A stretch of 64,000 nucleotides of DNA, taken from contig NC_092356.1 of NCBI RefSeq assembly GCF_963676685.1, positions 67,766,001 to 67,830,000 of the forward strand, written 5' to 3'. A model generated the notes under the pieces. It did no database searches. It had not been told where the DNA came from and saw only the letters and a list, made by a program, of their open reading frames with translations. Shown in pieces: positions 1 to 64,000 of this stretch. The DNA comes from Mytilus edulis (lineage: Eukaryota). How positions within the stretch are numbered: the first letter of the stretch is position 1; every line of letters starts with the position of its first letter. The translations under genes and the position numbers were made by a program.

Positions 1-92
1 CCTAATGTACCAGTACAGATAGATTTAATCAAAGAGGAACAAGATACATTACAGTGTAATGAAATTATCTTCCAGTTCTTAGCCTTCTCCAA
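1..92 (+). CDS. NPHP4: NPHP4 exon (partial; [30 protein letters not shown])
   Basis: Open frame from base 1; donor AA|gtaagt at 93, phase 2. Confidence 0.9.
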
Positions 93-3000
93 GTAAGTAT
101 GAAGCAGGGATTTTCACATAGGTTTTATCTGTGTACAAACAGATTAAACACATGGGAGGTTACTTAGCTCTCTGAAAGTAAATGTTAAACTATAAATCAT
201 TGATTAACACTTCTTAGCACTCTCCACAATGATAAAATGTAGTTGGTTGTCTTAAATTTCTTTGTTTGTTAATATGTGACATTTTTTCCATTATTGTATG
301 GGACATTTTACTACTAAATTCAACAGTTTGTGTATTATAAAATGTTATGTAATTTAAGAAATGTTTGGTACAGACAGATACAAATATATGCTATTTTATT
401 GTAGATATGGTAGTGACATCCAAGAGAAGAATAAACATGCAGGGACAGTGTTCTTTACTTTCCAATTCTACAGGTGTCCACAAGTCACCACAGAAAGGTT
501 AGTGAGATATGTCTGTAGGTTTTACAGGTGTCCACAAGTCACCACAGAAAGGTTAGTGAGATATGTCTGTAGGTTTTACAGATGTCAACAGGTAATAATA
601 GAATTTCCACAATTAACTATAGAAAGGTAAATAGTTTATATATATTAACATGTATGTAAGTACCGTATAGCGGCTTATTTTTGCAGGTGTAAAATTTCAC
701 GATTTTTATTGAAAAAGGTATACGAAATATTTTGGCGGTTACTGATTTGGCGGATTCGAAACTTTTACCTTTGGATGTGTACTTTTAAATTGGCGGAATT
801 AATATTGGCGATTTTATTCTATCCGCGAAAATAACCGAAAATTTACACCCTGCGAAAATAACCCGCTATACCATGTATAAAAAATATCTTAAATGTGTTT
901 TATTTGTGTCCAAAAGTCAATACAGAAAGGTAAAATTGCTAACTGGTCTAAATGTTAAATTTTTAACCGGATTATTGACTTTTACCGTTCAGGAGTTATT
1001 GTTCTTGAAAGATTGAAAAATGGAGTTTCCAGTCGTGTCCGTGCATTTAGGCATGAACTGTTCTACCTAAGCTTCCCAAATTTTAATATGTTGTTACTGA
1101 TGACAAAATGGAGGTCAAGTTCAATAATGACGATTTTGACCTTTACCGTTCAGGAGTTATGGTTCTTGAAAGATTGAAAAATGGTGTTTCCAGTCGTGTC
1201 CGTGCATTTACGCATGAACTGTTTTACCAAAGCTTCCCAAATTTTAATATGTTGTTACTGATGACAAAATAGAGGTCAAGTTCAATAATGATGATTTTGA
1301 CTTTTACCGTTCAGGAGTTATGGTTCTTGAAAGATTGAAAAATGGTGTTTCCAGTCGTGTCCGTGCATTTTCTCATGAACCATTCAACCAAAGCTTTTGA
1401 AATTTTTATATGTTGTTACTGATGGCAAATTAGAGGTCAAGTTCAATAATGACGATTTTGACTTTTACCGTTCAGGAGTTATGGTTCTTGAAAGATTGTG
1501 AAATGGTGTTTCCATTCAGGTTGTTGCATTTACTCATGAACCATTCAAACTAAGCTTTTCAAATTTTAAGATGTTGATACTGATGACAAAATGGAGGTCA
1601 AATTTGATATTGACGATTTTCACTTTCACCATTCATCAGTAATGGTTCTTGTGATATTGCCAGGACACAAATAAATATTAATAAATCCGGTTTGCTGTCG
1701 TTGTGACAGCCTCTTGTTTCTGAACTTTTGCTTTCAGTCAAATATAAAGCGTTTATAAGAAAAATCTGCTTCATATACCATAGAGAGATTTATATACACA
1801 ATAGACAAGCATGAACGTAGAAGATTGGTTTACTTTCTAGCACTTTCAAAAAATATCTTATCAGAGCTGTATTTTATATTTATTTCAAAATGTGCACATG
1901 TGGTGTATTTTAACTAAGACCAAAAAATGACAATGTGTATGTTTTTGTTACAGACTGTTGTTGGCCAAACCCCAGAATGACCTGTCTTCAGATCCATTGT
2001 CCATGCCATTTATACTTCAGAGGTTAGAGAAGGATGGAGCCCTTAGTAATGGACCTCCTGGACTAGAGGTACAAGTGTTTTTATCTATTATTTTTTTTTT
2101 AAACCTGCAGGTCAGCATATGGTCAGCAACAAAAAAGTGTCTTTACAAAAGCATATTTATGTGTATTTATATAATGGTATATTATCAGTAGACTTTTTAC
2201 CACAAAATTTAACATACACCAAAAGCTCAATGTCCTTTAAAATGACTTTTTCAAGTCCATGAAACCACAGTTATGAACGCAGCAAAGATTTATCTACAAG
2301 GTGATCTAAATCAATAGAAAGAAGAAATTGCTAAACTAAACCGATAGATATAGTATTTCAAGCTCTTATTTGCTCTGAATAAAGAAATGAGTAAAAAACA
2401 TCCAACATTAACTTTCAAAGATATACAGGGATTATTTTGACCGTAAAATTAAAGAAATGCAATGATTTACATGCTACAAAGTTTAGAGAAAATAGACTGA
2501 ATAATTATTTTTTCAAGCATAATTGATGGATAGGATAAAAATGATAATAGATCTTTTGGTGATATGATATTATTAAAAACCTGACATGTAGTTATATGTG
2601 CATTTGCACTATTAATTTTGGGGCCCTTTATAGCTTGTTGTTGTGAGCCAAGGCTCTGTGTTGAAGGCCGTACATTGACCTTTAATGGTTTTCTTTTATA
2701 AATTGTTATTTGGATGGAGAGTTGTCTCATTGGCACTCATACCACATCTTCCTATATCTATTTGATATTTTTAGGTTAAATATTATATGGATCCAATGTC
2801 GATGAAGATAGGAGAAGTCAGTTTACTTTTGTCTCATCTATACAGACAGAGGTTACATATAGATGTATGGGACGGAGACTCTCTGATGAGGATTGGCTCT
2901 GCTTCAGTGCCTCTCATGGTAGGTAACTTTAATTATTTCTGTACTTAAGGGATTCATTCATAAGGGGGGGGTTCTGCTTCACTAACTCTCATGGTAGGTA

Positions 3001-6000
3001 ACTTTAACGATTTCTTGACTTGGGCATTTATATGGATGGATCTGCTTCTGTGTCTGTCATGGAAGTTATGCTCATAATAGAGATTTTCAGACAAGAACTT
3101 ACAAATCGTACAGTGCATTCAACTGTTTCCATTGATTGTCAGACTTTGGATTCCCTCACAAGGAGTGTTTTTGCTTTAATGATTCTCCTGACTAATTCCC
3201 TCTTTCAGTGTTTCTCAGAGTAAGTAAGCTTTACTTAGATGAATGGCTCAGTGTTCCCACATTAGAACTTATTCTGTTTTATTTATTGAAATAATATGAA
3301 TAAAAATGAAATAATGGGATCAGAACTCAGTTAAATATCTCACACTATAAATCATGCTATGGAAAAAAGATACTTTAATTTCTGCATGTTCATTAAAAAA
3401 AACTACAAGAGAATAAAGTTATGACATTTAGGTTATTATAAGAGGTTGCATGTATTACCTGATATCTATTGATTAAAGGTTATTATAAGAGGTGGCATGT
3501 ATTACCTGATATCTATTGATTAAAAGTTATTATAAGAGGTGGCATGTATTACCTGATATCTATTGATTAAAGTTTTAATTCCTATTTCAGTATTTATGTA
3601 GAAGTGGGCATGAAGCTGTTCAGTCGACCTTTGAACTGGATGTAGTAATGATGGAATATGATGACCCCAATCTTATAGCTGGTACCCAGAGTCAAGGTGC
3701 TCAGCCATTAGGGATCCAGTCCATGATGAAAGGAAAACTACATTTTAGGATTGCTAATGTTGGACATTATTCTGATCCTAAAGCCAACTTAATGGGTTGG
3801 TATTTATTTTATTATGATTGAACCATTGAAGGTAAATTTGTGATGTTGTCTTGCGTTAACTTTCCCAGATCAGCTACAGTTATTCATACATCAATGAGAA
3901 TGTCAACCAACAAGTTTTCCACCAACTATTTATAAAAGACAAATGTTGTATTGACATTTTTAATAAACTGTGTGAAAGATTTAAGAAATGGAAATAATAT
4001 AAATCAGATTTGAAAATGCAAGTTAAATTGGTATAACAATCAGACATTCAGTCCAAAAGAATCATGATATTGTTCCTATAATGTTAGATCCTAAATTTCA
4101 TTTATAGATGGCATGTTAACAAAAACACAGCAGGGTGAGGCTCTATATTACTACATTTATAATGTTATTTTTACATCCATTAGTCTAGTGTTGTGTAGAT
4201 TAATATATTAAATATTTTTCTCTATCTTTTAGTTTAAACTGTATATAATTATCTGTATCTCACTCTATTTTACATCTGTTTCTAAACTAATGTTGTCTCA
4301 GTTTGTTATAAAGATGAAGCTGCCAATCCCATCCCATACCTGGTCCTCAAAATATTTTGTTCCCCAATTTTAACAACATTTTAACCTTAATCATATCCCA
4401 TAATATGAAACCATCCTCTCCCCAAAGTATACTTGTCTCATTTTCTTCATGCAAATTTTGGCCCATATTCAAAGCCTTGTAGTAGACTTTTCAGTTTACT
4501 GGAAGAAAAACAAATATTTTAGAAACATATCTCAACCCAGGCAAAATGTCAGCTCAGCTTTTGGGATATTCAACTTTCTTTTCAAATGATGACCGATTAT
4601 ATTTATGTAGCGAATTCAGTTAAGACTCAAAATCGTCACAATAAATGTACAATGTATATATACTTTTTCAACACATAGCATGTTTAAATGCATTATTTTG
4701 TTAAAAAATGTCACTTAATTCATTCATGACCCACACCCTGATTAATTGAGTTGTTGGTATATGACCCATAAAAAGATTTTTGTTTAAAATGCAAAACTTT
4801 ATTTTGCCATGATACAGGTATAAGAAGTTGTGGAATGAGTGCCATTGAGACAACTCTCCATCCAAGTCACAAGTTGTAAAATGTAAACCATTATAAGTTA
4901 CAGTTTGCTTATTTTGGTCAAAATCTTATAAAAATATATCACATAAAACCAAGATCCAACCAAAATTGGAGTAAAATTAAAAATAAAACTGTTTTGACAA
5001 CTTACTGCACCACTCTGTAAAAAAATAAAAAGAAAAGATAAGTTTAGATTTGCACAATTACTATTTAATGAAATAGTATAGTCATTATTGTTGCAAAAGT
5101 ATTACCTAATTCCTTATTTCAATTAATAGTTGATAATCCAAACTTTCAATCATTTGACAAGCAATTCAGTTTTGAATCAGTTTGTTGAACCATATCTTGA
5201 ATGATCTGTCATTCATGACCTATTTAGTTTTACTTGCGTCTATCTCTACTTTAATAATACCATCTTTCTTAACAAAGTTTAGTTATATATTGTCCAAGAG
5301 AAAGGCTGCGTTAAAATACAGATGGGCCATTTTAAAAAAAAATGAGGCAAAAGTGTGACATGGGGGGTCCAATTTCAAACTCAATTTTGTCTTACCCTAT
5401 TACCGATACTTTAAATTTTATAATTCCAAAGTTTCAGGCAGAATGAAACAGACGCCTCCGGGTGCGGGAATTTCTCGCTACATTGAAGACCTGTTGGTGA
5501 CCCTCTGCTGTTGTTTTTTATTTGGTCGGGTTGTTGTCTCTTTGACACATTCCCCATTTCCATTCTCAATTTTACATTGAATAATCTTAAGTTTTGATAA
5601 CATACATCTCAAAAAATTTGAACAGAAACCATACTACTTATAAACAAGTTTGGTAATCAAACAGTTAAGAAAACATTGCTCAAACCTTTTCCAAATGAAA
5701 GACAATAGAAAAAGAAAAATTTTAAAACCAAAATTTCCATCTCTTCTGCTGAATCATATAATAACAATCAAATTGAATAGCTTAATTTGAAAAAAATAAT
5801 AATAACTAGTGATTGAAGTTTTTGCCAATAAAAAGAATCTTAATATATTTCAGTTAAAATAGTAAACTTTGAAAGCCCCGAGTTTTTGTGATAATTTGCA
5901 AAAAGAAAAATGTCATTTCATTGTACCGTTTTTATGTAATTGTATGTAGAAAAAGCCTTCTATTTTCTGACAGTATTTTGTCACACTCCTGACATATGTT

Positions 6001-9000
6001 ACAAAGATTGAAAAATGCTTTAAACTTTCACAAAATTCACTTAACACATTGCTATATCATTGATTTCAATTACTGATATCTTTTGCCATAGAACAGGACT
6101 TTCTTTTTAGGGCCATTTAAAAAAAATACAAAGAGAGGCACCCAAAAATGTCAGGAGTGTGACAACTGTCTTTAAACATCTACCAAAGAATACATAGGAC
6201 TTAAATGTTTTCTTCTTCTTTATATTTCAGAAGTGGCTATTCCAAAGAGAAGAAAAAAAATTATTACAACTGTGATATGTTTATATCATAGATGTGGTAG
6301 TGCATTATATATGTCAGGAGTGTGACGCTTTTTTTAAGACATTTTCTGTCAATTCATAATTTCACAAGGACAAGTCCCACAAGTTTCTTTGTGTTAGAAA
6401 TGTTGAAACCAAGTTATATTCCTATCATTTACCTCTTAAATGTGTTATTTATCATGATTGTTTTGGCACAATGAGTTTTAAATAGTAATTTTTCTATTTT
6501 TTGTGCACAGTAATGCAAATTCATCAAAGGAAATAAGTGTGTACAACTATAATATCATATAGGAAAGTGAGGTAATGAATTTTGTACAAAATAGAACAAT
6601 TATTTTGATTTAAAATGGTATATTTAAAGAAGTTTCAAGGATTAACCATTCGTCACACTCCTGACATGAATTTAACAATTTAAGAAAAATATGAAAATTA
6701 GCTTTATTTTTAGGACAGATAATTGAAAGACAGTTCGTAAAATGAAGAAAATTTTGGTAAAACTTCCATTCCTTAAAACATCTACTAAATTTGCTGAAAT
6801 AAGCAGGGCAAAATTCTCTAGAAGAAATCAATCAAAGAAAGAATCTTCGAAAGAGAGAACCCGAAAATACTGGCTGAATCTGAAATTAAAAGATGCACAA
6901 CACACAAGAAAACAACTGCCACAAAACCCAAATGCTTATGAATGATCTCGTCTAGAAGGCCCTTTCTTCTTGGTGTAGCATTTTTTATGATGTGTTTCAA
7001 AGTACTCGTCCAAGCATTTGGGTTTTGTGGCAGTTGTTTTCTTGTGTGTTGTGCAGGTTTTCTCACTGTAGATCTGGAATCTGACACAGTCACAGATCTG
7101 TTCTCATTTGAATTTTTGAGCTGTTTTTGTTTGATTCTAAGTCCTTATTCAACCCAACTTCTTTTTTAGCTCACCTGGCCCGAAGGGCCAAGTGAGCTTT
7201 TCTCATCACTTGGCGTCCGGCGTCCGGCGTCCGTCGTCCGTCGTCCGTCGTCCGTCGTCCGTCGTCGTCGTCCGTCGTTAACTTTTACAAAAATCTTCTC
7301 CTCTGAAACTACTGGGCTAATTTCAACCAAACTTGGTTACAATCATCATTGGGGTATCTAGTTTAAAAATTGTGTTCGGTGACCCCGCCAACCAACCAAG
7401 ATGGCCGCCATGGCTAAAAATAGAACATGGGGGTAAAATGCAGTTTTTGGCTTATAACTAAAAAACCAAAGCATTTAGAGCAAATCTGACAGGGGTAAAA
7501 TTGTTTATCAGGTCAAGATCTAACTGCCCTAAAATTTTCAGATGAATCGGACAACCCGTTGTTAGGTTGCTGCCCCTGAATTGGTCATTTTAAGAAAATT
7601 TTTGCTGTTTTTGGTTATTATCTAGAATATTATTATAGATAGAGATAAACTGTAAAGAGAAAAAATGTTAAACAAAGTAAGATTTACAAATAAGTCAGCA
7701 GGTCCAAAATGGTCAGTTGACCCCTTTAGGAGTTATTGCCCTTTAAAGTCAATTTTTAACCATTTTTCGTAAATCTTAGTTATCTTTTACAAAAATCTTC
7801 TCCTCTGAAACTACTGGGCCAAATTTAACCAAATATGGCCAAAATCATAATTAGGGTATCTAGTTTAAAAATTGTGTCCGTTGACCCGCACAACCAACCA
7901 AGATGGCCACCATGGCTAAAAATAGAACATAGGGGTAAAATGCAGTTTTTGGCTTATAACTCAAAAACTAAAGCAATTAGAGCAAATCTGACAAGGATAA
8001 AAGTTGTTTATTAGGTCAAGATCTAACTGTCCTGAAATTTTCAGATGAATCGGACAACCCTTTGTTAGGTTGCTGCCCCTGAATTGGTCATTTTAAGGAA
8101 ATTTTTGCTATTTTTGGTTATTTTCTTGAATATTATTATAGATAGAGATAAACTGTAAATAAAAAAAATGTTTAGCAAAGTAAGATTTACAAATAAGTCA
8201 ACAGGTCCAAAATGGTCAGTTGACCCCTTTAGGAGTTATTGTCCTTTATAGTCAATTTTTAACCATTTTTTTCGTAAACCTTAGTTATATTTTACAAAAA
8301 TCTTCTCCTCTGAAACTACTGGGCCAAATAAAAGCAAACTTGGCCACAATCATCATTGGGGTATCTAGTTTAAAAATTGTGTCCAGTGACCCAGCCAACC
8401 AACCAAGATGGCCGCCATGGCTAAAAATAGAACATAGGGGTAAAATGCAGTTTTGGGCTTATAACTTAAAAACCAAAGCATTTAGAGCAAATCTGACAGT
8501 GGAAGAAATTGTTTATCAAGTCCAGATCTATCTGCTCTAAAATTTTCAGATGAATTGGATAACTGGTTGTTAGGTTGCTGCCCCTGAATTGGTAATTTTA
8601 AGGAAATTTTGCTGTTTTTTGTTATTATCTTGAATACTATTATAGATAGAGATAATCTGTAAACAGCAATAATGTTCAGCAAAGTAAGATTTACAAATAA
8701 GTCAACGTGACTGAAATGGTCAATTGACCCACTAAGGAGTTATTGTCCTTTATAGTCAATTTTTTAAAATTTTCATAAAATTTGTAAATTTTTACTAACA
8801 TTTTCCACTGAAACTACTTGGCCAAGTTCATTATAGATAAAGATAATTGTAAGCAGCAAGAATGTTCAGTAAAGTAAGATGTACAAACACTTCACCATCA
8901 CCAAAACACAATTTTTCATGAATCTATCTGCGTCCTTTGTTTAATATTCACATATACCAAGGTGAGCGACACAGGCTCTTTAGAGCCTCTAGTTATCTTT

Positions 9001-12000
9001 CTTCCTTTTTTTCTACTGTTTCTCTGCCACTGCCTTTGTTTTTCTTTATATTGTTTATAAAATTTGAAATTCAAAGTTCTTCTTTCTTTAAGCCTTTTTT
9101 TGTTAGCTTGGTTTTGTAGTTTTTTATTTTGTTTAAGATTGTCCAACTTCCTCTGATCATTTTTCAATTTTATATTTAGCCAGTATTTGCGGGTTCTCTC
9201 TTCCCAAGTCTTTTTCTTTGAATCATTTCTTCTAGAGAATTTTGCCTGGCTTATGTCAGAAAGTCTAGTGGATATTTTAAGGAATGGAAGATTTACCAAA
9301 AGTTTCTTTATTTTACTAGCTGTCTTTCAACTATCTGTCCTAAAAATAAAGCTAATTTTCATATTTTTCTTAAATTGTTAAATTCATGTCAGGAGTGTGA
9401 CGAATTACATCTGAATGGTTAATCCTTGAAACTTCTTTAAATACACCATTTTAAATCAAAATAATTGTTCTATTTTGTACAAAATTCATTTCCTCACTTT
9501 CCTATATGATATTATAGTTGTACACACTTATTTCCTTTGATAAAGTTGCAATACTGTGCACAAAAAATAGAAAAATGACTAATAAAAACTTATTGTGCCA
9601 AAACAATCATGATAAATAACACATTTAAGAGGTAAATGATAGGAATATAACTTGGTTTTAACATTTTTAACACAAAGAAACTTGTGGGACTTGTCCTTGT
9701 GAAATTATGAATTGACAGAAAATGCCTTAAAAAAAGCGTCACACTCCTGACATATATAATGCACTCCCACATCTATGATATAAACATATCACAGTTGTAA
9801 TAAATTTTTTTCTTCTCTTTGGAATAGCCACTTCTGAAAAATAAAGAAGAAGAAAATATTTAAGTCATATGTATTCTTTGGTAGATGTTTAAAGACAGTT
9901 GTCACACTCCTGACATTTTTGGGTGCCTCTCTTTGGTGTCTATTAAAACAATAAAATATGTGATTTAGAGCACCAACATACCCTTAATTATAGTGCTTAT
10001 ATACCAATACAAACTTATTTCACATACTGACATTATTGGACTTTAAAACATGGTTACAAGGAAGCTTTAATTTTAAAAGTGTCATTTTTTGACAGACTTT
10101 ATTTTTTGTACATACCTTTACAATAAAGGTCAGTGTTTACTTATTTTAAAATTTTATTGGACAAAATTACAAAAATATTTAAGACTAATAATGTAGCAAC
10201 TACCAGAAATATTTCAGTGTAGCATAAAAACGATCCACTTTTTTCAATACTACTTTGAAAATTTCTAAATTTTTTAAATGTCACGCTAAAAGCGTCACAC
10301 TCCTGACAAAAATGGCCTGTTTTTAAAACATTTCTCTGAAATGGTTTGAGATATCTTCATGAAACTTGGCAGCAAGCTAGCCCTGACTATCCTGCATTTT
10401 ATAACACCTGAGTTATAATTCTAAACTTAACTAATATAGAAATATACCACAAAAAGTAAAAATCCTCATTGTTTTTGAAATGGCCCATATAATCTATGGC
10501 AGAATGTAATATCTAAATGTAGTATAGTTCTCTATAATCTTGTAGCTAGTCTCTCTCTATATATTATTTACAGTGTCCACTAAGTCTGCCAAAGTCATTT
10601 CAAATACAGCAGGTAACATTGCCTATCCTGGTGGCAGTCTAAATACTAATTATACAGGTAAATACACTAGTAATTATACAGGTAAATACACTCTAAGTAT
10701 CAATTATACAGGTAAATACAATATAAATACTGATTATACAGGTAAATACAATCTAAATACTGATTATACTGGTAAACATTTGCAAAAAATACCAGTCGAG
10801 AGAATGGTAAATTTCCTGAGCCAAAACCCGACGGAAATTCATTCTCAAGACTGGTATTTTTTTGTAAATACCCCTCCTTAACATGATATATCTGTTTAAT
10901 TACACCGAATGTTAACATATAAACGCATTGATGATCATGATGTTACAAGCGTCGAGTCGGATAGAGTATTTTTTGGCAAAAACCACGGCAGAGAGGGTAA
11001 AAAAGGCATATCCTTTCCATATACCTGGGCGCCATTAAAAAAATGAACAATATTCATTAAATAAAAGTAAATTGGTGAAAAATACACTGGCTATCAACCA
11101 ATCAAAATCTAGCATTCTAAGATAAGGTTTAGTTTAAACATATTTTATTGTTCAAAACAAATGGATTCGACACAAGTTTTTCAACTTAGTTCCCTCTTCT
11201 CCATAAGATAAGGTGTAATTATAGAAAATATATGATGAAACCACAGGTGTATTTTTAACGTCAGTAAAGGGTCAAAAGGTGATAAGAGGAATCAAACTTT
11301 TAGCTATATAACTAATTGATAGAATACTTTGTTACTCTGCACAAATTTTCTAATAACAACATATGTTTAGAAAGTTTTATTTTTCCTGTTAAGGTATTAC
11401 TCCAAAGAAGAAGGTAGCTCGAGCCCATCACATCACAGAAAGTAACAGAGAAGTAGCTGCCCTGCTTCACTCACATCAGGACCAAGTTATACCTGAGAGG
11501 GACAATAACCGTGAGGGAGACTCAGAGAAACTGAGGAAGTTATCACGTATGGAGGCTGTCAGACAGAAGGAAGGAATAGATAATAAGTTTAATACTATTA
11601 TGGTAAAAGATTTAATTATGTTGTTATAATTTTGAAATATCATTATGTGTAACATTTAAGTGCTAATTTCTCCTTCACATTTGGCAGATTGACCAAAATG
11701 AAATCTTACTTGATATTTATGGCATTTTATTATACCCCTTGGCTACTGAAGAGGGTGGTATGCTGCTTTATCTCTGTCAACTGCTCTGTTTCTTTCTGTC
11801 CATGCCTGCTTTTATCTCAAAGTTATGATACTAGCAGTGGCGTAGCTAGGTCATTTTTACGTGTACGCCATAATCTCGGCGAGGGATTCTGAGGGTTCCA
11901 AGCGGTTTCATTTCATAGCATCTGCTGATAGAAGTTGGAAGGGAGGGGCGAGATATCGAATATAAGATACCATTGCTATTAAGAATCTAAAACTGTTTTA

Positions 12001-15000
12001 TGTTTAATTCATTCATTGTCATGATTGTGTTAATTTGGAATCTAATGGTCATTGGTTTTATAGAAAATGTCCAAAGCAGTTACTTTTAAATACGTTTATT
12101 ATCAAATTAAAGTTACCATGGCGTAAAACAATTAATCGACAAAAACACCTTTTTATGTACAAACATGTTATTTAATGAACATTGAAATGTATACTTAATT
12201 TTCAGAAATGTTAAGGCGCACTATTAGAATTCGTAAAGTGTTCTGCGAAACCCTGGTTCACGCCTGGGATTGCTTTCCGCCACAGCTTGATAAGACCTAT
12301 ATTTTCTTGAACTGGTCAAGTTTCATGACAACATATGAAGGTTTATAAATTTATCATGTGAACTTAAATTCCGGACGGTCTGTTAATTGCGGAATAAAAG
12401 TATGTCTGTGAATATAGTAAATATAATACTGAAAAATGAAAGAAAAAAAACTTTCAAAATTTTGCTAAGAAATTCATATTATCGGTAAAATACGAGATAA
12501 TAAATAGACATCATTTCATCATAATCCTCTGGATACTCATTTTATCATCAACAGTTTCGGTCCAACTTCCATAAAATTTCATGAAGGAATGACAAAGTTA
12601 TTGATATATTTGTTTACCCCTTACTGAACCTTATATTATGATTGACGTGGCCGACGTTTAGAATCGCTATATATATATTTCTCACTTTTGCGACACGTTT
12701 GTCACAGGCTCGAAAAATAAGGCAAACCACATATCGAATTTCAGGAGATAATATATTGCTTTAAAGAAAAGCAAAGTGATTGAAATTCACATATTTCAGA
12801 CTTTGACAGAAAATGAACAAAAATATAATTTGATAACATTTGGTTGAAATAGGGAAAGTTTATTACTTTCAGTCGAAATTACAAGCAAATGAAGAAAGAA
12901 TTGCATGACTGATGTGTTTTTTCCTGTTCTTTTTATTTTATATCTTTTATCAAAATTCAAGTGTACGCCCGGGCGTTTTGACGTAAACGTAGCTACGCGC
13001 ATGACTAGTATTATGGAGCAACTGAGCAGGGTGATATAGACGGGGGGAAGGACGATAAGCTACTTTATCTCTGTCCACTGCTCTGTTTTTCTCTGTCCAT
13101 CTGTACCATTAAGTTATTGTCACATTTTTCTCAGAAATGTCTATTAAGAGCTTTCTGTAATTTGTTAGCGATAAATAAAAAACAGCTACCAACTACAACC
13201 ACTAGATTACAGGCTCCTAACTTGGGTAGGCACTTAGAAAATGTGATGGAGTTAAACATATTTGTAAAAGCTCAACCCTCTCTAAAATCTTAGACAGTGA
13301 TGTTATATGACAACATGCAAAATTGGTAACCTATTAAAAAACAGTCTATTTCACACAAACATGTTTTTCCTGAACATGGTGAAAAAAACTGTTTTGCTTT
13401 GTAATAAAACATATTTTTTAATATTCCCAGAATTATAAAACTGAGAAGCAGGAGAGGATGAGAGATTTTAAGACACTTGAGATTTACCGTAATCAGAGTA
13501 AGAAGGACGGAATCTTGAACATGCTCAGTCAGGCTATTACAACAGATCATGTGATCAACCCAGCATTCGGTAGTACAGAATTCTTTGAGTTTGTTCTTAA
13601 GAATCCCTACAATGTACAGCAAACATTTACTGTGGAGTTTGATGATAAATATTTACAGTAAGTTTTATTGTTATATTGGTAGAATTTGTTTATTTAATGA
13701 AATTAATGATGTAAATAAAAGAAGATGTGGAAATATGCTAATGAGACAAATGTTCAACAGCACAGACATCATCTAGAGGTCAAAATGCATACTTCAACAT
13801 ATCATGTATCTGTTAAAATTTGTATGCGTGCAATTATGGGGTAACCTTCATCAGCTGAAGGTAAATATTTAAAAAGTCTATTTTAGTTTGCAAAGAATTC
13901 AACAATGGATCAAAGATTACATACTCAGTTATCCAAATAAATAAAAAGTTGTGTGCCACCTGTAAATTGTTTTGAATCTGTTCTCACTACAGGACTCAAA
14001 TGATTATTGTATATACGATAAATTGGATGATGAATAAATGTAAGATGCAGTGCTTTATGACAGTAAAAACTTCCTATCTGTTTACAGTGTAATCACAGAT
14101 GCTAGGGAATGGAGATACTTCAAACAATTGAATGGTTTACAGTCACCATTAGAGGAGGGCATGTTTACCAAACAAAGTAAATCTCAGTTTGCTGAGATCT
14201 TCCTCAGACCTAAGGAAACAGTGTATATACCATTTAAATATCTGTCATTTAAGGCTGATCATACTGTTCATCCACAGGTATGTATATTAGGCTGATGGTT
14301 GTGAACCAAGATGGGGGCTTAAGTATGAAGGGAAGTTAGGGATAAGGACAGTCCCATAAAAACATGTGGTACCAAGAGAAGGCACTTTGTAATCTTCATT
14401 TTGGATGGGTGTTTTGTTTAGTGAAAAGGTAAAAGAAATTCTCAAATTACCTCTATAGATTGGTACCCAATATACAAAGTGGATTCCTTAGGTGCCATGT
14501 ATGTTTGAAGCTTGACTGCAATAGCTCTGTAAAAGCCTTTTTTATTTTATAATTTATTCAAATGCAAGAGTTGTCTATCTTCCAGTGGTTTCTCCTTGAA
14601 GTAATGTGTGTAGAGTTTATTTCAACAATCATATAATTGTATTTTCATAAAATAAATTGTAATCTAACTCTTTTTTTTTGTACGGCCGTTTATCATACTT
14701 CCATTTACTGGACATAATTCTCGTATACTGTTTTTTTCTGACAATATCTTTAAAGTGCTTTGAGCAGTTATCATGAAACTTTGGTGACTGGTTTATATCT
14801 ATTCAGATAACCTCCTTTTGGTTTGTCTTGATTTTCTGATGATATGACATCGAGAAGTTATTGAACTTTATTCTTTTAATGCGCTCATGGGACAGCTGTT
14901 TATTCATTTCATGTCTTATGTTTTCCATCTTTGCGCTTTATATGTTCCAATTTGAACTTTCTTTAGTATAAAAGTATATATATATATATATTGCATGTAT

Positions 15001-18000
15001 GTTTGACTTCTAATTTCTATTATTTTATTCAGGGACCAGTTGATCCATTCAAAAAAAGTGAAAAGAAGATTGAAAAATCAGAGGATACTTTGAAAGAAAG
15101 TCTGATTAGGGTATTTATTTAAATATATTGTTATCAATCAATCAATCTATATTGTTATGAAAAAAATGCTTTCTTATCTTTTTTCCATAAATGTACTTGA
15201 CCATTTCAAAGACATTTCTTTAATAAACAAATTACATTTCTAAGTTTTTCAGATGTACATGGTCTGAAGTAAACTATCATTAAAACACACTTTAAATACA
15301 ATACATCAATCAACACTGTTATTATCATATGCTTTCATTTTGACCTAGCTACTTACACAACTAGCATTACAAACTAATTTATCACATTTTCAATATTTGA
15401 AATGATAATTATTTTAGTGGCAGGAGCATATAGTCCTGTAAACAGTTTAAATTGAGACTTTCAATAATCTGCAATCAACTGCAAATTACCAAACCAGCCA
15501 AAAATATTAAGATATAATATTAAAACAACCACAGCAATTACTTTTCAAAGATGTGCTTAATTTCACAGTACTCAGTTTTATTTCTTGATTACTAATTTTA
15601 AGAATATGAGTTCAATTTTAGACTTTTTTTTTATTTTCAAACCTTCTGAAGCAATATATTTGTTTTCGATAGGCCTGTATTATTAAAATTTGATTACCTA
15701 TTATTTGTATTTTGTAGGTCCATTTTAATGGAGAAGATGGCAAGTCTGTATCTATCATGTCATTAAAGGTCCAACCTATACCTCATGTTATAGACCAGAC
15801 CTTTAGATTCCATAGTCCAGAACAGACATTCCTTAAGAGGTCCATTAGAATACCAATGGACTCCTTACCTGGTAAGATTATAGTGATGATTTGAAGTAGT
15901 TTTGTGTTTTCATTTGGTCGAGCTAACGTATCTCGATTATAACAACAAAGCCTCGGGTCTTTTGTGAATATTATAATAAGAAGATGTGGTATGATTTCCA
16001 AGGAGACAACTCTCCACCAAAGTTCAAATAACATAGCAGTAAGCAATTGTAAGTAACCTTCTAGCTGTCTACAATTAGTAAACCTATACCGCACAGCTAC
16101 AAAAGGCCCTGAAATGACAAATGTTCAATAACTCAAAAGAAAAAACTAACGTCCTCATTTATGTACAAAGAAAAAAACAAATATGAAACACAGCAACAAA
16201 CTACAATCACTATTGTATTGCAGGCTCCTGACGTGGGACAGACACATTCAGAATGTTGCAGGGTTAAACATGTTTGGTGGCGACTAACCCTCCTGCTAAC
16301 CTGTTTTTTTATTTTATCACAAACTGTAGTCTTATGATATATATATATTTAGGAGTGCCTGTAGGAGGTCGAGGACTGAATCAGCTTTTTGTAAGATGCA
16401 GTGATCCTAATATAATAACAGAATGTAAAGCTACACAACCAGGAGAGCCACTTGATGTGTATCTAAAGGTATACTATAGATCACATCTATATTTTGGCAT
16501 GTCTATATTTAGACGGGAACTGCAGAAAATCAAAACCACAAGAAAATTTGGATATGATTTAAATTCAAATAAAGATATTCTTTACATGTTTTTATTCTCT
16601 GTTGATTGTGTATATCTCCATAGTTATAGCATTATAATATGTTTCATTATTCTGTTTAAAAAGTTGACAACATCTAATTATAAAACAAATATTGCACATA
16701 TTCTAAGATTTTTCCAGAAGAATGCAAATGAAGTATTTTATTAAAATGTTCATTGATAGGGATTTAGATATAATAGATGTTATAGATATTGAATTGAATT
16801 ATTAATAAAATTCTTAGCAGTTTTCTCATACCTGTAATATTTGTTCAGTTAGCAATGGGTGCTTCTCTTTAAATGATTAAGAATTTACAGTATAAAGGAT
16901 ATTGAATTGTCTTGTTCATACAATTATGTTTATCTTATGATATTTGTAGGTAGCAATGGGTGCTTCTCTTTAAATGATTAAGAATTTACAGTATAAAGGA
17001 TATTGAATTGTCTTGTTCATACAATTATCTTTATCTTATGATATTTTACAGGTAGCAATGGGTGCTTCTCCCCAGATTAAGAGATTTTATATAGCCATTT
17101 TCACTGATGCCTTTATGTCCAAGCCTATTCAGGTTTGGCAAGTCTACGCCCATTCTCTACAGAGAGTCGATGTGTCCTGTGTGGAGGGACAAACTTCAAG
17201 ATTCTCATTACTACTCAGGTTAGTAATAAAAGAAAAGTGTTATGCCACTTTTGGGGGGAGGGGAGTGGGGATGGGTGAGGGTAAGACTTAAAGAATGAAG
17301 ATTCACAGATTTGAAACAATTAAAAGGATTATATTTTCAAATGTAAATGGAAGGCAAAAAATGACAAAAACAAAGTTGTATCCCTTAAAGAATTGAATAA
17401 AAAATTAAAACCTTGGAAAGTATTTGCTGAACCATATCTGGTATGATTGCCTTGTGCCACATTGTTACATGGTAAAGATTAACAACAAAACTGCTTTCAA
17501 ACATTGACCTGTTTGTTTCAGTCATTGGATTTGAATGTAATATTCTGGAACTATTATTTGTTACTTTAAGTCTAATAGAACCAATCATATTGAATAAGTG
17601 AAATTCAACATGTTTAAATACTCAATGCATGCTACATCATTTGGTCTCTTGTAGAGAGTTGTCTCATTGGGACTCATACCACATCTTCTTACCTTTTATG
17701 TATTACCCTACCAATTATTTGTTAGAATTTATCCAATTTGGACCAAATTCAGTCTAGTGCAAACTTTCAAAGTGTTAGTATTTTGATGTTATAGATGCTT
17801 ATGTGTGTGCCAAAGCCTTAAAAATCATGATTATTCATGATACATCCAGAGGGTTATGAATTTATCGAACATTTTTATACAGGTCAACTCGTGCTTTATA
17901 CTTTTGTGATATATAAATTTTGATACTCTATATATTTTTTTCTATTTCAGGGGAACACAGTCATCTCGTCTTGTTAGATGTTTTTCGTCTAACGATCAAG

Positions 18001-18473
18001 AAATGCAGCTGTATCCAAATGAACAATTTATGTTAGCTGCCGGTGCCGTCCATGAACTCAGTGTAGCAGTCCGTCCATTGAACGAGGGCATTAAAATCTT
18101 CCATCTAAATGTCGTAGATATTGAATACCACCAATTGATTAGAAACTGGTTGATTTGTGTCACCTGTCGATCTCCGATGATTTCACGGGTGTTTGATCTT
18201 TCATTACCCGTGGGAGGAGGAAAGGGAAGTAGCAAGAGAATAACTTATACAAATCCCTACCCCCACAAAAAGACATTTATCCTACTCACAAATGAGCCGG
18301 AATTGTTACAGTTTAAAGAAACACGAATTGAAGTTGAAGGTGGAGCAGAACACACAATAGGATTACGCTTTGCCCCAGTGATGAAAACTGGAGCATCTGA
18401 GGTGATGGTGTTTATTAATGATGAGGATGACAAAAACGAGGAGACATTTAAAATAAATGCTACTTATAGTTAA
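1..18473 (+). CDS. NPHP4: Nephrocystin-4, 3' portion of a multi-exon gene (5' end lies outside the window)
   Basis: Exons 1-92, 405-497, 1954-2068, 2775-2918, 3591-3795, (4108-4134 optional), 10574-10657, 11394-11602, 13431-13657, 14088-14277, 15033-15110, 15718-15871, 16353-16468, 17052-17218 and 17951-18473 join in frame with GT-AG introns. Peptides [66 protein letters not shown] and [13 protein letters not shown] match remembered NPHP4 motifs. Confidence 0.93.
405..497 (+). CDS. NPHP4: NPHP4 exon (YGSDIQ...[18 protein letters not shown])
   Basis: Acceptor tgtag at 404; donor AG|gttagt at 498; phases match the neighbouring exons. Confidence 0.88.
468..635 (+). repeat. 54-bp tandem duplication of an NPHP4 exon end plus donor, with a degenerate third copy
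   Basis: tacaggtgtccacaagtcaccacagaaag|gttagtgagatatgtctgtaggttt x2; donors at 498, 552 and 627. Confidence 0.9.
661..871. mobile_element. MITE with ~35-bp imperfect terminal inverted repeats
   Basis: gtatagcggcttatttttgcaggtgtaaaattt ... aaatttacaccctgcgaaaataacccgctatac. Confidence 0.75.
960..1718 (+). mobile_element. Non-autonomous Helentron/HINE-like element with ~4.5 x 161-bp internal tandem repeats
   Basis: Units recur at 977, 1138, 1299, 1460 and 1621; subterminal inverted repeat aaccggatt/aatccggtt; 3' hairpin gctgtc-gttgt-gacagc; T-rich ends. Confidence 0.75.
1954..2068 (+). CDS. NPHP4: NPHP4 exon (LLLAKPQND...GPPGLE)
   Basis: ttacag acceptor, gtacaa donor, phase 2->0. Confidence 0.88.
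2600..2760 (-). mobile_element. SINE-like interspersed repeat fragment
   Basis: Motif agatgtggtatgagtgccaatgagacaactctcc also occurs at ~4825, 13722, 15980, 17655, 30118 and 40320. Confidence 0.6.
2775..2918 (+). CDS. NPHP4: NPHP4 exon (VKYYMDP...[22 protein letters not shown])
   Basis: tttag acceptor, gtaggt donor, 144 nt, conserved DVWDGDSL. Confidence 0.92.
3431..3571 (+). repeat. 47-bp x3 tandem repeat just upstream of an NPHP4 acceptor
   Basis: ggttattataagaggtggcatgtattacctgatatctattgattaaa at 3431, 3478 and 3525. Confidence 0.92.
3591..3795 (+). CDS. NPHP4: NPHP4 exon ([11 protein letters not shown]...[13 protein letters not shown]...)
   Basis: tttcag acceptor, G|gttggt donor, phase 0->1. 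Confidence 0.9.
4108..4134 (+). CDS. NPHP4: Candidate 27-nt symmetric microexon of NPHP4 (DGMLTKTQQ)
   Basis: tttcatttatag|ATGGCATGTTAACAAAAACACAGCAGG|gtgagg; phase 1-1, no stop, fits between two phase-1 junctions. Confidence 0.45.
5450..5575 (+). mobile_element. SINE-like 3' fragment
   Basis: Homologous to 52955-53080 and ~58830-58880 (gggttgttgtctctttgacacattccccatttccattctcaatttt). Confidence 0.6.
7165..8994 (+). mobile_element. Helentron/HINE-like element with a (cgtc/cgt)n microsatellite and ~3.3 x ~505-bp tandem units
   Basis: 5' tttagctcacc ... 3' ggtgagcg subterminal inverted repeat; terminal hairpin aggctct-tt-agagcct; units at ~7283, 7786 and 8291. Confidence 0.85.
10574..10657 (+). 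CDS. NPHP4: NPHP4 exon ([27 protein letters not shown])
   Basis: tttacag acceptor; first of five tandem donors at 10658; phase 1-1. Confidence 0.82.
10648..10777 (+). repeat. 24/30-bp tandem repeat of an exon end plus donor (attatacag|gtaaatac) x5
   Basis: GT donors at 10658, 10682, 10712, 10742 and 10772. Confidence 0.92.
11394..11602 (+). CDS. NPHP4: NPHP4 exon ([12 protein letters not shown]...[15 protein letters not shown]...)
   Basis: ttaag acceptor, ATG|gtaaaa donor, phase 1->0. Confidence 0.88.
11835..13003. mobile_element. Non-autonomous hAT-like DNA element with 5-bp TSD ACTAG
   Basis: Termini cagtggcgtagcta / tagctacgcgcatg; actag at 11830-11834 and 13004-13008. Confidence 0.65.
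13431..13657 (+). CDS. NPHP4: NPHP4 exon ([12 protein letters not shown]...[26 protein letters not shown])
   Basis: cccag acceptor, gtaagt donor. Confidence 0.92.
14088..14277 (+). CDS. NPHP4: NPHP4 exon ([12 protein letters not shown]...[14 protein letters not shown]...HPQ)
   Basis: ttacag acceptor, gtatgt donor. Confidence 0.92.
15033..15110 (+). CDS. NPHP4: NPHP4 exon ([12 protein letters not shown]...SLIR)
   Basis: ttcag acceptor, gtattt donor, 78 nt, phase 0-0. Confidence 0.85.
15718..15871 (+). CDS. NPHP4: NPHP4 exon (VHFNGEDGK...[25 protein letters not shown]...)
   Basis: tgtag acceptor, gtaaga donor. Confidence 0.92.
15978..16295 (+). mobile_element. SINE-like interspersed repeat
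   Basis: aagaagatgtggtatgattt...gagacaactctccacc...caggctcctgac shared with other copies in the window. Confidence 0.6.
16353..16468 (+). CDS. NPHP4: NPHP4 exon (VPVGGRG...VRCSDPNII...[10 protein letters not shown])
   Basis: tttag acceptor, gtatac donor. Confidence 0.9.
16840..17085 (+). repeat. ~101-bp tandem repeat of an acceptor plus exon start (ag|gtagcaatgggtgcttctc) x3
   Basis: Copies start at 16849, 16950 and 17052 (the real exon). Confidence 0.92.
17052..17218 (+). CDS. NPHP4: NPHP4 exon ([12 protein letters not shown]...[22 protein letters not shown])
   Basis: ttacag acceptor, gttagt donor. Confidence 0.92.
17951..18473 (+). CDS. NPHP4: NPHP4 terminal coding exon ([12 protein letters not shown]...[11 protein letters not shown])
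   Basis: tttcag acceptor; contains ORF 18003-18473; stop TAA. Confidence 0.94.
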
Positions 18474-19490
18474 AGGGCATTCTTATGGTTTCTCAGATGT
18501 ATAGTATCAAATTAATTTATAGGTTGTTTAGATTTTTGCTAATAATGCTCTGTTGTCATAGAAACTTACTAGATCTCTTACTTTTACAAGTGCCTAAAAC
18601 AACTTGATGAACTTGAAATATATTTTTAATAGATATGCCTTTTCTAAATTAAACCAGTGTTAGGTTTTAATAGTAATGATGTATCATATGTCACATTGTG
18701 TTTTTATTAGTCATGACTATATTTTTATATAAAGCTGTAATTCAAAAAGATGGGGGAAAAAAGAAAAAAAAACAGGCTGCTTTTGTAATATCTTACGTAA
18801 TACCCACTCTCTTTTCTAATAAACCAAACTCCCTGTGTAAACAATGTAGAAGTATTAAATTACAGTAATTTTTTGGTTTCGAAAACATAAACATTTAAGA
18901 AAAATTTCAATTCAAATGGTGCAGTTAGAATTTTCAATTATTCTGTTCATCAAATGAGATATTTATATATATATATATATATTGTTACAAGCAGTAGAAT
19001 GAACACCTTTAGAACCAATTTTAAATAATTTGTGCAACAGTTTTGAGAATGATCAAGAGTTTTGAGTTTGAATCTGTTGTTATGTGAATAGTTAAGTTGT
19101 ATGTGTATGTTGCCAACTACAACTGTGAGCTAGGAAATTGGGAAAGTAGACTTTTAAATATGGAATGATTTGTTAGCAGTTGTCTTTATTTTTTTATTTA
19201 TTTGTAAAATATCAATTTTAATGAGTACTGGTAGCATTCCAGAAGTAACTTTTGTTTAAATTATCACTAATTGGAGAATATAGAGGTTAATATGTCTTAT
19301 ATTATCTGCTTCAAAATTGGAAGATTGAAACAATTTCAGAACATTGAAGGAAATATTTCATATCATTCATTTTTTGTAACTTAACTTTTACAGGTCTGAC
19401 TGCCAACAAGCAAACTGTGATATTTATATTTATTTATGATATATGTAGATGAAATTAAAATATATTTATTGTGATGACTAAGAATGTCAA

Positions 19491-19502
19491 AATAAAATAA
19501 AA
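19491..19502 (+). terminator. Candidate NPHP4 polyadenylation signal (overlapping AATAAA x2)
   Basis: aataaaataaaa about 1 kb after the stop, followed by a GT/T-rich tract; an earlier AATAAA near 18818 is an alternative. Confidence 0.4.
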
Positions 19503-19837
19503 TGTTTAAAAATTATGTTTATTTCATTTGTTGATGTGCACTAAGTTCCAGATCTCGTCTCTTTCGTGTATCTCTTTATCAAAAAATTGGTAAGCATTTG
19601 AACCGAGACCTAACATTGAATGATCATGTACAAGTCTTCAGATTATCAAGGAACATCAAAGAAAACATAAAGTGCTATGAAGACATTTGAAAAATACACA
19701 ATAGAAATTATCCCCCCTTCTATATATATATATAGATATGAGTAAAGCATCAAAATAAATGCTTTTAAATATCTTTTTTGGTCCCTTCAATGAAGTTCAG
19801 CCGATTTATTGTTTCTTCTTCTACTTGAAAGTTATGT

Positions 19838-21190
19838 TAAATAAAGGCAACAGTAGTATACCGCTGTTCAAAACTCATAAATCCAGGGACAAAAAACAAA
19901 ATCGGGGTAACAAACTAAAACCGAGGGAAACACATTAAATATAAGAGGAGAACAACGACATAACACCGAAACGGACCAAGCATCAGACAAAACACCACGA
20001 GAATAACAAATATAACAAGAAAACCAAATACATGAATATGGGATAGACAAGTACCGTGCCACGTCTGATCTCAATATCTCAAAAATAAGAGAAAACACAA
20101 ACGACTCAACGTTAAAATGCAACACACACAGAAATGAACAATAATATAACAATGGCCATCTTCCTGACTTGGTACAGGACACTTTTAAAGGGGAATAAAA
20201 GTGGTGGGTTGAACCTGGTTTTGTGGCATGCCAAACCTCGCACTTTAATGGCAAAGTTAAATATAACATTGAAATGACAACATAATATTACAGGACTACA
20301 ATACAAATAAATAGGAGAACATATCAGACAAAGAAAAACATGATTAATAGATAACAAAAAGCATCAGGTTTAAAATTCAATACGCCAAAAACGCGCCTTG
20401 TCCACACAGGACTTACAAGTGACGCCCAGATATAAAAGATCGAAAGTGAAAAAAGTACAAAGTTGTACAGCACTGGAGATAAAAAGTTGAAAAGGTTTCG
20501 CCAAATACGGCTTTGTTTTTATGCCCGGGATAAGAACATTTTTATTATATAGAACAATTCATGCTATTGCAAACAGTAAATTTTATCAAATGAATATGAA
20601 AGAGATATACATAAAGAAACTGAAGTATTAACTAATTACAGAAAACTAAACCCGAATACATAACGCCCAGATATAAAAGATCGAAAGTGAAAAAGGTACA
20701 AAGTTGTACAGCACTGAAGATCAAAAGTTGAAAAGGTTTTGCCAAATACGGCATTGTTTTTATGCCCGGGATAAGAACATCCTTATTATATAGAACAATT
20801 CATGCAATTGCAAACAGTAAATTTTAACAAATGAATATGAAAGAGATATACATAATGAAACTGAAATATTAACTAATTACAGAAAACTAAACCCGAATAC
20901 ATAATGCTATTAAAGTTTAACACAGAATAGACCCACCCGAATCAGTCCAGGCGTCAACGTAATTACAAAAATGTGACGTCACATACGATGGCGAAAAGGT
21001 ACAAACGTTATGCCACATTTGAATTTATGAAATTTAGAAACAGCATGACGTCACATATGAAAAACTATCAAAGTGAGATAGAATTAGGATTGATTTAAGA
21101 TTATATCAGAACTAAATACTGATAATTAATTTAAACAAAATGCATATTGCAATACTTATTAATAGCAATTAACTGTAATATATATATGTC
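19838..21190 (-). mobile_element. Composite interspersed repeat containing two 241-bp units related to the retrozyme monomer
   Basis: 19838-20185 is an inverted match to 53095-53481; units at 20421 and 20662; decayed hammerhead-like segment at ~20381-20426. Confidence 0.65.
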
Positions 21191-21695
21191 CAGTTAAAAG
21201 ATACTAAATTGACATTCAACCTCATATCGAAAATAAATGCCTAGGCTAAAAAGGAAAAAGACGGACAGACAATACATAAAACACAACATAAAAAACTAGA
21301 TGTGTTGCTCAAACTCAAGTTATAAGGGGACAGAATATTGTTTTGTTATTTGAGACATATATGTCCTTGGATTTAAAGATAGGGGAAAATAATTTTGATA
21401 CATTTCATGGAAGTCCGTCAGAAAAAAAGTAACTGATAAAATCACATCACATATTCTTGGAAATGTAACTACTTAGACATTGACCAGTTGCATTTCATAA
21501 TGCTGCAGTTCTAATATTGATGAAGTTCTTAAAGTTCCATTGAATAATAATGATTGCAAATGCATTAACCACATACTTTGGTAAATGATAGGATTTTTAC
21601 TTTGACACAAAATAATTTGTTATCAAAAGGACTCTATAATTTCAATTACTCTTCTATTTTCAATTTTGGTAAATTTTCAGAAATCGTGAACACAT

Positions 21696-22380
21696 TTTCA
21701 GCTCACCAGGCCCAAAGATATAGCATCCCTCGTTTTCATCGTCTGTCATAGTAAACTTTAACAAAAATCTTCTACTCTGAAACTACTGGGCCAAATTAAA
21801 CCAAACTTAGCCACAATCATCATTGGGGTATCTAGTTTAAAAAATGTGTCCGGTGACCCAGCTTATGGCTTATATCTCTAAAACCAAAGCGTCCAGAGCA
21901 AATCTGAAAAAGAGAAAATTGTTTATTAGGTCAAGATCTATCTGCCCTGAAATTTTCAGACCATTCAGGCAACCCATTGTTGGGTTGCTGCCCCTAAATT
22001 GGTAATTTTAAGAAAATTTTGCAGCGTTTGGTTATTATCTTGAATATTATTATAAAGATAAACTGTAAACAGAAATAATGTACAGCAAAGTAAGATCTAA
22101 AATAAGTCATCGTGACCAAAATGGTCATTTGACCCAAAAAGAAATATTGCCTTTTATAGTCAATTTTTAATAATTTTCAAAATATTTTCCAATGTAACTA
22201 CTAAGCCAAGTTCATTATTGATAGAGATAATTGTAAGCAGCAAAAATGATCAGTAAAGTATGATCTACAAGCAAATCACCATCACCAAAAAACTATTTTT
22301 TCATGAATCCATCTGTGTCCTTTGTTTAATATGCACATATACCAAGGTGAGCGAACCCAGGTTCTTTAGAGCCTATAGTT
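21696..22380 (+). mobile_element. Older single-unit copy of the HINE-like element at 7165-8994
   Basis: cagctcacc... ctgaaactactgggcc ... ggtgagcgaacccaggttctttagagcctatagtt. Confidence 0.8.
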
Positions 22381-22589
22381 AATATAGGTTTTCTAGCCAC
22401 AATATACGTTTGTAAACGTTGACCTTAATTTTTATATATAGATCACATGTATTTCGTATTTTGGTAAACTTCTGAACCTTAACAGTGAGTTTTTTTTTTG
22501 TATTTTTATATGTGAATCCTTAGTATCTTTTCTATTATTGTCCGGCAATGAACCATGGCCTTACACGAGAGAAAGAGATAATCCTTAAT

Positions 22590-24030
22590 ATAAATAATAA
22601 TTTCAAAACCCAAAATTTTGTGACAGCAAATTTTATTTACACAACTTCCTTATTTCATGCTAGTACTGAAGTATTATCTACCGGGCTGGTGATATACTCG
22701 AGGCCTGTTAGCAGAAATATCGACCCAGTGGTAGTAATACGATTGACAGAACCATTTTGATGTTCACCAGATGTGCATTACAAAACATGCCTCTTCATTG
22801 ATGCTCAATGCGAAAATATCTGAAACTTATTAAAAAGATGATTAGTTTACAAACAGAAAAGGACAAAAAGTAAAATCACAAAAATACCAATCTGAGGAAA
22901 ATTCAAAACTAAAGAGTCCCTAATCAAATGACTAAATCAGAAGCTCAAACACATCAAACGAATGAATAACAACTGTTGCATTCATGACTTGGTATAAAAA
23001 AAAATATATAGAAATTATGATGGATTTAACCTGGTTTTAAAGCTAGCTAAACATTTTAATTGTATTACAGTAGCACAAAACTGCATCACATTGACAACAA
23101 TGTGTGAACAACCAAACAAAAAACATAGAGCTTTGTATTAGGAAAATAAATTCCTTATAAATAAAATATTTCCTAAATTTTATGAGAGCGAATTTCATTT
23201 ACATATCCATATTTTCATGTCATTACCATGTCAATTCTAGCTACTAAGCTTGATATATATACCATCAGCGACTTACAGTACACCAGCAGAGGTATCGACC
23301 AAGTTGTAGCAATACAATTAACGGTACCAAATGTTCGATCAGATACGTATTTCGACAAGAAAGGTTTCTTCAGTGATGATTGAGGCCAAAATAATTGAAC
23401 AATCTCAATACAGGCACACGTAGCATACCAGTATTCAAAAGTTGTTTTGATTGAAAGAAAACAACTTCGGGTTATAAACTAAAACCGAAGCAAACACATC
23501 AACTATAAGAGGAAAACAAAGGAACAACAGGAACACTGAAGTGCAACAAAAACAAACACCAACATACATAGAAACGAACTATTATAAAATTTTATAAAAG
23601 CCAAATTTAATTACACAATATCTTAATTTCATACCATTACCGAAGTACTAGCCATTAAACTGTTGATACCCTCAGGAACAGGTCATAGGCAGGGGTATCG
23701 AGGCCCACATTTTTGATCAATCTAAAATTTATTAAATAAAAAGTGCTAATAACAAACAAAAAAAGACATAACGTAAAGCCAATGTCAGGCAAACAATCAG
23801 AGCTATTTATGAAGGAGATATTTTTCTTTATTTTGAATAATTTCCAAATTTTTGTATCAGAATATTTTAATAACACAATATCCGTATTGTTATGCCAAAC
23901 GGAGGTACTGGCTACTGGGTTAGTGACAGTCTACCAGTAGAGGTTTCGACTCAGTTGTAGTAATTATATCAACGGTACCATTTTATCTGCACCAGATGCG
24001 CATTTCGACATCAATATTTCTTCAATGTTC
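22590..24030 (-). repeat. Cluster of decayed retrozyme-like monomers interleaved with SINE-like fragments
   Basis: Recurring ctactgggctggtgata...tcgacccagt followed by hammerhead remnants at ~22765, 23338 and 23990. Confidence 0.6.
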
Positions 24031-24539
24031 AATTCTTCAAAAAATAAATATAAAAAATATTTGGGTTGGGAATTATAAGAATAAAACATATTTTGTTAGA
24101 TGCTATTGATGTGTAAATGCATTGCTGACTCACAAACGCTTATTCAACCATATAATTGAAAAAAGAATCTAGGAAATTCAAGTTGAAATCATAAGTGTTG
24201 AGCTTTTCACCTTAACAAATGAATTTGAACAATATAAGTATCAATGTTACGGTTGAAAGTATTAATGATGTTCATTGTTTCGTGTTTAGATTTTTTTTTC
24301 AATTCGAATTTGATTTTCCGTAAACATACTCATTCTATGGAATAATGGCACAATAACCGTACAATATTCTACTTCATTAGATGTATTCGATATATCAATC
24401 TTAGTCTGCAGTTTGTAGCTTTAGATGCCAAGGAATTTTTAGCATTTTTAGTTCAGATGAAATATACTCTAAACAATGCATTGGCTCAGTCCATGATTTG
24501 TAAACTTCTATACCTATAGTTAAACAACGCATTGTGAAC

Positions 24540-24720
24540 TTAAACCTTGACTAACTACATCGTGTACCTCTTTGATAATGCTGTTTATCATTCAACTGTT
24601 ATGGAATTATGTGACTGACATTAATCTGATGTATTATGTTTCACTAAATGACTACTGTCATGCAATCTTTTGGTTTAAATAGAAACAAACATCAGAAGTA
24701 CTGCATCAGTAAAGTCACTT
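24540..24720 (+). promoter_or_regulatory. Conserved proximal promoter block of the C1qDC genes
   Basis: Alignable with 29375-29550 and 47365-47530; shares tttgataat, tattatgtttcactaaatgactactgtcatgc and a TATA-like tttaaata/tataaata. Confidence 0.55.
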
Positions 24721-24753
24721 GGGAAATAAGCCGAAAACCACGCCATAGTCAAC

Positions 24754-27700
24754 ATGATAATAGTTTTATCATTTATTCCTATATTGCTGTTTTGTGGACA
24801 AATGACAACTGCTAAAGGAGACTGTAATCGAAAACTTGGTAAATATATCTTACTAGAATATATGTTGTACATATATCATCGTTTATATCATTGCAACAAT
24901 TAGCATTGTTAATTCATAGAGATGTGAGGGCATTTTTGCGTCGATATATTGCTACATGTATGCGTTCACTAATTATAAATGTACGAACTGACTTATTATA
25001 AATAGTAATTGCTCAATACAGATGTAAATTTCGTCAGAATGGAGAACTAGATAATTATAAGTGTATGTTAAAAATTGCTATCAAGTAAGTTAAGAATTAT
25101 TTCTTTTTGAAGTTAAGGTTCTGTTAACAGTTATCAAAGGTACCAGGATTATAATTTAGTTCTCCAAACACACGTTTCGTCTACCTACGACTCACCAGTG
25201 ACGTTCAGATCAAAATAGTTATAAAGCCAAACAAGTACAAAGTTGAAGAGCATTTGTTAAAATAGTTTTGTTGTGGTTTTTTTTTCAGTCCAAAAATAAT
25301 AAAGGCATTATGCATGCTGGATGTGATACTTCAAGTTTAATTTGATGCACAAGTTGCTAAACATTCTCAAATTTACATATTTACTCTTTAATTGTAGAAA
25401 ATGCCTTATTTGATGACCTCCTTCAGATGATGCTGAAAATCAAGGGATCAGGTAGGTTATCTTACACAATCTACGTAATTATATTCAAAGTTGATTAATG
25501 TTGCATATATCTGAATATTATTGTAGAATATTTCTTGGATATTGTTATTTTTCTACTCATTTTATTTAAAGGGATAATTCGCGATTTCTCACTTTTCATC
25601 TTATTATGTTCATAATACCATAAAAAACATATTCACCAAGTTTTATTTCGATATGAAATCTAATAAAGAAGAAAATTGGGAATTATTAATTTTATTTCTT
25701 GAAACTTCCTGACTTATGTGACGTAGTTTAAGTCTTTTTGCATGTCGGGAGTGAAATTAATCTCATTTAAGTCTTGTTCGTTAACCATCTTATAACGCGA
25801 TTTAAAGCGCATCGACGACTTTTGGTGTAGCTATTAACCAACGAAAAATAAGTGATAGCCATGCAACTTTTAAAGTTATATCGTGTGGAATTTTTAAAAC
25901 GAATTTTAATAATAAAAGTAAATCATACAATAGAACATTTTTATGATTTTTTTTCTACAAATACTTTAAACAAACATATGAAACTGACATGATCGATAGT
26001 GTATTAAAAATACATGTTTGTATTCTGACCTTTTTGCTTCATTCCAGTAAACATTTTCACTTGCTTGTACGGTGCAAATAAAATGTGTATTGTTTTGTGA
26101 CACCTAAAGAATGCTGAATGCGTAGTTTAACTCAAGGTAATTAAAAGATTAGCATTATGTAATGCTAATCTTTTGATCCTCATTCAGTGAAATCTAGGCG
26201 TCACGGTTCACTGGCATTTCAGGTGTGTACAACATTTCGTATGAATGGTAAACGGGAGTCAGTCAACGTTTTAGACACAGAAATGTAAAAAAATAATTAA
26301 AATTAATTAACGGGAATAATAAGGTCGCACAATAACTGGAAAGATGTTGTATATTTTTATATTTTGCATAAGATCACTTTTAAATGAATTATGACTTTTG
26401 ATTACTTAAGTAACGATAAAATACTGAATTATTTTAATTGAAGTATAAATTTATAAATAAAAATAGCCTTCTAAACACGAGTGTATGAACTAAAAATTGT
26501 ACTATTTTAAATTAGGATCGGCAGCCTTAAATATTTCAAACAGATCATTAACAATTGCAATTATATAATTTAGTCCATCCAAAGTGATCTTTATTTACCT
26601 ATTTAGGAATTAATGTTCTCATCAAAATATTTTAAATCTCACAACGCTTGAATACTTCAGATATTTGAAAAAAAAGATATGTAAAAAATTGACAGGAAAT
26701 TAAAGGATCTTTTTGGAATGGAATCGGAAAAATTACGAACAGATATGCTTTTCAAGTGTGAAAAACATCAACAAAATTTATACATAATCGGGAATGTCCT
26801 TAGTAAAGTAGTCTTCGTCTCACACCGTAACTATATATAATACTTTAGCTATTTGACCAACGATGTATAAAAAAACCAGAACGAATTTAATGTCATCTTT
26901 CCCTATTTTTTTAATGTAATTATAAGTCTGTTTCAACTGGCAAGAATACCCTTAAAGCGGACAAGCAGTTTATTCTCTAAATTGCTGTCATTGAATATCA
27001 AGAGAGAAAATAAATCCCGAAATTGATTTGAAACTTTGATACTCAATAGTTTTCCTGGAAAATATTCACATCCCTTAGGGATTATTAGTGTACGTCCAGT
27101 TGCGTATATATTACATGCATGTCGGAACAATTGTGATGATGACGAATTTCTTCCTTTATTCGAGAACAATCTAATTGATATATAAATGTCCATAACTTCG
27201 ATGAGCCAAAGAAAGTTATATATCGACCTGTATTTAATCTCTTCTTCTTCTTTTGGTATACAATAGTCTATCGACATTCGATGATTACATACTGTTGGCA
27301 TACGTGGACTAGTCTATTTACAAAACTTTTACCCCAATTTACACAAAATGTATGTTTCTTTCTTATGTTCAATGTATACATGTATATATTTTAATTTGCG
27401 CTATAGTTCCGTAACTTATTATCCAGGCGTATATACGAATGGTCGACAAGTGCGTACATTTTTTTAAATCAATATTTCTGGTATGTTCCGATCTGTCCTT
27501 CACTATTGACAACGAGTATAAATTACATTTTACCAAATTTACCTTTGGAAAAAATATGTATATAGATTTTTATTTCATCAAATCTGTTGTTTTTTGTTTG
27601 TTTTTTTTGGTATTATTTATATTTTTATTAATAATTTTCTTTACACCAGAAATGTTATTCATAAACAAGCGTATGAGTTTAGTAATGACTAGTATATTAT

Positions 27701-28667
27701 ATCACTTTCGGACACGCAAGATAGGGATGTATATTATACACCTAATAGTTCAAAATGGAAAGTTATAAGTGATCGGCCGTGTACACTGATCAATATCATA
27801 AGAAGTGAAACGATGCATGAATTTGCAACCTCGACCGGAAATCGCTTGAATACCTGGACGTGTCACCTCACACCCCTTACAATACCTTTGGGAGTAATAT
27901 CTTTAGCCATGCGGGTGATCAGTGGAGCGAAGATCCTAATTTATTTGAATAAAGTTTATTACATTAAAGAATTATGAACTAATTAGATTTTCGAAAACAA
28001 TTCAAGTTTCACGGAACACTTAATTATTTATGATTTGAAATTTGACTTTTTAACTAATTCCAATATTATCAGTCTAAAAATAACAGATCAAACAATGTAG
28101 GTTACACTGTACCCAAAACAAAATTAATGTAAGTGAATATTTTCTTATACATTTATTATATATCTTACAGTAGAAAGCAATTATTATCTACAAAATAATA
28201 TTTTACTTTTCCAGCACTATTCAAAAATACCCTTTTTTATAGGACGTTCAAGTCATGTTCGTTTACCAAAGAAAAAAGACTTCCCTGCTTTTACAGCATA
28301 CAGATCATCTTCACAATCTTTGTCTGTAAACGAAATCGTCAAGTTCGATAAAATTTGGACAAATAATGGAGATGGATACGACCCCAGCAGCGGAGTTTTT
28401 ACAGCTCCATTAGCGGGACTGTATCGTTTTGCAGCAGTTGTAATGTCTGTTTCTGACGCTGTCTTGTATTTAAGTCTCTATCACAACGACGCACAGATAA
28501 CATCAAGCTATCTCAGTGACAAGGGATACAAGACTGGGACGTTTGATGTTGCTTTGACGTTGGAGCAGGGAGACAAGGTGTCAATTAGATCTAGAAGTAA
28601 AAGTCAGACAATATTCAGTGACGGTAGTAACTACTGTACCTTTTCAGGAAACCTGTTTGCTATGTAA
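24754..28667 (+). CDS. Secreted C1q-domain-containing protein 1 (exons 24754-24838, 25398-25451, 28243-28667)
   Basis: Signal peptide exon MIIVLSFIPILLFCGQMTTAKG; all introns phase 1 and GT-AG; gC1q motifs PAFTA, VKFDKIWTNNGDGYDPSSGVFTAPLAGLY, LEQGDKVSI, TFSGNL. Confidence 0.92.
25127..25255 (-). mobile_element. Decayed retrozyme fragment in C1qDC1 intron 1
   Basis: Matches 36092-36220; hammerhead core mutated (CUGGUGA, GUU site). Confidence 0.75.
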
Positions 28668-29577
28668 TAATAAAATTTGTAATATTATACTTTGTCTCAT
28701 TTGTAAATATAAGGAATTTTTAAGGTTCGTTATATCACAACAGAGCCATTTGTTATTTGCTACATATATAAACCTTTGATTATTTGAACATTTGTTCTTG
28801 TTAACTTTTGAACCAATATTTCCCCACTGTACACCTTTAAGAACACCCTCTGTGTGATGGTTGTTTTGTATGATTGGTTATTGATATCGTTCTAATGTAT
28901 GTATTACGGTTTTGAAATTTCTTTATGGAATAAACTTTTGTTTCGCAACATGCAGATAAGATCTTTGGTATACATCATCGAACAGTCATTGAAGTTTGAG
29001 TCCCAGCCTGTTTAACCTAACAACTGTTCTGAAAGGTGTACATAGTAAGAGAAATATCCCACAAAACATTTGTTTTCTGATTCGCATCTCCATCGTATTA
29101 AATATCACGATAATATTTGTTTCTATATTGTACGTTATATCCCCAGGATATTTTGTTAAATTTTGAGGTTTTTCAGGTTTTTCACTCAAATTCGATTTGC
29201 CGTAAGAATTTCTATTTTTAGGGATGATGGCACAATTACCGGACAATCTGCTAGGTCAATGAATTTGTTTTGCTTTATTTATTTTGACACATGGACAAAA
29301 GTCTGTAGCTTTAGTTTCCTGGCCAGTTTCAAATATTTCTAAAGTTTAAATGAAGGAATGGACTTATAACTAACATAGCCTTGGCTAACTACAGCATTTA
29401 CCTTTTTGATAATGCTGTATATCCTTCAGCTGTTATGGAATTGTCTGACAGAAATTAATATGGTGTATTATGTTTCACTAAATGACTACTGTCATGCAAT
29501 CTTTTTGTTTAAATAATACCAACCGACAGAAGTGCTGCATCGAAAAAGTCCCTCCGGAAATAAGCCAAAATAACAAC

Positions 29578-31014
29578 ATGGTCAACATGATGGTTGTATT
29601 GTTTATACCTGTTTTGCTGTTTTGTGAACAAATGGCTACTGCCAAAGGAGACTGTGATCAAAAACTTGGTAATTATATCTAAATAGAAAATGTTTTGTAT
29701 ATAACTTTTCTTTTACATCATTGTAACAATCAGCATTGTTTATTTAAAGAAATATGAGGGTATTTTTGTGTCGATCTACTTCTAAACGTATGCGGTCAAT
29801 TATTCTCAATGTAATATTTCATTTATTCTAAAAGTCAGTTGTCAATTTAACTGTAGGCTTATTCTAAATGGAAGACTTGACTAGATTAATCTAAATGTTT
29901 AGAGTTTGTATCATGTTAGTTTAAAATTATTCTTCAAAAGGTGTCGATTTATTCTAAATGTAAATTTTGATTAATTCTAAATGCAGTGTTGATTTGACAT
30001 TTTATATTTATGAATAATAGTGCACTTCTGTTATTAAGGATCCCTGTAGGAGCTATTCATTCTGTTAAAAAAATTATGGGTGTTTTTAGAGATAAGAATA
30101 CATAACTCAGTTATGGACAGTTGTCTCATTGGCAATCATACCACATCTTCTTTTTTTATATAACTCAGAAATACTAAATAACAATTGCAAATACAGGTTA
30201 TAAGTACAGCATTAGATACAAATATTGCTTAAACATTCTTGGCTTTACATATCCTGTTTAATTGTAGAGAATGCCTTGTTTGATGACCTCCTTCAGATGA
30301 TGTTGAAAGTCAAGGGATCAGGTAAGTTATTTTACACTATCTACATTGTATATATTGTAAGTTCGTTGATGTTGCATACATCCGAATATTATTGCAAAAC
30401 CTTTATTGATATTACTTTTTCTGTTCTTTTTATTTCAACATAATGTCGGTTACACTGTACCCACAAAAAAAGTAATTTAAGTGAATATTTTCTTATACAT
30501 TTATTATATATCTTACAGTAGAAAGCAATTATTATCTACAAAATAATATTTACTTTTCCAGCACAATTTCAAAATGTCCTTTTTTATAGGAGGTTCAAGT
30601 AATTTCCGTTTACCAAAGAGAAAAGACTTCCCTGCTTTTACAGCATACAGATCATCTTCACAATCTTTGTCTGTAAACGAAATCGTCAAGTTCGATAAAA
30701 TTTGGACAAATAATGGAGATGGATACGACCCCAGCAGCGGAGTTTTTACAGCTCCATTGGCGGGACTGTATCATTTTGCAGCAGTTGTCATGTCTGTTTC
30801 TGACGCCGTCTTGTATTTAAGTCTCTATCACAACGACGCACAGATAACATCAAGCTATCTAAGTGACAAGGGATACAAGACTGGGACGTTTGATGTTGCT
30901 TTGACGTTGGAGCAGGGAGACAAGGTGTCAATTAGATCCAGAAGTAAAAGTCAGACAATATTCAGTGCCGGTAGTAACTACTGTACCTTTTCAGGAAACC
31001 TTATTGCTATATAA
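29578..31014 (+). CDS. Secreted C1q-domain-containing protein 2 (exons 29578-29668, 30268-30321, 30590-31014)
   Basis: Same exon structure and phases as gene 1; intact gC1q; the start could be 29578 or 29587. Confidence 0.92.
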
Positions 31015-31989
31015 TAATAAAATTCATTATACTATACTTTGTCTTATTTGTAAATATAAGGAATTTGTAAGGTTCGTTATATCACAACAGAGCCATTTGT
31101 TATTTGCTACATATATAAACCTTTGATTATTTGAACATTTATTCTTGTTAACATTCGAAGCAATAATTCCCCACTATACACCTTTAAGAACACCCTCTGT
31201 GTGATGGTTGTTTTGTATGATTGGTTATTGATATCGTTCTAATGTATGTATTACGGTTTCGAAATTTCTTTATGGAATAAACTTTTGTTTCGCAACATGC
31301 AGATAAGATCCTTGGTATACATCATCGAACAGTCATTGAAGTTTGAGTCTCAGCCTGTTCACCCTAACAACTGTTCTTAAAGGTGTACATAGTAAGAGAA
31401 ATATCCCACAAAACATATGTTTTTTCTGATTCGCATCTCCATCGTATCAACGATCTCGATAATCATTGTTTTCATATTGTACGTTATACCCCCAGGATAT
31501 TTTGTTAAATTTTGACATCCAAAAGGAGAATTTCATCTTACATGTTTTGAACTCGGTATATTTATGTAGGGGATAAATCGTAAATTAATTGAGAACCCTT
31601 TATAGCTTGCTGAGCGGTGTGAGCCAAGCTCCGTGTTAAAGACCGTTCCTGACTTATAATGGTTTAATTTTACAAATTGTGACTTGCAATAAAATCGAGG
31701 ATGAAAGTACCTGCAACAGGTTGTTTTGAAACTCACAAACTCAGTGTGGACTGCTTAATGACTACTTGGCCACCAAGATCCATTCTCATTACTTGAAAGG
31801 CCAACAAACAAAGGTCTCAACACCCCTCCCCCCAAAAAAGGAAACTCGATAAATAATATTGTATCGGAAACATCATTATAATGATATGGTCTCGTATGTT
31901 GTTTTTTCTTTTTTTCTTTTTTTTTATTTTATCTAGATTTGATTTAAACAGACATTGTAAGAATGCTTATTAAGCAACTATCAAATAAA

Positions 31990-32120
31990 CTGAAAACGAC
32001 ATGGCTGAAAAAAAGAGACAAACAGACAAATAATAGTACAGAAGACACAACATAGAAAACTAAAGACTAAGCAACACGAACCCCACCAAAAACTGGGGGT
32101 GATCTCAGGCGCTCCGGAAA
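31990..32120 (-). mobile_element. Penelope-like element 3' tail fragment
   Basis: Reverse complement of the 61675-61800 tail (ccggagcacctgagatcaccccc...gggttcgtgttg). Confidence 0.7.
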
Positions 32121-33169
32121 CTTATTTGATGCATATATAGTCTTACATTTGGAATGTCAATTAACATTCTATTTTCACATTTACAATGTTAACTTAAAAC
32201 GCTTTTTAAAAGAGAGGCGAAATATATTAAAGGAATAGTCGAAAACAAAACGACAGAGATTGATCAACACAAACCACACTCAGGGGTAATCTCATATTCT
32301 CAGGAATGGGAAACAGATCATGCTACACATTTGACAGCCGTTATGTTGTTCATTTAAGAACGAATCTGGTGTTAAATCTTATTCGATGTTTTCAAAATTG
32401 ATGTTCAAAATAATATCATTTTCAAAATTATATTATATTAAAAGGAATTCAGAGGCATTGTGTTATAAATACTTTATTTTACCTGTAGCATCAAAATCTA
32501 GAACATCTCAAATGTCATCGTCTTTTTTAAACTTGTATTGATTGCAGTTGAAACATGATGCTAAATCGATCGATTGTGAATGCCGTGCCAATCTTTATTT
32601 AGTTTGAATGAATTTTGGTTTTGTTTGAATATTTTAGTGTGATTTTTAGGATATTCATATTAAACAATGATTTATGAACGAGTGGAAAATACTACACGAA
32701 ATAATTATAAGTCGAATATACATCAATTGCCATAAGAAATAGACATTCTTAGTTAAACAGTCAATGCTGGTAGAATTTAATTGAGTTAATGTCTTCAACT
32801 TGTCAATTTGATATTAATGAAAAAGTGCTTTGCATAAGAATTGATAAATAAACTAGAAATAGTTCCCTGCTTATAGTAAAGACATAATGTATTTGATACA
32901 TAGACAAGCCATAGGAAATGAAAGATGATGACCTTTCAGTATCCAATACAGTATTCCTGATATTTTTGTGGTAAAATGATTCTGGTTGATCAGTTCCCTA
33001 TAACTAGAGTGAATGATACCTGAATTATACCTGTATAAGGGGATAGTTTAAAAGGTATGTGCACAATTCAATGTTGAAGAAGATATTTAGGAATGAAACA
33101 CTTACGGTTACATGTGTGTAATGTATGAGTGGCCGTTCGTGTCATTGGCGGTATGAACACACCGTATGA

Positions 33170-33440
33170 AATTTTCAACGCGTTGGTTTTTACTATCAAT
33201 GCGTTGGTTTTTACTTTCAACGCGTTGGTTTTTACTTCCAACGCGTTGGTTTTTACTTTCAACGCGTTGGTTTTACTTTCAACGGGTTGGTTTTCAATTT
33301 CAACGCGTTTGTCTTCATTTTCAACGCGTTGATTCGTAATTCATCTGGCATGAAAAACCAACGCGTTGGTTTTCAATTCCATACCGTAAGTTTTTTATTC
33401 CATACCGTGAGTTTTTCAATCCATACCGTAAGTTTTGTAC
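33170..33440 (+). repeat. 21-bp minisatellites (caacgcgttggtttttacttt x~8; ttccataccgtaagttttt x3)
   Basis: Directly visible; probably subterminal repeats of the adjoining THAP transposon relic. Confidence 0.85.
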
Positions 33441-33809
33441 TTTTGTCAACCAATCAAAATATTTGTTACAAAATATTTTCTAAAAATATCTAGTGGTCAT
33501 CTCATTATTTGTAGAGCCTCCGGAGTTTTCTTGAGATAGCATAGGATCAGATTATCTGTTTATTTTATTTATAGATTACCTTATCTATATACTGATTAAT
33601 CAATCTCACTTGCGGAAAAAGTTATTTCCTATATGTATTAATACACTATAGTAGCATTCTATACAAACAATAACTGTATTTGTTTTAACTAACTCTAGTA
33701 ACTCAGAGATATAAAATAGTAGCTTAATATTAAAACATTAATCATGGATAATTTGGTGAAGAAAATTGCAATAAAGTATTGATGATATGGTACTGGTAAT
33801 AGTGAATCA

Positions 33810-34035
33810 TGTCTTACACACAAAGATTGCATGACAGGAGTGGAATTTATAAGATTTCCAAAGCCTTGGAGGGACAGAGAAAAATGCACAAGATGAATAA
33901 ATACACGAAGAGAAGAAGGCTTTACAACTGACAGAATAAAAAGGATACAAACATATGCAGTAAACATTTTGTTGGTGGAAAGGTCCTACAGATGCTGACC
34001 CTGATCCAATTCCTGCTACCACTACTCCAAGTGAT
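33810..34035 (+). pseudogene. Decayed THAP zinc-finger domain of a DNA transposon
   Basis: Reads GVEFIRFPKPWRDREKCTR*I...KDTNICSKHFVGG/KGPTDADPDPIPAT with a stop and frameshifts; FP..W..ICSKHF..P is the THAP signature. Confidence 0.7.
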
Positions 34036-34827
34036 GTATATAAATATATTCTAGTATTTGTTGATTACCTTTTTTGATCAATAATCTAACAAAACTGATT
34101 TTAGTAAATCCACCTACTAATACAGAAACTACACAAACAGGAAAAAATATTGGGTTGGACCAATACAGAATAGAAAATTCTGTATAAAAAAATCAGAACA
34201 CTTTACTTCAGTCTAAAAATGAACCTCTTCAATGCACATTAAAGAAACAAGAAGGTAGTGCACTTGACAAGACCTCCGAGAGGGAAACTGTAGTGAAATA
34301 TACAAATATGTATCTTGATTTCAAGGAATTAAATTTCACGTGAAACACAATATAAGAATTAATATTCCAAATAAATGTTTTTTGTCTTGTTTAAGAGTGT
34401 ATTTGAAATATATAAATGTATTTGGTTGAATAAATCCCCAACATTTGATTGACTCGCAGGGTCAAACATCAAAGCCTTCTTGAATTCGAATATTATATAG
34501 TCTATATCACATACTTGAAACATTTGTCAACAATTTTGGTATTTTGGTATGTTGAAAATGTTATCCAGCGCTATTAGGTGTTGTTGAAGCCATTTTGATA
34601 TGATATTGCGAATTTAACATGCTTTTGTACATTATTTCATCAATAAATATCTCAAACCAAAATCAAAATGAATCTATAGCCAACACAAAAATTAAAATCT
34701 TAAACTTCCAACACATTTTTGTTTGTGTTGAAAAGGTCCTTTTCATACATTTTTGGGGCGGATTTTTCAAAATTGAGGTTTTCTGTTGTCTTTAGTCTAC
34801 TATCTATTTTTATTGAAAATGTCATTT

Positions 34828-36086
34828 TAATTGCAACAGAAAATGTTTTAGTTCTAATCTATAGCATAATTCCCTAAATATAAACAGAAACAAGTCCCTT
34901 AAAATGTAACTTGAGGAAATCCAAAATTCCGCATTTTTATTTTCCTATGAAAATTAACACTGGAAGGGGAGATTACTCCACACAAAGGAGTCATTTTTTT
35001 GTCAGTTTGTGGTTGATTTTCTTGAAATTTATGTAAAGTATGATACTTTAAGCATGTATTCTTCTTTCTGTTGTGACGTATAAAATTTTCTGACGTCAGA
35101 CACTCAAATCAATAAATGTGTTCGTAGATAGTAGATGTTTTTGTGTTCTGTTAAATTGTTCCTTTTAAAATTGTTAAACGATGATGATTGATGTACCCAT
35201 ATTTTGACTATTTTATTTATTGTGTCTGTTTATTTAACGCATCAATGTAAAAATATCGGAAATTGATGAGACTGTCATTAAAGTGAGAGGGTTAGCGCTA
35301 TAGAACCAGGTTTAATCCACAATTTTCTACATTTGAAAATGCCTGTACCAAGTCAGGAATATGACAGTTCTTGTCCATTCGTTTTTGATGCGTTTTGTTT
35401 GATTTTGCCATGTGATTATGGACTTTCCCAATTGATCTTCCTCTAAGTTCAGTATTTTTGTGATTTTACTTTTTAATGGGGTTTTAAGTTTGAATTTGAC
35501 GAAACTATATAATTTTCTGCTCATGAAATGTACAAAACCAAAGTGGAATGGGTAGTTTTATTTTTTTTGTGCATTTTTCATTTAAGGGATTGAAAATTTG
35601 AAGCTTTGTGACCATTTTGAAAAAAATAATGTGAAAATTTGGTACTGTTTATATGTGTATATTATATTTTTTCAGCATCTTACTTATCTAAAGAATTATT
35701 TTTACTAAATTTGAGATTGTTTACCTTGACATGTTGAAAAATTCAATAAATTGTCAACTAATGAATTACGAAATCTAGGTTATAGCTTGATAAAATATAT
35801 GAAAACACCTTTAGAGTTGTTTGTTATACTCTAAAGACAGCCAGAACATCAAGAATCAATACATTCTGATGAATAGAAGCGGTAAAGGTATAATTTTGTA
35901 TCAATTTGTATTGATATTTCTGCCTTTTATGCAAGAGTTAACTCCCTTTTCAATGCTATTTTCCATAGGAATTTTAAGTGGCGATTTTTTTAGTCTTCCT
36001 CATGCCAGATTTTATGGGGTTTTTTTCTGTGTATGTTTGGGGTATAATGCTAAAGATTAAAACTTAAAAATCTTCTGTTGCAATTA
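34828..36086. mobile_element. MITE-like element with ~160-bp degenerate TIRs and a nested repeat at ~35060-35475
   Basis: taattgcaacagaaaatg... / ...atcttctgttgcaatta, with the inverted match continuing to ttcctatgaaaa/ttttccataggaa; the nested repeat matches 22866-23050, 41348-41480 and 42415-42570 in inverse. Confidence 0.7.
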
Positions 36087-36126
36087 CTTTTAATAGTTAT
36101 CAAAAGTACCAGGATTACAATTTTAT

Positions 36127-36170
36127 ACGCCAGACGCGCGTTTCGTCTACATAAGACTCATCAGTGACGC
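36127..36170 (-). ncRNA. Type-I hammerhead ribozyme
   Basis: Minus strand GCGUCA-CUGAUGA-GUCU-uaugu-AGAC-GAAA-C-gcgc-GUC^UGGCGU; stems I and II pair and stem III has a palindromic loop. Confidence 0.92.
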
Positions 36171-36481
36171 TCATATCAAAATAGTTAAAAAGCCAAATAA
36201 ATACAAAGTTGAAGAGCATTGAGGACCAAAAATTCCAAAAAGTTGTGCCAAATACGGCTAAGGTAATCTACTCCTGGGGTAAGAAAATCCTTAGTTTTTC
36301 GAAAAATTCTAAGTTTTGTAAACAGAAAATTTATACAAATGACCATATAATTGATATTCATGCCAACACCGAAGTGCTGACTACTGGGCTGGTGATACCC
36401 TCGGGGACGAAACGTCCACCAGCAGTGGCATCGACCCAGTGGTGTAAATAGTTATCAAAAGTACCAGGATTACAATTTTAT

Positions 36482-36525
36482 ACGCCAGACGCGCGTTTCG
36501 TCTACATAAGACTCATCAGTGACGC
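36482..36525 (-). ncRNA. Type-I hammerhead ribozyme (copy 2)
   Basis: Identical to 36127-36170. Confidence 0.92.
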
Positions 36526-36836
36526 TCATATCAAAATAGTTAAAAAGCCAAATAAATACAAAGTTGAAGAGCATTGAGGACCAAAAATTCCAAAAAGTTG
36601 TGCCAAATACGGCTAAGGTAATCTACTCCTGGGGTAAGAAAATCCTTAGTTTTTCGAAAAATTCTAAGTTTTGTAAACAGAAAATTTATACAAATGACCA
36701 TATAATTGATATTCATGCCAACACCGAAGTGCTGACTACTGGGCTGGTGATACCCTCGGGGACGAAACGTCCACCAGCAGTGGCATCGACCCAGTGGTGT
36801 AAATAGTTATCAAAAGTACCAGGATTACAATTTTAT

Positions 36837-36880
36837 ACGCCAGACGCGCGTTTCGTCTACATAAGACTCATCAGTGACGC
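36837..36880 (-). ncRNA. Type-I hammerhead ribozyme (copy 3)
   Basis: Identical to 36127-36170. Confidence 0.92.
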
Positions 36881-37605
36881 TCATATCAAAATAGTTAAAA
36901 AGCCAAATAAATACAAAGTTGAAGCTAGGGTCATATTTATGCTAGATTGACTGGACTAATACATTTATAGGATGTAAGATAAAGTAAGTTTCATATGTGT
37001 TTGTATAGGCTAATGTTTCTATAAAAATAATTAAACAAAAAAACTATAAGTAAAAATATTCAATGGATAATGTTATAGACACTACTCATATTTTGTTTTA
37101 TGAAAAAAAAGAATATTGGAACTGATCAATTTCGTCTGGTTTATATACCGTAATTATTTTAAGTAAAGAGAGCGATTTTTTATTACTTAATTCCCGTGTG
37201 GACCTTGGTACATTGATTCAAATAAATGCCGAAGATTTCAACAAAAATCAGTTATGTTTAGCCCAAGCATAGTTTCAATAGTTTTCTTTTTATCTTCTTT
37301 TTTTCTTGTGATTCGAAACTACGTTCGGAAGAAATTACATCAAATCTGAGCGTGGTGTTGATAAACCATACGAAACCAGACGCAATTTATAAAGCAAACA
37401 TAATAACCCCAGACGCAATATCGTGCTGATCGTAAATCAGATTTATTGTCATTGTATTTTCTTGATAACTAAAATTTATAGATTTAAAGAGGCTTATAGG
37501 TAACTTTAGACTTCAACATTGGCAATTTTGACAGTAACTTTATCGACAGGATGTCGCGAATAGATAATATTTTAAACTAAACTTTTGAATAATTCAAGTG
37601 GCAGA

Positions 37606-40164
37606 ATGAATACGTCTTCGTCCAAAATCATCTTTTTAGTAGGAACATTACTAGTAAGCTCTGTCGCACTCATAACTGCAGATGTCGGAAAATGTAGTAA
37701 TGGAGTGCAGTATTGTCAATATAGTCATTGGGATTCTTGGGATATCTGTAATGTTAGCTTCTCTGGAAAATACAGGCAGATAAGATTGCGAACTCTCTGT
37801 TGCAAAGTAGCAATGGACTGCTTGAAGAATTGCAACATTTCCAATTATGTTTACAGAGACGAAAGGACGTGTACAGTTGCTGATTCAAAACGAACAAAAT
37901 GTAAGTCACAATCGAAAAACTATGAAAACGAAACATCTGCAATAGACATGATTCCTGTAAAATAATCAATATATATATATATACTGTTAAACATGCTTTA
38001 AAATGTAAACCTGATTGTTTACAATATGTATTTTGATAAAGAAAAAGACATACATACTTAAGACACTTTCTTATCAACTTTAAGTGCAAAAATACTAACA
38101 ATACTGACTGGTAAATGAATCCACACAGACGGCTACAATTGAAACAAATCTACACCAAAATTGATACTTCACAAAGTGAAATTTAATTAGTGTTGTTTTT
38201 TAAATACTTGATCAATATTTTGCATTGTGCGTGATATATAAAAAGTTACAGTTGAATTTGGATTTTTTTCAGTATCCGCTGAATTGATAGTCGGAGTTTG
38301 TTTTGGAGTTCTCGTTTCTATACTTATTGCCGTTATTGTTACTTTGGTGCTGCTACACAGGTAAAAATAAAAAATTAAATACTTTCGGGATTGAGACATT
38401 TGATTCTCGGGAATTTAACAGTATTATTTTAATCGTTTGCAAATTTTTTAGATTTATACGATATTTACGTACGAAATGTAAACTAGTATAAGGGCATATG
38501 ATACAGTAGAGATCCCTCGTTGAATTGTTCTTGAAATTTTGGTAGAACGTCAATTTGACTGTCCCGATGGTATTGTTTGACCCTCTTCAATATGTACTCC
38601 TGGTATATACAAAGAAAACTATGTATTCCTGACTTTTTGTTTAGATAATTTAGTTAAAAATTTGTATATTTGAAGGAAAAACCCTGAAATGTCATCAATA
38701 AGGACTTTTATGGAAAGTAACAATACTTTTTAACAAACGGTCATAACTTAACCGGGTTTTTTATACGACCGCAAACTCATTTTTTGCGGTCATATATTGG
38801 TTTCACGTCGTCGTCGTCGTCGTCATCGTCCGCGTCGTCCGAAGAATTTGGTTTCCGGAAAATATCTTTAGCATAAATTAATATAAATCTATGAAGTTTA
38901 GAAGTTTAAACACAAGATTTATTACCACAAAAGGAAGGTTGGGATTACGTTTAAGGGTTATGGTCCCAATTGTTAAGGAATAAGGGTTCAAAAAGGGGCC
39001 CAAAGAAGCATTTTTCCAGTTTCCAGACAATGACTTTTGGAATGGTGTATTGATCTGTCTGAAATACTACCACAAGGTTTCATACCAGAAAGGGATGATT
39101 AATATTTGCTTTGTGTGGTTATGGCTCCAACCGTTCAGGAATAAGAGACAACAAAGGTGGAAAAAGAAGGGTGTCCTGGTTAATGGACAATTACCTAAGT
39201 ACGAAACAGAATTTAAAAGCAGTGTAAGGGAGGTAGTTCAAACAATTGACAATTACCTCCCTTACAATGTTTTTAAATTATGTATAAAGAAATGTTGTAA
39301 TATCTTGTGATGATTAACTGTCAATTTTATTTTTAGAAGTAACTATTTTAAAATGCTGATGCAGGTAATTTCATTTAAGCCATGATTATGTATGCCATTT
39401 TTTATTTGACTTTTATGACGTATTTAAAGGGTTCTTACGGTTGCAAACTCTATTTGAAATTTGAATTGAGATTATGACCATATTTTAAGAGAAAGAACTC
39501 TTTTAGGAAAGCCGGGGGGTGTGTTAAATGTGGATAGCGGGTAAAATATTGGTTTTTTTTTTAGGGGGGAAGGAGGTCAATTTACAACAGCATAGAGTAT
39601 TGCGCAAAAGATAAAAAAATATGAATATAAATTCAAATCACCTAACCAATTCGAGTTCTTTGTTTACAGTTATTCTGTGTCAGAAACCTATTATGTGCCA
39701 ATTTTGTTTAAATTAAAATCCAAATTCAGACTTGTATCAAGTGCGAATATCCTGTCCATTTTTGTCCCAGCTGTTTATGGTTAGATGAAGGCGATCGTAT
39801 CCGGCTGCGCTCGGCGATTCCAAATTATTGTTTTCTGAATTTATCTTACTATTAGCGAAGTGAAGAAATTGACAATATTTTTGGTCTATTCAGAAGTGCA
39901 ACTTGGTTTAAATAATTCCTATGCATTTAACAAAAGTGGAATCTCTTCTTCTTATTGTAATGTACTATTTGCGTTATGAAAAACTAAATGCTACCAGTAC
40001 TATAACTTATTAATATAGTATGTTGAATATTAGTACTATATGATAACAGGCAAACATGCTAACATTTTAACATATACTTTTTTCTTAGGTTAAAGAAGAT
40101 TGCACTGTTCACAAGATGGAGGAAAATAGAACATAAAGATGCCGATACAAAAACAGAAACTTAA
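37606..40164 (+). CDS. Uncharacterised ~152-aa type-I membrane protein with a TSP1-like Cys-rich ectodomain (exons 37606-37900, 38273-38360, 40089-40164)
   Basis: Signal peptide IIFLVGTLLVSSVALITA; CQYSHWDSWDICNVS...RQIRLRTLCC; donor T|gtaagt; TM exon LIVGVCFGVLVSILIAVIVTLVLL; basic tail RLKKIALFTRWRK...TET*; phases 1 and 2 are consistent. Confidence 0.75.
38758..39820 (+). mobile_element. Degenerate HINE/Helentron-like element in intron 2 of the TSP1-like gene
   Basis: tttttatacgaccgcaaa..tttgcggtc hairpin, a (gtc)n microsatellite and 3' gcgatcgtat subterminal repeat. Confidence 0.6.
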
Positions 40165-41033
40165 CTTTAAAAGCTATTTGTAATTTGACTCAAATTTTAT
40201 ATTAAAACCTGAGAAGCAAAAAAAAATCGATCGTTGATTGTTTTTCTTAAAATTTTGGCGGAGCGTTCTTTAAACAAATAATTTGATTGATTAGAAGTAA
40301 GAGAGATAACATTAAAATGAGGACATTTGGTATGATTGCCAATTATACAACTATCAACCATAGATTAAATTACGAAGATAAACGCAATTAAAGAGTCACC
40401 GTAAGGTCTTAAACATAAAAAAAAAAGCTACACCGTATAATCAGCTTTAAAAAGCCCCGACTGAAAATGTAAAACAATTCATATATTTTTTTATATAAAT
40501 AATGACGTCCACTAATAAGGTAGCTGATTAAATATATATGCATTTTGGTGTGCTTCTGTTAAGGCCATACGATACGGTAGCAGGGGGATATAATAGCGTT
40601 TTGAAAATATTTCGTGTTGTTTTCACGACATTGTTAATCAGAACGTTGTCATTACGTGATGTTTCTCACAAGAATGATTACATTTTGCGACGTCGCTTAA
40701 GATGCAGTCACATTTGCGGAACATCAACTGACGTCATGAATTCTACCTAAGAGACAACCGAGAGATCAGTTGCGATGAACGGTTGTTAAGGTGGATCATT
40801 GGTATATATTTCCTAAGAAAGAATTTTCTGATACTTTGCCAAAATGTAGATTTTTCTTCTCTTCCTTTTGTCAAAAACATAATTAACAGTCAATAGATGC
40901 TAGGCAGGGACACTTTTCTCCATGTAGATGTTCTTGTTGTACAGGCTTTCCTTTTTGTTCTCGTTTATATATAAATGCTTTACGTTTCTGTTAAGTATAC
41001 AAAATATTTAAAACAACAAGTAATAAATATCCT

Positions 41034-41270
41034 GCATCCGGAGCGCTTTTCTAGAGTTACCTTCATCAGGAACGCTCAAAGCCATTTTTTTTTAAAGCCA
41101 AGTATGTATAAGAACCGGAACAGTTAAAAAGCTTTATGATCAAAAAGGACATAAAAAGTTACCAAATCCATTATAAGTCAACTTTGTCTGACGACGTATA
41201 ACATTTGTTATAAATTGCATGCGTCCGAAGCGCTTTTATAGATTTACTTACATCAAGAAATATCAAAGCC
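41034..41270 (-). repeat. Two ~187-bp units of a distinct hammerhead-bearing repeat (decayed)
   Basis: Minus strand 41075-41034: GCGUUC-CUGAUGA-AGGuaacuCUA-GAAA-A-gcgc-UCC-GGAUGC; the second copy near 41221 keeps agcgcuuc^ggacgc but has a mutated core. Confidence 0.65.
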
Positions 41271-42104
41271 GATATAATGCTTGATATACATACTACTGTA
41301 ATGCCCCGCGAAAAGTGGGTGGGATGAAGCACCTGCAAATATGTTCAAAAAGTAAAATAACAAAAATGCCAAACTCTGTTGAAAACTCAAAACGGAAAGT
41401 CCCTAATCAAATAGCAAAATTAAAAGCTTAAACACATCAAACAAATTGATAACAACTCCCATATTCCTGACTTGGTACTGGCATTAAAACCACCCCATTT
41501 TGATTTATTTTATCGAGCCAATGCCATGTTATGCAACTGTCAGATATTAATATATTGTTGAGTTTTTTTCTTAGTGTTTTTTTTTCCTTTCCTATATATG
41601 TGTTTTCTCTAGAGCTTAATCTATTTTCTACGCAATGTCTTGTACAAATATGATATAAATATACGAATGTATGAACATTAAGGTACAACTCAAATTTATA
41701 TTTTACAAAACCAAAATGGAAACTGACCAGGTATTTAGTTTAGATATATTCATTTCGACATTTTGTTAGTGAAAATTTCAGGTTTATCATGTATTTCATA
41801 TTTCTATAAAGCATATTATATGAGAGGGCGTAAAGGTACTTGTTGTTTTTCGTCTTCATATTTTTTACCATTCGATTTCGTTATAAATTCAGTTGAAATA
41901 AAATCTTAATGTATTTCTAAAAATGGTTTGCTCCCAAGCGGCCTTTGCCATTTCTGTAGGTTTTAAAGCTTTCTGGGGAAACTGTATACGCTATTATGGC
42001 ATGTATCTACATTTGCTTCCCTGCTTTTATTCATTTGAGCCATGATTTAGTACCCCATATAATGTCTAGTTAAGTGAAGTCTGCTTATTTCTCGGTGATA
42101 CTTA

Positions 42105-42378
42105 GACCTACCGAATTAGACTATTTACCGGATTTGTAATCACATAAGCAACACGACGGGTGCCACATGTGGAGCAGGATCTGCTTACCCTTCCGGAGCA
42201 CCTGAGATCACCCCTAGTTTTTGGTGGGGTTCGTGTTGTTTATTCTTTAGTTTTCTATGTTGTGTCATGTGTACTATTGTTTTTCTGTTTGTCTTTTTCA
42301 TTTTTAGCCATGGCGTTATCAGTTTGTTTTAGATTTATGAGTTTGACTGTCCCTTTGGTATCTTTCGTCCCTCTTTTA
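42105..42378 (+). mobile_element. Penelope-like element 3' tail (5'-truncated)
   Basis: Near-identical to 61589-61861. Confidence 0.85.
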
Positions 42379-43809
42379 GACCGTTTACCATAATTATACA
42401 CAAAAATTTTAAATCACAAAAAATGCTGCACTCCGAGGAAAATGCAAAACGGAAAGTCTCTAATCAAATGGCAACATCAAAAGCTCAAACACATCGAACG
42501 AATATACTGTCATATTCCTGACTTGGTACAGGCATTTCCTGATGTAAAAAATGGTGGATTGAACCTGCTTTTAACTATCTATTGAAAAAAATCGATTCTT
42601 GTGAGTAGTTAGAACATGTTGGTTGTATAAAGTTCAAGAGTGACGAAGGACAAACAAAAACGGTCACATCCTCTTCCTCTATAGATTCGATTAAAACTTT
42701 AAAACGAGCCCACTTCCTTTCATAAGTTCTCATATGTTTATTGTATATCATTCAATTATTTCAGAAAAAGGTTGTTCATTCGAATTTTTTTCGAATACCT
42801 TTTTTTTTTTAAACAAGAAGAAAACCTGACAATAATTTTCATGAGATAATACTAAGGTTTCACCTTTTGATACTCTGTAATCTTTTTCTGGATATTCGTT
42901 GATATAATAGTGCAAGAAGACTGAAAAACGTATCCGAATCAAAGCAATTCCCATTTGCAAATCCATGGCCGTCTCAAACAACTAACACGTAGAACAGTTG
43001 AAATTACAACTTCCCAATAAATTTGAAGCCTAGAATGTTACACAAATATTTCGAAAGAATGTCTCTGACTGTCCCCGTCAGGGTTGTTGACATATGAGCT
43101 GTTTGAAATTATGTAGTCAAGCACACAAAATGCTTGTTTATATGTAGTCACTAATGCTTTGATCCAAAAATTACTCATTGAATCATGAGGCGCATAGGCC
43201 ACACAATGAATCATCACCGACTTTGAATCGACGACTCTAAATGTTTAGTATTTTCAAATCTTATTCTGACATTGATAAGTTTTTCAAAGGATATCAGATG
43301 TATCTACATACACGTCATACTTTCTATGATGCAAAAACTGTTAGTTCTATGTTAACGTCTTACACATCTACAAAAGTCTAAACATTTAACGAAAGCAAAC
43401 AAAAAAAAAGGAGATATTTTCAGGTGAAACATCTTATTTACTGCATTAGTTATGTACTTTATTCATATGTCCATGCAACAATCAGTGTATTTAAAACCGT
43501 CTTAGGAATTGCAACATATCAAAAAACCGTGACACCTAAAATCACAAGAGCCTTGGGGATTATGTTTTGCTCTGCAAAATGATAAAAGTATTTCAAATTT
43601 CAATAATCGACAATGACTACTATAAAAAGTCTTCGTATCCACAAAGTTGAATAAGTGAAAGCAGACTTGAAAACAAACAAACTGTTTATTTTAAACAATA
43701 GTGTCAATGGTAGATTATGCAAAAATATTTTTTTATCTTTTCCTTATATTGGATATTAATTAAACATAGGAAGCCAGAAACATGTAGAATATTTTAATAT
43801 ATAATAAAC

Positions 43810-45295
43810 ATTAAAACCAGACGCAATATCGTACTGGAAATCCGATGTATTTTCATTGTATTTTCTTGATAATTGAACATATAGATTTACATAAGGCTTA
43901 TAAGAAACTTTAGTATTTATTATTGCCAACTTTGACAGTAACTTTATAGACAGGATGTCGCCGATACATAAAGTTTTAAACAAAAACTTTAAAATAATTT
44001 GAATAGTAGAACGAGTACATCTTTGCTTTGTACGTCCTTTATAATGTGAATATTAAGCTGTATGTCTTTCATAACTGGGGAGTTGGAAAATTGTCGTAAT
44101 GGAGTACGTACCATATTGTCATTATAACCCTTGGGATTCGTTGGAAATCTTTAAAAGTACAGCCTCTGGAGAAATTGCAACGTTTCCTATTATTCGTACA
44201 AAGACGAAAGGATGTGCACATATGATTTAAAACANNNNNNNNNNNNNNNNNNNNNNNNNNNNNNNNNNNNNNNNNNNNNNNNNNNNNNNNNNNNNNNNNN
44301 NNNNNNNNNNNNNNNNNNNNNNNNNNNNNNNNNNNNNNNNNNNNNNNNNNNNNNNNNNNNNNNNNNNNNNNNNNNNNNNNNNNNNNNNNNNNNNNNNNNN
44401 NNNNNNNNNNNNNNTTGTGTTGCTGATGGCAGGTATAAGTGTTCAGTGTTTGTCTCATGTAGTGATGTCACATTCAGGGAAAAGAGGATTTGATTGGAAT
44501 ATATCTGCAGTCAACTGTGACAACAATTTTCAATAACGGTCAACCAACTCATGATGAAAAGGGGATGACGTCATAATTTACTCCTTGAAACCATTTGTTT
44601 ATTATATCCCCTTTAAGAAACGAGTGAAACGAAAGATCTGGAATAGAAATGATTCCTGTAAAAATCAGTAAACTAAAATTACCGCTAAAATGTTTTTAAA
44701 TCTAAAATCTAAACCTGATTGTTCAAAATATCTTAACTCTTTTATTTTACTAAAATTTGTTTGTCTGTCTTACATTCTAACTGATCTAACCTACTTTAGA
44801 TACTTTCTTAACAACTTTAAATGCAAAAAAATACAGACTAGCAATACTGACTGGTAAATGAATCCACATAGATGTTGTGTCATGTGTACTATTGTTTGTC
44901 TGTTTGTCTTTTTCATTTTTAGCCATGGCGTTGTCAGTTTATTTTTGATTTATGAGTTTGACTGTCCCTTTGGTATCTTTCGTCCCTCTTTTGTAATTGA
45001 AAAAAAATTAAAACGGAACGACACTTCACAAAGTGTAATAAGTGCAAACGTAAAGGTTTTTTTTTATAAATACTTGATAAATATTTTGCATTTTGTGTGG
45101 AAGTTAATTCTCAAATCTTTATTACTTTAATCATATTATGCTTATCAGTAAAACGTAGAAACAAACATATCGTTAGAGTTAAATTTGGTTCTTTTTTCTC
45201 AGCATGCACTGGATAGATTGTCGGAATTTGTTTTGGAGTTCTCGTTTCCATACCTATTGCTGTTATTGTTACTTCGGTGCAACTGCACAGGTAAA
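43810..45295 (+). pseudogene. Pseudogene paralog of the TSP1-like membrane protein gene
   Basis: Upstream region, exon 1 (ATG lost, frameshifts), intron 1 and TM exon 45203-45290 (in-frame TAG) align to 37400-38365; spans an N gap. Confidence 0.75.
44235..44413. other. Assembly gap (N run)
   Basis: Run of n. Confidence 0.99.
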
Positions 45296-45619
45296 AAAAG
45301 ACAATGAACAAATGAGATACAAAAGTCAATCTTTAAGGTGCTTACTGGTACAACCTCGAATAAGTAAAAAATGACAATTCTATTCAACCTTACGAAATAG
45401 TTCAGTGGGGCTGAAGGACTTTTGTCGGGAATTTGGGATTGAGCTGTTGGATTTTTGGTAATATCACGATTAAATCATATCGGGATTCGGGAACGAATAT
45501 ATTTTTTTCGGGGAAAATTAATGTTCTTCTATGAATCACTTTTTTTTAAACATTGTTGATTCATGCGATAATTGTAAACAACAAGTAAACTAGTTTAACC
45601 CCAGCACACGAAAATGCTC

Positions 45620-46660
45620 ATGTCTACAATTCAAGGATGTATTTTTTTTTGTGTTACTTGAAACAATTTAGAGCGCTTCTGTAATTTGTAATTACGAAAT
45701 CTCTGGCTTAATAATTTACCAGTAATACATAGTTTACGTGCGATAAAATCAAAAACAGACACGGGCATAGCGTACGAGTTGTAAAATATGAATACCAAAG
45801 GAACATCTCCATTCAAAAAGGGAAAATTAACAGAAGGGAACGAAAAATCCCTTTTGTCGTAAAGTTTAGAGTTTCCCGTTTAAAACCAAAATATCAAAAT
45901 CTAGGAAAGGACAGTTATTACCGTTAAAATTTGCGTTAATTAACGTAATTACATTTGGGTAAATTTCCGCAATATTGAGAAAATTCTTGATTATTTAAGA
46001 AAAAAATATCATCAAGATAACCATGATAACGGTAAGTGTTATTGAATTTAGAAATTAAATGCAATTTAGACGGTTTTTTAATGAGTTTGGTCATCACCAC
46101 TGTCCTATGATTCATAACAATATAAAAAACAAGTCTGCTATTAAAGGGGCGCAATAAGTGCCCATATGAATACCTACAACCTGTTGATAAAGTACATAAC
46201 TATTATCAAGGATACAAAAATAATAGCTTCAATCATCTCATCAAACCTCCAGTATGCATATCTAGCATATGTACCTTTATCAATAGAGAAGAGTACCTTA
46301 GATGAGTTTCAGAAAAAAAATATTTGGATTGAGATTTACCAAACGACCATCTAATTAGATAGAAACACTTGTGTTTGATAAGATTGTACGGAAGTGTAGT
46401 GTAAAGAGTAGAAAAGTCAAAACTGTCAACATAATCAAAAGGACCACAAAAGCACGTAATTCCATTATTTTCATATATTTTACTATAATTGTGTATGATA
46501 ATCTCTTTGATAGTAGTTAGGGGACTTGTTAAAAGCACTGAAAGATTAGTTGTAGAACACTTACTACGTAGAGGCTGAGATGAAACGATAGTTTACTGGT
46601 TATTTGTGTAGTTTAGCTAACCAATACATAGTAGGGACATGCACATGTTCAGAAGAAGCC
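45620..46660 (-). mobile_element. Decayed Penelope-like RT fragment
   Basis: Fragments SFDFSTLYTTLP, FNNTYRY..YLDDIF and NGDVP on the minus strand, with frameshifts. Confidence 0.8.
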
Positions 46661-47556
46661 TTACACTGTGATGTGGTTATGATGTTTTTCTCCATTTTTG
46701 TTTTTATGTGGTTAGGAATTTGCAACTGTCTGATTGTAATAGATTCAAACACTTGTTTTAAATTTATTTCATGACGTAAAACCTAGTTATTTGAATGTTT
46801 ATGATACTATCTTAAGTGGCAGGTTCATGTACAACAGTGGTAATAATAAGGTATTTACACCACAAACTCATACTGAGAATTGTTATCAAACATTGAGATC
46901 TGATATGAATGACACAGCTACCCACCAAAGGACAAGGATATTAATAACAGTTAACTAGCAAAGTCAGGTTTCAATCATGCTAGCCAGTCCATATAAAGAT
47001 TACTCGACATAAAACATTTCGAGTAACACGTCAATAGATCTACGTGGTAATTTGATCAAATCATTGCGTATAATAAAATTCCAATTTCTTTAAAGCATTT
47101 GTTAAAAATACTTGCATGCAATATATATATATTATTTGATTTTATGCTTTTGTATATTTTTACTGTTCAAATCTCGAGAATTCTTATTTACGAAACCATA
47201 ACGGATACAGGACAATCTAATATAATCAAAAGATACCATTTTGCCATATTTATTAAACGTATTAGCAAAATACGCAGTTTTATTTTCCCCGTTATATTTC
47301 TTAATTTATTTAGTTGTTATGAACTTGACTCAAAACAAAGCGTCGAGTAGTCCTTAACCAACATACCCTTGAACAACTATAATATCTACCACTTTGATAA
47401 TCATTCAGCTGTTTGGAAATAGCATGCCAGAAATAAATCTGAAGTATTATATTTCACCAAATGTCTACTGTCATGCTATCCACCAGTATAAATAACACCA
47501 AACGTCAGCAGTGCTGAATCGGAAAAGTCCTCTGAGAAAAAGCTGAAAACTTCAAC

Positions 47557-48640
47557 ATGATGGTTTTGTTGTGTATCCCTGTTTTGCTTCTTTGTGGACA
47601 AATTGTGGCTGTCAAAGGAGACTGTAATCGAAAACTTGGTAAGAATATCTTGTACATCAGAAATCGTTCTTATTAAATTTAAAAAAAGTATTATTGTTTA
47701 TTCTAAGAAATATGTGTGCTATTTTATTCTACATGTGTGAGTCTATTTATTTTCAAATGTGCGTTTCATTAATTCTAAATGTAAGTAAACTTTTTTTTTA
47801 ATATGCATATTTTCTCTTTAATTGTAGAGAATGGCCTATTTGATGACCTCATTCAGATGATGCTGAAAATCAGGGGATCTGGTAAGTAAAAGCTGGGTGT
47901 AAGTTTTTGGCTATTATTGACTTTTAAAACATTAATGAAAAATTGATTTATGAACAATTAGTATAGATTTGATTTTTTTCTATTTATTGTTTTTTTTTTT
48001 ATATACTTTACATTACACTGTACCAGTGACAAACGATAGAAAGTGTTTTCTTAATTAAATTATATATTCGAGAAGAAGATCATTGCCGGTGATTGTATTT
48101 TTTTCTTTTCCAGCTTGTTGTATTCAAAATTCAGATTTTGACGTTATTATTTTTTCGTTTTGCATATCGGTCAAATTCTAAATTTTTTAAACATTACAAA
48201 AGGTTTGTTTTATAGGTAGTTCAGTTCATGGCCATTTTCCCAAGAGAAAAGACTTTCCAGCTTTTGCAGCATACAGGGCATCTTCACAATCTTTGTCTGT
48301 GAACGAGGTTGTCAAGTTCGATAAAGTTTGGACAAATAATGGAAATGGATACGACCCTAGCAGCGGTGTTTTTACAGCTCCATTGGCAGGATTGTACCAT
48401 TTTGCAGCAGTCGTCATGTCTACGAATGGAGGAAACTTGTATGTTAGGCTCTTCCACAACAACGATAAGATAACATCAACATATACCACTGATAAGGGAT
48501 ACAAGACCGGCACTTTTGATATTGTGTTGACGTTGGAAAAGGGAGACAAGGTATATATTAAATCCGGACATAACAGTCAATCCATTTTCAGTGATGCTGA
48601 TAACTACAGTACCTTTTCAGGAAACCTTATTGCCTTGTAA
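47557..48640 (+). CDS. Secreted C1q-domain-containing protein 3 (exons 47557-47638, 47828-47881, 48216-48640)
   Basis: Signal exon MMVLLCIPVLLLCGQIVAVKG; same phases as genes 1 and 2; intact gC1q. Confidence 0.93.
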
Positions 48641-49514
48641 ATAATAAAACTATAATACTACACTTTGTGTTTTTGTGAATCAAAGGCAATCGTTTTGTAT
48701 GATTATATATATCTCAAAGGATCAATCTCTAAAATGCCTTTTTTATAAATCGGTGTAAACATGAACCTTTGTTTCCGATTTGTTTACAACTTGTACCGGA
48801 GTTCAAAACACAATTGTTCAGATAAGAATTGACGGTATTTCCCCCATTGAATTGATTAAAATGTACTTCTGGTTTAGTTGAAGTTAATATTGGCACCAAA
48901 TCATAGTTTTTCCGTACTTAAAAAGAAAGCTTCTGTGAAGTTTTTATCATAAAAATGGGAATTAAATGCTACTTTCGGTTTATAAAATTCCACTTCTTGC
49001 CTCATTTCAAAGCTTTCGTTGGCGTCTAATCATAGGTTTTTTTCATACTGATTCAAAAATATATGGTACTGCATATTTTTTTTGGAATGAAGCAGATAAT
49101 TAGCTTCTCATGTTTTTGAAAATGCAACTTCCGGTTTCTCATTAGAGCTTTATTTTACACTGATTACAGAAATATATGGTTTCTATATTCTGGTTCACAT
49201 GTAACATCTGATCTCATATGAGGGCCTTTTATCTCTAAATCAAGAAATGTATGGTTTGTATTTACTTGTACTTTGTAATAAGAGAGATAATCAGCAATTT
49301 CAAGATCAACTTCATTTGGTCAAATTTGGTGCCTTATTGCGGACTTAGCGCTGATTCCGAAAACATATGGTTTCTATATGCGTTTCTTTCAATTAAAGGA
49401 GATAATTAGCTACTTGTTACTTGAAAAACAAAATCTAAGCGACATCTTGTGAAACCACAATGCATACAAACTGAAAAAAAAATTATTAAAATACCAATTG
49501 TTAAGAAAACAATT

Positions 49515-50452
49515 GATGGGCGTTTCATTCTGTATACACAATTGGGAACCAATTGTGCCCCTCTTCTTGCCAACTTGTTTCTTAATTATGATGAGGCTGA
49601 CTTCATACAGGAACTTCTAAGGAAGAAAGATAGGAGTAAACAATATCCTTTAACTCTACTTTCCGCTATATAGATGACGTTCTTTCACTAAATAATTCAA
49701 AATTTGGTGACTATGTTATACACATCTATCCCTTCGAACTAGAGGTAAAGGATACAACAGATACAATTAAGTCGACCTCATATCTTGACTTACATCTAGA
49801 AATTGACAATGAGGGTCGGTTGAAAACAAAACTTTAAGACAAAATAGATGATTTCAGCTTTCCAAATGTGAACTCTCCATTTCTAAGTAGCAACATTCCA
49901 GCATCATCTGCATATCGGGTATATATCATTCTCCAAATTGATACGATATTCCCGTGCTTGGATTTCCTGTCATCATTTTCTTGATAGAGGGTTGTTGCTC
50001 ACAAGGAAGTTATTAAACCAAGAGTTCCAAATGGTGAAGTTGAAATCATCCCCTCGTTAGTTTTACGGACGCCATCACGAGTTGGTTGACCGTTATGGAA
50101 TAACTGTTTCACAAATGATATCGGATATGTTCCTTACGTCGTAACTACAATTCCCTTCCCTTTCTTGAATGTGACCTACCGAATTAGACTATTTACCGGA
50201 TTTGTTATAACATAAGCAACACAACGGGTGTCATATGTGGAGCAGGATCTGCTTACACTTTCGGAGCACCTGATATCACTCCTAGTTTTTTGGTGGGGTT
50301 TGTGTTGCTTATTCTTTAGTTTTCTATGTTTTGTCATGTGTTCTATTGTTTGTCTGTTTGTCTTTTTCATTTTTAACCATGGCGTTGTCAGTTTATTTTC
50401 GATTTATGAGTTTGAATGGTCCTCTATATCTGGTATCTTTCGTCCCTCTTTT
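49515..50452 (+). mobile_element. Penelope-like retroelement, 5'-truncated, with stops and frameshifts
   Basis: GTNCAPLLANLFL, FRYIDDVLSLNN; same family as 61005-61861. Confidence 0.88.
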
Positions 50453-50919
50453 AATGATATGAACATATTAAAAGCCGGTCAAATGTCAGTTGTGGTATCT
50501 AAAGTTATATGGCTTGTTTTTTATGTTTGCTTAAAATAAAGGAGATATTTTACTTCTTTTGGTTTAAGAAATGTTCACATTCGGTATCATATGATAGGCC
50601 ATTCACACTTTGTCCAGTAATAAATGTTCTATATACCTTGTCATGAACTTAATAAATTGATGCAAAATACGGGTACTACAGTCAATGACCTAAATACCGT
50701 CCCCCGTCAATCAATAATTGGTAGGAGTTCCGTAACATCACCCACGAATCTCTCCATACTCCATGCTCTAAATTGATAAAACGAGAAAAGCTGACGAGTA
50801 ATCATTAGACTCTTTTTTAAATTCGGTAATGAACATAGTTAGTTTATACGTATTCATCATTTTACTCCAAACAACAACCATAATGGCCCTATTTCTCGTA
50901 TCAGACATAAGCTAATGAC

Positions 50920-52420
50920 TTTTTTGCCCCGGCTAATACAGCTGCTAACAATATAATTATTGTTGACGTAAATTTTACATTGAGGTTCTAAAAATGAAAA
51001 TCACAATTTCACCAATATTCCAACTGACTCCAATGTCAGAAAATGACATTTGTAACAAACATATTTAGCTACCACTTTACAAGCCGAATCAATTAAAATG
51101 AAAGTTCCAACTATGTACTGGCTTCCGAAGCTGCACAAAAATCCTTACAAATATAGACTTATTTCATCTTCAAGCCATTGTTCCACTACAAAAATCTCTA
51201 TTCTTCTTACTGGTAAACGTGGTACCATAAAAAACTGGAAATAAATTGTTCGATTAAGGCATTTTAAAATAGTAGATTTATTAACTATTGGATAGTCACA
51301 AATTCGTTGGAAGTACTAGATAAATTGCATGATTATATTGGTGATTTCGAATCTGTTCAAAGTTTTGATTTTTCTACCCTATATTCCACTTTACCTCATA
51401 ATGTTCTTAAGAAAAAATTCCCTCACCTCATTAAATGGTCATTTAAAAAGTCAGAGTACAAACTATTTTTAGTAACAACAAATAAAAGAACTATATAAAT
51501 TAAACTTGCTTTAATATTATAACTGCCTTTGAATTTTTACTCGATTACATTATTGTTCGCTATGGAGATTCCGTCAGGTAATAGGAATTCCCATTGGGAC
51601 TTACTGTGCGCCTCTTATTGTGGATATATGTCTGTATTGTTTTGAGTTTCAATTTAATACTAAAATCAGCAAATACCGATCGAAACCACATCTGATTGAA
51701 AAGAATTGTAACAATTTTAGATATTTAGATGATTTATTGGCTCTAAATAATGTAAATAATGACGACTTCAGTATGTACACTAAAGATATTTATCCTGTTG
51801 AATTGACTTTAAATAAAGCTAATGCTAACAATGAACATGTGTATCATGTAAGGATGTAAAAATCTGTTTTTATATGAATCTTTGTTTCATTATGGCTGTT
51901 GTCATGTCAGTTAAAAAGGAAATTTTATTTTAACAATTTAAATTAAGAAAAGTAGAGGTTATTTGATTAAAACTGGTCGAGTTTTGTTCAGACCTTTGGT
52001 TGAGTATAGTTGAGACTGTTTCAGATTGGTCGAGTAATATATCAGACTATCTTAAATTGCAAAGATAAGGGTCAAGTACAAATAAGTACAGTTAAGAATG
52101 CTTACGACTGGTGCCGAGTAATGTCGAGTTAAAAACAGACCAATTCAGACTTGTCAAGTAAAATCCAGTACAGTCGAGTACAGATATATGCCATTTAAGT
52201 TTTTTACTGATTTGTAGTGATTATGAAGCAAAGTGGTATATAGCTATATAGGATAGAAAAAATAAAACTTTGGATAGATTCCAAATCCCTAGTATAAGCC
52301 TCTAATTTATCAAGTGTTTTTTTCACCTCAAAAGCTCACAAAACGTTTAAACAGACTTATTAAGAAGGGATATAGTTACGATACTGTTGTCAGGTCATAA
52401 AATAGTGCATATTTTGGCTT
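50920..52420 (+). mobile_element. Decayed divergent Penelope-like RT, interrupted at ~51845-52265
   Basis: PTMYWLPKLHKNPYKYRLISSS, SFDFSTLYSTLPH, GIPIGTYCAPL, FRYLDDLLALNN. Confidence 0.82.
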
Positions 52421-52789
52421 TCACTTATACGGTATTTGCATCGGAATTCAACTCATTTAATCTGAAACGAGATATAAGCATGATACAGGTAATGTTCTTC
52501 TCATATATTTTATGGTGGTATAATACTAAACCCCTAACACGAGGGATTGTGCGAGATATTCATATGATGAAGACATAATCTTTTAGTCTGGAAATGGCAT
52601 GTTAGTTACTGCTATTAGTCCTTTGTTTATTTATGTATCATTGTCATTTTGATTAGTTTCTTTTGTTACCTATTTTGACATCGACCTCGAACTTCTTTTA
52701 AACAGAATTTAAATGTGCGTATTGTTGAGTGCTTGTTTTTTTCTAAATTGCTAGTGGTATAGGGGTGGGTGTTTAGATCTCAAAAACAT

Positions 52790-53481
52790 ATTTAACACCG
52801 TTGCACTTTTGCGATTGTCCAAAGTCAGGAGCATTTGTTAGTCTTGTACAATGTTGTATGATTTTTAATTTTAGTTTATTTTATATATTTCGGAGTTAAG
52901 TATGACAACCATTATCACTGAGCTAGTATACATTTCTGTTTCGGAACCAGCTGAAGCACGCCTCTGGTGCGGGATTTTCTCGCTGCATTGAAGACCTATT
53001 GGTGGCCTTTGGCCGTTGTCTGCTCTTTTGTCGGGTTGTTGTCTCTTTGGTGCATTCTCCCTTTCCATTCTCAATTTTACTGCATTTTTTTTCTTTAAAA
53101 ATGTCCTGTACCAGGTCAGGAATATGGCAATTGTTTTATTATAGTCCGTTTCTGTGTGTGCTACATTTTAACGTTGTGTTTCCGTTGTGTCGTTTGTTTT
53201 CTCTTATATTTGAGTGTGAATTCACATTACTATAAGACGTGTCACGGTACTTTTCTATCCCAAATTCATGTATTTGGTTTTGATGTCATATTTGTTATTC
53301 TCATCGGATTTTGTCTCATGCTTAGTCCGTTTCCGTGTGTGTTACATTTTAATGTTGTGTCGTTGTTCTCCTCTTATATTTAATGCGGTTCCCTCAGTTT
53401 TAGTTTGTTACCCCGATTTTGTTTTTTGGCCATGGATTTACGAGTTTTGAACAGCGGTATACTACTGTTGCCTTTATTTAT
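52790..53481 (+). mobile_element. Adjacent SINE-like repeat (to ~53080) and interspersed repeat (53095-53481)
   Basis: Match to 5450-5575 and, in inverse, to 19838-20185. Confidence 0.65.
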
Positions 53482-53877
53482 ATGATTTAGAATTTAGAAG
53501 AACCTCTCAATTATTTTATTTTTTCTAGCTTCATATTAAAAAAAGAGAGTTGTAACAAATATAACGCTTTACCAGATAATTTTAAAATGCAATCATATGA
53601 ATCATTAGGAATTGTTTTGTTTAACAAATTTAGGTGGTGGTGTCCTATACTATGTTAACATATAAATTGAATTAAAACTGTCAATAGAAATAACTGACCA
53701 ATCATAGGGATGTAGTACTAGTGTGCTCATATTGACTTTTTTTACAAACCGTTTAACGAGTAACTGAATATATCAGAGCAAAAGTCAGAGAATTTATTCA
53801 ATCATGCATACAGCGTTCAGGTATAAATAAAAATTTGCAAGATTATTTTTAGTTGTTTCGCTATTTATGAAGATACA

Positions 53878-54855
53878 TAGAGAATAATAAATGGCAAAAT
53901 CCGTATCATATGCCGTATCATCCCGAGATATCAATATCAGCCCGAGGGCCTTTAGGCCCAAGGGATGATATTGGTCGAGGGTGATACGGCATGTGATACG
54001 GATTTTTCCATGTATTATTCTGTTTATCATATATTTTAATGGAATCAGATTCATGGGATATCCATTTTTTTTTAAATTGTCCGAAATTATAAGCAAGAAA
54101 AGAACATTGTGATTGTGCTGTATTTTCCCAGCTGAATTTTTTTATAGACTTCCTTATTTGCTTAATATCCACATCGTAATATCCCCTATAACCAAATTTT
54201 ATTCTCAGTATACGTTTAAGACAATGTATTAAAATGCATCCACCAACGATACTATCCTAATATTTCAACAAAAATTAATATTCAAAAAATAAATATCGTA
54301 AGATGTAGAATGTTTAAAGTTTTATTGTTTATTTGGCGATGATATTATTCATGATCTGGTTCATTTTAACTTCTGGCGAAGTAAACACCAAGAAAAATAT
54401 TTATTGGAAAGTTTGCTATCTTTTCTAATCAAATTAAAATCGTAAAAATTTTCATTTGTGTTTAACCCATCAGGTAATGAAAAGAGACTTCATAAAAAAT
54501 AAGACTAACAATAAAACTTCAGATATTTCCATCTTATTGTGTCTTTTTTTATATAGATGAAAATCGCTCGTGAAGTCACTGGGTACTATTTTTTTGGAAA
54601 ATATTGATTTTTAATTGAAATGCTAGGACATTTTTGTTAGTTTGAACTCATTTTGTTTCCTTTCATGCCAGGAAATACAGCAACTGGACGTCATAGGTCA
54701 AAAGTTGACGTTCTTCACATTATGACGTCACGCAGCCATGCGATACGGGCTATGCGATACGGGGTATGCGATACAGGGTATGTGATACAGACTAGAAAAA
54801 AGACCCTTTATTAGATATACAAAATTGCTGTATTTTGTACTAAGTATATGATAAA
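53878..54855. mobile_element. Non-autonomous element with a ~150-bp palindromic head and 14-bp subterminal repeats (possibly Crypton-type)
   Basis: Hairpin 53878-54025; tttatcatata vs tatatgataaa at the end; (atgcgatacgggnt)x4 at 54738-54790. Confidence 0.55.
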
Positions 54856-57199
54856 AAGCTATAAAAAAAAACATTATTGCAGTTTTTTGTATATCGTTGT
54901 TATATATTTAATTCAAACAACACTGCTAATAGTACATCGACCAGACATAATATTTTTTATACTTAATCGTCAAACATACCATATGGCTATATTATATATC
55001 ATTGGATTCGGGAAAAAGAGTACTTTTCAAATATCGATGTCGTCAAAAAGAAATGTGGTAACAGTTTTGCATAAAATAAGGTCAAAGATCAAATTCTGTT
55101 ATTAATTTTTTCTTGCATATTTCCAAATTTGAAAATATATACAACAATTTAGGTTAAATTTCAGATACAGACATTTTTTCAAATCATTAAGCAATGAATA
55201 ATCACGAAAGTGTAAAACAAAAATGGAATTAGGAAGTCGATTTATTCTGAAAATTGGTGTTTTTTCAAACACTTGTTCTATTATACAAGATCAACACATA
55301 TTCTGTTAAAGTTATAGTAGTTACCTTGCCGGCTGACATTCAACCTCAGCAATGAATGATAAATATTATCTTTACCTGAAGCCTACTTTTGTGAAGGCGT
55401 ATTTTGCAAAAGCTCATTCATGTAATTCATTCAAAGTAAAACCACTCAATACTTCAAAAACATTTACAAGCAAATAAATATCCATTCACGGAGATGTATC
55501 TATAAGAGGCTGTATATGAGCTTCGCATAGCTACGTTATATGAGAGTTAGGACTTGTGAGTGGCTTGAATTGCGGAAAAAATGCTTCTGAGATAAATGAA
55601 TTTGATATCATTGATTTGTTTACATTTTGCGTAAAAACAAACGAGGAAATTTAATTGAAACGTACTCTATAAGATGCAAAATATTCGTAGTGTTAATCTT
55701 TTACAAAAACTCTTTAATAACGGACTGGTTTTGCTAAACTTTATTTGAAATCATTTAAATAAGGTGAAACAACAATGTATATAATAACAGAAATCATATC
55801 ACGGATGTTCTTTTACAATGTAGTCCTAAAAACATTTCAAGTAAACTAACGTAATTTGAAGCCCATTTTACAAAAATTGCACCATACGATTTTTTGAGGA
55901 AAGTGAAAATGTCAAGTTTAACATTTGAACTACAAATACTGTGATTTAAAGCCGTATAGTCCGAATGACAATTTTCTATACTCGGTCACCGTACTTTAAG
56001 TGCATTTTCAGCTTTCATATACAAAACACTTCCAACAGTATAAAATCAATCATTGTTTTTATATAATTGTTTAAGTAAACTAATTTTGTTATTAAATTGA
56101 ATTAGAGTTTTGAATTAATGTTTGTTGTTTGTAGCCTCATGAAACATTCTTGAATATATTTAATATTGCTATCAATATTTCTATCCCTTTTTAAGATTCA
56201 AAACACCAAGATTTTGGACAATGTATATCCCTAGTAACAAAAAGGCATATGAATCATACAAATGAAAAATCACCAGACTTAAAACTTAGGTACGTGTTTT
56301 TGTTACGTGCGACAATTATGTATGCGACACCCAAATCTCAACCACTCAGAAGTCCAAATATTTTGAAATTTTCAAAGGTACATAAACTAGGAGTGTTGGT
56401 TTCAGTATGAACGTTATCAAAATAAATGTAATTCGAAAATGGCCAAGTTTTCTATTTTCAAATCTGTCTTCTTGTAGATCTTTCACTTAAGTGATAGAAT
56501 ATCTGAAATAAAAATACATTTACAAAGTAATTAGACCTTATTTTTACCTGTAGCATCAAATACAGAACATATACAATATCACATATAATTCCATCTGTTA
56601 TCAATATTGATTACAGGTTGAACCATGATATAAAACATCAATCGACCTAACATGAATAGCGTGTGAATCTTTAAAAGTCATCATATCTATATCTTATTTT
56701 GTTGGCAGTGTTTCGATTGTTGGAAAACATTATGGTATACAGCAACTTGATTGTTCCTCATTGTCTTTTAGGAAATATTGTGACGAAAATTATAACAAAC
56801 AACTGAAGAAACATAATACACACACTTAAAAAGTATGATATTTAAAAAAAAATTACTCAATTTCCGGTTATATGCATTCAAATTTAACATCGACAATCTA
56901 AGCAGACATAATGTAAAAAAGATTTTTTTAATAATTGGAAAAAATATATTAGTTGCCTAGCTATTTTTATATTTGTCAGGTTCGCATAACTTACCATACT
57001 AAAATGGAATAAACTTGAGACATATCTTAACTACAGAATGAAAAGGGATGAAAATGATGAACAGTTTGCCAATTCTCAGAATTCCGAAAATTTGTATCTT
57101 TCATACAAATTTTGCTACAGTAATTTCTCATGTCCTTTTTCAAAGGGAAAGGTTGCTTAGCAAAGACAGTTAACATTACATTCAGTCTGCAGTTATTAA

Positions 57200-57390
57200 A
57201 GTTTTTAATCATTTATTAGATTTATAATCTATCCTGGCTTTTTACCAAACTTGGACAGAAGTCTCTTACAATCAAAAGATAGTATCAAGAGGAATATTTT
57301 ATTGATTTATTTCTTCATTTTTGTTGAGCCTGCGATTAACAGAAAAAGTAGGCAAGACACTGGGTTCCGCGGAACCCTTACAAATTTTTG
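57200..57390 (+). mobile_element. 3' end of a HINE/Helentron-like element
   Basis: Terminal palindrome gggttccgcggaaccc followed by ttacaaattttt. Confidence 0.45.
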
Positions 57391-60300
57391 AGTTTTCCTT
57401 CAAGCTCGTTTATATTTGTAATTTTATATCTAACTGCAAATATTTTCAAGTTGCCTTCAGATAGATAACATATCCTGTTCATTGTTTCTGGAAATAAGCA
57501 TAAAAGAAACATGACGGTTACCAAAAAGACGTTCAAACTGACAACGTCATATTTAAAAAAAAAAGCAAATCCATCGAAATGCTTATTGAATATGAAATGT
57601 AAAGCATAAGAAGAAATCGAACAAAATATTAATTTATGCCTAGGAAAAATCAGTTTTAAAATATAATAATAGTTAAATTATAATTTTGAATAGTTCAACA
57701 TTTTATCATCAGAAAATTTACGGACAATGAACATATAAATATCAATACAAAGTGCAAAATATAGGCTGTGATATAATCGAAGACAGAACGCCTTCCACCA
57801 GTGATATAAACCTATTTGGTGACAGACGACGTATAATTTTCACGACAAATACTGCGGTTCGACAAAGTTTCTTCATCAGACATCAGTACATTACAGAAAA
57901 AGGAGCATGACAATGATGTTTCGGGACTACAAAAAATGCTGCTGTGTGAACGGAAAAAAAAACATTGAATGTCAAAACTAAATAAATTAACTAGACTTAT
58001 AATGTACGACCGTGTTAATATTTGCTGTTTTCTTATTACCAACGCTCAAATGAATATGAAATTTTAATGAATAACACATGACTAAGAAACATGAGAAAAG
58101 TATGGCTTCATGTTTATACATTTTTATTACAAATGTATAATAAATATTCGTCTAATGTCTCTTCACTAGACTCAGAAATGTACTACCAATTCAGGCATAG
58201 CAAGCATATAAACTATACAAATCTATTAAATATTGTAATACTGTTAGTTTATGTAGATAAATACCCACATGAACACATATCATCTTAAAAGGGTTGTATG
58301 GGCGGTTAATCATTATTACGAACTTCTACTACACAAACTGTCGAAAGTCTGAAAATGCTCCAACAATCCCTTAAGTAATACTCATAAACCTAATTAGAGT
58401 TAATCCTTTTCGGAACGATGTATTTGTCTCTTGAATAAACACTATGGACGGTTTAAGATTTTCATGCAATGTGCTCCAATGCATAACATGATGACATGTG
58501 TAAGGTTATTATTTACCTTAATTAAAATACAAACTTTTAATGCACACTAAAACATTTAACTCATTTTGAGAGACAAGGGTGGTGACCACATGGGTTGTTC
58601 ATAATAAGGCGTATATATTGTGACAAAATATTTTGCAAACCGACTTTTATTCACATTGAGATCCCAAAATTGTATTCTACAGTTATTCTTAATGTAAAAC
58701 TAAAATATCCTTTGAATTTGAACTGTAAATAGCATACGAAAACATGCACTAAAGACCACCCAACTTGAATGTTTCAATCTTTAAAATAAAGTGAAACAGA
58801 TACAGAACCACTACTATGTTACTTGATTTTGGTCAGGTTGTTGTCTCTTTGGCATATACTCCGTTCCCATGCTCAATTGTGTAGTGATTAAAAGTTTACT
58901 TCTGCTACATGGACTATAAACATGTCCTTTTTGTAACCTATTTACGTGTTCCGGATTAGGTTCATAAAGAATGGTCGTTCTTTTTCTTCGTTTAAACAGG
59001 ATATGAACATGTTTACAAAAGTGGTCATTAAATTTATCACAAATAAATAAGCGAAGCATGAAGAAAGGTGCACTTTTATTTATAAATGTTAAATGTTATT
59101 TTTAACAGGATATGGGAAAACTCACACATGTATATAGGTTATATATTGTAACATTAACGAAGTATAAAAATATCAGGTAAAATGTAACACTTATCTTAAT
59201 ATGTTTATTGCCAAAAAGAGGGAATAAGTAGGGATTAAGTGTCTACATATGATTCTACAGGATAACACATAAATAGAGAATAGACCAATTAAAGAACAGG
59301 ACAGGTAGGACGATAGCTTTACTTACGATTTTCTGAACATCTAACATTGATAACAACTATAGAATAACGCATATAACAACCAGTGCCCAATTAAGTACAT
59401 TAAGCATGTTAAGTGCAACAAGTTAATTTTGTAGATCGTTATTTGTGTGCTCTTCACAAATCTCAACATGGAAATTTTTAAGTAGTTATTGTGTCCAAGA
59501 TTTTAACCTAAATAAGTACCACATTAATTATTTTAAATCCTAGAGATACTTTATAGTCATGGCGTTGTCAGTTTATTTTCAATCTATGAGTTTGACTGTC
59601 CTTTTAGTATCTTTCGTCCCTCTTTTATGAGAAACCATTTTGATGTTTATGTAGATTGTACGCGATTTTATTATTTATTTCAAGGTTTTGATATACAAAG
59701 ACTACACCTCCCCTTTTAACCATAAAATAGACATGATCTTGCTCCGAAAGGATAGATATGTCTGTGGCTGAAACATGTATGAAACTCATTTAAATGTTCA
59801 GAGTAACTTTGTAATGTAAACCCAACGATGAATGTTTGTTTCTGATGTATTCATATATAGGATGAAGACTAGATTTAGTGTTAGAAAATATAACCTTTTG
59901 CTTCTGTATGAACAAAGTTTATGTAAATAGTGTGATTTTACTCAGTTGAGACAGAAAATATTGCCACGTGATGTGCTCAATTACAAGCAAACTTTCATTT
60001 GAGGAATTATACCATAATTATAACTACAAGTTTAAATTCAGTTCAATTCTTGTTTATCTTTAAGTAACACCCCCTCTTATTTGATCAGTTAAACTTTATA
60101 TATTTGTCAATTTTTAATAAAAACGTCTTTTAGTCACTAACATTATACTTTTTATTACATAAATTAATGTTACTTAAAAAAAATTATATAATGTTGCTTT
60201 TTTTTTCATTTTTCTTTTTACTGTTTATATATAAGTTTTTAAAATCACATCTGTTTATAACGTTTTTCATAAGATTACTTGAATTGTTGGGCCTTTATGA

Positions 60301-60439
60301 TAAAAGAAAAGTTATAATATTGGTCAATCAATGCGTGACACCAAAGTTTGTACTTTTGTAAATGTAGACAATGTTATTGCCATAGGAACAACCTTTGAGG
60401 CTAAAGTATTTCCATGGTGACCTTAATTGAAAAATTTGA

Positions 60440-60601
60440 NNNNNNNNNNNNNNNNNNNNNNNNNNNNNNNNNNNNNNNNNNNNNNNNNNNNNNNNNNNNN
60501 NNNNNNNNNNNNNNNNNNNNNNNNNNNNNNNNNNNNNNNNNNNNNNNNNNNNNNNNNNNNNNNNNNNNNNNNNNNNNNNNNNNNNNNNNNNNNNNNNNNN
60601 N
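60440..60601. other. Assembly gap (N run)
   Basis: Run of n. Confidence 0.99.
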
Positions 60602-62105
60602 NTTTAACTCATGAAGCTTGGCCTTTGTAGTGTCTGTACTTTCTTTATCATTAACACATCCTATAAAGATAGTTCCTGATGTAGACAAAGCAAGCGAGTA
60701 TGGACCTAAGATCCCTATGTCACGGAGATTATAGAAGGTAAATTGGTCCTTCCCTGTGTTAACGTCAGGGTCTGGTGACAACACGACCACTCTATCTCCA
60801 CCTTCATCATTTAACCAATCTATCACACAGGTATTACCATTACTGTTACAGATTAAATGTGCAGGGTAGGGAAATAATTGTTTGGTATGTGTGTCATATT
60901 GATATTCCTTTAGTTGTTTTCCTTCCTGATCCATGACCACCACTACACATCATCCTGTGGCAGAGAATGGTTCTCCTGAGGTCCTTGCTCCTATGACGAC
61001 TATGTTATTATGAGGCTGACTTCATGCAGGAACTTCTTAGGAAGAAAGATAAGAAGTTAGCAATATCCTTTAATTCTACTTTCCGCTATATAGATGACGT
61101 TCTTTCACTAAACAATTCAAAATTTGGTGACTATGTGGAACGCATCTATCCCATCGAATTGGAGATAAAGGATACTACAGATACAGTTAAGTCGGCTTCA
61201 TATCTTGACTTACATCTAGAAATTGACAATGAGGGTCGGTTGAAAACAAAACTTTACGACAAAAGAGATGATTTCAGCTTTCCAATTGTGAACTTTCCAT
61301 TTCTAAGTAGCAACATTCCAGCAGCACCTGCATACGGGGTATATATCTCCCATTTGATACGATATTCCCGTGCTTGCATTTCCTATCATGATTTTCTTGA
61401 TAGAGGGTTACTGCTCACAAGGAAGCTATTAAACCAAGAGTTCCAAATGGTGAAGTTAAAATCATCCCTTCGTAAATTTTACGGACGCCATCACGAGTTG
61501 GTTGACCGTTATGGAATAACCGTTTCACAAATGATATCGGATATGTTCCTTACGTCGTAACTACAATCCCCTTCCCTTTCATGAATGTGACCTACCGAAT
61601 TAGACTATTTACCGGATTTGTAATCACTTAAGCAACACGACGGGTGCCACATGTGGAGCAGGATCTGCTTACCCTTCCGGAGCACCTGAGATCACCCCTA
61701 GTTTTTGGTGGGGTTCGTGTTGTTTATTCTTTAGTTTTCTATGTTGTGTCATGTGTACTATTGTTTTTCTGTTTATCTTTTTCATTTTTAGCCATGGCGT
61801 TGTCAGTTTGTTTTAGATTTATGAGTTTGACTGTCCCTTTGGTATCTTTCGTCCCTCTTTTATCACTGGTCACATGGATACTGGGTGGTAACAATGGTTT
61901 TACATCATACTTAGAATCTGTCATCTCCCCTGTCACGGTTTTGATTAGTTTTAGTTTGGTCCCATAATCTGGTAGGACAAGAATATTATTTGAATAACAT
62001 ATTTCTATTCCATAAAAATCAGTGTTTAAATTTGTTATAACTTCAATTCTATCTCCCCTTAGTTAGACATTTTGGTAACTTTGATCTGGTACCATTCCCC
62101 ATATC
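60602..62105 (-). pseudogene. TRIM/NHL-like beta-propeller pseudogene split by a Penelope-like insertion
   Basis: Removing the insertion gives ...MTDSKYDVKPLLPPSIHVTSDNNIVVIGARTSGEPFSATG*CVVVVMDQEGKQLKEYQYD...LFPYPAHLICNSNGNTCVIDW; in-frame stops on both sides of the insertion. Confidence 0.7.
61005..61861 (+). mobile_element. Young 5'-truncated Penelope-like retroelement (RT C-terminus plus 3' tail)
   Basis: Uninterrupted ORF 61024-61560 with FRYIDD, YLDLHL, KLYDKRDDFSFPIVNFPFLSSNIP. Confidence 0.9.
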
Positions 62106-62252
62106 AATACCTGTTTAAATTTTGATATGTGTAAAGCTCTAACATGACCTTATTATAGGTATTTAAATTTTATTGATTAAGGGTAGATACACTGTCAGAT
62201 CTTGTTAAGATTGATAATGACCATTTTATTCAGAGAATGATATGTTAATATC

Positions 62253-62619
62253 AATAGTTATCAAAGGTACCAGGATTATAATTTAGTACGCCAGACGCAT
62301 TTTTCGTCTACATAAGACTCATCAGTGACGCTCATATCAAAATATTTATAAAGCCAAAAAGTACAAAGTTGAAGAGCATTGAGGGTCCAAAATTCCAAAA
62401 AGTTGTGCCAAATACGGCTAAGGTAATCTATTCCTTGGATAAGAAAATCCTTAGTTTTTCAATTAATTCAAAGTTTTGTAAACAGGAAATTTATAAAAAT
62501 AACCACATAATTGATATTCATGTCAACACCGAAGTGCTGACTACTGGGCTGGTGATACCCTCGGGGACGAAACGTCCACTAGCAATGGCATCGACCCAGT
62601 GGTGTAAATAGTTATCAAA
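62253..62619 (-). mobile_element. Retrozyme monomer with short terminal redundancy; hammerhead at 62288-62331 with a mutated stem III
   Basis: Colinear with the 355-bp unit; aatagttatcaaa at both ends; core CUGAUGA-GUCU..AGAC-GAAA-A-augc-GUC. Confidence 0.87.
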
Positions 62620-64000
62620 TAGTAAATCATCCAAACATATGTGATGTAATTAATAAGGGTCATTATTATACTTTATGCACACTTCGTATATCATTCAATC
62701 ATATCATTGTACCTGCGGTATTTGCTAGTTTTATAAGCTCTGGTTTCCATAACAACATGTGATCATATTGGCAACGGTTGTCAATGTCTAAAATTAAAAC
62801 CCGCCCAAACCCAATGTTTTCCGAATAAGATCACCCGCTGCGGCCGATGTTTATTTATTCTTATTTCTACATCATTTCCGTTGGTGTGTTGTTGTTATTG
62901 AAATAAAAACCTAACATTACAGTGCAACATATAATAAAACCTATAAGTATAAGAAAGGATAACATTACCAAGGATGTGACGTTACATACGGACCACTATA
63001 GTATAACGTTAGGTTATGCGCAATTAAAGTCATTTTTGTAATCTGTCGTAATTTGTGCCTTTTCATTGATACAATGTCCTTTTAATCACTTAGTGGGAAA
63101 TCATATCAAAATGACGTTGCGCACGATGTTGATACTTGTCCGTGTTACACGACGTTCTTAAAATAATGCGATTTTGACTATTTCAAAGAACGTTTCAAGC
63201 ATTCAAGCTTATAATTGATGAGGTCAATTAGCTGTAGTGAATTTGATAACCATATTTCGTTTTGTCGATCATTGCAAAGTTTTACCAAAAAAAACTCAAT
63301 GCGATCGTATACATATTTTTTCAACGAAGTTTTACTTAGTACAGGAGTTGTCAGTCTTTCAGACCATAATGGAGCATTTTCCTTTTGCAAGCAGTTCACA
63401 TTAATAAATTTATAAATTAGTTTCTTTTACACAAACTTTTTTATATAAATTAGATATTGCATATCTGTAGATACTCCTTTTGTTTCTTTCCATTTCATAG
63501 TTTAATCATTTCCCGATTCCTTCTTTTTCGCAATATATCTAGTTGTTCATGCTTTTCTCATTTCAAGTATGCGTACCCGCTGTTTGTTTTACAATAAAAT
63601 TTTATTTTTATTTTGACGACTTAAAAACTGTTGATGGACTACTTTCCTGATCTATATAAAACAAAAAAAAATATATGCTAAAAAAAAAAGTGATCCCGAT
63701 ATTTTTTTTATTTCAAGCTTATGTGATCAACATTGAAATTTAAACTTTTACTTTCCTGTCTCATACTTGGGTTAACTTTGTTCTCTTCATTCGAAATAGA
63801 TAAATTTTATATACAAATTAAAAAACACTAGCATCGCCTCAATTACGTTTTGCGAACGGGAAGATACATATAAAAGAAAAAAAATGTACTGCCAAGACCA
63901 TTGCATCATGACGCGGTTAACTTGGTAAAATTAAACTAGCTATTATTTCCAACAGAAAAATATTGAAAATGCCTCTTCAAAATAATTTGATATAAGTAAT

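What the first reader, a model, noticed from the sequence alone, without database searches (positions are those of the whole stretch)
405..17218. Systematic splice-junction echoes: at least five NPHP4 exon borders are tandemly duplicated into the intron
Seen: apart from those inside transposons, most of the gene's tandem repeats are centred on splice sites. Donor 498 is copied at 552, 627 and ~930; donor 2919 at 2994, ~3062 and ~3220; donor 10658 four more times; acceptor 17052 at 16950 and 16849; and probably acceptor 3591 as the 47-bp x3 repeat. Unit lengths differ (24-102 bp), the sequences are unrelated, and copies often decay away from the true exon. Inference: a mutational process targets exon-intron borders (for example splicing/R-loop-coupled repair or slippage at nucleosome edges), or selection retains such duplications. 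I know of no standard name for this pattern.
Basis: partly seen in the sequence, partly recalled or inferred. Interest (0 to 1): 0.75.

Follow-up and report, generated by a model that had tools for sequence, protein, structure and literature searches.

The report
Splice donors seed intronic tandem repeats
In this probable mussel genome, exon ends are copied head-to-tail into the next intron (a known oddity called 'mirages'), and in 30 other genes tested this happens two to three times more often than expected at splice donors, mostly strong ones, but not measurably at acceptors, which likely reflects a local tendency to duplicate DNA near donors that splicing then filters.

Summary
Four of the five claimed echoes are real (donors 498, 2919, 10658; acceptor 17052). 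The 47-bp x3 repeat is not a detectable copy of exon 3591. One more donor array lies just upstream in the same gene. The pattern has a name: 'mirages' (lancelet), like the human F7 intron-7 VNTR. This scan has noted it before in this and other genomes, with enrichment left unresolved. I tested enrichment on 759-767 homology-annotated introns in 30 genes. Donor-spanning arrays: 42 against 14.3 expected from unique intron DNA (2.9x, gene bootstrap 2.2-3.9), or 21.1 counting repeat families (2.0x). Acceptors: 17, not enriched. A hold-out set with predictions written beforehand replicated this (18 of 238 donors, 7.6%, against 0.6-1.3%). The rate rises with donor strength (3/189 to 21/191). The excess lies in young-looking, multi-copy arrays; two-copy duplications alone show no significant excess, and GC content does not explain it. 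The copies drift like neutral DNA, and the RNA joints shown at 10658 and 17052 use the true sites. Best reading: a duplication or amplification bias near donors plus a splicing filter. The molecular cause is untested.

The parts
1..18470 (+). 3' part of a probable NPHP4 gene: an exon ending at 92, then 405-497, 1954-2068, 2775-2918, 3591-3795, 10574-10657, 11394-11602, 13431-13657, 14088-14277, 15033-15110, 15718-15871, 16353-16468, 17052-17218, 17951-18470
   Evidence: Open frames across the exons; RNA joints for 5 introns; last exon nearest Ig_NPHP4 clusters at 0.97 with low recognition value; Pfam ASH E=2.5e-5, below cut-off
469..590 (+). Donor mirage 1: 54-bp unit x2.3; true GT at 498, identical decoy GT at 552
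   Evidence: 52/52; contigs of X1 and X12 end at 498, as expected if both carry the duplication (inference)
606..631 (+). Older partial copy of the donor-498 junction (decoy GT at 627)
   Evidence: 19/23, p=0.0015
661..879 (.). Repeat-family insertion between the 627 and 930 copies
   Evidence: up to 7 hits in the 2-Mb sample; very high depth in DNA runs
906..934 (+). Older partial copy of the donor-498 junction (decoy GT at 930)
   Evidence: 23/26, p=0.0005
2890..3237 (+). Donor mirage 2: true GT at 2919; decayed copies at 2970-3021, 3034-3068 (GT lost) and 3200-3237
   Evidence: first copy covered by DNA contigs of X1, X12, X14
3430..3572 (.). 47-bp x3 intronic repeat ending 18 nt before acceptor 3591; not a demonstrable junction copy
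   Evidence: exon match p=0.35; single locus
10638..10776 (+). Donor mirage 3: 24/30-bp units x4.8; true GT at 10658, decoy GTs at 10682, 10712, 10742, 10772
   Evidence: RNA joint from the first donor to 11394 in 42, 17 and 41 reads
16837..17070 (+). Acceptor mirage: 101-bp unit x2.3; true exon start 17052, decoys at 16950 and 16849
   Evidence: RNA joint 16468 to 17052 in 30, 10 and 52 reads

Best explanation
These are mirage minisatellites, tandem copies of an exon end with its splice site, which in the 30 genes tested are two to three times over-represented at splice donors, likely because DNA around donors duplicates or amplifies more readily and purifying selection on splicing likely removes the arrays whose decoy sites get used. 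Shown: the copies; their excess at donors but not acceptors; the rise with donor strength; neutral-like drift of the copies; use of the true site in the RNA joints seen. Inferred step 1: a unit of about 30-120 bp, typically about 48 exon plus 22 intron bases, is duplicated and then expanded by slippage or unequal exchange more often near donors than deep in the intron. Inferred step 2: the exon-side site keeps being chosen, so the mRNA is unchanged; arrays behind weak donors, and perhaps many acceptor arrays, mis-splice and are purged. The molecular cause of step 1 is not identified.
For: Array-level test on 759 introns in 30 genes: donors 42 against 14.3 (2.93x, gene bootstrap 2.15-3.91) or 21.1 (1.99x, 1.35-2.81); acceptors 17. 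Hold-out with predictions noted beforehand: 18/238 donors against 8/1442 unique and 25/1944 all intronic positions; dynein 9/129, enzyme genes 9/109; acceptors 5/238. Selection can only lower a rate, so an excess over intron background needs extra origin, amplification or retention (inference). Donor-strength quartiles: 3/189, 7/185, 11/195, 21/191 (discovery p=0.02, hold-out p=0.0002); the effect holds with GC covariates (p=0.0012) and with a plain consensus count, 0 of 57 donors with 5 or fewer matches. Arrays that start in the first 30 intron bases and mostly copy no full donor are also in excess (15 against 4.9) but sit at ordinary or weak donors (6, 4, 4, 1 by quartile), so strength matters only when a decoy is made, as a filter predicts. 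The excess is greatest at 95% identity or more (24 against 6.4). GC predicts about 1.0-fold. Echo variants are mostly non-synonymous (104 of 149). First-donor choice is shown for human F7 (PMC1557585).
Against: A plain per-position control found intronic queries repeated as often as, or more often than, junction queries; it counts transposon arrays and every copy of an array. TRF alone gave only 1.8x (unique) and 1.3x (all) for both junction types pooled. Two-copy duplications show no significant donor excess (12 against 7.6, p=0.07; 12 against 12.6 with repeat families), so the bias may lie in amplification, not origin. Decoy GT and AG are not preferentially destroyed (254/260 and 44/45 intact), and an acceptor array of more than 200 units persists in the methylmalonyl-CoA mutase gene; both argue that any filter is leaky. 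The genes are conserved dyneins and enzymes, annotated by homology and not by RNA. The repeat mask comes from about 2 Mb only. The RNA table was truncated (15 joints shown, 368 not), so low decoy use is not excluded.
Confidence: 0.55

Rival explanations
1. A splicing-coupled mutational process: co-transcriptional recognition of the 5' splice site (U1 binding, polymerase pausing or an RNA:DNA hybrid) would make nicks or breaks at strong donors in the germ line, and their repair would duplicate and expand the local DNA. No selective filter is needed.
For: One cause would explain donors exceeding acceptors (42 against 17-18, p=0.003) and the strength gradient, with the weakest quartile at background (1.6% against 1.9%). 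Donor-like motifs in deep intron arrays are not enriched (4 against 3.0 sense, 2 against 2.7 antisense), so the bare DNA motif does not look sufficient (low power).
Against: Donor-adjacent arrays without a decoy are not at strong donors. Multi-copy acceptor arrays are also somewhat enriched (13 against 6.9, p=0.018), and acceptor units amplify as often as donor units (67% against 71%; intronic units of 45 bp or more 22%). No direct evidence of lesions.
Confidence: 0.2
2. Duplications arise uniformly. Arrays anchored in an exon are lost more slowly, or exchange more easily between haplotypes because exons are conserved, and so they accumulate.
For: The excess is concentrated in multi-copy arrays and two-copy events are near background. 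Exon copies cannot be deleted (established knowledge).
Against: Slower loss predicts older arrays, but the excess peaks at 95% identity or more and the exon copy stays about 95% identical to all copies. Anchoring should be symmetric between donors and acceptors. No significant sign of imported synonymous alleles among echo copies (58/378 against 91/754, p=0.14).
Confidence: 0.17
3. Extra donor copies are favoured by selection, for example as added U1 binding sites that protect AT-rich introns from premature cleavage.
For: Echoed donors are strong and decoy GTs are mostly intact.
Against: Decoy motif columns vary as much as their flanks (43/323 against 321/2407, p=1.0). Old copies in this gene decay and one lost its GT.
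Confidence: 0.06
4. Assembly or annotation artefact.
For: Twelve junctions were first called on echo copies and moved, and one acceptor was still wrong. Two of the four arrays in the window were not checked in DNA.
Against: Copies differ from each other by substitutions, indels and a transposon-like insertion; independent DNA runs hold the 2994 copy; swap nulls give 0 of 3988.
Confidence: 0.02

Closest known systems
Mirage minisatellites of amphioxus (Adh3, globins BflGb6/9, PGBD5, TnC). Seen: passages of PMC3087553 and PMC3902484. The original 2002 paper (PMC117041) is not held and was not read.
   Same: The repeat unit spans an exon-intron boundary and duplicates the splice site; both boundaries can be copied; units of 10-160 bp; splicing reported as normal; generating mechanism stated as unclear.
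   Different: A probable mollusc, not a cephalochordate. The passages describe single loci; they report no frequency, no enrichment test, no donor-acceptor asymmetry and no dependence on donor strength. Copy-number instability was shown there and is not tested here.
Human F7 intron-7 37-bp VNTR and similar cases (CBS, 6-16, LMNB2, PDGF). Seen: abstract, Introduction and Discussion of PMC1557585.
   Same: The first monomer spans the donor, identical pseudo-donors follow, and the most upstream site is used.
   Different: A handful of human genes, against 42 of 759 donors in 21 of 30 genes here. In two human cases the nearest pseudo-sites are also used; this was not resolved here.
Variable internal tandem repeats in human segmental-duplication genes (PMC2812944; passages)
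   Same: Minisatellites at exon-intron boundaries of about 30 bp x4.
   Different: Recent paralogues and intron formation. Here the genes are conserved and no new intron was shown.

Membership tests
Mirage minisatellites | Repeat unit spans an exon-intron boundary | tested here: met
   4 of 25 sites in the window; 42 donor and 17 acceptor arrays in 759 other introns. Not met for 3430-3572.
Mirage minisatellites | Copies carry potential duplicate splice sites | tested here: met
   GT intact in 254 of 260 and AG in 44 of 45 copies; window decoys score like the true sites, except 3062
Mirage minisatellites | Mature mRNA uses the authentic site | tested here: inconclusive
   Joints at the true sites seen for 10658 and 17052; 498 and 2919 are not among the 15 rows shown; 368 rows hidden, so minor decoy use is not excluded
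Mirage minisatellites | Copy-number polymorphism or instability | tested here: inconclusive
   Only short-read contigs over 1-4200; they break at the 54-bp array and show substitutions and small indels in the 2919 cluster, but give no copy number
Transposon-internal satellite or dispersed repeat | Unit recurs at other loci | tested here: not met
   None of the four junction clusters falls in the repeat-family mask of the 2-Mb sample, apart from the 661-879 insertion; the units contain this gene's coding sequence
Alternative (duplicated) coding exons | Copies under coding constraint | tested here: not met
   104 of 149 variants among echo copies in 24 arrays change the amino acid; unit lengths are not biased to multiples of 3 (15 of 42 donors). 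Tested on the wider set, not on the window's copies.

The most novel reading that the evidence does not exclude
Recognition of a strong 5' splice site makes the underlying germ-line DNA prone to tandem duplication and expansion, so the splicing machinery itself shapes where minisatellites are born. About 1 in 10 of the strongest donors in this genome would then carry a mirage for mechanistic, not selective, reasons.
Probability: 0.22. Interest if true: 0.82.

Novelty: new variant of a known kind. Interest (0 to 1): 0.6.

Why it matters
Mirages have been described gene by gene since 2002, with the mechanism called unclear. A measured, replicated, donor-specific and strength-dependent excess makes their origin testable: population alleles can separate mutation bias from selective filtering. 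If about 5% of donors carry decoys genome-wide, there would be thousands of natural experiments on 5' splice-site choice, and a large supply of raw material for intron gain or sliding. They also mislead gene annotation: 12 of my 767 junction calls first landed on copies.

Tried and rejected
(1) Fifth echo at 3591: rejected. (2), per-position control: no enrichment; set aside as the main test because it counts transposon arrays and every internal copy, but reported as evidence against. (3), array classification: a bug in segment extension inflated the acceptor counts; discarded and redone. One search crashed and was redone. (4) GC content as the cause: predicted fold 0.96-1.08. (5) Polar growth from the exon: not seen. 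(6) Microhomology at breakpoints: inconclusive; 7 of 28 donor arrays end within 12 nt of a whole unit against 5.9 expected. (7) Inter-allelic import of synonymous alleles: p=0.14. (8) Copying from a spliced RNA: rejected by reasoning, since the units hold exon and intron in pre-mRNA order. (9) Rows dropped: one 19-kb cross-paralogue 'intron' and one junction within 300 nt of a region end; 7 introns over 6 kb from array-level tests, one of which carries a donor array; one mis-called acceptor. The unit-length window 50-125 was chosen after seeing discovery data; in the hold-out it gave donors 13 against 2.5-3.3. (10) Literature: 10 searches listed no genome-scale enrichment test; for most hits I saw listings only. 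The library lacks most subscription journals and the original mirage paper. PMC3188502 was seen as an abstract only and not used. No supplements were opened.
Full report
Setting. The window is G000:C13:67766001-67830000 in a 1.37-Gb genome. Earlier notes on this genome call it a mussel; I did not establish the species. Positions 1-18470 hold the 3' part of a probable NPHP4 gene. The last exon is nearest to Ig_NPHP4 clusters (0.97, but with a low recognition value) and has a sub-cut-off ASH match. Exons were set by frame, and RNA joints confirmed five introns.

Observation. Four of 25 splice sites have an adjacent intronic copy at the test's floor of p=0.003: donors 498, 2919 and 10658 and acceptor 17052. 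The fifth claim fails: the 47-bp x3 repeat stops 18 nt short of acceptor 3591 and matches the exon at chance level (p=0.35). Upstream of the window the same gene appears to carry another donor array, 42 bp x about 11 at L207:8099-8583, behind an open exon-like frame (no RNA check). DNA contigs from 3 of 4 runs cover donor 2919 with its first copy. Two runs break at 498, which is where a 31-letter assembly graph would branch if the 54-bp duplication is present (inference, word length recalled). In three RNA runs the joints shown use the true donor 10658 (42, 17, 41 reads) and the true acceptor 17052 (30, 10, 52 reads). Only 15 joints were displayed and 368 were hidden, so rare decoy use is open.

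What it is. Tandem repeats whose unit spans an exon-intron boundary were named mirages in amphioxus. They reportedly do not disturb splicing, and their origin is called unclear (PMC3087553 passages; PMC3902484 passage). Human F7 intron 7 and a few other genes have the same layout, and the most upstream donor is used (PMC1557585). This scan has noted many single cases, six of them donor arrays in this genome, and one urchin gene where enrichment was left unresolved (unchecked AI notes, used as leads only).

Enrichment test. I fetched about 2 Mb around 20 dynein heavy-chain genes and 10 metabolic-enzyme genes. Introns were called by protein homology with GT-AG refinement. Twelve junctions that had landed on copies were moved to the exon side, which left 767 introns. 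Predictions were written down before the hold-out was analysed. Position-level test, counting only the first copy of an array: discovery donors 23/528 (4.4%) against 1.5% of unique and 2.1% of all intronic positions; hold-out donors 18/238 (7.6%) against 0.55% and 1.29%; acceptors 16/766 (2.1%) against 1.3% and 2.1%. The control positions are autocorrelated, so those p-values are too small. The array-level test avoids this: in 759 introns, 42 donor and 17 acceptor arrays against 14.3 expected for each under uniform placement in unique intron DNA, or 21.1 with repeat-family arrays included. Gene-bootstrap ratios are 2.93 (2.15-3.91) and 1.99 (1.35-2.81) for donors, and 1.19 (0.45-1.96) and 0.81 for acceptors; 21 of 30 genes carry a donor array. 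Results against: a naive control that counts every repeated intronic position shows no excess; TRF on the discovery set gave 1.8x and 1.3x for both junction types pooled; two-copy duplications alone are not significantly enriched (12 against 7.6, or against 12.6). This gene, at 4 of 25, is above the average of 60 of 1520 (p=0.016).

Anatomy. Junction units are long (median about 75 bp against 42) and amplified: 71% of donor and 67% of acceptor arrays have about three copies or more, against 22% of intronic units of 45 bp or more. Donor units hold a median of 47.5 exon and 22.5 intron bases. The excess is largest at 95% identity or more (24 against 6.4), and there is no decay gradient away from the exon. 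GC does not predict intronic array density. Echo frequency climbs with donor strength, 3/189, 7/185, 11/195, 21/191, in both data sets, and survives covariates and a different score. Arrays starting in the first 30 intron bases are also in excess (15 against 4.9) but are not at strong donors. The copies behave like neutral DNA: decoy motifs vary as much as their flanks, 104 of 149 variants among copies are non-synonymous, and differences fixed between the exon and all copies lean to third codon positions (13 against 7).

Mechanism. Purifying selection alone cannot lift a rate above the intronic background, so something adds or keeps arrays near donors (inference). Slower loss of exon-anchored arrays predicts old arrays and symmetry between the two exon ends, and neither is seen. 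I therefore favour a bias toward duplication, or more probably amplification, around donors, followed by a splicing filter. The filter explains why strength matters only when a decoy is created, and may explain the acceptor deficit (confidence 0.55). The bolder rival is that donor recognition itself is mutagenic (0.2). It explains the asymmetry and the gradient in one step, but not the weak-donor, decoy-free arrays. An acceptor array of more than 200 units in the methylmalonyl-CoA mutase gene shows that acceptor decoys can be tolerated, so any filter is leaky. The breakpoint microhomology and inter-allelic exchange tests were inconclusive.

Limits. Thirty conserved genes, not the whole genome; homology-based junctions; a repeat mask from 2 Mb; one haplotype; no copy-number data; the original mirage paper not read.

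Verdict. The locus is a real, dense example of a known kind. The donor-specific, strength-dependent excess was not found in ten literature searches and makes the origin of mirages testable. Interest 0.6; new variant of a known kind.

Noticed in passing
L207:8099-8583 (about 1.4-1.9 kb upstream of window position 1): A further donor mirage in what appears to be the same gene: 42 bp x about 11, behind a Pro/Gln/Met-rich open frame at 7951-8136. A purely intronic-looking 26 bp x25 array lies at L207:4532-5189.
   Followed up: partly
L175-L182 (G000:C2:96.436-96.460 Mb), methylmalonyl-CoA mutase gene: Giant acceptor mirage: a 90-bp unit in blocks of about 8 and about 215 copies (about 20 kb), with repeat-like DNA between; the complete exon follows the last copy.
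   Followed up: partly
L096-L101 (G000:C8:41.77 Mb) and L042-L048 region (G000:C3:43.77-43.78 Mb), dynein genes: A donor mirage of 64 bp x87, and a 147-bp donor unit in blocks of 16 and 4 copies across an 11-kb intron.
   Followed up: partly
window 5323-10491: The 6.8-kb intron holds a large repeat-family element whose two arms look like inverted copies of each other, with a nested element of about 503-bp internal repeats at about 7165-8994 that is abundant in RNA runs.
   Followed up: no
window 970-1723: 161-bp x4.2 array belonging to a high-copy family; 161-169-bp units recur in many introns sampled.
   Followed up: partly
window about 24700-31020: Two near-identical tandem gene copies whose last exons (about 28250-28670 and 30590-31010) look like C1q domains, read by eye; not tested.
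   Followed up: no
window 36092-36924: 355-bp x2.3 array at 100% identity, probably a very recent repeat-element insertion.
   Followed up: no
G000:C10:63585766-63589101: A nearly intron-free glycogen phosphorylase gene besides the intron-rich copy on C3; possibly a retrocopy.
   Followed up: no
G000:C3:10.10-10.19 Mb: Three tandem partial or complete copies of a 2-oxoacid dehydrogenase E1-like gene.
   Followed up: no

Follow-up and report, generated by a model that had tools for sequence, protein, structure and literature searches.

Introduction

Mussel retrozymes have been described as tandem arrays of 350-390 nt units that carry a type I hammerhead ribozyme and for which circular RNA has been shown (Cervera and de la Pena 2020, PMC7229834). 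Penelope-like elements were proposed as the drivers of retrozymes in 2020, with no driver family, shared element or fixed insertion end being named in the portions of the text available to us (PMC7229834). Likewise, no conserved RNA structure at the 5' end is mentioned in the accessible parts of the study of Naiads by Craig et al. 2021 (PMC8557442), where retrozymes are taken to exploit Penelope-like elements generally. A preprint by Li, Clavereau and Pollet (2026, bioRxiv 10.64898/2026.07.22.740005) reports that retrozymes share sequence with the terminal repeats of Penelope-like elements; as available to us, it deals with vertebrates, chiefly Xenopus, includes no molluscs, structure or mapping of insertion ends, and places Naiads in coral only, unlinked to any retrozyme.

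With respect to the initiation of copying, the closest described system is Poseidon_Ac of a lizard (Frangieh et al. 2024, PMC11167929), for which the available text reports an internal start that lies 3' of the hammerhead cut by about 85-92 nt, a requirement for about 55-60 nt of RNA beyond this start, a preference for ATT targets and genomic ends that match the starts. A second start (the "tail") has been described for Poseidon and many Naiads, according to the parts of the literature accessible to us.

Here, we analysed a stretch of 64,000 nucleotides of the Mytilus edulis genome (NC_092356.1, positions 67,766,001 to 67,830,000; hereafter, the window), in which a preliminary description made from the letters alone had pointed to a second, hammerhead-like structure inside a retrozyme monomer, on the strand opposite to that of the hammerhead.

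Results

Retrozyme copies in the window

The window contains a non-LTR retrozyme insertion of family A on the - strand at 36092-36924, consisting of 2.3 (to two decimals, 2.35) tandem 355-nt units at 100% identity, with the RNA-sense 3' end fixed at 36092 and the 5' end truncated at 36924. It is assigned to the non-LTR retrozymes by tandem units within the 150-450 nt range that carry a type I hammerhead, and the unit corresponds to the mussel retrozyme of Cervera and de la Pena, as far as their text is available (PMC7229834). The hammerhead next to the stretch of interest lies at 36482-36525 (- strand), with cleavage between 36488 and 36487, and further type I copies occupy 36127-36170 and 36837-36880 on the same strand; Rfam recognizes all three as Hammerhead_1 with 33 bits (E 3e-6), just below the gathering score of 34 bits, and returns no match anywhere in the window at the gathering threshold. 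The letters quoted in the preliminary description are present on the + strand at 36374-36443, within the 355-nt unit, and the structure described below recurs in a second, identical copy at 36738-36795 (- strand), detected both as a tandem repeat and by profile match.

Profile matches further identify four decayed copies on the - strand, at 22656-22734, 23218-23308, 23630-23701 and 23893-23959. The first and the last of these account for two of the three places where decayed relatives had been noted; the copy at the third place, 62519-62605, exists as well but is not decayed (97% identity over 105 nt) and belongs to an older family A insertion (62253-62624, - strand, 92%), the fixed end of which is the same as in other copies. 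A short, 5'-truncated family A copy (25126-25254, - strand, 86%) yields an alignment that begins at the fixed end. Genome-wide, a 17-mer of the motif has at least 9705 exact copies compared to none for the reversed control; the retrozyme copies that share the motif group into at least four families, A (the window unit), B, C and E, and tandem runs of at least eight near-identical units exist.

Elsewhere in the window, a 241-nt dimer at 20422-20904 is about 70% similar to the retrozyme middle and lacks the stem-loop, and a family E retrozyme hammerhead lies within a decayed copy at 41020-41080 (- strand). Three similar frames (28137-28667, 30547-31014 and 48191-48640) resemble what we take to be C1q-domain exons.

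Predicted fold and conservation of the stem-loop

The flagged stretch is a conserved bulged stem-loop, as predicted for the - strand, i.e., the strand of the true hammerhead. The element (36383-36440), identified by pairing and covariation across families, is predicted to form a rod that comprises, in order, P1 (7 bp, 36440-36434/36389-36383), a 1x4 internal loop, P2 (6 bp, 36432-36427/36399-36394), a near-invariant core with small bulges (36425-36415 and 36407-36400) and a variable apical hairpin with its loop at 36412-36410. It is followed by a hairpin that covaries and has a C(UUCG)G loop (36359-36381, - strand) and then by an AUG at the place where the Naiad start codon sits. Both strands fold better than shuffled sequences (z -2.3 to -3.3 for + and -2.4 to -3.8 for -), and the strand is indicated by G-U pairs, which favour the - strand fold: across 7 families, 49 of 49 P1 cells and 42 of 42 P2 cells pair on this strand, compared to 42 and 37, respectively, on the opposite one. 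Two-sided changes were found in 10 of 31 pairs among the 6 sequences that align cleanly, a count matched by none of 500 shuffles, where the set holds one copy per family (6-7 sequences) and the structure was predicted from the same sequences, so that the shuffle counts flatter it; the counts of the covariation tool refer to the 6 sequences, N1 having been added by anchored slicing for the 7-family pairing counts. The core pairs never vary between families and hence contribute no covariation signal.

Covariation and excess conservation, two of the properties by which the preliminary description proposed to judge the motif, are both present. Between families (one copy each), the 59-nt motif is 88% identical, compared to 63% for the hammerhead and 58% for the middle of the unit, which makes it the best-conserved part across four retrozyme families. 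Among 83 distinct family A copies, variants at a frequency of at least 15% affect 0 of 59 positions of the motif, 14 of 185 of the middle and 0 of 40 of the hammerhead. The motif is also, as had been stated, the GC-richest part of the unit (0.55-0.60 compared to 0.45-0.50 across the hammerhead). When whole circles are folded, the predicted structure persists, with pair probabilities of 0.87-1.0 in families A and B and 0.5-0.85 in a mutated family C copy. The covariation supports an unknotted rod that starts 6 nt from the end, rather than the nested double pseudoknot, beginning at the cut, of HDV-like ribozymes; no such pseudoknot could be drawn by hand, and Rfam yields no ribozyme match at the motif. 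Look-alikes of Pol III A and B boxes, seen by eye, were dropped, given that the strand is interrupted by T runs.

The nested stems read from the + strand survive in part. Real helices of the - strand are mirrored by the outer stem and by the GAAA hairpin, whereas the middle stem, GCUGGUG/CACCAGC, is unsupported: it shows no two-sided change, compared to three in the competing helix. We rejected this stem both on its own and as a pseudoknot, with 47 of 49 cells pairing on the - strand via G-U and zero two-sided changes. When the 4-nt bulge was compared by eye with the middle stem in published oyster, acorn worm and fish Naiads, one to three of the four positions failed.

Hammerhead-like letters of the + strand

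On the + strand, CTGGTGA occupies 36389-36395 and GAAA 36409-36412, and the GUC ends at 36416; this stretch (36389-36416) mirrors P2 together with the 4-nt bulge and the apical loop, and is unconserved as a ribozyme core. The two defects recognized at the outset are real. The position of the conserved A6 is G in 4215 family A motif copies genome-wide and the canonical A in 64, mostly single copies at the level of background mutation, and the base of stem II is poor, with U.C and A.A mismatches beside the core (by eye). The core halves never occur together in one family: GAAA is present in families A and C and absent from B and E, CUGAUGA is limited to family E, which itself lacks GAAA, and CUGNUGA is absent from all Naiad families compared (N1-N3). 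The GAAA mirrors the loop of the variable apical hairpin, the stem of which changes on both sides between families, and Rfam detects nothing hammerhead-like on the + strand of the window at E<=10.

Occurrence of the element in Naiads

A profile built from the retrozyme motifs alone matches an autonomous element, N1 (locus L152), directly downstream of the terminal repeat and upstream of the AUG of an intact 1053-aa frame, in which a GIY-YIG endonuclease lies N-terminal to the reverse transcriptase (RT). The same profile matches two further Naiad families, N2 and N3, at the corresponding place; N2 shares 87% identity with the window motif over 63 nt and is the nearest Naiad in sequence terms. 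In each of the three families, GIY-YIG precedes the RT in one frame, with GIY-YIG detected at the Pfam cut-off in N1 and N3 and by motif in N2, and RVT_1 scoring below the cut-off in N2 and N3 and not being listed for N1. The proteins bear the marks of Naiads, namely, the endonuclease first, CxC, GxKF/Y (GPKF/Y) and DKA, and N1 matches Naiad_Mgal by eye. Thus, N1-N3 share domain order and motifs with the Naiads of Craig et al., and the stem-loop is located at the published consensus starts, as far as these are available (PMC8557442). No CYGANGA hammerhead core was found in the one 3' region examined per family. The window itself holds a 5'-truncated N2 copy with the RT C-terminus and the 3' end (60997-61866, +), which ends just before the expected start of the stem-loop, the 3' end of an N1 insertion (35294-35475, +), which stops 5 nt short of the stem-loop position, and 3' ends of N3 insertions at 53296-53481 (+) and 20005-19835 (-).

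The core word has 22 occurrences in the accessible part of the PMC8557442 supplement; judged by eye, the element itself accounts for 14 of them, each placed at a Naiad consensus start or close to it, out of 54 consensus sequences listed. The carriers come from three corals, two oysters, an ark shell, three mussels, three acorn worm families, a toadfish and, by file order, a pearl oyster; most of these starts have their own compensated P1 and P2, and the corals keep mainly the core. The exact core word is absent from the displayed starts of cnidarian (except Acropora), nematode and arthropod Naiads. N1 (L152:4903-5000) contains an extra 24-nt hairpin between P2 and the core, and the published sequence of the acorn worm Naiad-1_Skow, as available, has an insert at the same place.

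Tandem arrays that lack a hammerhead, and in which a Naiad 3' end is combined with the stem-loop and the start of the ORF, were found at L472:660-4060, L466:1250-1950 and L473, with units of 279, 201 and 129-137 nt; they terminate at the same site as the retrozymes and are minimal non-autonomous Naiad derivatives. Across 40 loci around Penelope-like frames, the profile matched retrozyme copies and Naiad junctions only (six of seven in context), so Neptune-type and other elements with a C-terminal endonuclease, at the junctions of which the motif is absent, were rejected as partners. Two hammerhead-bearing Penelope-like families (L151:5650-5690 and L169:4760-4790) have a short hairpin ending GGTATCCAC 3' of the hammerhead, which is faintly P2-like, lies inside the element end and gives no profile match. 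A metagenome scan with an 18-mer yielded real homologues in 2 of the 80 loci checked (L319 and L277), the others being due to chance; in the contig L277 (1470-1800), a diverged motif copy is followed by family E-like sequence. At L155:597 and 1037 and at L166:2307, a hammerhead-like core directly precedes a tRNA-like SINE head (by eye).

Insertion ends

We mapped insertion ends in loci chosen through hammerhead, motif or protein searches rather than at random, keeping alignments of at least 40 nt and at least 85% identity out of 231 distinct ends in the loci sampled. The RNA-sense 3' ends peak 41 nt (family A), 34 nt (B) and 48 nt (C) past the hammerhead cut, whereas the 5' ends are scattered. 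Measured from P1, the retrozyme and Naiad peaks coincide at -6/-5. Ends located at most 12 nt upstream of P1 make up 69 of 90 in family A (the other 21 fall elsewhere), 19 of 22 in B and 33 of 38 in C. The Naiad alignments end within -15 to +2 in 18 of 32 cases for N1, 63 of 75 for N2 and 8 of 10 for N3, the remainder being read-through junctions (4, 5 and 1, respectively) or upstream ends. Insertions of three retrozyme families and three Naiad families thus terminate 4-7 nt upstream of the stem-loop, regardless of the distance to the hammerhead. In the window, the 6-nt spacer and the site of insertion ends (about 36447), the putative start of reverse transcription, span 36441-36447 on the - strand, at a distance of 41 nt from the hammerhead cut on its 3' side; an internal initiation signal of the Penelope type would be expected to leave 3' ends at a constant position immediately 5' of itself, as is the case here. 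Only one peak is seen in retrozyme and Naiad ends, with no second start site of the "tail" type 30-40 nt apart.

The junctions of six families are T-rich and then mostly A (T then A in family A); (TA)n accounts for 3 of 328, family E contributing no terminal copies to this sample. In three insertions into recognizable repeats, inspection by eye revealed no duplication, and the junction contained a shared TT. Family D, a 551-nt retrozyme without the motif, served as a control: it ends at +370 in 19 of 34 copies, in (TA)n. Its hammerhead word has 1128 genome matches, and no partner for it was found among the 40 loci around Penelope-like frames. The family D hammerhead (L192, L171-L200) is near that of family B, and its ends in (TA)n resemble those of Neptune-type elements.

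RNA reads

Four raw RNA-read runs, obtained from animals other than the source of the genome, were mapped, with the strand call assuming the usual stranded protocol. Retrozyme RNA is expressed mostly from the hammerhead (-) strand: over the motif, first mates on + are 4-9 times deeper than those on - in three runs and unbiased in the fourth. Some + strand RNA is also present, with first mates on - at a depth of about 220-300 over the motif. Reads that join unrelated flanks at 36445-36447 occur in all four runs, in agreement with the genomic ends, and sense reads about 900-2400 deep cross the -6 site with no pile-up of ends. Head-to-tail reads are compatible both with circles and with tandem transcripts. 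At 36416, the predicted + strand cut, no read ends, and none ends at the true hammerhead cut either, so this absence carries little power. In one of the four runs (X23), 55 minor-strand reads end at 36368, in the UUCG hairpin, 48 nt from 36416. At the insertion-end site of N2, RNA depth drops to below 15, starting from about 300 in three of the runs and about 140 in the other, a pattern that promoter, cut and internal start could each produce; the Naiad 5' region is nearly unexpressed in all four runs (depth 0-13).

Discussion

We consider it probable that the Naiad RT binds the stem-loop and starts copying internally, about 6 bases upstream of it, and that Naiads thereby spread retrozyme circles. 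This reading as an RT start signal follows from the presence of the element in intact Naiads combined with insertion ends that track the stem-loop; the structural signal for RT recognition that was among the initial suggestions thus gains support from an element common to autonomous Naiads at a fixed distance from the insertion ends. A role in circularisation, suggested along with it, finds none, considering that hammerhead-free Naiads carry the element as well. It is from the sequence, its conservation and covariation, the RNA strand, the sharing with Naiads and the fixed ends that we infer binding and initiation. Tandem copies would be transcribed, and the transcripts cleaved by the hammerhead and circularised, as shown for mussel retrozymes (PMC7229834); the near-invariant core of the stem-loop would be bound by the Naiad protein. 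The GIY-YIG domain would nick AT-rich DNA, and the nicked end would pair with U-rich sequence located 5' of the stem. Copying would then proceed from six nt 5' of P1, through the hammerhead and round the circle, to a random stop, leaving head-to-tail copies with one end fixed and the other ragged. Judging from the sequence comparisons, the stem-loop probably derives from a Naiad.

In pairs of SINEs and LINEs, a 3' stem-loop is held in common, such that a non-autonomous RNA borrows the structured recognition element of its partner. The SINE/LINE element, however, is located at the RNA's 3' end and is copied first, whereas the retrozyme stem-loop would lie downstream of the start and be copied only on the second lap. 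The geometry is the same as in Poseidon_Ac, with the start 3' of the hammerhead, RNA 3' of the start and AT-rich targets, as far as can be judged from the available text (PMC11167929). That text, however, describes an element with a C-terminal endonuclease that uses its own RNA and two starts, and defines no conserved fold (PMC11167929). By contrast, the case proposed here involves the Naiad clade, one start region, a fold that covaries across phyla within the required stretch and, by inference, use in trans by a circle.

Genomic ends look alike whether they result from internal initiation or from an RNA cut at the same place, and the fixed ends are accounted for equally well by an undescribed self-cleaving or protein-assisted ribozyme that cuts six bases upstream, so that the RNA 3' end primes copying and the ribozyme replaces the hammerhead in Naiads. 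The near-invariant core and the apparent lack of canonical hammerheads in Naiads would fit, and other retroelements contain ribozymes situated entirely 3' of the position they cut. Nevertheless, we regard this as unlikely: the site is deeply covered by sense reads with no pile-up of ends, arrays of at least 8 near-identical tandem units fit an uncut circle, no Rfam ribozyme matches and an HDV-like fold is not drawable, and, in the available text of PMC7229834, intact circles are the form in which mussel retrozyme RNA accumulates, and a full monomer could be isolated from a transcript of the dimer. If such a ribozyme existed, mussel retrozymes would possess two different ribozymes on one strand, one making the circle and one opening it for copying, and the stem-loop, which is conserved from corals to a fish, would represent a class of its own. 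We likewise see little room for the possibility that the main function of the element is that of an internal promoter or a signal for translation in Naiads and that retrozymes have kept it for expression, with insertion ends following transcript ends. Its position at the very 5' start of the displayed Naiad consensuses, before the AUG, where the internal promoter of Penelope is found, and the abundance of retrozyme RNA speak for such a function. However, two-sided changes and G-U asymmetry indicate an RNA helix, Naiad RNA 3' of the site is almost absent, and a transcript that starts at -6 and is cut by the hammerhead would end at the cut, yet the insertions extend 34-48 nt beyond it. A second role of the element as a promoter may nonetheless exist.

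The genome contains many hammerhead-bearing elements with a C-terminal endonuclease, so one might suppose that another Penelope-like clade moves the retrozyme and that the motif, inherited from a Naiad ancestor, is a passive relic. A relic, however, would hardly be the best-conserved segment across four families, with no common variant at 59 positions in family A compared to 14 of 185 in the middle, nor would insertion ends be expected to track it, and the profile singled out only retrozyme copies and Naiad junctions among the 40 Penelope-like loci; we hold this alternative to be very unlikely. The original proposal of a variant or vestigial hammerhead on the + strand, which would make the circle ambisense like a viroid, appears extremely unlikely. 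In family A, the core-like words do stand in the right order, some + strand RNA exists, and one run shows the pile-up at 36368. The antisense ribozyme is, however, unsupported because the core is split between families, with GAAA lacking in B and E, CUGAUGA confined to E and CUGNUGA found in no compared Naiad; because G6 outnumbers A6 by 4215 to 64, the latter mostly single copies; and because G-U pairs favour the - strand, from which most of the RNA reads originate. Moreover, two mismatches stand at the base of stem II, the predicted cut is 48 nt away from the pile-up, and Rfam is blank on the + strand.

In the literature covered by our search, which extended to few subscription papers and did not include Repbase, we found no description of the element or of a Naiad-retrozyme pair. 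The mover of retrozymes has only been proposed since 2020, and a Naiad can now be named as the probable partner of one of the most abundant sets. Given that this partner belongs to a Penelope-like clade without a hammerhead, the circle appears to be chimeric, combining a hammerhead with a start signal from Naiad. For an RT related to telomerase, a covarying RNA element of 58 nt is thereby defined, with intact Naiad frames and the RNA both in hand. By the sequence evidence, it would constitute a cis signal common to an autonomous and a non-autonomous retroelement.
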